In this document: piece after piece, positions 1-64,000 of the stretch | How the letters are laid out: each line of letters opens with the position of its first letter | How positions within the stretch are numbered: position 1 is the stretch's first letter | Source of the DNA: Heteronotia binoei | Taxonomy: Eukaryota | Direction: 5' to 3' | Length of the DNA: 64,000 bases | NCBI RefSeq assembly: GCF_032191835.1 | Contig: NC_083228.1 | Location: 122,388,001 to 122,452,000, forward strand | Position numbers and translations under genes: made by a program | Notes under the pieces: generated by a model | The model's input: the letters and a program-made list of their open reading frames with translations, nothing else | Database searches by the model: none | Told to the model about the DNA's origin: nothing

Positions 1-1044
1 AAAGAGAAACAGCCACAAGTAATCCTGCGAGGGGGAGGGGGAATGTTCGCATGCATTAGGGCTACCACAGGAAGAGTCATTATTGGCAATCACTGCAATA
101 TATATTGACACAGATGTAAGTGTAAGACTGACATACGCAACAGAGCAATTATCTTGCACAAAACATAAAGAAATGCTAAAAACAAATGGCACTGTATTTT
201 CTCCTGACATTTCAAGTTTTAGGAGCCGCATCACCCTCATTACATCAGACAGACTAAACACAGATTCAATAAACACAGCAATAAAGCACCAGTGGTGACC
301 AGCAGCTGATCCTGGAAGAATAAGGAATTATCACATTTTCCATCTGCACTGAATACTCATGCTTTCTGAACAACTTCAGGGGTCTGTAAGCCTGCGATCC
401 CTTTAAACTTTGAACAAAAAAAGAGTCAATTTCATCTCTCTGAGGACTTTTACAAAACAAAGGTCCAGAAGAGAGGCTACACCAGTGCGCACAATAAGAA
501 AAACTGGTGCAGTGGGGAAAATATTTTATTAGACTTGACAACCCCTATGTGATTTGCTTATGCTTTGTTAGGGTTCCCCCAGCATCTTTTTGCAGCTCCA
601 GCATCTGCACATAACAGATTCTCTCTATGATGACATTTGAGAAACTCCAACTGGAGCTTAACTTCTTAGGAAATAGCCTCTCTTAGTACAAAAATGGGGG
701 GCAGATGCAGATTTTGGAACACTGAACATACATACTGAATATGATCCTTGGTCCATCAAAGTCAGTATTGTCTACTGAAATCAGACCATCAATGGCTCTC
801 CAGGATCTCAGGTACACGACTTTCACACCTACTGAGCCCATTCACGGGAAGGGCAGGATAAAAGTCTAAATAAATACATACATACATACTTGGTACTTTT
901 TATCTGAACATGTAGGGGATTAAGCCTATGGCCTTCTGCATGCCAAGCAGAGGCTCTTCTTCTGAGCCCCTCCCTCATACTCAGAACACCCAAGGGATGG
1001 AAAACTAAGATAATTGCAAAGGTATATGTTAAAATCACACAAAC

Positions 1045-1204
1045 CTTCAGTAATCATGTCCTCCACCTCAGTATCTGAGGAATTATCAGCATGCTTTGCA
1101 TTGTTCTGCAGTTCTGGCTCAACACAAGTAACATTCATCACCTGGCCCTCCACCAGGAGTCTTTTTTTTGCAGGCTGTTCGATCAGAAGAGACGAGCAAC
1201 TTAC
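1045..1204 (-). CDS. PHC3: PHC3 coding exon 11 (VSCSSLLIEQPAKKRLLVEGQ...SDTEVEDMITE)
   Basis: Acceptor taacag|GTA at 1205/1204, donor G|gtttgt at 1045/1044. 160 nt, in phase with exon 10. Peptide matches recalled human PHC3 VSRSSLLIEQPVKKR...HADNSSDTEMEDMIAE. Confidence 0.93.
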
Positions 1205-2568
1205 CTGTTACAACAGAAAGAGAAAATCATGACACAAGAAAATGATGGGCACTGCTTAAGAATAGTCTAGAAGTTTAGCTAGTGTAGGCCTGAAGATGCG
1301 TTCATTATTATTCACTGTTAAAAAGTTTATACCAGGATAGGTGCATACCCCAATCACGAAGAAAGGCATTGATTGCAGGCTGTTTTGGATCCTGCAACCC
1401 AAATTAGACCCAATGGGGGGAAAAAGATGAGATGAGCATGGTGGAATGAGAAGAGGAAGGGGCAAAGAAATCTGGTTTTCATTTGAAAAGCATCTTTCCT
1501 CATTTTGGATTTCCATTTGTGGCTTTTAAATGTTATGGGAAGATTTCCACACAAAGTGTGGCCACTATTGGTCCAGCAGGAGGCAGACCTTGGGCTGGCC
1601 TAGCTTGTTTAGTCTGGACTTCTTTGGCCTTTAAATCTTATGAGCTTCTTTTCCCCAATGATTTAATTATTGTAACTAGACTCATACTAGTTTCTTTAAT
1701 CACCCGTTTATATGCCTCCATCAAATTTTACAGGTATGTAAAAAAAACCCCCAACAACCAGGCACACAAGGTGTCAAATCTGCACTGAATAAGATGAAGG
1801 CCTGACTCTCTTTCAAGCTCAGAAGATGGCCTGCACATGAGTTGCATCTGACAGCTAACTTTAACAGCACTGTGCTCCTAGCAACAGGCTTGCTCAGTTA
1901 GTCCCAGCATATTCAGGAAGAGGGCCAAGCTTCCTTTGGGAAAGCCCATCTATCAGTGTGGCAACAAGTGAAGCATAACCATGTGACTGGAAACCAAGGA
2001 ATAGCAGAACAGATTCCATGTGTCCAATGAGACTCTGAGACTGTGTTTCTTAAACAGCTCACCCTCTATCCAAGACCAGGCCTCTTGAAACTGAAGGTGT
2101 CTCCAAAAGCAGCTTGTGACACAGCATGAGAAACTGCTGTTCAAAGAACAAAGTCAAAGATCTCACTAGGTGTGCGCAAGTCCTTGAGTGTGCTCAAAGA
2201 GTGTTTTTTGGATCCTGGCCATCATCCTATTCCCATGTTACCATATCCCTTCCCTCCTCTCTGGGGTAGAATGAATACATGTTCTTCTCTCATCAAAGTC
2301 GATGGCATGCAAGTAAAGGAAATCATTTTTAATATTTGGAGGCAACTAATCTAGACATGCTTAGAAAGCTGCTGCACAAATATTTATGGGGCATGAAAAT
2401 AACATCAATATATTGCTTTTAAAATGTCTAATTTCATTTTTCCCAATTATGGATCTTTTTGCCCCAACAACGTGCATATGTTTTCATCATTAATTCATTT
2501 TCAGAACAACAACAAAAAGATGAGTCTTTAAAATACAAAAGTAATTTTACATTTGGCTTAATCAAGAG

Positions 2569-3356
2569 TAGGGATGGGCACAAATTGAGAAAAATGAAGA
2601 TTATTTGAGACTCATGAACCTTCAAAAACCTTCCAGTTTACTAAACTGGTTCATTTCACGAGGTTTGTGATGTGGTAGAATGGCCTCCCTGTGGGCTAGC
2701 AATGCCAAACTCTCAACGAGTTTGTTTCTACCAAAGGGAAATTGCCCCCTCCCTTTCCTTCTGATCTTGTGATCCTCAACTTCTGGGCCTCCTGGGGTCT
2801 GCATTTTTGGCCTTGCCTCATCTGGTGCCCTCTGTCTGCTCCATAAGCTGGTTTTCCAGAACTCTTGCCGCTTCTATCAAAAGGAGATCACCCCCCTTTT
2901 CCTTCCAGTCTCATGATCCTAGACTTCCAGGCCTCCTGGGGTCCCCCCTTTTTGACCTGGCCTCATCTGCTGGCCTCCCTCTGACTGCCCCATGGGCTGG
3001 TTTCCTGAAGTTCCCACAGCCTCTGTACAAAGGAGATCACCTTTCCCTTTCTCTCCCAAGCCTCGGATCTCCACCTCCTCTCTCTCCTGCACTGCTGGTG
3101 GCACACACCCCTCCTCTCCCTCAATGCCTTCCACCACCAATCTGGGCTTTTACACCCCTGGGTTTCACAAGGGCCACTTGTGTTTGGTGTTTGGAGATCA
3201 GCACCAGTGTGTCTGCTGCACAAACTGCCAACACAAACCACACCTCTGTAAAAACCATGGAGGTTTGTGGGAGGTTCACTGCAGCTGCGATCATGTGACC
3301 CTTGGCTCACACACCGGGTGATTTTCATGATGAATTCAGGTTCATGCCCATCCCTA
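2569..3356. mobile_element. Non-autonomous hAT-type DNA transposon (MITE)
   Basis: Perfect 12-bp terminal inverted repeats (TIRs) TAGGGATGGGCA / TGCCCATCCCTA. Perfect 8-bp target-site duplication (TSD) ATCAAGAG at 2561-2568 and 3357-3364. Confidence 0.85.
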
Positions 3357-3987
3357 ATCAAGAGATAGTATGAATTTTTTTAAAAAATTAAAAGAGAGAT
3401 TTATTTTTTTAGAAAGCTAAATTGGTTCGAGACCAGCTCAGGGAGAATCTAATGCCCTTTTCAACCAAGCAGAATCAAACTTGTCTGGTCTACATGGCTG
3501 TTTTGTGATTGCCAAAGAGATAAACCAATTGGTCCTACCTTGTGGCTGTTTGCTGTCAAAACATCAAAAAGATGTAGATTAAAACAGCCCATAACCTCCA
3601 AAACATTCACTAATCTAATCCATTCACTGTATAGTTCAGAGATGCCTCTGCATTTGCCATCACAATCCCTCCATTCGACTCTGAGTGCCCGATCAGTGGT
3701 ACCTTCCTGCGCACCAATGAACACTCATGTCAAGGAGCTGTTCTCTGTGGCTAACCCATAACTGGGTAATTTCCTTCCTTGGAAATCTGCCCAAGCTATC
3801 TCTGAATATCGTTCAGGAGTGTAGCCAGTGTGTTTGTCTGGACTAACTTCTGGCAAGTGGCCTAACCTATAAGCATATGAAGCTGCCTTATACTGAGTAG
3901 ATCTATTGAGTCCAGTACCGTATATCCTAATGGGCAGTGGCTCTCTAGAATCCAATAAAGCTACTAACTGATCAGACACTGAACCTT

Positions 3988-4180
3988 GTACACAGAAAGA
4001 TTCCTTATACTGAATAAGACCTGGTCAATCAAGGTCCATAATATCCAGTCACACTGGCAGTAGCTCTCCAGGGTCTCAGGCAGAGGTCTTTCACATCAGC
4101 TACTAACTGGAGATGCTGGGGACTGGTATATTTTCCATATACCAAGCAGATGCTCTTATCACTAAGCTGCAGTCCCTCCC
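3988..4180 (-). mobile_element. tRNA-derived SINE, same family as 29122-29328
   Basis: Shared body agctctccagggtctcaggcagaggtctttcacatc. Confidence 0.7.
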
Positions 4181-4480
4181 TTTCTGCATGCGTGGGTCCT
4201 CCACTGCATTAAAATTGGGCTCCCAAGTTTTCTGGGTGGGGAGAGAGAACCCTTCTAAACAAGTAAGCAACAGTACTGCCAGCTTCAGTGAGTCAATTTC
4301 CCTTCAATTGTCTGATGGACAGCAATTACTAATAACAAGCTCAGTTTGTTGTCAAGTTATTCAGAGTAAAAAGCTTCAGTTAAGCAATAGCCCCGAACAA
4401 CCACAACATATTGCCTTTTGGATTAAAAAAAAAGAAAAAAGGTCACAGAAAAGTTGCTGAATGTTTCGCTTCACACTTAC

Positions 4481-4734
4481 AGGAAATGGTTCTAACCCCT
4501 CTTGGATCACAAAGCCCTCAATAACATGGGTCAGGATTTGTGGCTTAACGATAGCTTGTGGAGGTTTGTTTTCTATGCTAGGGTTCCTATTAGCCATTGA
4601 TGCGCTGTGACTCCTTGTGGCGACTGCTGGAAGCAAAAGAGGTGGTGGTGGAATAGAGGCATGTGAAGGGTCTGATGGTGATTTAATTACAGAAGCGCTG
4701 ACTGATGAGGCCACTGAAGAATGTCCCTCTTGTT
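4481..4734 (-). CDS. PHC3: PHC3 coding exon 10, containing homology domain 1 (KPPQAIVKPQILTHVIEGFVIQEG)
   Basis: Acceptor ttttcttccag| at 4735, donor CCT|gtaagt at 4480. 254 nt. Contains the polyhomeotic HD1 motif. Confidence 0.97.
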
Positions 4735-7635
4735 CTGGAAGAAAAGTAATGTTTTTAAATATATATAGAACTCAAGTGCCATCGTCTTCATAGTTACAGA
4801 AAGCATTACCTGCATTTGTGGGCCTTGCCACTATTGAGAACTCTTCCTAATACTGGTTTCATCAATTGAGGGGCAGTCAAGGTAACTGAGGCCATCCTGA
4901 TGCTTAGCTAAGAGCCCTGCAGCATCACATATGCAGACTGGAAAAACTGCACTGCACAGCCTTAACCTGCATAATGCAAAGCCTTAAAAATAACGTAACA
5001 CAGTTGCAATCTGCACAATGTAATTTAGGAGCTTAATTAATGCACCTGTTACACTGGCATCTAATATACTTGTGGGTGAAGGTATAGTATGCAAGGCCCA
5101 GCATATATGGTCATCTGTTTTCTTGCCTAAAGCAGTTCTTCTAGAGTAAGCACAGTCATAATTCAGGGATGGTTCACGCTCATTTCTTTGCTCCTTGTTT
5201 TAATAACCAGCCAGATGTTCTAATGTATACAGCCCAACTGAGAACCCAGTGACAAGTTCCTTTTCTTCCTACCTTTCTCTGTATCCCACTACTGGGTCAG
5301 TTCGATGGTCCATCTAGGCCAGCAGGAATAAGAAGAATGCTCCATTGCTACCTGTTCCCTGCCAACTTATGCCTGCCTGCAATTCAGGGAGAACCTAAAA
5401 GCAACCACATGTGCTCCACATTTGCCAACAGCATTTGATATTCTTGTCCTTTTGTTAATTTGTATGGTTGTTCTGGCATTACGATCACTTGATTTCATTT
5501 CTAAAACCAACGTCTGAGTCCAGTAGCGCTTTTAAGACCAACACAATTTAATTCTGGGCATAAGTTTTTATGAGCGTGCATGCTTCTTCAGAAAGCTTAT
5601 ACCAAGATTTAAACTTAAAGGTGCCACTGGACTCAAACTTTGTTCTGTTGCTTCAGACAAACATGGCTGCTCACCTGAATTTCTAAAACCACTTTGCGTT
5701 TTTAGGAAATTGCATTAAGAAAGGGAAGTGAGTTGTTGCCATCAAGCCCTCAGTATTGTTGGCCTCCCCCTGCTTCAATCTGGATGACAGGCCAGCTTCT
5801 GCCTGTCAGTTACCTGAGGCCAAGAAACAACCTCAAAGGTCTGAGGACTAGAAGGGCTAGTAGGCCTGTGCCTAACTGCATCACGCATATTGGAGAAGAA
5901 CAGGTCTGGGTAATCATGCTACAGATCAAGGCCTCTCAAACAATTAAACAAGGTACATTTAACCACAAAGGATTCTGCCGGCATAAGCGTTCCTGCCAAT
6001 AAAGCACTATGCCCGCATTAGCATTTCTTGCTAAAAGATTCTCAGTTGGGAGTGATCTGATTTGAAATGCTCTGACTTTCCTGCTGAAAGCCCAGCTTAT
6101 GGAGATAATCAAGGCTGCCTACAAACATGCCTTCTCTCCACCTAGATACCTGCCCTCTAATCTTTATTTGGAAATAATCCTGGCATCTTGACTGGACCTC
6201 CCTCCTCTTCCTCTGCAATCTTGTGGCATACCAGCTAGCTCTCCCTACCCACCTCCTTCTTGCCAAACTAGGGGGAAAATAATATTCAGTGTTTAACTCA
6301 GACCCCTTACTTTATAATAAATCTTCCTTCAAAATGAAGTTCTTAGGCACTCCCTCCGGCTTTGTGCGTGCCTTTGGTTACAGAAGCTTCCTGATTGACC
6401 CCCATCACCAACTTCTGCTTCTCTACTGACACTGAAATTGTACGGACTCTTCTCCTGCAATAATTTTTGGGATTGTGGGCTGCTTGGATGTTTGTGACCC
6501 TGACTTGGGAGCTGGACCTCTGTTTGAAACCTCCAGCAATAAGCCTCTGTGCCGCTCTCTTGCTTGACCTGTTTGGCTGCCTGCTTTGCACCTTGGCTTG
6601 ACATGGGCACTCCAGTGTCAGGTACCATAGTTGAATGCTTGGCATTATTGTGATTACTTGAATTTGCCAGTTCTCTAGTTGACAAGTCCCCAACATATTT
6701 GAGCCTCGGGCACCTATGGAATTTTGAAAAGGGGTGGGGGTGCCACCCAAAATGGCTGCCACAGGACTCAGAGCCAAACACAATACCTCCTTCATTATTT
6801 TGCAGAAAGGGAATTAAAAGAAACAAAAGAAATCTCAAGGGGAGGAAAGGAAAAAGAGATGGGGCAATTAAAAGTATAAGGGAACTAAAAGCATGAATGC
6901 CTACGAACCTCCAGTCCTCCAGTGGCAGCTGCTACTATTAAATTCATGCAAAACCCTTTCATTTGAATGATGGTATCCAATAGCCAGCCCTGCCTTAAAA
7001 GACCCTGCCCCCTTTCTGGAAGACTCGACTGGCGCCAGGGTGCCAATGGGCACCACTTTGAGGAGCCTTGCTTTACCTCATTGCTACTCTTGTTAATACA
7101 CATTTCACCACTTTGTCAGTAGATCACATTATAAGCCATTTGTGTGTGTCACTGCTCAGACTAGAGTGCTCTTTAAAATGGGAGTAGAACCCATTAGTAG
7201 AACCCAGTAGTTGCTCTTTGGAGTGAACAGCTGTGTTACAGAGGTTTTCTTCTTTATGGTTGAGCTATCTTGGTGTGCATTTGAGCTGAACTGGAAAGGA
7301 GGCAACATTTACACAGACACACTATATGATTCACACACAGTAACATGCATTGACAGTGGGTACCAGAATGTATTTCACATGTTGATAAGTTTGTCACGAA
7401 ACCATTTCACTATTTAATTTGGAGCTCATTCAATTACATCTTAAAATGTATTAAATGTAATATTAGTAATCAACCAAATGGATCTATAGCCCAAGTTGGG
7501 GATTGAAATGCAATGTAGGGTGTGAGGGTTAAAATATGAAGCAATGAGAATTGAATTGCACCTACAACTGTGATGTACTGTCAACACAGCTGACTAGAGA
7601 AGCTTGCAGTCAATTAGAATTTAGAAGTTCTAGAG

Positions 7636-7755
7636 CAGAAATGTCAAACTCATTTGTTATGAGGGCCAGATCTGATATGTGTCACTTTGTCAGGCTGGGC
7701 TATATGTTCCATAAAATGTAACATAAGATATCAGAGATATAAACCTTATAAAGAA
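7636..7755 (-). mobile_element. Terminal fragment of the same Charlie-like MITE family
   Basis: tgtcaaactcatttgttatgagggcc is a near reverse complement of the 33560-33594 end. Confidence 0.6.
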
Positions 7756-7985
7756 GATTTCAGATGCCAAATGGCAACAGCAGGCTTGATTGGATTAGGT
7801 GTGATATGCAGAAGGGTAGTAGGCATGGAGATATAAGCACAGGTAATGAGACAGGAAATCTAGTCTCAATTTGGTCCTGGTCCATTCAGTCCAGGAAAAT
7901 GCAAAGAATAAATGGACATAAGTCTAAAGAAGTGAACAGTGATTCATGAAGGCTCATACCCTACCACAAATTTTGTTAGTCTATA

Positions 7986-8262
7986 AAGAAGAAGAAGATA
8001 TTGGATTTATATCCCGCCCTCCACTCCGAAGAGTCTCAGAGCGGCTCACAATCTCCTTTACCTTCCTCCCCCACAACAGACACCCTGTGAGGTGGGTGGG
8101 GCTGGAGAGGGCTCTCACAGCAGCTGCCCTTTCAAGGACAACCTCTGCCAGAGCTATGGCTGACCCAAGGCCATGCTAGCAGGTGCAAGTGGAGGAGTGG
8201 GGAATCAAACCCGGTTCTCCCAGATAAGAGTCCGCACACTTAACCACTACACCAAACCCGGC
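7986..8262 (-). mobile_element. tRNA-derived SINE (Squam3-like), near full length
   Basis: Minus strand starts gtttggtgtagtggttaag (A box) ... gggtttgattccc (B box) and ends in a (TTC)n tail. Confidence 0.85.
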
Positions 8263-8671
8263 TCTAAGGTGCTACTTACTGGACTCATACTCTTTCTACT
8301 GCCATTATAAACTACAACATTCAAAAACCAGTGGGGGAACATTTTAGCCTTCCAGGACATTCAATTGCTGACCTAAAAGTAGCAGTTCTCTTACAAAGGA
8401 ATTTCAACAAAAGATTAGAAAGAATGATGAATTTTGGCTGATAATGAAGCTCAAGACAATATATCCTCCTGGAATCAACTGAGACCTAGGTTTCTTCTCT
8501 TGTTACCAATGCCTGCTATTGTCATTTGGCAATGGAATCACTCCACTCTCTAAGATACAAGGACAGACTGACTCACCTTCTAGCTGTATTAGAAGAAGTA
8601 AGCAGTGGCTCATGAAAGCTCATGCCCTACCACAAATTTTGCTAGATGTTAAAGTGCTACTAGACTCTTGC

Positions 8672-8910
8672 CAGTTTGGTGTAGTGGTTAAGTGCATGGA
8701 CTCTTATCTGGGAGAACCGGGTTTGATTCCCCACTCCTCCACTTGCAGCTGCTGGAATGACCTTGGGTCAGTCATAACTCTGTCAGAGCTCTCTCAGCCC
8801 CACCTACCTCACAGGGTGTGTTGTGTGGGGAAAGGAGATTGTAAGCCACTCTGAGACTCTTCCAGGTAGTGAAAGACAGGGTATAAATCCAATCTCTTTT
8901 TCTTCTTCTT
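8672..8910 (+). mobile_element. tRNA-derived SINE (Squam3-like), inverted relative to 7986-8262
   Basis: ccagtttggtgtagtggttaag...gggtttgattcccc...tataaatccaatctctttttcttcttc. Confidence 0.85.
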
Positions 8911-9909
8911 GCTTCCTTCCACTAATACAGATTGCAAGCTGTACTGTTAGGTTTCTTCCCCCTTCCCTCCCGTTCTGTTAGAACTGAAAAGGGGGATCTC
9001 TCTCTCTCTCCCTCTTGTGCTCTCTCTGGCTCTTTCACTCCCCTCCATCCCATTGAAGAAGTGTGCTTGCACAGGAAAGCTTATACCTGGACTAAAACTT
9101 TGTTTGTCTTAAAGGTGCCACAGGATTGTCTCTCTCTTCTCCCTCTTTGGCTCTTTGTCTCCCCCTCCCTTCCTCCCCGGAGGAGGGGGAGGAGCACAGC
9201 CAATCAATGGAAGGGAGTCTTGGCTTTCTTTCTCCCCTCTGCAAAGCAGGAAGCAGGAGAGGAGAGAGCTGAGCAAAAGGAAGCAGACGAGAGCCAGTTG
9301 TTTGTGGGATGAATAGGAGACCTGCAAAAGGCTGGTTCTGTCCCATGAGCCGTATGTTTGACACCTCTGCTCTAGAAGTCTCTTGAGCTCAGAACAACTG
9401 AAAATTGCAAGTAACTTGCCTTGGCTCAAGTAGCAAGACAAACAACTAAATCCTACTTGCTAATCCAGTATCTGCAGTTTCATATATTTGTCAATTACAT
9501 TTTTGTCCCACCCTTCTTCTAAAGATTTCAGTGTGGTGTCCATAGTCCTCCTGTCATCCATTTCATCTTCACAACAACCCTACGATGTTGGTCAGACTGA
9601 GAGACAGAGACTGAACTGTAGACACTGTCATCTTAAAGTGATCTAACACAGCACTCAAAAAGGCACAAGGGACAGGGCAAGAGTGCCTCAGGCCTCTGTG
9701 CAGAAAGCCCAATCAGGACTAAGCCCTTGCAGCATCGTCAAATCACTTTAAAAATGTGGTGGCATCCAGTCTAACCTGTGGATGCCGTCATGTCTAGTTT
9801 GACCCTCATTCACATAAAAACAAACGATGGATTGCCTGTTACCTCTGAATCAAGCCCTGAACACCAAAAGCTGCTGTAAGGAACCAAGAATCTCTATATG
9901 CTTTCTTAC

Positions 9910-10060
9910 CTGAAAAAGGCTCCTCATATGCAAGTTCTTCTCTGTTTTGTAAGGTGATGGCTGGTGGTGACAGGGTTGGTGGTGTCGGGGTCCTTGCCAT
10001 GCGGAGACATTCCGATTCCTCTGGCATCTCTTCCTCACACATATCCTCCACTTGATAAAT
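9910..10060 (-). CDS. PHC3: PHC3 coding exon 9 (IYQVEDMCEEEMPEES...EEPFS)
   Basis: Acceptor catgcag| at 10061, donor G|gtaaga at 9909. 151 nt. Matches recalled human YQVEDVCEEEMPEESDECVRMDRTPPPPTLSP. Confidence 0.95.
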
Positions 10061-11249
10061 CTGCATGAAATAAATCAGGCCGGTTAGAAGCACGACTTCC
10101 AGATATTATTTGAGATTTTTATACAAATCCTGGTTTGTGGGTTTTGTTTTCTTCTCTCCGTAGCCGGAAAGGATGTCCACAGAGAACAAGCCAGGATTAA
10201 ACCAGGAGTAAGTTAGGATGTTTGCATTCAGGTATCATGCAAACCCATAGTTTAAACTAACTGTTTAAGAGTTTACTTCTGAAATGCTCAACAACTAAGC
10301 CATGTTATATCGCAATATTGTTTGATGAACTGATCCAATCTGTTAACTGTGGTCGATAAATCCAACCAATCAACTTTGGTTTCTAGCTTCAGATTCTAGA
10401 TTAATGGACTCTAACTAAGCATAGTTTAATTAAATGAAAGTTTTGTGCAGTGCCTGAACTGAGTCAACATGTTGCAGTCTGCAACACTAGAATATAATTC
10501 ACAGGGCAGGGAGAGAGGAAAAATAATGCAACCACTCACAAATGCAGACTTCTCCAAACAAATAACAGATTGGATTTGTTCATCAAACAGTACTGCAATA
10601 TAACATATGGCTTAGTGGTTGAGCATTTCAGAAGTAAACTCAGAAACAATTTTACTGACTAAGCTGTGTAGAACACAACTTCATCCAAACAGCTTGAGAG
10701 GGATTAAACACCAATCACAGAAGCAAAACCTACAAAACTCACATGTGTCTTTTGCCAATTAAATTAATCCTTTTCTGGGACCGTAACAGCTGATCACCCT
10801 GAACTGTGTACACGATTTGCTATGTCCCATGTATAATGTGTTAGTTACAGAGACAATCTGGAAACACCATAATATATTTAAAATTGGGCTACTACCCCTA
10901 AAAGACTTCAGAAGGGGTCTTTACTGGAGGAAAGAGGAAGAAATTTTTTTTTAGTATAAATAAATGGGCCATAATTAATTTACCTGTTCATCAAGCTGGG
11001 TACAAAGCATTTTTAACCCAGATTACTCATTCATAATGGGAAAACTTGGAGAAAACCATAATGCTACTTATTAATTTAATATTAAAAGAAGCTCTAGAAT
11101 AGAATGCATTTAAATGTATTTGATGTACCTATATGAAACCTAATACATCCAAATTGTGAAACTGGTACGTTTCAAAGGAAAAACAGGTCTGCTTACAAAT
11201 CTTATCAGAGCCTATGTGTATAAATACAACCCAAAGCACCCTGAACCAG

Positions 11250-11439
11250 CTACTAGAATGGCCATGAGTCAGCCATAGCTCTCACAGAGCTGTCCTTGAA
11301 AAGGGTAGCTTCTGGGAGAGATCTCTACTTCACAGGGTGTTTGTTGTGGGGGAGAAAGGTAAAGGAGATTGTAAGCCAATATGAGACTCTGAGATTCAGA
11401 GTGAAGGGTGGGCTATAAATCCAGTATCATCATCTTCTT
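11250..11439 (+). mobile_element. 5'-truncated Squam3-like SINE
   Basis: Body and tail match 8672-8910. Confidence 0.7.
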
Positions 11440-11567
11440 GTACTGACAAACCTTATGAGAATGTGTGTGTGTGTGAATAAATAAAAAAAAAAGTATGACA
11501 TCTGACAACAAAGAATTCAATCTTCCTTCTAGCTTTGAACCCAGAAAGAAAGCTGTCAAAGGCTTAC

Positions 11568-12424
11568 CACTGGGGTCTCAACAGGTACTGCTGGTTGTAC
11601 TTGAAGGTTTACTGCAACTGTCTGGGGAGGAGGAAGACTCTGAAATGGCAGCTGGACCAAAGCTTCAGCAGCAGGTAGCTCCTCCTCAGAAACCAATGTA
11701 TTCTGTACCAAAACCTGACCCTGGGACAAAATTTCGGGTTGTAAAGACTGAACAGGTGGGAGAGGGAGTGGTTGACTATGGGCTGGAGATGCTGACAGCC
11801 GTGGAGAAGTTGCAACTGGGATTGGTGTGGGCTGCAAAACTGGATACTGTTGATGAGGTGTTGGAGATGTTATCTGGTGGCCTGTAGACATCACTGCAGG
11901 CTGATCGGCTGGTCCAATGTGTGCTACTGGGGAAGAAGAGAGCCGGGATGGAAGATTTATTGGCTGGGATACTGGTTCTGTTGAACCGTCACTGGCCTGT
12001 GCTAGGTTCTGCTCGGAGTGAAGCGCTGATGATGCTAGAGGATGTGATTGTGACTGAATAAGAGCTTGGGGGTGGATAATTATTGTGGGTGACTGGCTGG
12101 GTGAAGGAGGTGATGGAGGAGATACCACCACTGATTGCTGTGAGGACTGAGACGGAGGGGGAGATAGTGTAGGAGGAGAGGGATGGATCGACGTACAATG
12201 CTGTGATGGGGTACTGCTGGGCGGTGGAGGAAGAGCATGGCCTTGGAGTGGTATACAGTGCTGCGGTGGAGATGGTTCCTGACTAGGAGGAAGTTGGAGT
12301 GTGATTGGCTGAACCTGCTGCTGTTGGAAGATCAGCTGGTGGTGGGAAATTTTTGAAGGCTGGGAATGAACAGGGGACTGCTGATGCTTTAACAGAGAAT
12401 GAGGTGAAACTGGAGAATATGAAG
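11568..12424 (-). CDS. PHC3: PHC3 coding exon 8, Pro/Gln/Ser-rich (ASYSPVSPH...SEEELPAAEALVQLPFQ...ETPV)
   Basis: Acceptor catgcag| at 12425, donor GTG|gtaagc at 11567. 857 nt and open throughout. Contains SPSQSPTIIIHPQALIQ and QPEILSQGQVLVQN. Confidence 0.96.
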
Positions 12425-14050
12425 CTGCATGGGGAGAAGAAAAAAAGATAAATTAGTGTTCATATCCTTAAGGGTATTACAATCCTACAGACAATATGCA
12501 TGTTTTCAGATGAACAGAAAGAACTATGGCTACCCAGTATTTGACAAAACCAGACGTCATCTTTACAAACAGTGATCTCTGGTATATATGATATGATGAC
12601 TAGTTTTTAATCAAAAAACACCTACAGTTAAGGAAATGAAACCATGTTTACTTTGACAGGGCTGTACATGCTAAAAATAAATACCAAGGCTTTCTATTAC
12701 GGTAACACACATGCTGCACTCTAAAAAGAAAAACAGTGTAGCTTGTCTAAATTAAGAGAAGATTTGCATGTTCATTAAAAAAAGCACACAAGCTATGCCA
12801 CTTCTACCAGTGAAAGATATGCAGCTATGCAAGGCACCAAAGCTCCAGACTTGAGCATTGAAAGCTATGCCCTGTCTCTCATTAGGCTTTCAAAATTACC
12901 AAAGACATTCCAACCCATCTTCAGAGTCATAAGAATGTGAAACTCAAGTTTAAAAATGGGGAAAAAATGAAATCTGAGATGGACAACAAACCAAATTCTA
13001 CATCCATGCCCAAATTCCATGCTTGTATAGAATCACAGGAAGACACCAACCCTGGATATCTCTCTTATCTAAGTTATCTTCGTATTAATTTAAAATGTCT
13101 TGTTGAACTAATGCACAATACATTTGTAAGCTACTTCGTATGCCCCTCAGAAGGCAGAAAGCAGAACAGGAGTTTGGGGGGAAAAATTAAAAAACATTTA
13201 TTTCCCAATTTAGGGAATGCTCATTTTGACAAAGTTTGAGAACCCTTGTTTTTGCATTTAAATATTTTACCCCCTGAAGTCAAGAATGGTAAATATTGAA
13301 GTAATATCTGAAAGTCTCTATGGTGGGGTCTTTCATACGGGAGATTATAATCAACAAGCACATATATTCCCGCTGCCACTTCAAACTGCTTCTTCTCCAA
13401 CCCAAGGCTCAAAATTCTTGCTTGCAACCCACAATTCTGTTCTATTAGTGCCTTTGCATGCTCTCTCCTGGAGTGCTAGATAAGACAACATCAGGGGAAG
13501 GCCTTGGCTTCTATGCCTTGTTACTGGCTGTCCAAAGGAACTAGTTGGCAATTGTGTGAGACAAGATGCTGAATTACATGGACCACTGGTCTGATCCAGC
13601 AGGGCTCTTCTCATGTTCTTATGAAATATTTCATGTCCTGAGTTTTGAAGTTGAGAGGCAAATCAACATATCTAATTATCAACATGGCCAAATATGTGGA
13701 TATTTAAATTTGGAGATTGCGGCCATGAACAAATTGTTCTACAAATCTTTTAAAAAATCTGAAATCTTAAAAAGAAAACCATGAGGTGGTGGTGGTGGTT
13801 TAAACCTCCCCAAAATAAAAGAAGCAGCACCTATAGCTTTAAGAAATGTATGCCCTCAGTAGATGTTGGTAGGCTGCCACAACAATATTTATAGCCTTCA
13901 AGCCTTTTTAGGGCTATTTTGGCCTTTTGAGGAGGACTCACTGGGGCCAGACCAAACAGCAACCACTGGACAACTTGCTGCCATTTGATTTATATCATTC
14001 ATGCAGAACTGCATGCTTGCTACTGTCAAACAGCATACTCCATATGAAAG

Positions 14051-14275
14051 GCAGTGTGGTATAGTGGTTACTTTCAGAATAGGATCTTGGAACCTGAGGT
14101 TCAAATCACCACTCTGCTATGGAAGCTCACTGGGTGACCTTGAGTAAGTTACACATTCCCAGCATAGCCTAACTCACAGTGTTGTTGTAAGGATAAAATG
14201 GGGGAGAGGAGAATGATGCAAGCTGCCTTGGGTTCCCATTCTGGAGAAAGGTGGGGTATAAATAAAGTAAATAAA
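14051..14275 (+). mobile_element. tRNA-derived SINE (older Squam3-like subfamily)
   Basis: ggcagtgtggtatagtggtt...ggttcaaatc...ggggtataaataaagtaaataaa. Confidence 0.7.
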
Positions 14276-14818
14276 GCATAATTGAAACGGGGGGGGGGGG
14301 GTAGATTAAAGGCAGGTTGGTAGGAAGGACAGAAGTAGGCATGGGAAGGTGAGGATATGTGGGTTGCAAAGGGCAACAGTGTGAGGAGTGGAATGAAGGG
14401 GAAAGCATGGTGATCCCCACAACTCCTTGGGGGTTCCCCACTATGCAGCCTGGTCCAGTGGCCAGCACTATGCATATGGACCATAGTTGGGTAAATGCTA
14501 CTGGAGGAGAAAACGCTGAAGACAGGGGGCCAGATACAGGCAGGTGGACAGGAAGGAGAGAAGGAAGCAGAAGTGGAGAGGCTATGCGGCCTTCAGGAAA
14601 AGGAAAGAGGAAATAGCAGGGGAGGGAAAATGAGATGCCCCCTGCAAGTCTTTGTAGGACCTCTACTTGTGTATCCCGTTTTCATACACCTAGTTCAGAT
14701 GTGCTGAACTAACGAGAAGTGTGCCAAATTGCAGCAGCTGTGCAAATACAGTTTTGATATTTCCATCCTTGACAGCCAAGCACCTTTTTATATTGTACAT
14801 AAACAAGAATATATGAAC

Positions 14819-15580
14819 TGAACTGGCAGAGACTGACCAAGAGAGAGATCTTGGGGTCGTGGTAGATAACTCGCTGAAAATGTCAAGACAGTGTGCGATT
14901 GCAATAAAAAAGGCCAACGCCATGCTGGGAATTATTAGGAAGAGAATTGAAAACAAATCAGCCAGTATCATAATGCCCCTGTATAAATCGATGGTGCGGT
15001 CTCATTTGGAATACTGTGTGCAATTCTGGTCACCGCACCTCAAAAAGAATATTATAGCATTGGAAAAAGTGCAGAAAAGGGCAACTAGAATGATTAAAGG
15101 TTTGGAGCACTTTCCCTATGAAGAAAGGTTAAAACACGTGGGGCTTTTAAGTTTGGAGAAACGTCGACTGCGGGGTGACATGATAGAGGTTTACAAGATA
15201 ATGCATGAGATGGAGAAAGTGGAGAAAGAAGTATTTTTCTCCCTTTCTCACAATACAAGAACTCGTGGGCATTCAATGAAATTGCTGAGGAGTCAGGTTA
15301 AAATGGATAAAAGGAAGTACTTCTTCACCCAAAGGGTGATTAACATGTGGAATTCACTGCCACAGGAGGTGGTGGCGGCTACAAGCATAGACAGCTTCAA
15401 GAGGGGGTTAGATAAAAATATGGAGCAGAAGTCCATCAGTGGCTATTAGCCACAGTGTGTATATATATGTATGTGTGTGTGTGTGTACATATATAATTTT
15501 TTGGGCCACTATGTGACACAGAGTGTTGGACTGGATGGGCCATTGGCCTGATCCAACATGGCTTCTCTTATGTTCTTATG
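14819..15580 (+). mobile_element. 5'-truncated CR1 LINE (C-terminal ORF2 plus 3' UTR ending ttcttatg repeats)
   Basis: ORF 14859-15449 contains [28 protein letters not shown] and YFFTQRVINMWNSLP, all CR1 ORF2 motifs. Confidence 0.93.
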
Positions 15581-15653
15581 CAAGACAATGACTCAAACAA
15601 GTCAAACACATTTTCAGTTAGCATCCTTTTAAAATCTGACCTCACTGTCCTAC

Positions 15654-15894
15654 CTGGTGCTATGAGCTGATGAATACTTGATGTTCGTGTAACAGCTGGA
15701 CTTCGAGGCTCTACAGTTGGGCTGTCTCCTTTTCTTTTACTTTCTAGAGGGTCTGACTGGCTGGCTTTGGTACTGGTTATAGGTTTATTAGGACACATAG
15801 CTAATGCCTGGGTTTGACTGCTGCCTTTCGGGGAGCCATTCTGTGAACTAGACAACACGCCCAACTTCTGGCTGCGGAGTGTCAAATTCTGGAC
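15654..15894 (-). CDS. PHC3: PHC3 coding exon 7 (VQNLTLRSQKLGVLSSSQNG...RTSSIHQLIAP)
   Basis: Acceptor ctttag| at 15895, donor G|gtagga at 15653. 241 nt. Confidence 0.96.
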
Positions 15895-16629
15895 CTAAAG
15901 ATGACAATAGAAAAACATGTTTAAAGATAAAATAAAATCTAATATTCACAAAGACACTCTTCATATGATAAGCAGTGAAGTATTGCAGTAAAATAGCAAG
16001 ATCCATGTTACAGTTGACACCCAACCATAAAGCCTTCTCCGTAAGGTTGAGCTAACTGTGTTCCTTTAGCCTCAGCTGCCTATAAGGTTGTTGTAGCAAA
16101 ACATGGAAAGGGAACTGTCAATCACATGCGCTGCACTGAGGTTTCAGATCAAGGGGAAGATTATAAAATGTAATAAAGGAATACCACAGTCTTATACCAA
16201 AATCAGTGCACACATCGTAAGGTAGTTGTTACACCCAAGACATCATTTCTGCTAAGAGAGCTTTGCTGTATCTGACACTAGCAGTTAACAACAGGTCTAG
16301 AGAAGCAGCATAGAAATTTTCTAAATAAATCAACATGGTGCCAAGTACTGTACCATACTGATTTATGTATAAACTAGAAAAATGCACAGAGATGTGAACA
16401 CTGTCCTAGCTCAGAGACCTTGAAATACATGGATAAGACATGGGAAACAAGTTTTCTCAAGGTCCACTCAAGTCCATCTGTGTCATGCTCACTGATACAG
16501 GTTTGTTCCCACTTTATCTATGGGGACACCCTTTGAACTACCTGTGACTGGAGATTTCTCACCTTCAAGGTTGCCTTCCGGGTTGCAATATACTCAGCAA
16601 AGGGATCCAGTGAATTCTCCTCTCTGCAT

Positions 16630-17060
16630 CAATACTCCCTCTAAGCTGTGGAGTCTTGTGAGCAAAAATTCTACTCTGTGAGCTAAAAAAAGGTAAAGGT
16701 AGTCCCCTGTGCAAGCACCAGTCGTTTTTGACTCTGGGGTGACGTTGCTTTCACAACGTTTTCACGGCAGACTTTTTACGGGGTGGCTTGCCATTGCCTT
16801 CAACCTGAGCCGGCTACCTGAACCAGCTTCCGCTGGGATCGAACTCAGGTTGTGAGCAGAGGGTTCTGACTGCAATACTGCAACTTTACCACTCTGCACC
16901 ACGGGGCTACTTTGTGAGCTACTGGTGTTAAAATTGTGAGCTACTGCCTAAGTTAGTTTGCTCTGAGGCCATTTTTCTTAAGCTAAATCAAAAATGTGTG
17001 AGCCAGAGGCTAAAAACACTGTGAGCTACCTCACACTTACTCAGCTTAGAGGGAACACTG
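16630..17060. mobile_element. hAT-type MITE interrupted by a Sauria SINE
   Basis: TIRs caatactccctctaagctg / cagcttagagggaacactg (16/19). 8-bp TSD CTCTGCAT on both sides. Subterminal tgtgagct repeats. Confidence 0.85.
16685..16906 (-). mobile_element. Sauria-type (Squam1-like) SINE nested in the MITE
   Basis: RTE-type 3' end aaaggtaaaggtagtcccctg. Near-perfect 14-bp TSD ctact(c/t)tgtgagct at 16671-16684 and 16907-16920. Confidence 0.8.
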
Positions 17061-18296
17061 CTCTGCATGCATTCCCTCCTTATTTGCAACTCCACAGGGG
17101 GTAAGCAGTACTGTTTTTCATATAATCAGCCAAGGGATCCTTCTCCCTCAACTCTGCAGAGAATCCATGGGGTCAAGCCTTTAACTTTCACAAGGCACTA
17201 TGCCTTAGATATCAAAGCCAAAACAGATGTGTTCAACACCGTCTACTCATAACTGCACTGTACTAATCTCCAGGTACTAATCTCTGAGCTTGCGGAGAGG
17301 GCGGGATAGAAATTTAAGGTAAAAAAAAATTAAAAACCAGGTAGGTCAGCATACTAATCTTGCACTGTGTGATGTACATAGGCTATGAAGAAGAAAAAGA
17401 GGCTGTTTAAAACTTCTTTTATAGTCACATGCACCCTCCTTCCCTACAATAGGTGCTTTTACGTCGCTATGGTGCTTTCTTTTTGGGAATTGAGCAGGAA
17501 GACATAACTCCTCCCCCATGAGCATGCACAGCTGAGACTGTGCCACCAAGAAGAATTTTTGTGTGTGCCTAAAAACTAGCTGCAGAGGTTCGCAAATCAA
17601 AGCTCTGCACGGGTGCAAAGGCCGTGTGATACACAGTCAGAGATTACAAAGGAGCCAAAGAATTTGGGGGCCCTCTGCTGGCAAAAGAACACAAATTAAA
17701 AAAACTAAGGAAGAAGCACAGAGTATGGAACATTTGTTTGGATCCAGCCAAGATGAAGCACAATAATTATCTTTTTGAAATGTCAGAGTCATGGAAATAA
17801 AAAAGCAAGGATGCTAAAAGATTTCATAGCAGATGCAAAACTGAATACAGTGTAATCCAAAGTTGATTCACCCTTCTAGTCTACTTAAATAAAGCAGCAA
17901 CTCTGTTTAGAATTGCACATTGTCTTGGAGCATGGCACAGATGAGTTTCTTGGACACTTTGGCTCAAGGAAGTTCTGTATATGCTCTTCAGCCTTTCTTT
18001 CTCTGTGTGTTATTCCCAACCAAAGAGAAAGGTGGTGCTCTTAACAGGGTATCGCATCTACCTGACCAACATGATTCAGTGTAGCTTACTGTGAAAACTA
18101 AGTCACAGAGCACTAAAAACTGATGGACAGATTGAAGCAGCCCACTCATACATATACCGCTCGCGTGCTGGGGAGCACCATGCATCAACAAAAGCAACTA
18201 AAAACACTGCATGCATGAAGCTATGCTGAGGAGAGAAGGCCAATGAAATCTTACTCTCTGAACCTCCAAGGTAATATCTAAGTCATAAGGGTCTAT

Positions 18297-18490
18297 TTGT
18301 TTATTTCATTGATATCCTACCTTTCTCCCCAGTGTAGACCCAAAGTGGCTTCTCAGCAGTCTCTCCTCCTCCATTTTATTTATATTAGGCTCAGAGTGTA
18401 TGGCTGGGCCAAGATCACTCAGCAAGCTTCCAAGAAAGAGTGAGAATTTGCACTGATCCTAGCCTGACACTGTAACCACTACACTATTCT
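18297..18490 (-). mobile_element. tRNA-derived SINE (older Squam3-like)
   Basis: taaccactacact head on the minus strand and tttatttcatt tail. Confidence 0.6.
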
Positions 18491-20586
18491 AGCTCTGTTA
18501 ATGTAGTTGTCACCAGCATGCTGATGACACTCAGCTATATATTTAAATAAACCACCACTCTGTCCCAGCCCAGTGTCTCAGTGCCGCGGTCAAGTAGCAG
18601 GGGAGAGAACAAACAGAAACCGCATCCAAATAAAACAAAGGTGATGCTGGTTGAAAGACCCATTGATCAAAATGGACTGTTCTTTCTACCACTTCAGGGT
18701 GCAGCTTTTGCTGAAAAATGCTGTTAAGAGTTTCCCCTCCCAAGCTACATTTAAGTAAGGAAGAAGGTTCCCTCTTTGCTGTTGCCTGAAGGCCTCCTGA
18801 TCCATGCATCAGTGACCTCAGGGCTACATTACTGTAACATACTCTGCATGGGGCTGCCGTTGAAAATTACAGCTGGTGTGAAAGCAATAGCCCATGTATT
18901 ATTGAGGCTAGCCAGTGGGACGGTATCACTTCTGTTCTGAGCTCTCTTAACTGGCTGCAACTAATTTCCAGGCCCAATTCAAAGTGCTACGCTTACCTTT
19001 TAAGCATTTAATGACCTGAGGCCCGTGTGGCTGAAGGATTGTCTCTCCTGGCACATTCTCATATGGCAGCTTTAGTCTTCTCAACAAGATCTATTGTCAG
19101 CACCTCTTTTGTCTAAGGCCCATTCTGCAGTTGTTCAGGCTTGGGCTTTTTCAATGGCTGCCTCATGTCTGTAGAACAGCTGCCTGGAAGAGGTCACGGG
19201 GACTCCTACTCTTCTGGCTTTCAAATGAGACTATAAAATTTAATCTGGAGAGCTTGTGGAGGCAGCTTGAACCTGAGAAAAATGGAGGAATACCCTCCTT
19301 TGCGGACATGCGGTGTTGCTAGGTGGTTTCTCAATTTTAAATCTCAGTATCTGACAGATTCTTTTTATATTGGCGTTACTTGCCTTTGGTCCTGATATGC
19401 TCAGGCGAAAAGTGGGTACATAAATAAGATTATCTATCATCTCCAGAACCACCAAACAGAATAGCGCACTAAAAGAAGCCTTAAGGGCATATAACCTAGT
19501 TCACAGGAGATCCTAAGATCTCACTTGCCTTCCCCACAGCTCACTCTATACTTGAGACAACTCAATAGGAGGCTATCAAGCCAAGATGGCTGGGGATACA
19601 CAGACAGCAGCTGCTCCACAACTATGGAATTTCACTGCACTCGGAAACAAGCAAAATCTAAAGACAAAACAGTTCTGCCTAGGCTTCTTGTCCATGTATG
19701 TGTGTATATGTCAAAACATTATGAAGTTAGGGGGTAGGGCTTTGTTTGTACTGAGATACATTGGGATGGATGCATCCAGCTTCTCACTCAATCCCACCCA
19801 ATTCCTTTATTTATAACAGCACCTGCTCAACATGGCTTTGATCCATGCAGTTCCCACAATCCCCCAGCACTGCCTTGTTGTTGTTAAAAGAAATCCCTCC
19901 TTCCCTTTTCTCCTGCTGAAATGTTGATTGGGTCCAACTCATTGTGTTTTTAGTGGTTTTAATTTAGCTTCACATAATCCATATTTATTTAAATCCAGGG
20001 AGCACAGCAGGCTACAACATGGAGGAGGCAGGGAGGTTTCATCCAGTAAATGCCAGCAGGTTTGTGGTGCACAGGGTCACTTCCAGTAGATATCTTTTTA
20101 AATAGGTAACAATAAAAACAAAGAAAATGAAACTAAAGGTAAACTGGATAAAAAGACAAAATGGAATAGGATACACAATGATAGTAACAGAAAAAAGGCA
20201 CCAAGTAAAAGTGGCAAATTCAATTTTTTGTTGGGGAGGGTCATATTAAGGTTTCTTTGTGAGGTCACCAGAAGGCCTGAGAACCTACACAAAAGTATTT
20301 TAAAATATCCCCCTGCTAAATATTTGAAATCTGTGGAATACTAAGTTTTATGCAATTGCAATAAAACATTCATTTGTAAGAAAATGAAGCTTAGCACGGA
20401 TAAATGCTTCCTTGATGTTCTGAAATTGATGGATATTTAGGAACCAAAATTATGGACTCATATGTCTTTCAGCTTTCAATCTTTTGGGTATACTTTTAAT
20501 ATGGGATTAAGCAATGGGAAATACAAAGTAAAGTTTAGTCAACCATGGTTAAGCATCACTGGCTGGTGGATGATACTGATGCTTTA

Positions 20587-20700
20587 TGATGTCACTGATG
20601 TCATGGAAACCATGTGTGCACACAAATGAAAATGCCATCTGCTAGTACAAGAGCATGGAAAGCTGAGAGAGGAGGCAACATCTTGAGTGGGGCAGGGTCA
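20587..20700 (+). promoter_or_regulatory. Conserved promoter/5' leader block of AKAP4-like copy 1
   Basis: 101/114 identical with no indels to 36372-36485. TGATGTCA occurs twice (20587, 20596). X-box-like GATGTCATGGAAAC at 20597-20610. Confidence 0.7.
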
Positions 20701-20762
20701 GTAAAAACTGAAACAAGAGCGCTCCACGACCCGGGGTTCAATTCTGGTTTCGGACACCTAGT

Positions 20763-22838
20763 ATGGCTCAGGAGATCGACTGGCTAAGTAGTCAAGCCGG
20801 TCTCAGCAAAGTTGATATCTACAGCGCAGAAAATCAGAAGGATCAAGATCGTAAAGTCATCTGCTTTGTTGATGTCTCCAGCCTTAACGTGAAAGACCAG
20901 AAAAGCAAGAGAGCTAACATTGCTGCCCCTTCCCCTGACCTTGACCTGAGTAATCTTGAAGAGAAAGAAGTAATTGTAATAAAGGATAAAGAGCGAAACA
21001 ACCACTCCAACACTGAAGGAGCAGTTTGCCTTTTCAAGCAAGGCTCCTCTGAAGAAGTTAACGTTGTCAGCTGGCTCAGCAACGACCTTCAGAAATACGC
21101 AGTTGGATTCCAGCATGCACTAACCCCCTCAGGGCACCGTAAACCTTCTTACGATTCCTCTGCAGTTGACAGGATGTCCCAAGGCAGCAACACATCATTC
21201 AGGGGCTCTGGTAGCCAAAGAGGAGATGACCTCTCCTATTATGTTAACAAGCTGTGTTCCTTAGTGGTTCAAATGGCACATAAAGAAATGAAGGATAAAC
21301 TTGAGAGTGGTAGATGCATTCGCCAGTCAATTAATTCTCGTGGATCTCCAAGCAAGATTTCATCCAGTGAAGATTATGGTAAGTTATCCCCAAAGACATC
21401 TCATCATGACCCCGGGAAGGCTTCACTCTTTTATGGAGAGATGTCTAATCAATCTAACGCGAATGCCTACAGACAGGGACAAGATGGACAGATGTGTCAA
21501 AGGAAACAGTCTGGACAATCAGATGATGGTTCTGTAAGCAAAGGGCTGATGGTATATGCAAACCAGGTTGCTTCAGATATGATGTTCTCATTCATGAAGA
21601 CCATGAAAGTTCAGAAAGGTAAGCACCCTCCACCAGCTTGTGTAGTCTTAAAGAAGGTACTCCTCAAACACACCAGAGATGTCATATCTGACTTAATTGA
21701 CTCCACCATGAAAAATCTTCACAACGTCACCGGAGTACTCATGACAGACTCAGACTTCGTTAATACAGTGAAGAAGAACCTTTTCAATGCGGGAACCCAG
21801 AAGTCAACTGAGATTTTGGAAGCAATGGTGAAACGCTTATTTAAAGCACTGGCAGGGGATGATAAGCACAAATCTCAAAGCCTTGCATTTGCAGCACTGA
21901 AGGCAGGTGCTCATTCAGACTCCAGATCTCAGGGACTCCAATTTGCATCGCTTAAAGGTGAACTGCACGGCCCAGGGAGGGACAGGGGTGGACAAATGAG
22001 ATCTCATCAAAGTGGAAGCAAAGGCTCAGACAAGCACTGCTCAATGGATGTGTACGCGAAGGACCTTATTGTAACAGCATTAATGTTAATTCAGCAACAC
22101 CTCCTAGAAAAAAACAAGGACCAAGGTCACCACCGTGAGACCAACACCACATCATTTGGCTATGTTCATGACAGGTCTGGTGGTGGTTCCAAACACAGTC
22201 AAAAACATGGCAGCGGGAAGCATGATGCTCATCTTGAATCACAAAAAGGTGATATATCAAGTATTCTCTTGTCAATCATCCAGAAAGTACTGAGAGAAGC
22301 TGGTTTCAGTTCAGACGAAGGATCCCCTGACAGGGGCTATAAACAGCCTTCTTTTACTGACAGCAGACAACATAAGGCCATATCAAAATCAAGCCCCGAG
22401 ATGTATGACAACATGGAACAAATAAACAAACAGTTTATTGATCAGCTGGTGGAATCCGTGATGAAGCTGTGCATGTTGATGGCTAATGGCAGCGACTTTG
22501 ATGGAAGACATGGCGGAAGACACCTAGGTTCAACAGGCTCTGAAGTGATTGTGAACAACCAGAATTCCAACAACAGTTCTCAGAACAGAGAGCTGCAAGC
22601 TGTGCTCCAGTGGTTGGTTGCTTCACAGTTCAACGTGCCCAATCTGACATTCATGAACGAGCAAGATGGTGACTTGGCCAGGCTTCCTCAGCTGGCTGAC
22701 AAAGCAGCCAAAAAAGGCTACAGCGTAGGAGATATTGTTCAGGAGGTGATGCGGTACTACGAGAAACAACAGATGGATGCCATGTCAGGGCAAATGCCTC
22801 GGTGTGGACTGGTCGATTGGCTCCTTGCTAACCTGTAA
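20763..22838 (+). CDS. AKAP4: Intronless AKAP4-like A-kinase anchoring protein, copy 1 (691 aa; AKAP3/AKAP4 family), nested antisense in PHC3 intron 6
   Basis: Single ORF with AKAP4 motifs: IDWL, DQDRKVICFVDV, TEGAVCLFKQ, DDLSYYVNKLCSLVVQMA, KGLMVYANQVASDMM, DLIDSTMKNLHNVTGVLMTDSDFV, LQAVLQWLVASQFNVP, C-terminal LVDWLLANL. AATAAA lies downstream. Strict orthology to AKAP4 is untested. Confidence 0.9.
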   Translation: MAQEIDWLSSQAGLSKVDIYSAENQKDQDRKVICFVDVSSLNVKDQKSKRANIAAPSPDLDLSNLEEKEVIVIKDKERNNHSNTEGAVCLFKQGSSEEVNVVSWLSNDLQKYAVGFQHALTPSGHRKPSYDSSAVDRMSQGSNTSFRGSGSQRGDDLSYYVNKLCSLVVQMAHKEMKDKLESGRCIRQSINSRGSPSKISSSEDYGKLSPKTSHHDPGKASLFYGEMSNQSNANAYRQGQDGQMCQRKQSGQSDDGSVSKGLMVYANQVASDMMFSFMKTMKVQKGKHPPPACVVLKKVLLKHTRDVISDLIDSTMKNLHNVTGVLMTDSDFVNTVKKNLFNAGTQKSTEILEAMVKRLFKALAGDDKHKSQSLAFAALKAGAHSDSRSQGLQFASLKGELHGPGRDRGGQMRSHQSGSKGSDKHCSMDVYAKDLIVTALMLIQQHLLEKNKDQGHHRETNTTSFGYVHDRSGGGSKHSQKHGSGKHDAHLESQKGDISSILLSIIQKVLREAGFSSDEGSPDRGYKQPSFTDSRQHKAISKSSPEMYDNMEQINKQFIDQLVESVMKLCMLMANGSDFDGRHGGRHLGSTGSEVIVNNQNSNNSSQNRELQAVLQWLVASQFNVPNLTFMNEQDGDLARLPQLADKAAKKGYSVGDIVQEVMRYYEKQQMDAMSGQMPRCGLVDWLLANL

Positions 22839-22989
22839 GAACCAACTCTTCCCTCTCCTGTTACTTGGTGCCCAGCTCAAGCGCCTAAACCATTTCTTCC
22901 TGGCGCAGTAGACAACCACCACCACCCCCATTGCAAGCAACAACTCATTGACTTGAACTGATTAAACTGGGTGGCTGGGCAAGCTCATC

Positions 22990-22995
22990 AATAAA
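22990..22995 (+). terminator. Polyadenylation signal of AKAP4-like copy 1
   Basis: AATAAA about 150 nt after the stop, in a context (ctgggcaagctcatcAATAAA) shared with copy 2 and followed by an A-rich run. Confidence 0.7.
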
Positions 22996-25689
22996 AAAAG
23001 AATAAAAAAAAAAGCGGAGACAGACTGTTTTATTGATCGCTTTAACAAAGCTTTATAAACAATCGGGTTCCATCTAGCTATATTATTATTTATACAAGCC
23101 TAAGCAATCCAAAAATACTATATTAAGAAAATACAAACTGTAAGGTGTGGACAGTCTCCCAGGATTTCTAGCATCGCCATAGGCTGATAAGGAAACCAGG
23201 GAGGGAGAGATAGGATCAGAGAAAGACTAGGAAGCGAAAGCTATGGGTGATTCCACCAAGCACGTTATCACAGCAGTCCTTATTTTCAGCCACAGCTGTT
23301 AGGAAAGTAGTAGTTGGTCCAACTTTCCAGATGGCTGCAAATGAGATTGTGTTAAATTTTGATTCCCATTGGAGTCTTAGAACTGTCGCATTCCATCCGC
23401 ATCTATTTAAAGGTAGAACGAAGCATCCTGTGGTCCTTATGAAAATCTCTTAGATCCAGAAAATAAATGGGGGTAGCGCATTAGACTTCTCTGTTCTTAA
23501 AAGATCCTCTTTGCTACTGTTCATGTCTTTCTCAGAGCAGGAGGAGAATTCAGTGAATAAGCTATTATGCAGCCTTGCTCACTGTGACCTTTAATGGAGA
23601 CTCCACTTCTCTGGTTTCCTTACACTGATGCTCAGAAAAGAAAATTATAAACTCTTCACTGCTGAGGTGGGATCATACCACATCTCCCTTGTTCAATTGG
23701 TGAATTGTGCTCATTTTTTCTGGGCCTTACAGAGTAACATATCTAAAATCATGAAGGATTTTTTTTTTCAAGAAACATACTGCTTGATGCCAAAAGGCAG
23801 AAGAGTGGGGAAAATGAATGGGAGGCCCACAGTTTGAGCTAATGAGATACAGTTTGCTTCTATGGAACATCTGGATAGGCCTATATTCTAGTTCCATTCA
23901 ATGCACCCTCGTTTCTCTTGGTCTCCCTGGCATAGTAAATATGCCTTTATAATGACTGAGGTCTAATGCTAAACTGCAGACAATACAGTTTTTTGAACAG
24001 AGATTATAGGAGCATCAGCCTGGTGTGCACTGTCTTAGACCTGCATCTTGTTCATTCTTGCATAATGAAAAAAACCAAAAATTAATTATCTGTGCTGGCT
24101 GGAAGCGTCAATATTTATCTTCTGTGAACTAAACCCAATGTGTTAGTATACCACAGCACACTGTGGAAAATAAAGGCTCACTGGCGGCTTGTTTACAGCA
24201 AGGAAGCTTGAGGACAGGAAGACGATGGAGACTGCTATAAAACATGGGTATTTTCAAGATATAGTGTGCTAATGAGTTTGCATTTAAAACTTTACATATT
24301 TTTCAGGTATAAAACATTTGCCATCTATCTATCATTCATCCTTTAGAATGAACAGTAAATACAAATTGCAAACGCCTCCTATTTTCTATCCTCCTACCAT
24401 CCATGGTGCCATCTACAGAGCGTACGGCCTAATATTTTGTTTTTTAAAAATTCAGTTTTCATGGTAATTTATTTTCTGGTTCTGAAATCTCTGCACAAGA
24501 CTCACCCAGTATCAGTGGTTGACAGGCTTGGGGAGTCTGATAGTAAAGATCCACTTAAGGGCCCACAGTCAACTAGCATCACCATTTTGGCTCTCTTTGT
24601 CCAGTGCTCCTGACCATGTTAACCCCTAAGCCAAGGAAGAACACACCCTAGGAATTCTTTACTCACTTGTGCAACCTCCTCTTTTCTTTAGTGCATCTCA
24701 CACTAATATACACCAAGTAAATTATGACAGCAATCATATGAGGGCTTCAAAAGACTGCAGTCAGCCTTGGTACAAGAGCATACATAAGCAAGGCAAAAAT
24801 CTTTTAATGCAAAATTTTGCCTCCTTCCACAGGGCAACAACTAAGTAGTTTTAAGTACCACTGTGAATGCAAAGACATTCATGCCTGCCATAAGGTGTCC
24901 ACACAGGAATCTTTCGTGTGTGTTGCACACTGGAAGTGCCATTCTCCCGCAAACAACCTGGGGGCTTTTTTAAAACTAGTAATTGCAGAATTGCTATGGC
25001 AATCATAACACTATAGCAATAAAACAATAACCTGATTTTTTTAAAAAAATGGAGGAAAGCCCTGTGATGGCTCGGCGGGGGGAAGGGAGGGGGGAGGAAG
25101 AAGCAAGGGGATGACAGTCATCAGGGGTCTAAACCAAAGACAACGGTACCAATGTGAGCGGCGCGCAGCCTGCAAAAATGTGCACCTTCCTGGGTCAACA
25201 CAGCATGCACGCACAAGCTGACTGTGATCTTTCCAAAAAGAATGCTATCACACCAGGTTTGGGAAAGATTTGAGCAAAACAGGGAAGTTTGGCTAGTGGA
25301 CCATTAGGAGATGACCTTGTGTGAAGGCTAAAAAAAACTCATTTAAGTCCACACTAGAAAAACCGCAGTGTGGAGGCAACTTTAATGTGAAGGTCAGTAT
25401 AATGCTCTAACAAATCTGATGGAAGCAAACAGGATTGGGGTGGGGGAGAAGACAAGAATATTCAGCAAGTGCAAGAGAACTAGTACTCAGTTGACTATCT
25501 GGTACTCTAACGCAAGGCAGACAATGAGCACAAAAGTATTTTGGACAGAGGTGCTGTTATTTTAGGAGACTGTGTCAGCAAATTTAAACACTGCTTACTG
25601 CAAGTATTCCTCTTTCCTTTCTTAGCTAGCCTGCTGCTTAAGCTAAAATTAAAGGGTGGGAGCACATTCAGCCGGGGCTCCGGGGATTG

Positions 25690-26213
25690 CACTGGCTGCC
25701 AATAATATACCAGGTTCGGTACAAGGTGCTGGTTATCACCTTTAAAGCCCTATATGGCCTAGGACCGACCTACCTACCTTAGGGACCGTCTCTCCCCACA
25801 TGTTCCCCAGAGAGTGCTTAGATTTGGTTCCCAAAATCTGCTAGTCATCCCCGGGCCAAAGGAGGCCCGTCTGAAGTCAACCAGGGATAGGGCCTTTTCA
25901 ATTACAGCCCCCTGCTGGTGGAACCAGCTACAGAAGGAGGTGAGGGCCTTGCGGAACCTTGGGCAGTTCCGCAAGGCCTGTAAGACGGTCCTCTTCCAAT
26001 TGGCATATAACTGACTGGTACCTAAAAACTGCGAAGGAAGGCTGTAGAATGCACCGTACTGTTAGATTGTTTTCTTGTTTTGACTGTTGTAAATTATTCA
26101 ATGTATTTAATATTTATTAACCTTATTGTTTTGAATTTTATGTTGTAAGCCACCCTGAGCCCACCTTGGTGGGGACGGCGGGATATAAGTCGAACAAATA
26201 AATAAATAAATTT
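25690..26213 (+). mobile_element. L2-type LINE 3' fragment with (AATA)n tail
   Basis: HWLP...YKVLVITFKALYGLGP...DRAFSITAPCWWNQL reading, with tail gttgtaagccaccctgagccc...aataaataaataa. Confidence 0.8.
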
Positions 26214-26491
26214 TTAAAAAGTAACAATAATGTAAAACTAACAATATAAACATATTGAAAATACAAACAGAACACAGACATTAAAAATGTCCTTACACTC
26301 AACGAAAGCTTGCTAAAATTCATGCTGATTTTGAAAAACGCACCATCTTGGATTCTGGCAGACTATCAAAGAGAAGAACATCTGGAGCAAGAATGTCCTT
26401 TCACATCCTGACTTATTGTTTCTTAACATATGCACTAATAAATGAGCAGGAGGGAAGGCAGCGTGGTATAGCACAATCTCATCAGATCTTG

Positions 26492-26859
26492 GAAGAAGGA
26501 GAAGATGATATTGGATTTTATCACGCCCTATACTCTGAATCTCAGTCTCAGAGCGGTCACAATCTCCTTTTACCTTCCCTCCCACAACAGACACTGTGTG
26601 AGCAGTGTTACCTGCACATTTTTGTCTTAGCTCAGGAAGGATGACCCCAGAGCACAATAATTTATAGAGTAGCTCACAACTTTAATGTCAGTAGCTCACA
26701 ACTTTAGTGCCAGTAGCTCACAAAGTAGAATTTTAGCTCACAAACCTCTATGGCTGACCCAAGGCCATTCCAGCAGCTGCAAGTGGAGCAATGAGGAATC
26801 AAACCCGGTTCTCCCAGATAAGAGTCTGCACACTTAACCACTACATCAAACTGGCTCTC
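26492..26859 (-). mobile_element. Squam3-like SINE containing a hAT MITE fragment (about 26612-26745)
   Basis: Both SINE halves match 7986-8262. The insert has agtagctcacaa repeats related to the 16630-17060 MITE. Confidence 0.75.
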
Positions 26860-26883
26860 AGAAGCTAAGCAGAGACCACCACT

Positions 26884-27346
26884 GATAGAGGTTTACAAGC
26901 TTATGCTTGGGATAGAGAAGGTAGAGAAAGAAGTACTTTTCTCCCTTTCTCACAATACTAGAACTCATGGACGTTCAATGAAATTGCTGAGCAGTCGGGT
27001 TAGAACTGATAAAAGGAAGTACTTCTTCACCCAAAGGGAACACGTGGAATTCACTGCCACAGGAGGTGGCAGCAGCTACAAGCATAGACAGCTTCAAGAG
27101 GGGACTGGATAAGCATATGAAGCAGAGGTCCATCAGTGGCTATTAGCCACAGCATATTGTTGGAACTCGCTGTCTGGGGCAGTAATGCTCTGTATTCTTG
27201 GTGCTTGAGGGGGGCATAGTGGGAGGGCTTCTAGACCCCCTGGTGGACCTCCTGATGGCACTTGTTTTTTTTTTTGCCACTGTGTGACATAGAGTGTTGG
27301 ACTGGATGGGACATTGGCCTGATCCAACATGGCTTCTCTTATGTTC
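26884..27346 (+). mobile_element. CR1 3' fragment, same family as 14819-15580
   Basis: SLSHNTRTHG...YFFTQR peptide and the shared 3' UTR ending gcttctcttatgttc. Confidence 0.88.
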
Positions 27347-28369
27347 ACCAAGGGAAAGTCAGAAGAGGAAAGCAATGACTAGCTACCTTTGTTTTTCACT
27401 TGTCCTGAAAGCCCCGTGCTGGGGTTGCTATAAACTGGCTGCAATTTGACAACACATTACATGCACAATAAATAAGCCTCATCAGTCAGTCTCTGAACCC
27501 ATGGCACAACACAGAAAAGGTAGTTTCTAAGGTTGAAGTTTTCAAATGATAGGGTAAGCCTCGGGGCGGGGGGGGGGAGACAAGAAGAAGCTTGAGGAAG
27601 CACATGACTTTCTCCTACATCAATTGAGATATAGATATAATGGCACAGTTGTCAAAGAAACAAGGTAGCCCTGGCACGAGCACATGCCCAATCCATCTAC
27701 CTGCAAATTGCAATGGACTATACGAATTCAACTCTGTGTAATAAACTCCAGGTGCTCAGTCCTAGAGCAGACCATTGGAGACCCAGAAGGTAAAGCAAGT
27801 CTGATCTAGTACATTCATTGTATGGCACCACTTCTCAGACTGTCTCCAACATGCCATGAAATGCCTTTCTCTCCCCCTGCCTGTTTTATTTCTGTATTGA
27901 ACACAACACTTCCTATTTTATGACCACTGGAATAGTCTTAGCATTGCTATTAAACAACATACCTGTGAGACTTTGCATGTGTCTGGCGTTTCATTCCAAC
28001 TGGGCTGCTCCCTATGTAAAGGGGCTATGCAAGTATAGTTAGCACGCCAGGTGGCATACGGATGTACTAACCAAGCTGCTTTGCATGCATAGCAGCACTA
28101 TTTAAACAAGAAGCTGAATATGATCAAAAGTGCCACTAGATCCAGGTGGGCAGCCGTGATAGTCTGAAGCAGCAAGAGTCAAGTTGCACCTTTAAGACCA
28201 ATGAAGCTTAATTCAGAATGTAAGCTTTCGTGTGCTCTAAGCACACTTCATCAGACAATAGTATGGAATGGCAAGCAGTCCTAAATATAAAGTCCTAAAT
28301 AAAGTGACACTGTTTTTATTTTCATCAACATCATGTTTAAATTAGGCTAAAAGAATAGGAATGGCTTGA

Positions 28370-28530
28370 AGGTTATTTATAAAATTATGTACAGTTTTGA
28401 GAGCACACAGAGATTCTTCCTTCTCTTCAATAATACTAGTATTTCATGTCATCTAATGGAACTGATCTGCTGTATCCTCAGAACAGATAAAAGGAACTGC
28501 TATTTCACACAGTGCATGCTTGATGACATG
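28370..28530 (+). mobile_element. Old, decayed CR1 ORF2 C-terminal fragment
   Basis: VIYKIM...RTDKRNCYFTQ resembles CR1 EVYKIM...RTDKRKYFFTQ. Confidence 0.5.
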
Positions 28531-28678
28531 ATCAATAGCACTTTTATTAAATTTTATTTAATTGATTGATTGATTTTAAACTTGTCAGAAATTTGAATGC
28601 TGGATGTAACTTCGTTTTTATATAATGCTGTTAGCCGCCCTGAGCCTGCTTCGGCGGGGAGGGCGGGATACAAATAAA

Positions 28679-28680
<2 letters not shown>

Positions 28681-28756
<76 letters not shown>
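28681..28756. repeat. (TATC)19 microsatellite at the tail of an L2-type 3' end
   Basis: 76 nt of perfect TATC units directly after gttagccgccctgagcc...gggatacaaataaaat. Confidence 0.97.
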
Positions 28757-28758
<2 letters not shown>

Positions 28759-29121
28759 GATTTATGGAATTCTTTAGCATAGCATGTAGTTAGAAAAACT
28801 TAGAAAAATGGACTTAGAAAAACGGATTTCAACAAGACCATTACATTTTTGTAATAATAGCCTGGTGAACAAGGCTATTAGCCACAGTAAACAAATATAA
28901 CTTCAGGTTAAAGCTTGGGTAATCCTAAATGCTAGATACTGAAGATTTAAAGACAATGAGGGAGAATCATTACTTTCTTTCCCCGTTTCAAGGAGACATC
29001 AAGCTCATTAAGGTTGGAAACAGGATGATGGAATACATGGATTCTTGGCTGGATGGACCAAACTTCTTATAGGAGGAAGTCCCAGTAAATATTGTAGGAT
29101 GTGTTCTGATGTAAACAAACA

Positions 29122-29328
29122 GGGGCTGTGGCTCAGTGGTAAAACCTCTGTTTTGCATTCAGAAGGTCCCTGGTTCAATCCCCAGCATCTCCAGTTAAAA
29201 GGACCAGGTAAGCGGTGATATGAAAGATCTCTGCCTGAGACCATGGAGAGCTGCTGCCAGTCTGAGAAGACAATACTGACCTTGATGGACCGATGCTCTG
29301 ATTCAGTATAAGGCAGATTCACATGTTC
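29122..29328 (+). mobile_element. tRNA(Ala)-derived SINE (Squam2-like)
   Basis: Head ggggctgtggctcagtggt...ggttcaatccccagcatctcca. The body recurs at 3988-4180, 59131-59342 and 61803-61982. Confidence 0.75.
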
Positions 29329-29674
29329 AAATAAGGTCTTAAAAAGCTGAGAAATTATGTAAGTTACTTGGGATCCCCGCACTTGGGAGAAAGATAGAGT
29401 ACAAGTGAAATTAATAATAATAATAATAAAAAAACAAATGTTACCTATACATGTGGACTTCTCTGTCAAGTGAGTAATCCTGTTCTACTGGTGTGCATAA
29501 CTTGTGTACACAAAACATTTGTCTGCACCAGGGATGGGCATTAACCGGTTGATGAACTAAATTTTGTCACAAACGTTGGCCTGTTCAAGCTTTTCTAGCT
29601 CTTTGGTTTAAATGGCTCCAAGTGTCTTCAACAACACTGCTGCCAACAGTGAGTAAGCAACAGCAGTTCCCTTT

Positions 29675-29731
29675 GGGGGTTGGACTAGATGACCCTAGAG
29701 GTCCCTTCCAACTCTATGATTCTATGATTCT
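29675..29731 (+). mobile_element. CR1 extreme 3' end
   Basis: gggttggactagatgaccctagaggtcccttccaactctatgattctatgattct. Confidence 0.75.
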
Positions 29732-32700
29732 TGCCAGAACACCTGTAGAAGAATATGAAGCACGTGCTTCAGAAAGGACTCTTCAGGCTGCTCCCGACTG
29801 TATGTGCTGCCGGTACAGAGACAGAAGGAGAAGAGAGGCTTAATTTCCTGGGAAGTCACTAATATTCTAAGGATTGGGTGCAAATAATCTACAGACTAAT
29901 TTTTCTCGGGCCACTGAGGCTAAAATGTTAGTGGAATATTGCCATGTTAACAGGTCAGTGGGGCAGGAGTGAATGAACATCATTTATTCATGTTGACAGC
30001 TGGTACAGCACAACATCTAAGACAGAGCAAAAGTCCCTAGTTTAAAACTCACTAGGGAAGGCTCACACTATCAACCTCAGTCCCACCCACCCCCCCATAT
30101 GAGACAGGGGAATAACAACACTGATTTACCTTATAGGGTGGTGGTTCAGATTTCAGCAGTGGAGCACTCTAAAGTGATGTCTGAATTGTTTTAACTAAAA
30201 CTAGAAGAACCAACAACTTATGAAGAGAGACAGTACTCACCATTTATGCAAGACTGCAACAGGGTCTGTCTTCACTTTTTAAACTCCCAGTAAGGGGAGC
30301 TCTTTTTCAGCCACTGACTTCCAAGAACTTGAAACACCTCAATTTGCCTACTTAAGCAGGGAGCAATTTTCTCCCTAGAAAATGTTTGAGTCTTGCTTCT
30401 TCTGTTTTTTGTTATTAGCCAATTAGTGATAGATAGTCCTTTGTCCTGAAGCAGCATTCCTCAAGAGGCTTTAGCATAGACTCGGCCCCAATCATCCCAT
30501 TGGTCTACCACCAGTTAAGGTCCTAGATCTTTGCTTAGGTAACTGTCAGTTTCTGGTCTAGGCTATCTGGCTCTCTTCTCTACTGCTATCCATAGCAATG
30601 TATCGGAATGCTTCATATTTTCAAAGGATTACAGGATATTTAAAGCATGTCATGTAGTTCTCGATAATCATGACAACACCCATTTAATGCTACTTACCTA
30701 TAGCCCAGTGGCTGGCACTTTGATGTGGTATAAGTGTGTCTACGATTCACATACTGGCCAAGTTAACATTTCAGAAGAAAGTTGACAGGTAAAGGGAGGG
30801 GGGAACAAATAATTTGAAAGTACATATTCTCTCGATATCAACAGACTGTCATAGGACAACACCTAAACTCTCTTCCTAGCAAATACTGAAATTTTTCTAA
30901 AGTTTTAGGTGAAATAAATAGTAAAATGATTTATTTAGTCTACTATACTCTGTACTGTAAGTCTTAATACAGGTGAGCTCTACAGACTTCAGCACTGTCT
31001 GCTACCTCTTCTTCATGAACCAAGGGACATTACCATGCTTTTTGGAAAAAGCAGCACAAAATTTCCCAGTGGCAGCAAGCTGTTCATATTGAATGATGAG
31101 ATTGCATAAAACTCTACTGTGGGTGAATAGGAAGTTGTTAAATAATACAGCAGAAACTGTATCCATGGCAACTCTTCTCCTTGCAGCCCTAATTTGCAGC
31201 TCCAAAGATCCTTGTTGCGGAGCAAGATGCTTTTTAAAGTTTATTATTGGCTGTTTGTATGCAGCCTTTCCATACTTGACTGGTATACATGAATTAACAT
31301 TAACTGAGCAGCAGTCTCAACTGTTTTACATCACTGAAATGGTCTATTCTGGCTTAATTAAAAGTTCAGCAAAATTAAGAGTCACACTATACAAAAATGA
31401 TGGAATATTTACAAACAGATCTCTTTTTCTTTTTAAAAAAACTGCACATAGCAGGTTCAAGGGAACAGGATACATTCAGATCAGGGCCATGGAAAGAAGT
31501 CTTACTCATTGTTCTTCATGCTGTTTTTATACTACCAGTTTCCTCAGTGGGCGTATTTTCCCACACCCAGAAAAAAAAAATGTAGTAGCCTTCCCTCTTC
31601 ATTCCTATGAGCAGGCTTCAATGTTCTAAAGATAGATGGGACATCTGTATGCTTCAGAAATTCTACAGGCACAGAGAAAAACAGAAGCACATCACCCTTA
31701 GAGTGTCCTCCAGCCCCAGAACAATCCTCTTCAAGCTTTTAGGAGGAGTCCCTTCTCTCACTCACAGCACCAACATCCCCAAAAGAAGCTGGGATACAAT
31801 TAATCCCAGTCCTCCTACACAATGGGGTTTGGTAGCCAATGCGACATTTTCATGCAGAGTATGGCAAGGGAAGAAAGTATGAAAAGACCAGAGCACATGC
31901 AAAGACAACATTCTTGGTTTTAACACCACAATCTGAGCAAAAGAATGGTCTGCTGCACTATTTGAAGACAATGATTCTAACTCCTGTAAATAGAAAACTA
32001 GGAAGGATTCACAGCTGGCCTTTGTGAATTCTTATTATTCTTCCACATGAAATCCCCCTTTAGTAGGGAGAATTCAAAGCAGCAACCCCCCCCCCCATAC
32101 CCTGAACACGCATGCCACCAGCATAAAGTAACACAGTCCAGGAAATGCTTTACCACTTAATCTTAAATTGGTTTTATGACTCTGCAGCCAATTATGGAAA
32201 GAAGATTAATCTCAGGCCAATTTGCATGCCTTTGAACTGTCAGATGCTGGCTACTGAATTGCTGAATGCTGAATCTGCTGCTACGTGATTAATACATTTT
32301 TTTCTTCATACCCATATTTTTGTTCACTCTGAATCGCTCAACATCGTTTTGGAGGATACGCTTTAAGAACATAAGAGAAGCCATGTTGTGTTTAAAACAA
32401 TTTATTATAATGTAATATATTGTAATAGCATATTATCATTTGTTATTAAAAGTTAATACACATTCATTACATTTTTTCCACTCCTCCCCCCTTTTAGTGA
32501 CCCCTGGCAGTGCCAACCCCATAAGAGAAGCCATGTTGGATCAGGCCAATGGCCTACATAGGGAAACAACTAAAAGCCTGCTCTACCAAATTTTTAGGAA
32601 AGAGTAAGAGTCCAGTTACAGGTATCTGAAGCAGTGACTCACTAAAGCTCATACCCTGCTGCAAATGTTGTTAGTCTTTAAGGTGCTACTTACTCTTTTC

Positions 32701-32764
32701 TGATGCTACAGACTGTCCTGATCTACTAACATTTTATCATTCTTAACTGCCCAGATCCACCCAC

Positions 32765-32945
32765 ATCTCATCAGATCTTGAAAGCTAAGCTGAGGCAGCC
32801 CTGATTAGTACATGGAGGGGAGACCACCAAGGAAGTTCAGGGTTGCTTTGCAGATGCAGCCAATAGCAAACCACCTGTTTGCCTCCTGCTTTGCAAATCC
32901 TATGGGGTTACCATAAGTCAGCTGCAACTTGACAGCACTTTACAT
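32765..32945 (+). mobile_element. 5S rRNA-derived SINE
   Basis: atctcatcagatcttgaaagctaagc...ttagtacatgga...gagacc resembles the 5S internal control region, followed by an RTE-like tail gcaaaccacc...ggggttaccataagtc. Confidence 0.65.
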
Positions 32946-32991
32946 ACAGACAACCGTATTATATCCAGATTTCAGAAAACATACCCTAAAG

Positions 32992-33594
32992 CAGGGGCGT
33001 CAAACATGTGGCCCGGGGGCTTAATCAGGCCCCTGGAGGGCTCTCAGGCCCCCTGAGCATCTGGCTGTCAACTGCTTCCTTTTCCCCCTCCCTAGATTCC
33101 TTCTGCATAACAGCTTGTTTTGCAAGTCTTGCTCAATCGCACAGGAGCTACAGAGCCAAACCTCTATTTTCTCCATTAGCTGAGGCTCCTCCCTTAGGGG
33201 GATGGAGAACTTGCTTTGCCAGGCTCTCTCAATTGCACAGCAGTGCTACTGAGCCAAGCCTCTCTTCCTTTTATTGGCTGAGGCTCCTCCCCTTCCTCAT
33301 CCCCTAGAGAAGAAAGGAAAGAGCCAGAGCTTCCTTTGCCCAGTTCCCTGGATCCCATGGGAGAAATACAAAGAAAGCCCCTTAAAGACCAACGAGTACT
33401 AATGTTTTCAGCATGTTTTAAGGGTTTTTTTTTTTAAAAAAACTCTTTAATTGTGTTTGTCTGTGTCCTTTATAAGGTTTATATCTCTGCTACCTAATCT
33501 TAAATATTTACACATGTAGCCTGGCCCAACATGGCTTGACAAGGTCTCATTTATGTCAGATTCGGCCCTCATAAGAAATGAGTTTGACACCTTG
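32992..33594. mobile_element. hAT Charlie-like MITE
   Basis: TIRs CAGGGGCGTCAAAC / GTTTGACACCTTG. 8-bp TSD CCCTAAAG at 32984-32991 and 33595-33602. Confidence 0.85.
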
Positions 33595-33984
33595 CCCTAA
33601 AGGCTACAAATATGAACTGGCAATGAAGTTTTATATATGCACACTCATACGTTTTCTATTAGCATGGTCAATACCGGGTGGAAGGTGATCTAATGTTTTA
33701 ATTCTAGCACTTGGCTTGTTTATTTTATGGATTTAGTTTCTTCAGTTTCATTTTGTTAGCTGCAACATTTGTGACTGTTGGGATGATTATACTTTAACTG
33801 AAAGGCTGTTTTACGGGTCCTTGTGAAAAAAGCAGGGTACAAATACTGACAACCAAAAAGAGAGAGAAGTCTGTTAAGTCTTTGGGGCTTGAATGAGATG
33901 TTTGGTTTGAGACCCAGATTGCCAAAAGAGAGAGAGAAACACAAACAAATAAGGTGATCTGGTGTCTCAAGATTGCTGGTCTGA

Positions 33985-35409
33985 GAGATATCCCAGAAGA
34001 TTGGAAGCAGGCGAATGTTGCCCCCATCTTCAAGAAGGGGAAAAAAGAGAATGCGGGTAACTACCGACCCGTCAGCTTGACGTCTATACCTGGAAAAGTT
34101 TTAGAACAAATCATCAAACAGTTGGTCCTGGAACATTTAGAAAGAATGGATGTGATTACTAAGAGCCAGCATGGGTTTCTCAAGAACAAGTCAAGTCAGA
34201 CTAACCTGATCTCTTTTTTTTGCTGGATCGGAGGAATGCGGTAGACATCGTTTATCTTGATTTCAGTAAGGCTTTTGATAAGGTTCCACATACTATCCTT
34301 GTTGACAAGTTGGTAAAATGTGGTTTGGATCCTGTTACCGTTAGGTGGATCTGTAACTGGTTGACAGATCGCACTCAAAGAGTGCTTGTGAATGGTTCCT
34401 CATCCTTTTGGAGAGAAATGACAAGTGGAGTGCCTCAGGGATCTGTCCAGGGACCTGTTTTGTTCAACATCTTTATCAATGATTTGGATGAAGGAACAGA
34501 GGGAATGCTTATTAAATTTCCAGATGATACTAAATTGGGAGGGGTTGCAAACACAGATGACAGAAACAGGATACAGGATGACCTTGACAGGCTGGAAAAC
34601 TGGGCTAAAACCAATAAAATGAATTTTAACAGGAATAAATGTAAAGTTCAGCATTTAGGTAGGAAAAATCCAATGCATGGTTATAGAATGGGGGAAACTT
34701 GTCTTAGCAGTAGTATATGCGAAAAGGATCTAGGGGTTTTAGTGGATCATATGCTGAACACGAGTCAACAGTGTGATGCGGTGGCTAAAAACACAAATGC
34801 AATTTTGGGCTGTATCAACAGAAGTATAGTGTCCAGATCATGTGATGTGATGGTAATCACTTTGCTCTGGTAAGACCTCATCTGGAGTATTGTGTTCAGT
34901 TTTGGGCACCACAGTTTAAGAAGGATATAGACAAGCTGGAACGGGTCCAAAGGAGGGCGATGAAGATGGTGAGGGGTCTGGAGACCAAGTTCTATGAGGA
35001 AAGGTTGAAGGAACTGGGGATGTTTAGCCAGGAGAGGAGGTGGCTGAGAGGTGATATGATCACCATCTTCAAGTACTTGAAGGGCTGTCATATAGAGGAT
35101 GGGGTGGAATTGTTTTCTGTGGCCCCGGAAGGTAGGACCAGAAACAATGGGTTGAAATTAAATCAAAAGTGTTTCCGGCTCAACATTAGGAAGAACTTCC
35201 TGACCATTAGAGCTATTCCTCAGTGGAACAGGCTTCCTCGGGAGGTGGTGGGCTCTCCTTCCTTGGAGATTTTTAAACAGAGGCTAGATGGCCATCTGAC
35301 AGCAATGAAGATCCTGTGAATTTAGGGGGAGGTGTTTGTGAGTTTCCTGCATGGTGCAGGGGGGTTGGACTAGATGACCCTATAGGTCCCTTCCAACTCT
35401 ATGATTCTA
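33985..35409 (+). mobile_element. Degenerate CR1 LINE of a second subfamily (RT domain, frameshifted)
   Basis: NYRPVSLTS, YLDFSKAFDKV, GVPQGS, and KFPDDTKL (FADD motif mutated). 3' end ttccaactctatgattct. Confidence 0.92.
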
Positions 35410-36371
35410 ATGTGGTGACTGTCAGCTACAAAGCCTCTTTCCTCATTATTTCTTCAGCAGAAACAAGACAAACTGCAATTTCTCTTGCTCTTTAGTAAGA
35501 GAGCCCCACTTCTCAATCACTGTCCATTAAGACATATAGCTCTCAATTTAAATTATTATATGCCTGGTACACAGAGTATTATTTGTTGCATGAGAACAAC
35601 TTAGAGAACACTAAGTTGGCTAATATTTTCTACAGGAAGCAATGTCAGCTGGAGAATATGCATAAGTTTTTATGAGCATCTCAGAACTCCTCTTTAGGCA
35701 AAACGAGGAGTGAAAGACGATGTCAGACATAAGCTAACATCACCTCACCTCGAACAGGTCCTCTGGAGAGAACAGGCATTTTCTAAATAAAAATAAATGT
35801 ATCTCCATACTGTTCCCTTAAGCAGATTATGATAAATCTATCAATGACCACTAGTCAAAGCAGCTAAAAACTGTCCACAACAGCTGCTTTCTAAGATGAG
35901 AAGTGGCAAACTTCTCATTTGTCCCTTTATGTACCAGGAAGGTCCTTTCTGCTGTGTGCATGCACCCCATGCAGTACAGCAGTTTGTGAGTAGACTTGTT
36001 GGTGAAGAGGTGTAACCTTTCATGTCAGCAGATCTATTCATATAAATATAGCTCCATCCTGCCACTTAAAATATCCCCCCCCCCCACACACACACGTCGG
36101 AGTTACGTGAGAGTCAGTGCCCACCAACTGTGTTTCAAAGCCTTCGTCATTATGGTGAGAAAGACATTATGATTAAATGTAGAAATCAACCACTCCCAGT
36201 TCTCAAACATTAGTTGCAGTGAATGCATCATTAATTTCCCAATACACACACACACAAAATTTCTGATAGGTCGAATAGGAGGGATGCTGGGGGTGGGAGA
36301 GAGACTATTTATCAGTCCCTTGTTAAATAACTGAAACTGTACCAGTGATAGCAGGCAATGCTGCTTCTTTG

Positions 36372-36485
36372 TGATGTCACTGCTGCCATAGAAACCATGT
36401 GTGCACACAAGTGAAAATGACATCTGGCAGCAGAAGAGCATGGAAAGTTGAGAGAGGAGGCAACATCTTCAGTTTGGCAGGGTCA
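36372..36485 (+). promoter_or_regulatory. Conserved promoter/5' leader block of AKAP4-like copy 2
   Basis: Paralogue of 20587-20700. TGATGTCA at 36372-36379. X-box-like GCTGCCATAGAAAC at 36382-36395. Confidence 0.7.
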
Positions 36486-36556
36486 TCAAAGCAGCTTAGG
36501 TGAGAAAGAACATCCCCTACGGTCCTAGGTACAGTTCTACTTCCAAGCCTCAAGTG

Positions 36557-38899
36557 ATGTCTCAGGAAGTTGACTGGTTACACAGCCAAGCTGGCGTGTG
36601 TAAGGTAGAGCTCTACAATCCTGAAGCAGGGAAAGACCAGGACCGGAAAGTGATTTGTTTTGTTGATGTCGCCAGCCTGAACATAAAAACAGATGATAAA
36701 GATGCTGCTGGCCAGTCCAAAGACAATGAACCTGCCACAGGACTTGATCTGGGGAAAATGCAGGACAAAGAGGTAATTGTAATAAAAGATAGTGAGACAC
36801 CCGAGCAGTCTAAGACTGAAGGAGCAGTATGCCTTTTCAAACAAGGTTCAACAGAAGAACTTAATGTTGTGACCTGGCTCTTTGATGACCTGCAGAAATA
36901 TGCATGTGGATTTCAACATGCACTGACCCCTTCAAGTGCCCCTCATCAACCTAAGCCATCAGCAGCTGACAAGATGTCCCAGAATAACAACAACACGGCT
37001 TTCAAATCTTCCAGTGGTCAGAAAGCACCTGCAGATGAAGTAGCAGGCACCGTCCAAAAACTCTGTTCTTTGGTTATGCAAATGGCTAGTAAAGAGATCT
37101 CTGAAAATCTGGAAGATGCAGCCAGCAAGTGTATACGCCAGGCAATTTATGCGACAAAAGATGGGAAACCTCTCAATCCTGGTTCTGTAAGTCAGGTTGC
37201 ATCCAAGATGGTGAATGACGCTATGGAAAGTGCTCAGGACCCCAGCGCTAAATCATCTCAAGACAATATTTCAGGCAAGAAGGAAGAAGGTAAAGGAGGT
37301 CCCAAGAAAACCTCTCTCTTTTATGGTGAAGTATCTTCCAACCAAAGTGAGTCTATTCAGGAAGAAGACAAGCCACCATGTACCCAATTGATTTACCCAA
37401 AGAGACAGTCAGCTCGCAATGATGGTAGTTCTTTTAACAAAGGGCTAATGGTTTATGCAAACAAAGATGCTAAGGATATGACATTTTCATTTGTGAAGGC
37501 CACAAAGGTTCACAAGAGGCAACCACTGCCAGCCTGTGTGGTTTTGAAAAGAGTATTCCTAAAGCACACAAGGGATGTCATATCAGACTTAATTGACTCT
37601 ACTATGAAAAATCTACATAATGTTACTGGGGTCCTCATGACAGACTCTGACTTTGTTACTACAGTTAAGAAGAATCTCTTCAATGCAGGAACCCAGAAGT
37701 CTACTGAGATTTTAGAAGCAATGGTACTACGAATGTATAATGCTCTGATGTCAGAAACTAAGGACAAAGGGCATAGTCTTGTATACTCTTTACTGAAAAC
37801 AGGATGTTCAATGGACCCAAATACACAAAGTATGCATTTCGCATCTCTGAAAGGTGGACTACATACGAGGGAAAAGGGAAAGGAGACAGCACACTCATCA
37901 GCCCAGAAAGTAGGTGAGACAATAATTAAAGATGGAATTAGCATGCTACGCTCAAAAACATCAGGAGGCAAAGCTTCAGACAGGGGAAGTCATGACAGGA
38001 GGCCAGAGAAAAGCAATTCCACAACTGAATTTCTAGCAAAAGACCTCATCTTGACAGCTTTAATGTTGATACAGCAGCATCTGTTAACTCAATACAAGGA
38101 ACCAACTTCTGAGTCAAATACCTCTTCGTTTGGGTATTTTGAAAAAGGAGGCAAACATGGTTCTAGATCGCATGGTTCCAAGGGTGATCCACACCAACAA
38201 GAATTTCAGAAAGGAGAAATACAAAGTGCTCTCCTTTCTATCATCTCAAAGGTCCTACAGGAGGCTGGCTTCAATGTAGATGAGTGTGAGATAACCAAGA
38301 AATCCAATACATGTGATGACAGGACTAGCAAAAAGTCTTCATCCAAACACTACAATGCAGAGGTGGACTCTGAAAACATGGATCAAATAAACAAAAAATT
38401 CATTGATCAGCTGATGGAATCTGTGATGAAGCTGTGTATGTACATGACTAAAAGCCCCGATTTTGTTGTGGAAGATTACTCTGACGAACAAGGAACATAC
38501 TTTACTGCAAGAAACAAAGGTGCATCGACTCCAGATTCAATGACATCACAGAAACCTCCACGAACAACATCTATTGGAAAGCCACTGGTGCCTGCTGGCT
38601 CTGAGGTGATCGTGAACAACCAGAGTTCCAATACCAGTTTGCAGAACAAAGAGCTCCAGGCTATCCTCCAGTGGATGGCTGCCTCCCACTTCCAAGTGCC
38701 CAACCTCACATTCATGAATGAGAATGACGAGGAACTGAAGAAGCTTCCTCAGCTTGCGGAAAAAGCAGCTAAGAAGGGCGCAAGCGTGGGAGATATTCTG
38801 CAGGAGGTAATGAGGTATTTCGAAAAACAACAGATTGATGCCGCTGTGGGAAACATGCCTCGTGGCGGACTTCTCGACTGGTTGCTTGTTAACCTGTAG
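36557..38899 (+). CDS. AKAP4: Intronless AKAP4-like protein, copy 2 (780 aa from ATG 36557), nested antisense in PHC3 intron 6
   Basis: The ORF track starts at a GTG (36500). The ATG at 36557 (MSQEVDWL) aligns with the copy-1 start (MAQEIDWL). Same family motifs through LLDWLLVNL. Strict orthology is untested. Confidence 0.9.
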   Translation: MSQEVDWLHSQAGVCKVELYNPEAGKDQDRKVICFVDVASLNIKTDDKDAAGQSKDNEPATGLDLGKMQDKEVIVIKDSETPEQSKTEGAVCLFKQGSTEELNVVTWLFDDLQKYACGFQHALTPSSAPHQPKPSAADKMSQNNNNTAFKSSSGQKAPADEVAGTVQKLCSLVMQMASKEISENLEDAASKCIRQAIYATKDGKPLNPGSVSQVASKMVNDAMESAQDPSAKSSQDNISGKKEEGKGGPKKTSLFYGEVSSNQSESIQEEDKPPCTQLIYPKRQSARNDGSSFNKGLMVYANKDAKDMTFSFVKATKVHKRQPLPACVVLKRVFLKHTRDVISDLIDSTMKNLHNVTGVLMTDSDFVTTVKKNLFNAGTQKSTEILEAMVLRMYNALMSETKDKGHSLVYSLLKTGCSMDPNTQSMHFASLKGGLHTREKGKETAHSSAQKVGETIIKDGISMLRSKTSGGKASDRGSHDRRPEKSNSTTEFLAKDLILTALMLIQQHLLTQYKEPTSESNTSSFGYFEKGGKHGSRSHGSKGDPHQQEFQKGEIQSALLSIISKVLQEAGFNVDECEITKKSNTCDDRTSKKSSSKHYNAEVDSENMDQINKKFIDQLMESVMKLCMYMTKSPDFVVEDYSDEQGTYFTARNKGASTPDSMTSQKPPRTTSIGKPLVPAGSEVIVNNQSSNTSLQNKELQAILQWMAASHFQVPNLTFMNENDEELKKLPQLAEKAAKKGASVGDILQEVMRYFEKQQIDAAVGNMPRGGLLDWLLVNL

Positions 38900-39044
38900 A
38901 CAAGAGCCAACACCTCCCTCTCATTACTTCCACCCAGCGAAGTGCCAACTTAGTTATCGGATGAACAACCATACAGCACATTTTGCATAGACAACAGTTC
39001 ATCAAATTCCACAGGCTGTAACACACTAGCTGGGCAAAGTCACC

Positions 39045-39050
39045 AATAAA
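39045..39050 (+). terminator. Polyadenylation signal of AKAP4-like copy 2
   Basis: AATAAA about 145 nt after the stop, context ctgggcaaagtcaccAATAAA. Confidence 0.7.
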
Positions 39051-39924
39051 AAAATACAAATGTCAACTGTTACTGATTTGTTTATTAATTTGTATGTAGA
39101 TATGATCAAAGGGGGGGGATATCCATGTAACAGTCATAACCTCCTTTTAGGACTCAATGGTTTTAAATCTAGACCATTCTTGTAACTAATAAGTATCAGA
39201 CAACATGCCCATTCCATTCTGCTTCAAAACTTCTATCTTCCTTTCCCGTACTGGAACAAAACATTCAAAGCTGGGTGACAAACTCTTACTTACTGAACTT
39301 CGTGAACATCTATTTGTACCTTTATGTGGAGCAAATCACTGTAATTCTTATCACCTTGATTGTTAAGGAGAATAATGAAACAATTCTCAGATTCACCAAT
39401 ATACACCATTTCCCCAAGAGTAACTATTAAAACAGTCTTGAATTTTATCTGTCATTTCACAGTTTTACTGCCTAATGAAGCAAAGATAGGAGGAGGATAG
39501 AGTATCTTGGTTCACGCAATGACCTGTAATGTTATCCATATCCTGAAGCTCCACTGCTTCACCAACCTTCACTCCAAATGTTAAAATATTCTTTAAAAAA
39601 CAACAAACAAATGTAGACGTCTACAAAATTGGCTCGTTCCTCAAACACCATCAAAATTCTTCTCCTACTGCCTCAGATTTACTTAAATTCTGCAAAACCT
39701 ACATTAATCTGTTTTAGAATAATGAAAAGAAGAAAATGTAGGCCTTTTGAGTTATTTGACGTAGAATTTCACTGATGCCAATTTTTGTTTTACCTGGTTT
39801 GATAAATATAGAAATGTAAAAGGCAAGACGAACTAGGGTAAATGAATGATATAAGCAGATTTAAAGCCATTTCATCTATCACAGTTTGGGATAAGTTTCA
39901 TTAAGACTATCCAGAAACGTGGAT

Positions 39925-40110
39925 GTGGAATGGTATAGTATAACTTGATCTGTCAGATCTTGGAAGTGAAGAAGGGTCAGTACTTGGATGAGAGATCACC
40001 AAGGAAGACTTTGCAGAGGAAAGCAAAGGCAAACCACCAGTGCTTAATCACTTCCCTTGAAAACTCAACGGGGTTGCCATAAGTCATCTTCAACTTGATG
40101 GCATTTTATA
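39925..40110 (+). mobile_element. 5S rRNA-derived SINE
   Basis: gatctgtcagatcttggaag...agtacttggatgagagatcacc...ggcaaaccacc...ggggttgccataagtc. Confidence 0.65.
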
Positions 40111-40272
40111 CACACGCACATCTAGCACAGTATTTTTTTTAACCTGCCCTTCCTCCAAGAAGTCCAGGGAGGTGTACTTTGCTCTGCACTCCTATTTTAT
40201 TCCCACAACAACCTTTCATGAATACCAGGCTGAGAGAGAGTCACAAGCTCAGAATCATCCAAGTCATCTTCA

Positions 40273-40525
40273 GAGGCCTTGCTTTGCATGTCCCCAACAT
40301 CTGAGGTTAGGTGGGTGGCAACCCAAGGAAGGGCCTTCTTGGTTGTGGACCTAAACTTTGGAACTCCCTCCACTGGGATGTCCATCTGTCTCCCTCTGCC
40401 ACTGCCTTCCGCCAGAAAGTGAAGACTTTTGTTTCATTTGGCATACCTCCAGTAAACCCTTACTGGCCATTCTCCCTGACTGTGTTTGTGTTTTTATTGC
40501 ATTATAAAAGTTTTAAATAAATAAT
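40273..40525 (+). mobile_element. L2-type fragment interrupting an old tRNA-derived SINE (about 40135-40590)
   Basis: GPKLWNSLHWDV...FRQKVKTF reading. SINE halves lie on both sides. Confidence 0.55.
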
Positions 40526-43240
40526 TTCACAGCACAGTGGAGACCTAAATCAGGGTCTCACGTAACGTAACCACTACATCATACTGACTGTAGAAGCTGC
40601 AGGACTCTTTTCTATAGCGATGTGTTGAAAGATTGTTATTTTATTACTACAATTATAGATACACTACGCTTCACTCCTGCTCCAACCATGCTTTGAAGTA
40701 TTGTGCCAATCATGTCAGCCTTCTCCGATCACACAGTCCTACCTCTTTAATAAGTAAGAGCCCCAATTATAGCCTCATGTGATCAAACTGAAATAAATTA
40801 TGAGATAAGAAGTGTGTGAATGGCTTTACTGACTGCCTTCCACTCTTTTTATATTACAATATTTCTCCTGGTTTATAGCATTTCAATGGGTTTTTTAAAG
40901 GAGGAGGGAAAAGGGAAAAAAGGGGGGGAAATTTTCTCATTTCACAATTCCATTCTGTCTCACACAATATTTTCACATAAAATTCCATAAGTCATCATTA
41001 GATCATTTTTAAAAGTCTGCAGTCACATACTTTCTTATGATTGTCTGGAGAAGAAGGGAAAGCAGGCTATCTTTTTTAGTTTCTATTTTTTAATTGTGAG
41101 AGGAGATGGTCATGTAGACACTGGTATATTAATGATTAACAATGATGAAAGGAACAAGAACAATATTTCTCCTAAAGGAAAAGAACACATTACTGCACTA
41201 TCACTTATGAGTTCATATTAAGAAATTTCAGGAAGACACAGCCTTGAAATGCAGATTTTTTTAGTCATCAGCACTAAAGCACCAATTTTCATGTGAATAA
41301 TTTTTTATCAAATATGGAATATATGTGAATGTATCCATTACTTGCTATGGATGTGGGACACAACTTTAGTTAGGACGGCCACAAGCATGCTTAAGGAACA
41401 TCCTTAAGGGTTAATACACAGCTAGGTCAGACTGAGAAGAAAAGACAGAAGAGTTAACATTCCAGTCTTACCTATAACAGAAAAATAACATGCACTATGC
41501 CGTACTGCAATTCTACTGTGTTTCTAAGCAACAATAGAAGTGAGGGGTTCTTAGAGCCAAAAGTGGATTTATCTGGTCAAGGTGCATGCAAAGTAGAATT
41601 TCCTTCCTGTTAAATGAACTGCTGCCAACCTGGCAAAATGTATCATTAGTGTGTAGCTGACCCTCACAATGAAATTATGCTGGATGTTGCAGCCAATTAG
41701 TATGTGTATATGCTAACATGTGCCAATGTGTCATCAAGGGTTTATAAGACTGTGACCATTTTGAAAGAAGGTAGAGCAGCTTGGCATTGCAAGCTTTGGC
41801 TTAGCTCTGCTCTCAGTTCATTGCAATAAACTTTTTTTTCTTCCTCCTTCACCTAGACTGTGGATGTATATCTTTTACTGGCCAAAGACATTTAGATTTG
41901 CAGATTTATACAACATGGAGACAATCAAAAGTGTTTCCTTTATATTTCTTCTGCCTCTTTCTTTCTTTCTTGCTTGTTTTTTAATTTTTTCTTTTTTGTT
42001 GTGTGTTTCTTTTTAATAAAAATATTTTTTAAAAAAAAGAATATATGTGAACATATGTAAACACATATACTCTGATTTAAAATGTAATTACTTAGAAATA
42101 AGTGTCATTCACTGTAATGAAGCTTCCGTTCCAGAATATATAAAGGATAAAAATAATTAGTTAAAAGCAACAGATCTGGTGTGCAGAATTGCCATATTCA
42201 AAACTTACAAAACTTTACTATTTTTCTTCATGGAAAATACCACATTTCTTCCAAAGTATTTTTGAAAGAATAAGTATGTGGTTTGGAAAAACTTTCAGAG
42301 CTGCTAAAAGAAACAAAGCAGAAAAAGACCAGTATTACACAAAATCAGAACTTCTGGTATTGGAATGGTCATATGATGAAGAGTGGTGTCCCTGTATTAT
42401 GAAATCCTTTACAATGGAAAACAGAGCTCCATTTCAGCTATGTTGACTGCATTAGGACTATACCACCTTGGTGCCACTCAGCCAATAAGAATTCCAAAGA
42501 ATAAACTACTGGATCAGCATGCTTCCTGACTGGCTATTGTTTTGAGGTGGCCAGTAAGCTATGTGACTGGACACAGCAGCAGCTCTATTAGCTCCCACCC
42601 TTTAAAAGAGATGGAAACCAATTCCATCCCTTTACAAAGAAAAAGAGGATCCCTACCCCTAAACCTCTGGGAAACTGAAAGGGTTTCATCTTTGTATTAG
42701 TCCGATAAGCAGGACTTACTCTCCATCTTTACAAAGGTGGCCCCTTTGGAAAATGGTTGTTGACCCCGCCCTCCCAGGATCCCCAGGGCCCCAGTTTGAG
42801 AAAAGTTGTTAGAGGATTTATCAAAATGCATAAACTTGTACAGATTTTTGAAAACAGGTGCTTCAAAGGCACAGTATTACTGGCAAGCCAAGGAACACAC
42901 TTCTCATTAACTGGAATCTGAGATGCAGGCATGCACCTCTCTACCATGCGGCCTATAAGAAGGCTTCTAACAGTATACAACATAATGCTTTCAGTATTTC
43001 TAGAATAGTTTAAGTAGCCACTTCAGTATTCTTGCAAGATTCTAAAACTACTATACCAGTTTAGAATTTAAAACAAGGCCATCTTCTGTAGGGAATCAGT
43101 TTTCCTGGTGTATGCAGCAGGATCATATTTTGAGAGACAATAAAACATAATACACACAAGGAGAAGAACTGCGTGTTGATTCCTTGCAACAGTTCAGTGA
43201 AATGGATACACACACACACACAAAATCCAAGCAAGCTCAC

Positions 43241-43339
43241 CTGAGTAGCTGCAGACTGACAGGGGAACGAAGAGGACGATGAGACAACAGGAATGTCAGA
43301 CTGGACAGCCGCCACAGTGGTAGCAGGTGTAAAAATCAG
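43241..43339 (-). CDS. PHC3: PHC3 coding exon 6 (LIFTPATTVAAVQSDIPVVSSSSSFPCQSAATQ)
   Basis: Acceptor tcacag| at 43340, donor CAG|gtgagc at 43240. 99 nt. Confidence 0.96.
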
Positions 43340-43639
43340 CTGTGAAAGCAGTAGAAAGAAAATTAAAGAAGCTACCCCAGGTAATGAATGCACATATACC
43401 AATGGACAGATGGACAGGTTAAAAATTATACAAGCAATTTCCCTGTTACAATGAACCAAGCTTAAGACAAAAGTCGTTCCATAGATGTACAACAATGCCA
43501 ATCTAAATGTTTTTTCCAACTCTTTTTTTTAAGTTGTAAGCCTTTGCTACAATACCTCAGAACAAACAATGCAACTTTCCAGTGTCTCTCAAATAGGCTC
43601 AGCCATTTAATTTTTCGCAAACAACCTCTTCCATTGTAC

Positions 43640-43790
43640 TCTTCCATATAGCAAGTCAAGTATGAGATCAGGTGGTCCTTCAGGAATGCTGGTCCCAAGT
43701 CACATATGGCTTTGAAGGTCAATGCCAGCACCTTGAATTGGGCCTGGGGACAAACTGGGAGCCAGGGTAGGCAGGCCAAGATTGAATGAA
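43640..43790 (-). mobile_element. L2-type fragment
   Basis: WLPVCPQAQFKVLALTFKAICDLGPAFLKDHL reading. Confidence 0.6.
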
Positions 43791-44561
43791 GTAACTAGTG
43801 GCAGCATTCTGGACCAAATGAGATTTATGAGCACTTTTCAAGGGTAGCTCCACATACAGCATGCACCATAACAGCCAGTTACTTTCTGTCCAGCAAAGGC
43901 TACAACTGGCTAACTAGTAAAAGCTGGTAAAAGGCACTTCTAGCCTCAGCTGGGAATGAACATTCTACTTTTAGAAGCCAAGTTTGCTCAGGCCACTGTC
44001 TTTAATATCTACTCCATAGTGCCTTCTTTTACTGATCCTGGAACCTGTTTGCAGAACAGAACGGCCAACTCTTGACTCAGTTTTATCTGGGGAGGGGGGC
44101 AGGAATCAGACCTGGGTTGTCTGGTTCAGCATTGCTGTGATCTCGGAAGTGTTATGCTTCTCCCTGCTGTGTAGATGTATCGGTACTATTCAAGGCTAGG
44201 AGCTGTCATCTGTACCTGTGTGCTTCCTGACAACTACCTTGTTTCATTGACTGGAAAAACCTGAACCAGCAGCCAAGCCCTTTCCCACAAAACAAGAATC
44301 ACAGTACTGAACAACTGCCATGTCAAAATTCTCTCCTGGGCCTCTTAATCATAACCTCAGAAACCATTTGCAGGACTGAAGTGAGAGAACACACAGTCAC
44401 TTTCCTTACGGTCAATTTCCTCACCTCACTTCACTGCATTTAACTGGTACCAATGTCAATATGCTTAAGGTAACCAAGGTTCCATCTTCTTAACCAAGAA
44501 TGGAAACCAGATTTAACTCTTCAAATCCTGATTAGGGGCACTTCTGCACATGTCAAATAAT

Positions 44562-44735
44562 TAGGGTTGCCATCTCTGGATTGGGAAATATCTGGAGATT
44601 TAGGGGGTGGAGCCTGAGAAGGGCAGGGTCTAGGCAGGGGAGGGACTTCAATGGAGTCTCATGACATAGAGTTCATCCTCTGAAGCAGCCATTTTCTCCA
44701 GGCAAACAGAACTATCTCAATCACCTGAGGATCAG
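44562..44735 (+). mobile_element. Fragment of a TAGGGTTGCCA-terminal hAT MITE family
   Basis: Begins TAGGGTTGCCA. The interior resembles the reverse complement of 56742-56979. Confidence 0.45.
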
Positions 44736-45042
44736 TTCAAAGTGGATTGAAAGTGCATTATTCAGCATTTATGAAAGTGCAAGAGGTAATCTGGTTAGAC
44801 TTGATCATGGTTGTTTCCATTGTTAACGTGAAGCTTAACCATGGCTGAGGGGGAATCTGTGCCAATGTGAGAATACCAGGGGGGGGGAGGGGTAGCCCTT
44901 CAATGGCTTTCTTTCCTCCTTTCTCCATGGGCGGGGACAGAGGGTGACAAATGGAGGGAAGTGTCCACCAGGTGCCCCCTAGTATGTGAGGTTCCTCAGG
45001 AGACACTCCTCTTCCCAATGCTGCTTAACATCTACATGTGAA

Positions 45043-47811
45043 CATAAGAACATAAGAGAAGCCATGTTGGATCAGGCCAACGGCCCATCAAGTCCAACAC
45101 TCTGTGTCACACAGTGGCAAAAAATGTTATATACACACATACACTGTGGCTAATAGCCACTGATGGACCTGTGCTCCATATTTTTATCTAAACCCTTCTT
45201 GAAGGTGGCTATACTTGTGGCCGCCACCACCTCCTGTGGCAGTGAATTCCACATGTTAATCACCCTTTGGGTGAAGAAGTACTTCCTTTTATCCGTTTTA
45301 ACCTGTCTGCTCAGCAATTTCATCGAATGCCCACGAGTTCTTGTATTGTGAGAAAGGGAGAAAAGTACTTCTTTCTCTACTTTCTCCATCCCATTCATTA
45401 TCTTGTAAACCTCTATCATGTCACCCCGCAGTCCACGTTTCTCCAAGCTAAAGAGTCCCAAGCGTTTCAACCTTTCTTCATAGGGAAAGTGCTCAAGCCC
45501 TTTAATCATTCTAGTTGCCCTTCTCTGGACTTTCTCCAATGCTATAATATCCTTTTTGAGGTGCGGCGACCAGAACTGCACACAGTACTCCAAATGAGAC
45601 CGCACCATCGATTTATACAGGGGCATTATGATACTGGCTGATTTGTTTTCAATTCCCTTCCTAATAATTCCCAGCATGGCGTTGGCCTTTTTTATTGCAA
45701 ACGCACACTGTCTTGACATTTTCAGTGAGTTATCTACCACGACCCCAAGATCTCTCTCTTGGTCAGTCTCTGCCAGTTCACACCCCAACAACTTGTATTT
45801 GTAGCTGGGATTCTTGGCCCCAATGTGCATTACTTTGCACTTGGCCACATTGAACCGCATCTGCCATGTTGACGCCCACTCACCCAGCCTCAACAGATCC
45901 CTTTGGAGTTCCTCACAATCCTCTCTGGTTCTCACCACCCTGAACAATTTAGTGTCATCCGCAAACTTGGCCACTTCACTGCTCACTCCCAACTCTAAAT
46001 CATTTATGAACAAGTTAAAGAGCATGGGACCCAGTACCGAGCCCTGCGGCACCCCGCTGCTTACCGTCCTCCACTGCGAAGACTGCCCATTTATACTCAC
46101 TGTCTGCTTCCTATTACTCAGCCAGTTCTTGATCCACAAGAGGACCTGTCCTTTTATTCCATGACTCTCAAGCTTTCTAAGGAGCCTTTGATGAGGAACT
46201 TTATCAAAAGCTTTCTGGAAGTCAAGGTAAACAACATCTATTGGGTCTCCTTTGTCCACATGTTTGTTCACCCCCTCAAAGAAATGTAACAGGTTAGTGA
46301 GGCAAGATCTTCCCTTGCAGAACCCATGCTGAGTCTTCCTCAATAACCCGTGTTCATCAATGTGCCTACTCATTCTGTCCTTGATAATGGTTTCTACCAA
46401 CTTTCCGGTATTGAAGTCAGACTGACTGGCCTGTAATTTCCCGAGTCTCCTCTGGAACCTTTTTTAAAGATGGGGGTGACATTTGCTACCTTCCAGTCCT
46501 CAGGAACGGAGGCAGATTTCAATGTAAGATTACAGGTTTTTGTTAGAAGATCCACAAGTTCAACTTTGAGTTCTTTCAGAACTCTCGGATGTATGCCATC
46601 CGGACCCGGTGACTTATTAGTTTTTAATTTGTCTATCAGTTGTAGGACCTCCTCTTTTGTCACCTCAATCTGACTCAGGTCTTTCAATACCCCTTCCAAA
46701 ATTAGTGGTTCTGGGGCGAGCAAAAAGTTCTCATCTTCCACAGTGAAGACGGAGGCAAAAAATTCATTTAGCTTCTCAGCCATTTCCCTATCCTCCTTCA
46801 GTAATCCTTTTACCCCATGGTCATCCAAGGGCCCCACTGCCTCCCTGGCTGGTTTCCTACTTCTAATATATTTGAAGAAAGTTTTATTGTTGGTCTTTAT
46901 GTTTTTTGCAATATGCTCCTCATAGTCCCTTTTTGCCTGCCTGATCACAGTCTTGCATTTGATTTGCCACAGCCTGTGTTCCCTTTTACTAATCTCACTT
47001 GGACTGGTTTTCCACCGCTTAAAGGAGTCCTTCTTACCTTTTACAGCTTCCATTACTTTGTTTGTTAACCACGCAGGCCTTTTCTTATGCCTGTTTGTGC
47101 CTTTCCTAACTTGTGGTATGTATTTTATCTGAGCTTCTAGGATTATAGTTTTAAATAGCATCCAAGCTTCCCCAAGGGTTTTGACCGTATGTACCTTTCC
47201 TTTCAGTTTCCTCCTCACATGCCTCCTCATCTCAGTGTATTTACCCCTTTTAAAGTTAAACGTGGTTGTGGCGGTCTTTTTGGACAACTCCCTATTTATA
47301 CAAATGGTGAAATCAATAACATTATGGTCACTGCTCCCAAGTGGCGCAATCACTTTTACATCTCTCACCAAGTCTTGGGCATTACTTAGGACCAAATCCA
47401 GGATCGCCCCTGGTAGGTTCTGAGACCATCTGCTCCATAGCACAGTCATTGAGAGCATCAAGAAACTCAATCTCTTTCTCTCGACCAGAACACATATTAA
47501 CCCAGTCAATCTGTGGGTAGTTAAAATCACCTATTACGACACAGTTTTTACGTTTAGCTGCTATCTTTAAGCCTTCCATCATATTATAATCGTCCTCTCT
47601 CTTTTGATTTGGTGGGCGATAACAAACTCCCATAGTTAAATTTCCTTTTGGGGCCTCTATTTCAACCCAAAGCATTTCTAAAAGTGAATCTAATTCTCTG
47701 ATCTCAGTCTTACTGGATCGTATATCCTCTCTGACATACAGAGCCACCCCACCTCCAACCCTTCCCTCCCTATCCTTCCGATATAGCTTATATCCAGGAA
47801 TCACCGTGTCC
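45043..47811 (-). mobile_element. Longest CR1 copy (endonuclease plus RT of ORF2, two frameshifts, 5'-truncated)
   Basis: Track ORFs 47382-47804 (GYKLYRKDR, GVCYRPP, GDFNYP), 46394-47530 and 45150-46400 (YLDFQKAFD, PQGSVLGP, FADDTKL). Tail gaacataagaacataag. Confidence 0.95.
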
Positions 47812-48398
47812 CCTTATGCAGTTAGCATGGAGTTTCAGGCTTGGGAGTCACCAATATGCAGGTGACACCCAGCTATATCTGTTGTTGGGTGGCCAGTCAG
47901 CTGCAGTCCCACAAAATCTGGCTGAAGGATTAGAGGCCATGGTGGGCTGGCTAATAAAGAACTCTAAGTAGTTCAACTGTCCTTAGCTAGGGCCAGGGCT
48001 TGCTCATTCTGGGCCCCTACCTGGTGGAACTCTCTACCAGATGATGTCCCTGTGGGATCTGCACCAATTCCACGGGGCCTGTAAGGCAGAAATGGTTCAC
48101 CAGGCTTTCGACAGAGGCTTTTGATAGAGGACAGTGATAGCTGGTTGCCTGTCTTCTTATCTACACTCCTCCAGAAGTGTTCCTCCCTCCCACACACTCC
48201 ATATGCCCCAACAGTCTGAAGAAAATGAATTTAATTAGCAAAACACCATTGGAGGTTGGATTTTTTACTGTTATTGTTTTACTGTATTAACTGAAATATT
48301 ATTTTATTTTATGTATATTTATCTGATGTACATCACCCCGAACCCAGCCTTGGCCAGGATTGGGTGATTAATTAAATCATCATTATCATCATCATCAT

Positions 48399-48568
48399 GG
48401 CTTTTTTGTAGTAGGAACTCCTTTGCATATTAGGCCACACCCTCCTGATGTAGCCAATCCTCCTGGAGCTTACAGTAGGCCCTGTACTAAGAGCCCTGTA
48501 AGCTCTTGGAGGATTGGCTACACACTGTGTGGCTTAATGCGCAAAGGAGCTCCTATTACAAAAAAGCC
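48399..48568. mobile_element. Near-palindromic (fold-back) MITE
   Basis: Arms ggcttttttgtagtaggaactcctttgcatattaggccacac...tgtagccaatcctcc pair with ggaggattggctaca...gtgtggcttaatgcgcaaaggagctcctattacaaaaaagcc. No clear TSD. Confidence 0.7.
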
Positions 48569-50524
48569 ACAACAACAACAATAATAATAAAGAGGGGGGC
48601 CAAAACTGATAAACAATTAGTGCTCTACACTAAGTGGTGATCATGAGGTAAATGATAATCCATTTCCATCTTGAATTGGATTCTTACAGCACTGTAGATG
48701 GGATCATTTTAAGAGCAACAGATTCAGCCAGAAAAATAGAGTGATCAACAATATAAAACGCAAAACATAGATAAAGTGGAGGGGCCTCTGTAAAATTGTA
48801 TAGTTTAGAAATCAAGAAAAAATTAATAAGAAAAAGTAAAGATTCTATCAGGTAGAAAGAACTGGGGAAATAGGAAAACAACAAATGGATTTATTTACAC
48901 TCCACAGCATAGTAGTAACATGGCCTTTTCTTCTTTTGTGATACTGCACAGAAATGCCAGCCTTCCAGGGCAGGCATAGAGTCCAGTGAGACCACAGAAC
49001 TCAGCTAAGGGATGGCACATCAGGAATGAGAAGGCTTTGCTAGGGGAGGAATATGAAGACAGTGCATTGCCCTCAGAAGAGACAGACAGGGCTATAAGAT
49101 GCACATTCTGGCAGTTAGGAATGCATTCCAACAGACTTTGTTTGCAACGGAGTGGTCTAAGGCTTAAACAGAGCCATAGATCCTACATGATCTCTACTCC
49201 ATTTGAGGCACAACAGTAGGCAGAGTGAAGCAACTAATAGCCCGATCAAGGGGTTAAGAGAAAGTAGATCCAGCTGTACATAGCATGTGTAAGAAACCAC
49301 AAATTCAGGGATGCATCCCTTCCAAAACATTTCCTGCTATTTCCGTTGCTGAATTTCACCAGTTCCTTCTCTTGCTGCAAACATCAGACTTCACACTCAC
49401 GCTATTGCTGGGACTCCCTGAATGTTCAGGGGACATTTTGAGCTGTGGTGGGAGAGGGAGGCAAAGAAGCTGTGCTGTGCTGCTGGTGTCAATGGAAGCT
49501 ACCAGAGGACACAAGCCAGGGTTCCCCCAATCATTTCAAGTGAGCATGTGGCAGTTCTCATATCCACAAAACAATCAGGCAGGCCCAACAGTACAAGCAT
49601 CCTCACAATGTCATATTGATGCATTTATCACAACACTTTCAAAGGCTTCCATGGGGTGATGTGTGCTTTTCAGAAAAATATGAATTGGGAAATTTTGTGA
49701 TGCTCCAAGTACAGCACAATCTGATTTAGCATGCTTATTTTGAGTTATATTTAGTAAATATTTTTTTTAAAAAAAATTACCTTGTGTTAATTTTATATCC
49801 TTATTGCAACAAAAAATGTAATCAAAATTTCTGATTACAAAAATCAAAAACAAATAAAGTGTGGCTAAATGTTATATTCTAACAAATTAAAAACTGTATG
49901 CAGAAGTTATGTTTATTGGAACAATTCTTAGAACATTTAAACATATATATGTCTTATATTGTTTAAATTTTAAAAAGACAGACACTGGTGACTGCTGAGA
50001 CATGACATTCAGCACAAGCAGAGGACTGTACATGATATGCCTTGGTTGTTCACTCTTTTATTTCAATGGAATTTAGCTCTCTTTTATAGAGGTCCCTGAC
50101 ACTTCTTGTGGCTTCACTTGCATGACTTGTTAGTTCTGTATCAGACTGGTGAATACAATGTCCCTTCCAGAATACAAGAAAAGACATCAAATAAGAATTT
50201 CAGCTTTGTTTTTATTTGGCCTACACAGTCAATCAAGCAAATTTACCACTTAATTTTTAAAATTTGATTATACACCTTTGTGGTTTACTCTGCCCCCCAA
50301 TTTACTAATCAATAAAACATACATGCACTCACACATTCAAAGCCTGGGCAGAATCTCCTGAAAAACATTAATTACTCTTTGAAACTGCCACACTTGCCTA
50401 ATATTGTATTAACAATGGCATTCATTCATTATTAGTTCCATGAAACAATTGAGTTTTCAGAAACGGAATTTTTTCCATGAACAAATAAAGCACTACAAGA
50501 AATTCTGCCCCTCATCTCTGTCCT

Positions 50525-50645
50525 CCCTGTGCAAGCACCAGTTGTTTCCGACTCTGGGGTGATGCTGCTTTCACAACGTTTTCATGGCAGCCCTTTTTAC
50601 AGGGGGGTGGTTTGCCATTGCTTTCCCCGGTCATTACACTTTCCC
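50525..50645 (-). mobile_element. Sauria-type SINE 3' fragment
   Basis: ccctgtgcaagcaccagttgtttccgactctggggtg matches 16700-16800. Confidence 0.7.
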
Positions 50646-52104
50646 TGTAGAGGTCAGTTAAAAAGTCACACTCATCTACAGCCAACTGGATTTCAAGACT
50701 GTTCACAGAGATGAAACTGGTTCTTTAGTATGCTTCTTGACACAAAAAACAAAAGCATACGTCTGTGTTTATGAGACATGCTAAGGAACAGCTTATTCCA
50801 TTCAGTGCAAAAAGAATGGTTATATAGAGCCAACAGACTAGTCACAACCATTCCTGCAACGCTAAGACATTATAGTTCAAATGTTAGTTTGCACAAATGC
50901 AAGAAGGCTATTTTCCTTGGACTACTATCCTAGGGCTGCTAAGGATATGCTGGGGGTGGGGGTTCCCCTGGTTTAGGGGCCTCCAACCTGCCAGCATGGA
51001 GCTAGCCAGTGGGGGGAATCCTTGCCCCCAAAGAGCTCTGCAGCGTGCAACGTGCCTGACACAATGACGTCACCCAGATGATGTCATCACACTGGGCACA
51101 TTGTAAAGGGGGACAGTCTTAGCATTTATGTAAAAATTTTATGGTGCCATAGAATTTTTTTACCTGAATCCTAGAGCATCCCCCACGTGACGTGCCGGGC
51201 ACAAAGACATCACTTCTGGGTGATGTTATTGTGCTGCACATGCAAAGCATGCGCATGAAGACTTCCCTGCCTCAAGAAAGGTAGGACTTGGCAATAACAA
51301 CATCCCATTCCACACTTCTTATCTTCTTCCTCCTCTCAGAAGCTAATTTTTTAATACATTAGGCTGCAGATATCCCAGTAAACCTCCGTTCATGACAGGA
51401 ACAAGTACAGCTTGTTTTTGTCCTCAGGTGCTGCTCCCCAAACCTCCCCCTTCCCCACTGTACATTAGAGATGACTGAGAGAGTCCTGGTTTATCATCCT
51501 TTCAAATGAGACTTCTGAATGGAGATGCCTCAGCAAATGAGTTTTTGCCTTCTCCAAACAGGGATGTTAAACATTCTGATTTGTGGGGAGGAAATACACT
51601 AGAATGCCCAGGAATGCATCTGAAGTTTTATTTCAGGGCTTCACAAACCAGGAAGCTATCAGTCATGCTCTGCAACCAAGGGGAAAAGGCAGGAAGCACA
51701 TGAACACATGTTCACGTCCATCATTCACAAAAGGAGATTTATCGTGACATCTGAATTTATTTGCAATGTCTCATGCAATGGATGGATGACATAAAGGGAA
51801 ACTGGTAAGAGACTGCCTATACTGAATTCCGGATTCTGTAAAAGGTTTTGTCTTGGATCTAATGAACTGTTTCCAAACAGGGAAAACTTTCTACACATAG
51901 AGCACAGTTCTCTCAACTCCTTCCTATGGCTGCAGACCAAAATACTCCTTGAAATGCTATTTCTAGGGAACAAGCATTTCAGAGGGCATCTGTGGGTACA
52001 ATGAAAGGGAGATGTAAGAAAGCCATGCTCCGTGATTATTTCCAGCTCCTGAAATTATCACTAGACACAGGCCTTTGTCCACACTTTGTTATACTTTCGG
52101 AATG

Positions 52105-52351
52105 GGATAAACGTATGGAACAGAGGTCCATTTGTGGCTATTAGACACAAGGTATACAGGGAACACTATGTCTGGGGCAGTGATGCTCTGTATTCTTATG
52201 CTTGGGGGGGAAACCGTGGGAGGGCTTCTTGAGTTCTGGACCCTTTGGTGGATTTCATGATGTCTCCTGGGTTTTAGCTGTTATGTGACTCAGAACACTG
52301 GACTGGATGGACCATTGGCTTGACCCAACATGGCTTCTCTTATGTTCTTAA
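52105..52351 (+). mobile_element. CR1 3' UTR fragment
   Basis: ggctattag...ggactggatggaccattggcttgacccaacatggcttctcttatgttctta. Confidence 0.75.
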
Positions 52352-53128
52352 TGTCAACTTCTTCCTTTCAGCAGTAGGTATATATTTAAAATAATTCTAT
52401 CCTTGACCCAATACATCTTCAAAACAGCTTATAATAGCATAAAATCATATAATTTAAATTCTAAATTCAGAATATGATGGAATATTTGCAGAAACATAAA
52501 TTTATTTATTTACTTTAGATTTATATGCCACCCGCTCCGCAAGCAGACTCTGGGCGGCTTGGATCTAACCAACTTTTCAGGTTCTGAGAAAGGAAACACC
52601 ACCAAATAAAGTCCATGCTGGGAATCAAGGACCTGCATGGACAAAAGCAATGTGTGATGGGGATTATGGCACAGGGGTGGGACATACTTGACTAATAAAT
52701 ATATAGTAATACATTCTGAAATACAATTTTAAAAGTAGTTTTTGAATGCATGTGCAAATCTGGCAAAGAAAAGGAAACTTTCAGTAGCCAGACAAAAAAA
52801 AAAGGTTCATATTTACTGCAAATATGAACCCTCCCCAAGCAGAACCATGGCAAAATAAAGTGACTCTGATGCTCCAGCTGCTAAGCCTTTATATTTATTA
52901 AAGCATGAACCTCAGACTAATGACATGAAATTGTTTCTGAGCAGGTGTTAATTTTATACTGTACTCAGATGTTCTTCCACAAGTGACATTAAGGAGGAAA
53001 GTGCACAAACATGGTTTGTTGGCAGACACAGACATAAGCCTCATTTCTCCACTATCCTTTCTAACACAGCTGCATAGGTTAGTTAGTCCACCCCCATCTA
53101 AAGAACTTGTTTGCAAGGCATATACATT

Positions 53129-53310
53129 ATTTACTTGCCTGATTTAAACCTTATTATTCTCCATGATGGGGACACAAAGCAGATGACATACGTAGGTTAG
53201 GCTGAGAACGTGTGACTAGTTCAAGGTTGGCCAGTGAGTTTCCATGGCAGAGTGATCCTGGATTTCCCAAATTCTAGTCCAGCACTCTAACCACTACACC
53301 ACACTGGCTC
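53129..53310 (-). mobile_element. tRNA-derived SINE (older Squam3-like)
   Basis: ctctaaccactacaccacactggctc head on the minus strand. Confidence 0.6.
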
Positions 53311-53360
53311 CCATGAGCTATGTAACATACATGAGCCTGGCAATGGCAGATTCATGCACA

Positions 53361-54011
53361 CATAAGAACATAAGAGAAGCCATGTTGGATCAGGCCAACG
53401 GCCCATCCAGTCCAACACTCTGTATCACACAGTGGCTAATATACACACACACACTGTGGCTAATAGCCACTGATGGACCTCTGCTTCATATTTTTATCCA
53501 ATCCCTTCTTGAAGCTGTCTATGCTTGTAGCTGCCACCACCTCCTGTGGCAGTGAATTCCACATGTTAATCACCCTTTGGGTGAAGAAGTACTTCCTTTT
53601 ATCTGTTTTAACCTGACTGCTCAGCAATTTCATTGAATGCCCATGAGTTCTTGTATTGTGAGAAAGGGAGAAAAGTACGGTACTTCTTTCTCTACTTTCT
53701 CCATCCCATGCATAACCTTGTAAACCTCTATCATGTCACCCTGCAGTCGACGTTTCTCCAAGCTAAAGAGCCCCACTTTCTTCATAGGGAAAGTGTTCCA
53801 ACCCTGTAATCATTCTAGTTGCCCTTTTCTGGACTTTTTCCAATCCTATAATATCCTTTTTGAGGTGCGGTGACCAGAATTGCACACAGTATTCCAAATG
53901 ATAACGCACCATCGATTTATACAGGGGCATTATGATACTGGCTGATTTGTTTTCAATTCCCTTCCTAATAATTCCCAGCATAGCGTTGGCCTTTTTTATC
54001 GCAACCACACA
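53361..54011 (-). mobile_element. 5'-truncated CR1, same family as 45043-47811
   Basis: KKANAMLGIIRKGIENK...[11 protein letters not shown] peptide and tail cataagaacataagagaagcc. Confidence 0.9.
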
Positions 54012-54259
54012 CACCCCAGCTTAATGTTGGCCTATTGTGAAATTGTGAAATCTGCACGATTCCTTTCTGCTTTTAAAGCAAGCTCTTTCTTCCTCATATC
54101 CTAGTGTCTTCTAAACCAGCTGCAGAGTTACAAAACTGAACTGCTCAGCAGAAACACAGACAGGTAATGGAACTCTATCCATAAGAAAGAACATAAGGAA
54201 CAAATAAAACTTAGATTAGCAAGGGTTAAATTAGTCAAACAAAAACGTGCAAGACTCAC

Positions 54260-54418
54260 CATCTGAGCACGCAGGTACATCTGAGCCTGGCTTGCAGTCA
54301 GAGTAGGGGAGCTGCTCCCCAGTAACATGGTCTGTTGGGTCAGACTGCTGCTGCTACTGTTCGAGGTCTGTGACCGGCTTATTAGCTGCGCAGGTGTAGG
54401 AGAAGCAGAAAGATTAAT
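54260..54418 (-). CDS. PHC3: PHC3 coding exon 5 (INLSASPTPAQLISRSQ...ASQAQMYLRAQM)
   Basis: Acceptor cttccctag| at 54419, donor ATG|gtgagt at 54259. 159 nt. Confidence 0.96.
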
Positions 54419-55954
54419 CTAGGGAAGCAAAAATATTGCTTTTATTAACTGCCTTGACCCCACAATTTCAACGACCATCATAAGCTGCCAAGCTGTGCAT
54501 ACTTACTTGGGAGTAAGCACCACGTAAAAGAGTTGGGTTCACTTCAGAGTAAACCCACATAGTTATCTTCAGTATCTAAGATATCTGTTTAATATACAAA
54601 CCTGAGTTTTCCTTTTTTTAAAGCAACACTGTTTTGGCGCATAGCTTAAATGCTTACCTGTTGACTACCCAAGGTCGCAAGATACAGTCTTGGATATTTT
54701 TAAACCATTGACAACAAATAAGATACATTTTCAAGTTTAAACATTAAATTAAATAATCCTAAATTCTGGTACAACACAGCTTGCATTGATCTTCTGAGAT
54801 GTAGCCTAAAACTTTGATAATAAATTGGTATTCATATTAATTCTAGAATTTAAATACAGAAAATGTTGTACAATCTTCCTAGTTTTCTTTTGGGATAAGA
54901 CATTTCAGTTAGCCTCTTGTTCCTAAGGATCACCTGCCCCACAACAGCATTTTGATTTAAACCCCACCTTTCCCCATGGCTCAAGGCAGCTTACAGTATT
55001 TAATTAAAAACATTCAAGTAGCAATAAAAAACCAACTCACTACCAACCGATTTTTTTTTGGGGGGGGGAGGGGGCGCTTGGTGGGCTGAAGTGTGGGAGT
55101 GTAGTTTTTTTAGTAGACTTCTCCTAGTAGTAATTTGAATCCAACCCCATATCTTCAGAATCTAGCCTAATTTTTTAACCACCACATTAAACACAATACA
55201 AACACACAATGTTTGGTTTTTTTCATATTACCATGGTAAATGTAAAAGGGAGGAATCCTACATTAAAAATTAAAATTGTTTAAATGCCTCCATGAAATTT
55301 CTCCCCATGGTGTTATGGCAAAATTCACAACCAAAAACCTTGCAAAAGATCAGAAGTTCAAAGTTTTGAAGACAAATTTAAGTATGGTTTGCACATAACA
55401 ATGGAGTGGCATTATGGAAAATCTTCCTGGAAATTTTTGTGCTCATGCCCTTGGTTACTTTCCACTCTTCTCCACACACTGTTCTTGGAAATTACACATG
55501 CAGCAAGCTGCAATTAGGTAACACCCAAGTCACAAACTATGTTTTATTCTCTTCCCTCCAAACCAAGAGTGGTTCCTGGTTTGAAAATATGAGAACAAAC
55601 CATAGCGGGGTGTGTGTTTGTGTATACACACACAATAACCAACTGTAGATTGCCAAAAAAACCCAGTGAGTATTAATCTCCTAACCATGATGGGGGGAGG
55701 GTTGTCATATTAGTCTGAGGATCTCCAAGGATCATTTCTTGGTTTTCTGTCACCTAAGAACCATGTCCTAGTTATAGGAGATCATCCAGAGAACTCTTAA
55801 GGGTAGATATTTTTAAAAATTAATGCTCAGATTTCGAAGAAAGGCAAATTGAGTTAAAATCAAAGTTTCCACAACATAGTTATTCAGACTTCATTTACTT
55901 TCAGTAACTAAAAGAGTCTGGCTTAAAAGAAGGCAACTTGTTCAAAATACTTAC

Positions 55955-56032
55955 CGAGGTTTCTGACATGCTTGACTGCTGAGTGACACTGCCATTGGGG
56001 GATGCACACTGCCTCCCACCTGACAGGTTTGC
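55955..56032 (-). CDS. PHC3: PHC3 coding exon 4 (ANLSGGRQCASPNGSVTQQSSMSETS)
   Basis: Acceptor ctatttag| at 56033, donor TCG|gtaagt at 55954. 78 nt. Not in the ORF track. Matches recalled human ASLSSGRPSTSPTGSVTQQSSMSQTS. Confidence 0.92.
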
Positions 56033-56741
56033 CTAAATAGCAAGCACATCTGTCAAATGTGTCATTTACACTGCAATAAAAAGTGTTTAAATATTGTTGA
56101 ATATGATAAATTGAACATCTAGCTCAATGGCATTCACTAGGCAGCCCAAGACCCAAAATGGCTATGTATGCGGTTATCATTAGACCCTCTACCTATGCAG
56201 TTAACCTAACTTATACTTTTTTATACAGTCAAGACTGTATCATGAGTTATCCTAATTAACAGCCCTTTTCTTTGTGAGCAATGAATCCCATGATTCTCCC
56301 AACCACACACCTTTATAATCAACTGTGTTTCATTGACAAGCAACTGCTATGAACTCCTCCTTCGACATGCAACTTCACTACACTGAAGATAGCTTAGGCC
56401 AGCCCAGAGCCACTGATGCAACTGCAGTCTCTCTATTCAGTTCCAAACTCCAACTGTCCCTTAGAATGTATGTCAAACATCAGACACCCATTTATTTCAT
56501 ATTGGGGGAGAGCATTTTCCCCAAGGGGCTGCAGAAGACCTACAGTTCAAACTACTCCATCATTTATTTCTTTAACTTATATTCTGCCCTCCCCACTATT
56601 AGCATTAATTAATGGATAAGTATTATATTTGCTGATAGGGAATGCCGTTCTTTCTCTTTACAAGCAATAAACCACAAATGTTTGTTACCTACTTAACACC
56701 CAATAGTGGCTGGTTGCCCAAGGGTGTAATAGATATAGAAC

Positions 56742-56979
56742 TAGGGATGCTGGCTTCCAGGTGGGTTTTGGGGATCCCCTGGAATTACAGCTCATCTCCA
56801 GACTACAGAGATCAATTCCTGGAGAAAACTGATACGTTGGAGGGTGGGCTCTATGGCATTGTACCCCGCTAAGGTCCCTATCCTTCTTCAGCTCCTTCCC
56901 CAAATTTCCAGAAGTTTCCCAACCTGGATCTGGCACATTCCCGCACCCCTGCTAGGGGTGGGGGGTTGTGGCAACCCTA
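56742..56979. mobile_element. hAT (Blackjack/Tip100-like) MITE
   Basis: Termini TAGGGATGC / GCAACCCTA. Near-perfect 8-bp TSD tatagaac / tagagaac. Confidence 0.65.
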
Positions 56980-57177
56980 TAGAGAACACTGCTGCTCTTG
57001 GACAACTGAGCTCATTCTCACACAAAGCTGTGCCATAACCAGTGCTCAGGCCCCAGAATAAAAAAAAATTACAGGCAACCATTAAGTTAGGACACAAGCA
57101 CATTCCTGTTACTATGTTTGGTAGCTCTTAATGGTTTAATTCCCAAAGAGTTCTTTTGTAATTGATTTCCATCTCAC

Positions 57178-57318
57178 CTGTGGAACACTGGCCAGGCTCA
57201 AATGCTGCTGTTGCAAAGCTGCAGTCTGTAACATCAGGTGCTGCTGCTGAGCTGCATACATCTGTTGAAGGTACTGCGCTGCAGAGCTTGGAGGACGATG
57301 CAAAGCCTGCTGAATAAC
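57178..57318 (-). CDS. PHC3: PHC3 coding exon 3 (VIQQALHRPPSSAAQYLQQMYAAQQQHLMLQTAALQQQHLSLASVPQ)
   Basis: Acceptor ccacag| at 57319, donor CAG|gtgaga at 57177. 141 nt. Polyhomeotic N-terminal motif. Confidence 0.96.
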
Positions 57319-58911
57319 CTGTGGACCGTTCAGTAACATCATTACTATGGCAAAAAATAGAGATTTGTATCAAAATTGCCACCATCAAAGAACTATACCT
57401 TTTTCTAAGAACTACACCAGAACCTTGGAACAATTACGACTGGCAGCCAACCTGATGTGGGCAAAATGCTGAATGCAATATAGAAACTACTGTCCTCCTT
57501 GCACCTGTGACTGAACGCCACCCTCCATATCCCAGATCAGACTTTATTAGAGTACTGGCAGAACAATATTTTATAGAGGCCTGCATGCCCTTGATAATCA
57601 TGGTGATCACTCTATATGTGGAATGTAACCTTCTGAAAATGCCACCGGAAGATACATTTCCTATTTTCTACAATTGGGGCAAAAAACAAGGTATACATAT
57701 CTAAATAAATAATCTTCCTCTCACCCCATTGTACTCTCATCCCCCTCCAAAGTTATTGCCCAAACACAACTCAATGTCTATTGTAGCTCTGCCACCTCCT
57801 TTATTGAAACTACTCCTGGTTTCCTCTCATCCAGAAAGTCTGTACTGCCCACTACAACAGCTCTCCTCCTCTGCTCTAAAGGTTACCTCTCATCCAAGCC
57901 TTATTTCTTTTCTTCCTTAGCGTCTACTTCTCCTCCCTGATTCTGTTCCCTTCTTCTGATCTCCTACAGGTTAATTTACTGGAATGTAGCATAGCCAGAG
58001 TGGGGAGGCTGCCTTCTACGGAGGGGGCCCCAAGCAAACAAGCACACTGAAAAATTCTGCTAGAAATTTTATTTCTATTTATTTGCTTAAGCACCCTAAA
58101 GGATGTAGCATTTATTTATTTTTTAATATATATGCTGCCTCTCTAGAGGACTGCTTAAGGCAGCATTTCACTTGCCATTACACACAGCAGCTAATGAACT
58201 GGAGCAGACCATGAAAATGTTGAAGTGAGGAATGCAAGTACATCATATGTGTTTCTTAATGCTAAACATTATTTGGAAGATTGCAGGGGGGAGAAAGTGG
58301 GTCAGTAACAGCCATACATCCCCTGTAGCAGGCAGAGAGGTTCATGGGATCTGGAAAACTCTGTCCAGTTCTCAGTACACTTCTTCAGATCTGTACAGTG
58401 AGTATGATTTTCCAGCTTCAATGGTTTTATAGCAATAAAATGAGACATCATATTCCACAATATAAATAGTTCACAGCCTTGTTCTCTCCTGACAATGCTA
58501 TAAGATTATCAAGGATATAACCTGCCCAAAGCATTGTTGCAAAAAAGTCACCAAATTTTTATTAAGTCCCTCTTCAAAGTTTTATGTTCCACATGAAAAC
58601 AAACGGGAACAAACTAGAGAAACAGCAAAAAGATGTATGAAAGATAAGAGAAGGACGAGGGACAAAAATCAAATGATTAAGGATCATATGAGTTCCTTTC
58701 CTTACTTTCTCTAGTCAGATCTGAAGACAATGCAGGGATCACACATTATGCAGGCATAGAAGTGCTACATGTACAGCTAGTAAGGCCAGCAAAGTCCGTT
58801 GGCCTTCCTCCATGAAATAATTCCCTTCTATAAACACAGTAGTTATTTGCCTATAAACACCCTCCATATATCAATACCCTTGCACTCCTTTGTCTATCAG
58901 CTGTCAAATAC

Positions 58912-59040
58912 CTGCACAGCATGCCGATCTGCGCCACTATAGACAGATATCTGAGGTGGCTGTGTACGAGAAGGAGATGACGTAGTAGTAATGGTGGTTG
59001 TGCATGTGGAAGATACTGTTGTGCTTGGTTCATTCTCCAT
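58912..59040 (-). CDS. PHC3: PHC3 exon 2 coding part from the probable initiator Met (MENEPSTT...QISVYSGADRHAVQ); the exon itself starts at 59062
   Basis: Acceptor ctcgccag| at 59063, ATG at 59040-59038, donor CAG|gtattt at 58911. Equivalent to human MDTEP...ISVYSGSDRHAVQ. Confidence 0.9.
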
Positions 59041-59130
59041 AGCTATGGATTGATCCTTCTACCTGGCGAGAATTGAAAACAAGAATTGCATATCACTGTG
59101 ATCTGAATCTGAAAACAAATGCACAGTTCA

Positions 59131-59342
59131 GTGGACATGTGAGCCTGCCAATCACATAAAGCTGCCAATCAGACCACAGGCCCATCAAGGTCAGTATTGT
59201 CTCCTCAGACTGACAGCAAATCTCCAGGGTCTCAGGCAGGTCTTTCACATCACCTACTGCTTCACTGGAGATGTCAAGGACTGAACTTGGGACCTGAGGA
59301 ATGCCAAGCAGATGCTCCATCACTAAGCTACAGGCCCTCCCC
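59131..59342 (-). mobile_element. tRNA-derived SINE, same family, about 70 nt upstream of the PHC3 exon 2 acceptor
   Basis: ccatcaaggtcagtattgtct...tctccagggtctcaggcaggtctttcacatc. Confidence 0.7.
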
Positions 59343-60559
59343 AATGTGACGCTCAATGTGACATAGTGTTCCGGATTTTGCCCTAGGAGATGTCCCAGTT
59401 AAAGCAGACTATACATCTCAATCTTTCACATGCTGTTCTGTATTTGTAAAACAGGAAAGAGAATGGAAAGGAGATGACATACATCTCCAGGTCTGGGGAG
59501 GATACGTCTAAGTAAATTATTTCAGAGTAGCAAGAAGACAACTGGTCACAGCAAGGAAAGAGTGACATTGCTTTATTATAAAGGTGGGCACACAAAATGA
59601 AATTAACACAGTAAAATGACCTATTTCAGTTCCCAGATCTAAGACTACATCAACCCCAATAACCATTATTTAAGCAATGCAATGAAGTCGGTATCTAAGG
59701 AAGCTTTTTAAATCTCCAAGGCATCAGTATCAAGGTGCATGTGTTTACCATTCAGAGAAAAAAAAAGGGGGGGGGAGATCAAAATACTAAATGGCCATCA
59801 CCTGGTAGGAACCTGGTATATCAAGTATTTGGCAAGTATTTCCCAGTCTGGCAAAGCAGTCTTTATTACTTTAAAGAGATGCAAAGTGACAAATCTACAT
59901 GAGGCTTACTGCTCTCTTCTAGGAGGACCAGCCATTCAAATAATTAATGTTGCTTTAATTCTCTTGCAAATGAACATAGGCAGTTCACTTTCAGTCATGT
60001 TACGGTCCCTCAAATGGTACATTAACATCTGGGCCTCATACCATCTCTGTACAGATGATCAGGAGCTGTTCTCTCCCCTCCCCCATTCTGAAAGGACTGC
60101 AAAGCTTCTTTTTTTTCAGATATGCTGCGATTTGGGCTGTAATTTATCTATTCCTTATGTTGATTTTGTTTTAAAACGTCTACATTTATTGAAGATGTTT
60201 TAAAATGTATGCTTTCCCCAAATGTGCATTATCTTTTTTTTTTTTTTTTAAAGATCACATGGTGAGAAAAACAAGGTTAGAAGTGGTTTCAATAAACAAA
60301 ACACAAGAGGAGAACTTACAGAGCTGCCGTTTCATTTATTTATACATCCACTTTTCTGCAAGACAACCAAGGCGCAATAAAACAGAGACAGTGCATGCAC
60401 ACCTGTTGATACAGTGGGAGAAAGCCTCACCTATTGGATTTCTACCTGTAACACTCGTATTTACCTAATCGTTTGGAGGGAAAAGAAGCCTCGCCCAACA
60501 AGTGCAACCCACAGGGAGTAGCCAGACGTCCCTGAAGGGACAAATGCCCGTGACAGCGA

Positions 60560-61110
60560 CACTCACGCTTAAACTGAGCTGGACACGGCGGGGCTCCAAA
60601 GGCGGGAGTGGGGGAAGCTGTCCTCCTTGGCACTACAGCAAGGCAGCCGTTTAAATAAATGCACGGCTGCAGAAATTCAACAGGTGCAGCTTCCGCACAG
60701 CCACCCTCCCGCGCAGCTCTGTTGTTCTCCGCGCTAACGAAAAAAGCCTTTCCCGCTCAACTTCTGCCTGGGCCCAGCGCCTCATCCATCACCTGGCGAA
60801 GCCCAACGAGGGGCTTTTCTCCCCGCCCCAGGCCTGCTGCCCTCATACGCCTGAAGGAAACCGCCTCCGCGCGCGCACAGCCCGCCAGCCGCCCCGCGCC
60901 TCAGCGCCACTCACTCACCCCACCTCCACCACAGAGGCAGACGCACCCGCTTGGCGTACGAAGCCCTCACTCCGCTTCCGCCATGTTCTCACCTCCCTCA
61001 CAGGGAGGCAGCGCGCATGCGCCTCTCGGACGGGAGGACGGGACTGACCACCCTGGGGCGGTCATGTGACTCGATCCCGGTTTTGGGGGGCGGGGCTGCG
61101 CTAGCCTCTT
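60560..61110 (-). promoter_or_regulatory. PHC3: PHC3 CpG-island promoter with YY1, NRF1, E/M-box and GC-box motifs
   Basis: GC- and CpG-rich stretch. CCGCCATGTT (YY1 consensus CCGCCATNTT) at 60978-60987, GCGCATGCGC (NRF1) at 61013-61022, GTCATGTGAC at 61061-61070, GGGGCGGGGC at 61087-61096. Confidence 0.8.
60971..60984 (-). other. PHC3: 3' end of PHC3 exon 1, with the upstream ATG (ATG GCG GAA GCG GA|gtgagg = MAEAE)
   Basis: Matches the start of the long human isoform (MAEAEFKDH). Donor GTGAGG at 60970. Lies inside a CpG island. Confidence 0.88.
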
Positions 61111-61802
61111 GCACGGAAGGTGGTGTGTTCTATAACAGAGGTTGGAAGAACCCGAGATTCGTTCACCGCTGGTGTGCATAGTTTACGCATCTACCGATGT
61201 TTGTTCCAATAAAGGTTCTTTTTCTTTTAAATATAAGTTTTTTATTTTAGTTCCAACGAAGTAGCACAGAAGATAAAGCTAATGTTTGATATTTCAGCAT
61301 TAAAGCTCATACAATAGAAAACAAAGATTAATATTCATTCCAAAAAAGGGGAAAACATTATATTCAAAAATAAATTAAGCTTCTATAGTAATGTGATTTT
61401 GGAACTATGTTGTGTTCTGCCATGTAACTTACTAGAGAGGATACCAGACTGCCACTACTCCGCATTCGTATTGTTCAATAGGTGAATTTGAAAGATTGTA
61501 TGATAATTTGTATAACAGAATGTTCCCAAATCTTTTCATGCCATTGCTCTACAGTTGGTGGAATAAAGGTTCTTGATAAGAATATAAAATTGATTTATTT
61601 TTGCTATCATCGCCCTTATCCATGCCTTTGACTGACAACACTTATCAGGAAAGCTTAGTCGCCCATGACTCCCTTAAGCCATGGCACATGGTAAACACAC
61701 TGTGGAGAATGGGCAGCAGAGTGTGCAGGAAGTGTCCTTGGCACCAGGCAATATAATGGAGTCGGAGTTTCTAGAGCAGCTAGATGTAGAGCAGATCTAG
61801 AT

Positions 61803-61982
61803 CTAGAGTGGTTGCTTGGCATTCAGAAATGTTCAGCTCCAGTCATCACCAGTAAAAAGACCGTGATAGCAGGTGATGTGAAAAACCTCTGTCTAGGCCT
61901 TGAAGAGCCACTGCCGGCCTGGATAGAATAGACCTCAATGGACCAGTAGCCTTGTTCAGTATAGGGTAGCTCTAAGTGTTCC
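61803..61982 (+). mobile_element. Degenerate tRNA-derived SINE, same family
   Basis: gcaggtgatgtgaaaaacctctg...ttcagtatagggtagct. Confidence 0.55.
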
Positions 61983-62324
61983 CTAATGGGCTTAGATTAG
62001 TAACTTGACAGGTTGGCGCTATGGAGCAAACACTTTGCAGATTGTTATCGATTATACAAACCCTAATGATTATTTGAATGACTTGAATTTTTGGAACTGC
62101 ACTTTTTTGTCCTGGAACTGTGACAGCTTTACTCATCTGAGCGAGCAGGGATTTCTGCAGATGGGATGTGCAGATTGGCGAAGTGAGCAACTGCGCTTTC
62201 TCCGTTGTGGCTCCTGCCTTGTGGAATGGTTTGCCGCAGGAGGCTTCCCCTCTAACTATGTCAAACTGAATTATTCAAGAAGGCCTTTTTGCCCAGGTAA
62301 TAGGGTTCCATTGTGCAAAATGAA

Positions 62325-62650
62325 CAAAGCTGGAGTCCAGTGGCACCTTTAAGACCCACAAAGTTTTATTCTGGGTACCAGGTATCTGAAGAAGTGTGTG
62401 TGCACAGAAAAGCCTATACCCAGAATAAAAATTGGTGGGTCTCAGAATAAAAATTGTTGGGTCTCAAACTTTGTTCTGCTGCTTTAGACCCACACTGCTA
62501 TCTACCTGAATCTACTTTATAAAATAGTCCACAAACTGGCTTACTCATTGTAGCTGTATCTGAAGAAGTGAGCAGTGACGAGTCACGAAAGCTCGTACCC
62601 AGCCACAGACTTTGTTAGTCTTTAAGGTGCTGCTGGTCTCTTCCTCTTTA
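62325..62650. repeat. Cluster of short dispersed repeats resembling Penelope-type terminal repeats
   Basis: ctgaagaagtg...gaaagctc...ttgttagtctttaaggtgc motif. It also occurs near 5505-5685, 7920-7985, 8590-8670, 28140-28260, 32620-32720 and 62900-63050. The family assignment is from memory. Confidence 0.45.
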
Positions 62651-63259
62651 AAACTTACTTGGGTAAATGAATTCTGGTTGGTTATAGATTTCTACCGTCC
62701 TAGTACACTTTGCATTGAATGTCCCATTTTGTTGACTGTGCTTACTCCTTTTGTGTGTAATGCACCTTGAGTCCCCTTGAAAAAGGCGGACTATAAATCA
62801 CATGCATGAATGAATGAATGAATATTTGATCTAGCTGTTCCTCAAACAAGAGCTGTTTCTATCCCACAGTAATTCCAGAGGTTGCCATGTCAGTCTGTAT
62901 TGCAGCAAAACAAAAGACCAGCAGCACCGTAAAGGCTATCCACATTTATTTTGGAATGAGCTGCCATGAAGTGAGCTCCGACTGATGAAAGCTCATGATG
63001 AAATAAACGTTGTTACTCTTCAAGGTGTCACTAGACTTCGCTTTTATTCAATGCCACCAGACAGTATGCAAGGGTTAATACTACCCACTGATTCCAATCG
63101 CATTGTTAGGTTTTACGACCTATACGTATCACAGCCGCAGTCGTAATAAATATCTGCTAATTAAACTCTAAAAGCACCACGATCTAGACACCATTCGCTG
63201 CAAACCCGGGCATCGCGGAAGGCTGACGAGCTTATACAACCCGCTTGCTCTGTTGGGGA

Positions 63260-63308
63260 ACTACATTACCCAAAAGTCTCTGCGGCACTGCTTTCTGGGA
63301 GTTGTAGT
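63260..63308. promoter_or_regulatory. Inverted pair of ZNF143/THAP11-type ACTACAnnTCCCA motifs
   Basis: ACTACATTACCCA at 63260-63272 (+) and ACTACAACTCCCAGAAAGC at 63308-63290 (-). Confidence 0.65.
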
Positions 63309-63779
63309 AATCGCGTGCTACGGCTGAAGCGGCCTGTACTCTGCATATAAGAGGATGCTCAGCGCACGCTTCTGCTTTCCTTTTTAAACTTTGGGCAGAA
63401 GGCTCTGGTGTTTGTCGACTTGTACTCAAGCCGACTTATTTTAAAACAAGTTGACCCCTTTATTCCTTTCCTCTGTCCCTTTAAGTGTGCAGTGGTACAA
63501 TCCATTCACCAGCTATTAATGTAGCCGAGAAAAAGGTGACGTCTGAAAGAATGGTAAATCGGCTGGCAGGCTTTTTACTTATCGGAAGGTGTATTTTTGG
63601 TCAGGTTTAACAGGTACAGGATATGCTCGTAGGTCTGAATGCCCTCCTACTGTTTCATTCGGAATTCCCTCCCCACAAGAACACCTTATTGTTTTGACTT
63701 CACCCGGGGTTCTTGGAAGTGGTTTGTCCCACATTCCCTCGCCTCCTTCCTTCCCAGGAGTTTGATACGCTGGGCGAAG

Positions 63780-64000
63780 GAAGGGGGGGGGGAGGGGAGG
63801 AGCGAGTCTTTTCTTTCTCACGCGCACCGCACAGACACACACAGGCTCGCGGGAGGGGCTAGGTCGCGTGCGGCTTCGGAGCGCGGAGCCGAGCGGGCGC
63901 TGCTTCGCCCTCAGCCGTTTAACGGCTCGCTTGGGGCGCGAGGCGACGAGCGTGCGCAGGACAAGCTCGCTTCCCCCCCCCCCTCCTTAAACATTCCGCC
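63780..64000. promoter_or_regulatory. Start of a second CpG island, probably the promoter of the neighbouring gene (PRKCI by human synteny, not demonstrable here)
   Basis: Very CpG-dense, GC-rich sequence running off the window end. No coding sequence is visible. Confidence 0.6.

Follow-up and report, generated by a model that had tools for sequence, protein, structure and literature searches.

How two intronless genes resembling mammalian AKAP4 came to lie antisense within one intron of PHC3 is the question raised by a 64,000-nt stretch of the genome of the gecko Heteronotia binoei (contig NC_083228.1, positions 122,388,001 to 122,452,000; referred to here as the window), which contains no N. 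In mammals, the fibrous sheath of sperm has AKAP4 as its main structural protein, and motility requires this protein. The best explanation of the locus as a whole, which we regard as likely, is that an old AKAP4 retrocopy was inserted into PHC3 intron 6, became duplicated there and is functional in H. binoei.

An earlier note on this DNA had reported two intact plus-strand open reading frames (ORFs) of 691 and 780 aa, here called genes A and B, each with its own leader and AATAAA, and all of these details were confirmed (Table 1). The ORF of gene B opens at a GTG at position 36500 (36500-38899, 799 aa) and measures 780 aa when its start is taken as the ATG at position 36557. Chance cannot account for ORFs of about 700-800 codons in DNA of 42% GC. 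Both proteins matched the Pfam family AKAP_110 (PF05716) well above its gathering score of 25 bits (A: E 1e-80, 271.9 bits; B: E 4e-77, 260.5 bits). They are 51% identical to each other over their full length, and the earlier figure of 41/60 identical nucleotides in the first 20 codons was exact on recount, third positions accounting for 11 of the 19 differences. The best full-length matches outside reptiles were mammalian AKAP4 proteins (42% identity); a sequence search of the PDB with protein B gave no matches.

The genomic setting was likewise borne out. On the minus strand, the locus is covered by a host gene that encodes 973 aa and has zf-FCS and SAM domains, and its large exon matched only proteins named polyhomeotic-like protein 3, on which the identification as PHC3 is based; a search of the protein atlas with the PHC3 exon gave no usable match. 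The host intron has a canonical GT donor (...ACTCAG/GTGAGC, after 43241) and AG acceptor (...TCTTTAG/GTCCAG, before 15894) and exceeds every other PHC3 intron in the window in length. Both transcription units (20582-22995 and 36367-39050) lie wholly inside it and antisense to PHC3, as the earlier note had stated.

Table 1. Features of the PHC3 host intron and of the two nested genes (positions in the window)
Feature	Position	Strand	Evidence and remarks
PHC3 intron (intron 6 in the numbering of the earlier note), host of both nested genes	15895..43240	-	Splice sites, spanning host gene
PHC3 exon upstream of host intron (at least this part)	43241..43339	-	Peptide LIFTPATT...CQSAATQ
PHC3 exon downstream of host intron	15655..15894	-	Peptide VQNLTLRS...IHQLIAP
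Gene A conserved leader, 5′UTR, possibly with core promoter	20582..20762	+	Conserved in gecko, turtle and alligator copies and in rat Akap4 exon 1
Gene A coding sequence	20763..22838	+	691 aa; ORF listing, Pfam, tree, helix alignment; conservative AKAP4-type paralogue, both PKA-tethering helices kept
Gene A 3′UTR to AATAAA (22990-22995)	22839..22995	+	
Gene B conserved leader	36367..36556	+	TGATGTCA at 36372-36379, ATAGAAAC at 36388-36395, Hemidactylus testis qPCR amplicon site at 36441-36544
Gene B coding sequence	36557..38899	+	780 aa; derived squamate paralogue with long stem branch and altered tethering helices, then strongly conserved
Gene B 3′UTR to AATAAA (39045-39050)	38900..39050	+	

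That the genes descend from a spliced mRNA is well supported by comparison with their mammalian relatives. Rat Akap4 has five introns in its coding sequence (after aa 9, 41, 57, 91, and 796, all in phase 0), whereas each of the seven reptile copies examined is a single uninterrupted coding sequence in which no parental intron is present. The three junctions named in the earlier note (DRKV/ICFVD, SK/TEG, and before LPQ) are all true rat Akap4 intron positions. In the tinamou, the phase-0 introns of AKAP3 fall at the same places, with a donor that aligns with rat 41/42, an acceptor at rat 91/92, and the last intron at rat 796/797, so that the two coding introns of AKAP3 correspond to three rat Akap4 splice positions. 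Since these positions coincide, the introns must be older than the split between AKAP3 and AKAP4. The leader provides a further mark of splicing. From about -187, the reptile sequence matches positions 9818-9961 of the rat locus (L005), a stretch made up of exon 1 sequence and the DNA immediately before it (E 2.6e-8 to 7e-8), whereas the region around the reptile ATG matches rat exon 2 at 13527-13558, beyond an intron of 3501 nt. The reptile leader is thus collinear with rat exon 1 and joined directly to the ATG of exon 2. A shared motif is separated from the ATG by 59-71 nt in reptiles; in rat, its distance to the exon 1 donor is 74 nt. Homology to rat is bounded, beginning at about -187 and ending near the poly(A) signal, and includes the 3′UTR up to AATAAA. 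The retrocopy origin proposed in the earlier note is therefore supported by intron absence, the fused leader and mRNA-bounded homology, and the tandem duplication that it proposed is supported as well. No remnant of a poly(A) tract and no target-site duplications or flanking direct repeats were recognisable in the alignments, as is expected at an age of more than 250 My. No PHC gene lies within 10 kb of rat Akap4, and AKAP4 of the tammar wallaby is X-borne (PMC3046482). The direction of relocation, into PHC3 rather than out of it, is suggested by the intron loss.

The conserved leader is about 190 nt long in each gene. Among six reptile copies, conservation rises at about -245 to -190 and ceases at AATAAA, about 180 nt downstream of the stop codon; across reptiles, leader and 3′UTR are more conserved than synonymous sites. 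The leader of gene A opens with CTTTATGATGTCAC and carries two tandem TGATGTCA motifs at 20587-20603. At the start of the block shared with rat stand an octamer resembling a CRE and a TATA-like ATAGAAAC. If these motifs belong to a promoter rather than to the 5′UTR, the copy would have carried promoter sequence with it, which is unexpected for a plain retrocopy. In the testis of Crem knockout mice, Akap4 is lower by about 5.5 log2 units (PMC3285179). The same table gives 'No, No' for Akap4 in two columns that we take to denote CRE presence and CREM binding, and TGATGTCA was therefore not relied on as a CRE.

Intronless nested copies are not confined to squamates, contrary to what the earlier note had supposed. 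The turtle Mauremys has two of them, about 37 kb apart inside one PHC gene, and the alligator has one nested in a PHC gene. In the tree, the reptile genes group together as the sister of mammalian AKAP4 (90/81), and AKAP3 falls outside (95/99). This places their source after the AKAP3/AKAP4 split and not, as previously suggested, in a common ancestor of both. Tuatara groups with A (98/99), and a squamate-only clade of A and B was rejected by the AU test (p 0.003). Because tuatara lies inside the A lineage, the A/B split predates the divergence of tuatara and squamates; the tandem duplication envisaged in the earlier note is thus retained, but its timing within squamates is not. A clade restricted to lepidosaurs appears in the best tree at 75/91, unstarred. 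The turtle and squamate pairs may go back to one duplication or to separate ones, and gene conversion could also blur the signal here. An Ascaphus gene (L008) considered as an AKAP4 orthologue was set aside as a distant multi-exon AKAP_110 member located beside FKBP15.

Both genes are under purifying selection, as the earlier note had suggested from their open frames. The dN/dS ratio for B was 0.20-0.27 against a gekkonid relative (dS 0.14-0.17); in all other pairs compared, the ratio was below 0.6. Intact ORFs were seen in every squamate lineage sampled, geckos to snakes, for the A and the B clade alike. Evidence of transcription comes from another gecko. Published Akap4 qPCR primers come from active-testis cDNA of Hemidactylus flaviviridis, with a stated amplicon of 105 bp (PMC4795608). 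These primers map in the leader of B (36441-36460, exact; 36525-36544, one mismatch) and delimit a collinear amplicon of 104 bp, and this EST/qPCR match indicates that the B orthologue is expressed in Hemidactylus testis. A check of reads over 34000-39900 yielded sparse, low-depth Logan contigs both inside and outside gene B from two RNA-labelled metatranscriptomic runs. Two runs of a relative, whose library type is unrecorded, gave contigs that stay collinear with the genome beyond both ends of the gene. The possibility that the Logan contig L011 (SRR13336341, 3140 nt, 93% identical to B) represents an mRNA was considered; this contig matches the genomic sequence collinearly over 36085-39176, passes AATAAA and has no poly(A) tail. 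It is probably DNA and was used only for dN/dS.

The two gecko proteins differ in the helices that tether PKA in mammalian AKAP4. Full-length identity to mammalian AKAP4 is 41-42%, and both gecko genes preserve two blocks, MSxxxDWLHS...DRKVICFVDV at the N-terminus and ...LLDWLLxNL at the C-terminus; they lack the 9-aa upstream start of mammals. In the alignment, A retains both amphipathic tethering helices, tether A and tether B (the RII_binding_1 helix and a second one, YANQVASDMM), nearly unchanged, whereas B carries fixed, clade-wide substitutions in each (SYYVN to AGTVQ and QVASDMM to KDAKDMT). Scored with the Pfam model RII_binding_1 (cut-off 18.8 bits), rat AKAP4 reached 21.7 bits and gecko A 13.5 bits, below the cut-off, while gecko B gave no match. 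Judged from these sequences, A is probably the functional equivalent of AKAP4, and B has probably changed in how it binds PKA or related sperm proteins with the same docking domain.

Several other histories were weighed against an AKAP4 retrocopy. The PHC3 intron may be the ancestral amniote AKAP4 locus, at which the reptile introns were lost in place by recombination with cDNA while the therian gene was moved to the X chromosome by a DNA-based event. This would account for the reach of rat homology into the CRE- and TATA-like, possibly promoter, block, which in-place loss would have retained. An old linkage of AKAP and PHC genes could also be hinted at by human 12p13, which carries both AKAP3 and PHC1. 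However, two rare events (loss of five introns including the 5′-most one, plus relocation of DNA) would be needed in place of a single retroposition, homology with rat that is confined between about -187 and the poly(A) region fits a copy bounded by an mRNA, and AKAP4 is X-borne in marsupials and eutherians alike. We consider this history improbable.

Far less credible is the proposal that a retrocopy of an AKAP3/4 ancestor arose within squamates and was then duplicated in tandem there. Two adjacent intronless genes in one squamate would suggest it, but turtle and alligator carry these nested intronless genes too, the sister of the reptile clade is AKAP4 and not AKAP3 plus AKAP4, and both the place of tuatara within the A lineage and the AU test speak against a squamate-only origin. 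It is just as implausible that one or both ORFs are non-functional retropseudogenes left open by luck. In favour of this, direct expression evidence is confined to the B orthologue of another gecko. Such a view is nevertheless at odds with intact ORFs of both paralogues in every sampled squamate lineage, with the low dN/dS of about 0.2-0.3, with leaders and 3′UTRs more conserved than synonymous sites, and with the Hemidactylus testis EST and qPCR match to the leader of B; moreover, protein searches of reptiles gave no other AKAP4 lineage.

Under the retrocopy reading, a spliced AKAP4 mRNA (5′UTR exon 1, coding exons and 3′UTR) would have been reverse-transcribed and inserted antisense into PHC3 intron 6, in the ancestor shared by lepidosaurs, turtles, and crocodilians or earlier. 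This copy would have remained functional and apparently displaced its multi-exon parent in reptiles, as the lack of a second AKAP4 lineage in reptile protein searches suggests. Tandem duplications would then have recurred within the same intron, the A/B split preceding the divergence of tuatara and squamates. In post-meiotic testis, each of the two genes most likely gives rise, from a conserved proximal region of its own, to unspliced mRNAs of about 2.4-2.7 kb, and their products most likely serve as scaffold proteins in the fibrous sheath of the sperm tail. We lean slightly towards a more far-reaching version, in which lepidosaurs, turtles, and crocodilians would make AKAP4 only from one PHC3-intron-6 retrocopy that was inserted before these lineages split, replaced its parent and kept its CRE- and TATA-like leader, and in which squamate B would have changed both PKA-tethering helices, the altered forms then being kept constant by selection.

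Compared with mammalian AKAP4 (pro-AKAP82, the major fibrous-sheath protein), which is X-linked and multi-exon, the gecko genes are antisense-nested tandem paralogues without introns. AKAP3 (AKAP110) belongs to the same Pfam family and shares the large central exon and a similar C-terminus, but it forms a separate clade, keeps its introns in a bird, where it adjoins an NDUFA9-like gene (tinamou), and does not lie in PHC3. The locus is a solid new example of a known category, the orphan nested retrogene. As in other members of that category, a processed copy lies at a new locus, in an opposite-strand intron of an unrelated host, under purifying selection and with its parent lineage undetectable in the same genomes. 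The gecko case differs in being unusually old (common to lepidosaurs, turtles, and crocodilians), in its repeated duplication within one intron, and in that the block shared with the parent may include promoter-like motifs. The earlier note knew of no description of the arrangement. Annotations of many reptile genomes already list these genes as AKAP4 or AKAP4-like; we found no paper on the nesting in PHC3 or on a retro-origin of reptile AKAP4, so that possibly only the evolutionary reading of the locus is undescribed.

The locus leaves the known workings of AKAPs and retrogenes unchanged. If reptiles rely wholly on the PHC3-nested retrocopy, it would provide a clean and very old example of a parent gene supplanted by its retrogene, and of a nested gene pair that has persisted stably in one intron throughout the major reptile lineages. 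Because rat shares the conserved leader, it can be used to ask how a retrocopy gained spermatid expression, and the pairing of A, with conserved helices, and B, with altered ones, constitutes a natural experiment on AKAP anchoring specificity. If the more far-reaching version is true, a new fibrous-sheath component would accompany the squamate-specific architecture of the sperm tail.

Both long plus-strand ORFs described in the earlier note were recovered where it had placed them. Their products match Pfam AKAP_110 (E 1e-80 for gene A, E 4e-77 for gene B) and align end to end with 51% identity. A recount over the first 20 codons gave exactly the 41 of 60 identical bases claimed, with most differences (11 of 19) at third positions. 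A gene called on the minus strand spans the locus and encodes a 973-aa protein carrying zf-FCS and SAM domains; its exons are seen in the minus-strand translation, and every hit of the largest one is a protein called polyhomeotic-like protein 3, from human, pig, mouse, or tree shrew. The proposed nesting of both ORFs in one PHC3 intron was thus borne out.

Features of the AKAP4-like gene pair and its surroundings (window positions)
Feature	Position	Strand	Remarks
Gene A CDS	20763-22838	+	691 aa; ORF listing
Gene B ORF	36500-38899	+	780 aa from ATG at 36557; ORF listing
PHC3 host intron	15895-43240	-	canonical donor and acceptor; largest PHC3 intron in the window
Largest PHC3 exon	11559-12452	-	
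Tandem octamer	20587-20603		TGATGTCA twice, opening gene A's conserved leader
LINE-type ORFs	45153-47813	-	long; endonuclease and reverse transcriptase; within the preceding PHC3 intron
Reverse-transcriptase fragment	34220-34873	+	between the two AKAP4 genes
High-copy repeat	34000-35575		very deep contig coverage in 4 of 4 public runs aligned
Hemidactylus forward primer	36441-36460		exact match
Hemidactylus reverse primer	36525-36544		one mismatch

Rat Akap4 (locus L005) spans 10 kb, and its coding introns, all in phase 0, follow residues 9, 41 (DRKV/ICFVD), 57, 91 (SK/TEG), and 796 (EK/LPE). The junctions named in the earlier note (DRKV/ICFVD, SK/TEG, and before the terminal LPQ) correspond to the introns at 41, 91, and 796. 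Tinamou AKAP3, which adjoins an NDUFA9-like gene, carries two coding introns, both in phase 0. Aligned with rat, the first has its donor at 41/42 and its acceptor at 91/92, and the last falls at 796/797. These common splice positions are therefore older than the AKAP3/AKAP4 split, and introns at such sites were absent from all seven reptile copies examined, in agreement with the intronless state claimed.

All reptile copies share a conserved leader of ~190 nt ahead of the ATG. It matches rat L005:9818-9961, a segment that runs from immediately ahead of exon 1 into it (E about 3e-8). The reptile ATG region matches rat exon 2 (13527-13558), with a 3501-nt intron between it and exon 1. A shared motif lies 59-71 nt from the ATG in reptiles (GGCAGGGTCA) and 74 nt from the exon 1 donor in rat (GGAAGAGTCA). 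Since the reptile counterpart of rat exon 1 abuts that of the exon 2 ATG with similar motif spacing, the spliced exon 1-exon 2 junction is preserved in reptiles. In six reptile copies, conservation climbs above background at about -245 to -190 and stops ~180 nt past the stop codon, at a CTGGGCAA...AATAAA block also found in rat. An upstream start codon in rat exon 1 (L005:10001-10027) adds MIAYCGTTK ahead of MSDDIDW; this stretch aligns with non-coding reptile leader, which lacks an ATG at that place, so the extension looks mammal-specific.

AKAP4 is X-borne in the tammar wallaby (PMC3046482), which places the intron-bearing gene elsewhere in therians. With homology bounded as in an mRNA, all introns lost, and a different locus, a processed-mRNA origin is the best reading, and the retrocopy proposed in the earlier note is upheld. 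The rival explanation is in-place intron loss in reptiles, with relocation of the mammalian gene. Here the position of the transcription start matters: at the head of the block shared with rat stand a CRE-like octamer, which reads TGATGTCA in reptiles and TGCTGTCA in rat, and then ATAGAAAC. A start upstream of both motifs would make the entire block 5′UTR and leave the retrocopy model clean. With a start downstream, the copy would have brought its core promoter along; either the source transcript then began further upstream, or in-place loss with relocation of the mammalian gene would be favoured. Strong CREM dependence is described for mouse Akap4 (PMC3285179); a table of the same study enters Akap4 as 'No, No' in columns that we take as CRE and CREM-binding, so that the CRE-like motif was given no weight. 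The octamer is single in gene B and in the turtle and alligator copies, versus two in gene A.

In an IQ-TREE phylogeny of 53 proteins, AKAP3 split from all others (support 95/99), and all reptile sequences formed one clade, sister to mammalian AKAP4 (90/81). This topology makes AKAP4 the source, not the AKAP3/4 ancestor assumed earlier. Within the reptile clade, turtles fell into two clades and crocodilians into one; squamate B sequences formed a clade whose stem is long (0.62), and the lepidosaur A sequences another, with tuatara in it (98/99). A clade of all lepidosaur copies was present but weak (75/91). A squamate-only A+B clade, a group named after the tree was seen, was rejected by the AU test (p 0.003). 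The tuatara placement and this rejection indicate that the A/B split predates the tuatara-squamate divergence, at odds with the duplication within squamates suggested before. Protein searches returned no second reptile AKAP4 lineage, and the multi-exon parent thus seems to have been lost in reptiles. In the frog Ascaphus truei (L008, CM079555.1), a multi-exon gene downstream of FKBP15 encodes 917 aa with AKAP_110 similarity in the C-terminal part only; together with relatives in lungfish, newt, and coelacanth (labelled 'SI:DKEY-171C9.3' in the coelacanth), it seems to make up a distinct family branch whose members are poorly named.

The protein search yielded two squamate orthologue sets from geckos to snakes, mostly annotated "A-kinase anchor protein 4" or "4-like": B-type (~780 aa, 79-95% identity) and A-type (~680-700 aa). 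Beyond squamates, turtles and crocodilians have several copies each and tuatara one, followed by mammalian AKAP4 at 41-42% identity. The squamate-only framing of the earlier note did not hold. Mauremys reevesii carries two copies (822 and 791 aa), each one uninterrupted CDS, ~37 kb apart and both antisense in one PHC gene (1005 aa), and a 794-aa copy of Alligator mississippiensis is intronless and antisense within a 979-aa PHC gene. The nested position is therefore at least as old as the last ancestor shared by lepidosaurs, turtles, and crocodilians, which lived roughly 280 million years ago. A second alligator copy (829 aa), also intronless and with the same leader, lies ~7 Mb off, outside any called gene. 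These two copies are on CM061338.1 (L003:10001-12490, L010:10001-12385); in all, alligator has no fewer than five AKAP4-type proteins, which group in a single clade found only in crocodilians.

A third intronless H. binoei gene (533 aa, 55% identity to A) lies on a chromosome (L006:10001-11602, GCA_032191835.1 CM063345.1) other than that of the window (CM063330.1), keeps the leader, and joins the tree on a long branch basal to squamate A. Its homology ends at A residue 523; MEHINKQ, left over from the following conserved block, stands after the stop codon, so that the C-terminal domain appears lost or decayed. Colubroid snakes have a conserved 336-aa 'AKAP4-like' protein comprising only the C-terminal part, and tinamous one of 372-373 aa (clusters P0132 and P0127 cover the snake/tinamou proteins). 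No AKAP4-type protein of neognath birds was among the protein-search results, which would fit their simplified sperm fibrous sheath (PMC11276731).

Between gene B and a 93% identical gekkonid contig (SRR13336341, probably DNA), dN/dS was 0.20 (NG86) or 0.27 (YN00) at a dS of 0.14-0.17, and all other pairs stayed below 0.6, bearing out the purifying selection proposed. Both PKA-tethering helices are almost unchanged from mammals in A and in the tuatara, turtle, and crocodilian copies (DDLSYYVNKLCSLVVQMA...; SKGLMVYANQVASDMMFSFMKTMKV), and both carry fixed substitutions common to all squamate B proteins (DEVAGTVQKLCSLVMQMA...; NKGLMVYANK[D/N]AKDMTFSFV). For Pfam RII_binding_1, rat scored 21.7 bits and A 13.5, below cut-off, with no match in B. 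From these alignments, A may be read as the conservative AKAP4 equivalent and B as a diverged paralogue subsequently frozen by selection. In Hemidactylus flaviviridis, an Akap4 EST was obtained from active-phase testis and its up-regulation measured by qPCR (PMC4795608). The primers match the B leader, with a predicted amplicon of 104 bp (105 bp in PMC4795608) collinear with the genome; near gene A, the reverse primer had no match at ≤3 mismatches. The B leader is thus transcribed in spermatogenically active gecko testis.

AKAP4 and AKAP4-like genes are already annotated in many reptile genomes, so the novelty claimed for this locus concerns the arrangement and not the genes. Our literature search found no paper covering both AKAP4 and PHC3, and where AKAP4 occurs alongside "retrogene" or "intronless", the papers are about other genes; a recent study of AKAP evolution places only the debuts of AKAP4 in tetrapods and AKAP3 in amniotes (PMC12083921). 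As a system, the locus is of a known kind: an orphan retrogene that lies within a host intron and has multiplied in tandem. This instance of it is well supported and apparently undescribed.

Follow-up and report, generated by a model that had tools for sequence, protein, structure and literature searches.

A probable promoter and 5' leader element of amniote age upstream of two AKAP4-like genes in Heteronotia binoei

The 114-bp block lying upstream of each of two AKAP4-like genes in Heteronotia binoei was a real and very strongly constrained element. It is probably the proximal promoter together with the first 50-60 nt of the AKAP4-family 5' leader, dating from the ancestral amniote and kept in every paralogue. 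A first-pass annotation of the window (the whole 64,000-nt stretch analyzed, positions 122,388,001 to 122,452,000 of NC_083228.1) had described the block as a compact composite spermatid promoter or 5' leader under strong constraint. The promoter/leader identity and the constraint were supported by conservation and by transcripts, but the transcription factors named for it were not.

Results

Sequence conservation of the block

The features of the two genes and of their 5' regions were as follows (window coordinates).

20763-22838, + strand: AKAP4-like gene 1, one unbroken ORF of 691 aa with Pfam AKAP_110
36557-38899, + strand: AKAP4-like gene 2, one unbroken ORF of 780 aa with Pfam AKAP_110
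20587-20700, + strand: block copy 1, 5' of the 691-aa AKAP4-like gene; matches copy 2 at 101/114 positions
36372-36485, + strand: block copy 2, upstream of the 780-aa AKAP4-like gene
20470-20586, + strand: copy 1-specific upstream promoter region, with the box CATCACTGGCTGGTGG at 20554-20569
20587-20640, + strand: 5' half of block 1, putative core promoter; 56% invariant columns and the composite motif
36372-36425, + strand: 5' half of block 2, putative core promoter on the same evidence as copy 1
20587-20594, with a second copy at 20596-20603 (copy 1 only), and 36372-36379, + strand: CRE-like TGATGTCA
20602-20610, + strand: "X-box"/TATA-like CATGGAAAC, copy 1
36387-36395, + strand: "X-box"/TATA-like CATAGAAAC, copy 2
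20612-20625, + strand: palindromic ATGTGTGCACACAA in the 5' half of block 1
20641-20700, + strand: 3' half of block 1, first part of the transcribed 5' leader; 73% invariant columns and homology to a dog mRNA contig (L017)
36426-36485, + strand: 3' half of block 2, transcribed 5' leader; exact match of the Hemidactylus forward primer
20655-20666, + strand: uORF ATGGAAAGCTGA of block 1, with a purine-rich tract in the same half
36440-36451, + strand: uORF ATGGAAAGTTGA of block 2
20674-20679 and 36459-36464, + strand: GGCAAC in the 3' halves of blocks 1 and 2
20701-20762, + strand: copy 1 spacer, remainder of the 5' leader as far as the ATG at 20763; aligns colinearly with the 3' portion of exon 1 in dog and rat
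36486-36556, + strand: copy 2 spacer, remainder of the 5' leader, unspliced; reverse primer at 36525-36544

The two copies of the block matched at 101 of 114 positions without a gap, exactly as first described, and the CRE-like, X-box-like and AGGCAAC sequences noted at that time were all located in both of them. Identity fell to background (approximately 5-9 matches per 20 bases) within 20 bases of either copy. The similarity had been said to begin at TGATGTCA, which was nearly right; the true start lay a few bases earlier, at CTTT(A/G), and in other reptile copies it reached approximately 35 bases further upstream. A 20-mer taken from the block, GAAACCATGTGTGCACACAA, occurred at two sites in the window, both of them within the blocks, when 0.02 sites were expected from shuffles.

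When the two genes were codon-aligned, identity was 67% over all coding positions, 79% at second codon positions and 47% at four-fold degenerate sites. The identity between the paralogous blocks was 89%, higher than at coding sites of any class (binomial P = 1e-20 relative to four-fold sites and 0.006 relative to second positions), and the earlier claim that the block was better conserved than the coding sequence was therefore confirmed. The loci compared were those of Python (both copies at one locus), Rhineura (copy 1, copy 2 and a third paralogue on another chromosome), one other gecko and one other squamate (Logan contigs), the turtle Mauremys (two copies), alligator, and the Akap4 genes of rat and dog; alignments of 5 and of 15 block sequences were made. 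Among 11 reptile sequences, invariant columns accounted for 20% of the region upstream of the block, 56% of its 5' half, 73% of its 3' half, 15% of the spacer and 64% of the first coding bases.

Upstream of the block, the copy 1 sequence was 81-84% identical to copy 1 of Python and Rhineura over approximately 330 bp, and the box CATCACTGGCTGGTGG was common to copy 3, the turtle copies and alligator. The spacer of copy 1 was kept among orthologues, not between paralogues. Within the two spacers (20701-20762 and 36486-36556), GGT(A/T)CA(A/G)TTC was kept in both paralogues and the rest had diverged.

Mammalian counterpart and transcripts

Weak BLAST matches of four independent reptile queries converged on a single place in rat, which precedes the first coding exon by 45-110 nt, and on its counterpart in dog, which precedes the MSDDIDWL exon by 2.3 kb. 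The comparison with mammalian AKAP4 proposed in the first-pass annotation thus recovered a colinear homologue at exon 1 of rat and dog Akap4. The homology between reptiles and mammals was ordered, running through CTTTRTG-TGTCAYTG, (C/T)ATAGAAAC, CA-CTGGCA, GAG(C/T)ATGG, TGAG, AACATC and GTCATC. Two degenerate composite patterns assembled from these motifs were each present once per AKAP4-like gene, in the expected place, and nowhere else in approximately 370 kb (18 loci). The composite TGTCAYTGYT-N0-3-YYATRGAAAC occurred once per gene in the reptile, rat and dog loci; in dog it was 47-68 nt upstream of the 5' end of the mRNA contig.

Two dog Logan contigs were spliced AKAP4 mRNAs. One of these (L017, 2867 nt) carried a poly(A) run after AATAAA, and its first exon (L012:7626-7760) began 12 nt before the homologue of the GAGCATGG motif (the uORF homologue); this 5' end is that of an assembled RNA-seq contig, not a CAGE tag, and could fall short of the true one. 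The 3' half of the block was homologous to the first 60 nt of this mRNA, and the 5' half corresponded to the 76 nt just upstream of its end. An alternative first exon (L012:8351-8478), which lies within intron 1 and is joined by splicing to the same ATG exon, was observed in the dog contig L018.

Gecko transcripts were also available. The Hemidactylus flaviviridis testis cDNA clone Akap4 JZ822547 was upregulated in the spermatogenically active phase, and its qPCR primers were reported to give a 105-bp cDNA product (PMC4795608). The forward primer matched exactly at 36441-36460, with one mismatch to copy 1, and the reverse primer matched at 36525-36544 with one mismatch, giving a genomic product of 104 bp. 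Because the forward primer fell on block 2 and the reverse primer on its spacer, and the two product sizes were nearly equal, the 3' half of block 2 is present in gecko testis mRNA and the spacer is not spliced, showing that in a related gecko the 3' half of the block is transcribed as 5' leader. A transcription start far from the block had been named as a result that would speak against the promoter/leader reading; instead, the dog and Hemidactylus transcripts put the 5' ends of mRNA within or beside it, which is indirect evidence where H. binoei itself is concerned.

The possibility of a mini-intron within the spacer was rejected: the donor-like sites AGG/GTCAGT and, in copy 2, TTAG/GTGAGA were not conserved, and the gecko cDNA amplicon had the genomic length. 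Three Logan contigs (L003, L004 and L005) were rejected as transcripts, being colinear with the genome and continuing approximately 550 nt beyond the AATAAA at 22990/23001. Since they were taken as genomic, L004 says nothing about the start site, although its 5' end lies inside the block. A 721-aa gene call in L005 (931-3096) began 72 nt upstream of the conserved ATG, within the 5' leader, and is probably an ORF-calling artefact.

Gene structure, nesting and origin

In the protein search, the closest match was from Paroedura picta (92%). Both paralogues had orthologues across squamates, several copies were found in turtles and crocodilians, and identity to mammalian AKAP4 was approximately 43%. 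Akap4 of rat and dog had five coding exons; the reptile ORFs were uninterrupted. The spliced dog mRNA aligned end to end with reptile genomic DNA over the exon 1/exon 2 junction, where dog read ACAAAG + ATGTCT and turtle, alligator and the third Rhineura paralogue read CAAAGATG. The structure of the reptile genes is cDNA-like, and an origin by retroposition would account for it. The linked copies in Python, Rhineura, turtle and alligator all lay antisense inside a gene with zf-FCS and SAM domains (PHC3-like), indicating that the nesting is older than the split of squamates, turtles and crocodilians.

Candidate factors at the promoter half

The first-pass annotation had assigned the block to CREM and RFX2. 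On inspection this was a resemblance, weakened by motif mismatches and by mouse tables that did not give Akap4 as CREM-bound or RFX2-dependent, and it is doubtful that a functional CREM-tau CRE and RFX2 X-box drive these genes. The octamer TGATGTCA was exact in 12 of 13 reptile copies and differed from a CRE by one mismatch. However, it lacked the central CG, neither TGACGTCA nor an intact TGACG/CGTCA half-site was present in it, and the aligned site read TGCTGTCA in rat and TGTTGTCA in dog.

The X-box is an inverted repeat with the consensus GTNRCC-N0-3-RGYAAC. The best copies, such as GCTGCCATAGAAAC, agreed with it at 11 of 14 positions; however, the right half was GAAAC, not GYAAC, in all species, and the left half was lost in mammals (15-sequence alignment). 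The element (C/T)ATRGAAAC, located 15 bases after TGATGTCA, took the form TATAGAAAC in turtles, alligator, rat (L009:9831-9839) and dog and the form CATAGAAAC or CATGGAAAC in squamates; the TATAGAAAC form agrees with a TATA-like box no less well than with an X-box. An RGYAAC half-site was kept in the purine-rich tract after the uORF in 14 of 15 sequences, with C/T changes that the consensus permits. The half-site, noted earlier as AGGCAAC, nevertheless sits inside the transcribed leader.

Expression of mouse Akap4 was reduced by log2 5.49 in the Crem knockout, yet the gene was entered as "Bound by Crem: No" (PMC3285179 Table 2). It was absent from the RFX2/CREM target table (S2 Table of PMC4498915), where the paralogue Akap3 was entered only as a CREM ChIP target, and from the RFX2 supplement (PMC4745085). 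CREM and RFX2 are thus best kept as candidates.

The mini-uORF

The frame ATG-NNN-NNN-TRA was present in all 15 sequences, encoding MES, MGS, MED or MEG. The start codon, its context bases (A at -3, G at +4) and the stop codon (TGA or TAA) were preserved, and five of the six internal bases varied. Fisher's test on boundary against interior gave P = 0.015, or P = 0.08 if the middle base of the stop was scored as variable; the frame lies in a nearly invariant stretch, and its conservation is not cleanly separable from constraint at the DNA level. It was contained in the dog mRNA (L017:13-24), and the Hemidactylus forward primer began one base past the A of the uAUG. An AUG with an in-frame stop upstream of the main AUG was thus present in mRNA and across species, as expected of a conserved uORF. 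No description of an Akap4 uORF was found in the literature search.

Extent of the transcribed leader

It is rather improbable that the whole block is transcribed 5' leader, with the promoter further upstream around the CACTGGYTGGTGG box and the constraint mainly post-transcriptional (uORFs, a leader-bound protein). This reading draws on the way in which reptile genomic DNA follows the spliced dog mRNA through the exon 1/exon 2 junction, and on the lack of any coding intron, as a gene derived from cDNA would carry only transcribed sequence. If the genes have a cDNA origin, the promoter-like half would have been transcribed at least sometimes in the ancestor, favoring a start upstream of the whole block. 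Copy 1 orthologues were also conserved for approximately 120 nt beyond the 5' edge of the block, and the transcript behind the 665-bp Hemidactylus cDNA clone may reach further 5'. However, the dog mRNA contig began 76 nt into the homologous region although AKAP4 is abundant in testis, a TATA-like element stood in the 5' half at a suitable distance, and RNA structure was absent. Further, the squamate 5' half contained up to three extra ATGs that were not kept in alligator or mammals; these matter only if the 5' half is transcribed.

Under the preferred reading of promoter plus leader, transcription would most likely start inside the block, at approximately 20605-20655 in copy 1 and 36390-36440 in copy 2. 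The best guess for the start is approximately 30 nt downstream of (C/T)ATRGAAAC, near 20630 and 36415, a position predicted because the spacing of the CRE-like and TATA-like elements matches that of compact spermatid promoters. The conserved DNA sites are in the upstream half, with the TGTCA-containing CRE-like octamer approximately 15 bp before the TATA-like element. The downstream half lies in the mRNA, where an invariant AUG in strong context opens a 3-codon frame closed by UGA/UAA, followed by an unstructured purine-rich tract with the RGYAAC motif; this half may plausibly set the use and timing of the main AUG approximately 100 nt downstream. The exact start site, the bound factors and a role of the uORF in translation are inferences.

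A more tentative proposal goes further: the transcribed half may be an amniote-wide translational timing device in which uORF and purine tract delay AKAP4 synthesis to late spermiogenesis, and the sauropsid AKAP4-like genes may be cDNA-derived copies carrying a working core promoter. If true, this would account for a promoter and leader held in common with the mammalian X-linked gene and for the lack of its introns.

Selection versus gene conversion

The block was found 5' of every AKAP4-like gene compared, on the same strand as the AKAP_110 ORF. Block 1 was 96% identical to its Rhineura orthologue and 88% identical to that of Python; block 2 reached 98% identity with the orthologues of both Python and Rhineura, against 86-88% with the turtle copies and 82% with alligator. 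Overall, orthologous blocks were 88-98% identical for copy 1 and 98% for copy 2, and copy 1 and copy 2 blocks were 82-89% identical to each other. Block identity was 78-88% in comparisons with the turtle copies, 71-82% with alligator and approximately 55% with mammals. Four-fold sites were 70% identical between gecko and Python.

The first-pass annotation had offered local gene conversion as the alternative. It is very improbable that conversion between the tandem copies keeps this patch similar, even though the copies are in the same orientation only 15.8 kb apart and the similarity stops sharply at both edges of the block. Most of the 13 differences between gecko copy 1 and copy 2 were fixed, paralogue-specific and common to gecko, Python and Rhineura. 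In a maximum-likelihood tree of block plus spacer, the copy 1 clade (100/100) and the copy 2 clade (99/99) were fully supported. Since the tree grouped blocks by paralogue and orthologues were closer than paralogues within a species, concerted evolution is excluded for the squamate crown group. The block was also kept in the unlinked third paralogue and in mammals. The alignment across squamates that had been called for therefore showed conservation between species, not homogenization within them, and the block is held by purifying selection acting separately in each paralogue over the long term, not by recent copying.

Two other copies had patterns of their own. The two Mauremys copies were near-identical over their first approximately 80 residues and 83% identical at four-fold sites, with blocks only 87% identical; this pattern, the reverse of that in gecko, suggests that the 5' end of the coding sequence was recently duplicated or converted in turtles. 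The third Rhineura paralogue was shorter (537 aa) and carried the block twice in tandem (L011:9546-9725 and 9797-10044), the distal block being followed by a G-rich (GGGGCA)n run and the mini-uORF being kept in both block copies. Homology boundaries between this paralogue and copy 1 are to be read with the neutral flanks saturated at that divergence.

Other identities and neighborhood of the block

It is extremely unlikely that the block derives from a repeat or transposon, encodes a small structured RNA or a short exon, or serves as an element of the antisense host gene: its boundaries are sharp and the genes lie inside an opposite-strand host gene, but the only two copies in the window stood one at each AKAP4-like gene with none elsewhere in the 18 loci, and the block was also present at the X-linked Akap4 of rat and dog and at the unlinked Rhineura copy, where no host gene was called. 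The repeat family contemplated in the first-pass annotation was accordingly not found, the block being no repeat in the window or in the 18 loci. No Rfam family matched a region overlapping the block. Its predicted RNA fold was no more structured than that of shuffles (z-scores +0.37 to +1.73), and no covariation was detected (consensus energy -5.2 kcal/mol, covariation term -0.53). A coding exon or N-terminal extension was rejected, as stops occurred in all three frames in all species.

Elsewhere in the window, 32746-32843 (+ strand) gave a borderline Rfam match to 5S rRNA (38.1 bits against a gathering score of 38) and 29122-29193 (+ strand) an Rfam match to tRNA (32.7 bits); both lie between the two genes and are probably SINE-type repeats, not genes. 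An interspersed repeat flanked the gene pair, with 14819-15580 and 45043-45780 inverted and 91% identical. Copies of it also matched between 26883-27346 and 45048-45418, and there were short pieces at 32364-32554.

Discussion

Significance

Promoters of testis-specific genes usually evolve fast. That of the AKAP4-like genes was 98% identical across squamates while four-fold sites stood at 70%, and it was traceable to mammals. The block is best read as a well-delimited new example of a promoter plus leader element that is older than the amniote radiation, with added interest from the universal mini-uORF and the cDNA-like gene structure. At approximately 170 bp, block and spacer form a compact module for expressing the main scaffold of the fibrous sheath specifically in spermatids, and one that lends itself to experiment; the searchable literature yielded no dissection of cis elements in the Akap4 promoter. 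The mini-uORF offers a testable handle on the control of AKAP4 translation, and the exact colinearity between spliced mammalian mRNA and the reptile locus is relevant to movement and intron loss in the gene family.

Comparison with known systems

Exon 1 of mammalian Akap4 (pro-AKAP82) had the same order of TGTCAYTGYT, (C/T)ATAGAAAC, the GAG(C/T)ATGG uORF, AACATC, GTCATC and the leader to ACAAAG/ATGTCT, and the dog mRNA began inside the homologue of the block. Unlike in the reptile genes, an intron of 2.3-3.5 kb separated exon 1 from the ATG exon in rat and dog, and rat exon 1 had an ATG of its own. In the reptile genes, by contrast, the leader ran directly into the ORF, and block identity to mammals was approximately 55%.

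Compact CRE-plus-TATA promoters of round spermatids are known from protamine 1, transition protein 1 and testis ACE. The block likewise placed a CRE-like octamer approximately 15-20 bp before a TATA-like element in a promoter of less than 200-300 bp. As in those genes, expression was testis-specific and linked to spermatogenesis (gecko), and mouse Akap4 was genetically Crem-dependent. However, the octamer departed from the canonical CRE, no CREM binding was detected at mouse Akap4, and the TATA-like element of squamates had degenerated to CATAGAAAC or CATGGAAAC.

Retrogenes of the Pgk2 type are testis-expressed processed genes that kept or carried a promoter. The reptile genes similarly had an intronless ORF and a leader exactly colinear with spliced mRNA, and they were nested antisense in an intron. 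They differed in that homology reached upstream of the observed 5' end of the mammalian mRNA; a poly(A) remnant and a target-site duplication would not be expected at such an age.

Finally, the mini-uORF may be set beside the conserved short uORFs of 5' leaders, although here it is a putative regulator and the distance from cap to uAUG may be short. It shares with them an AUG in strong context, a stop after three codons approximately 100 nt before the main AUG, and boundaries kept in 15 of 15 sequences while the internal codons vary.
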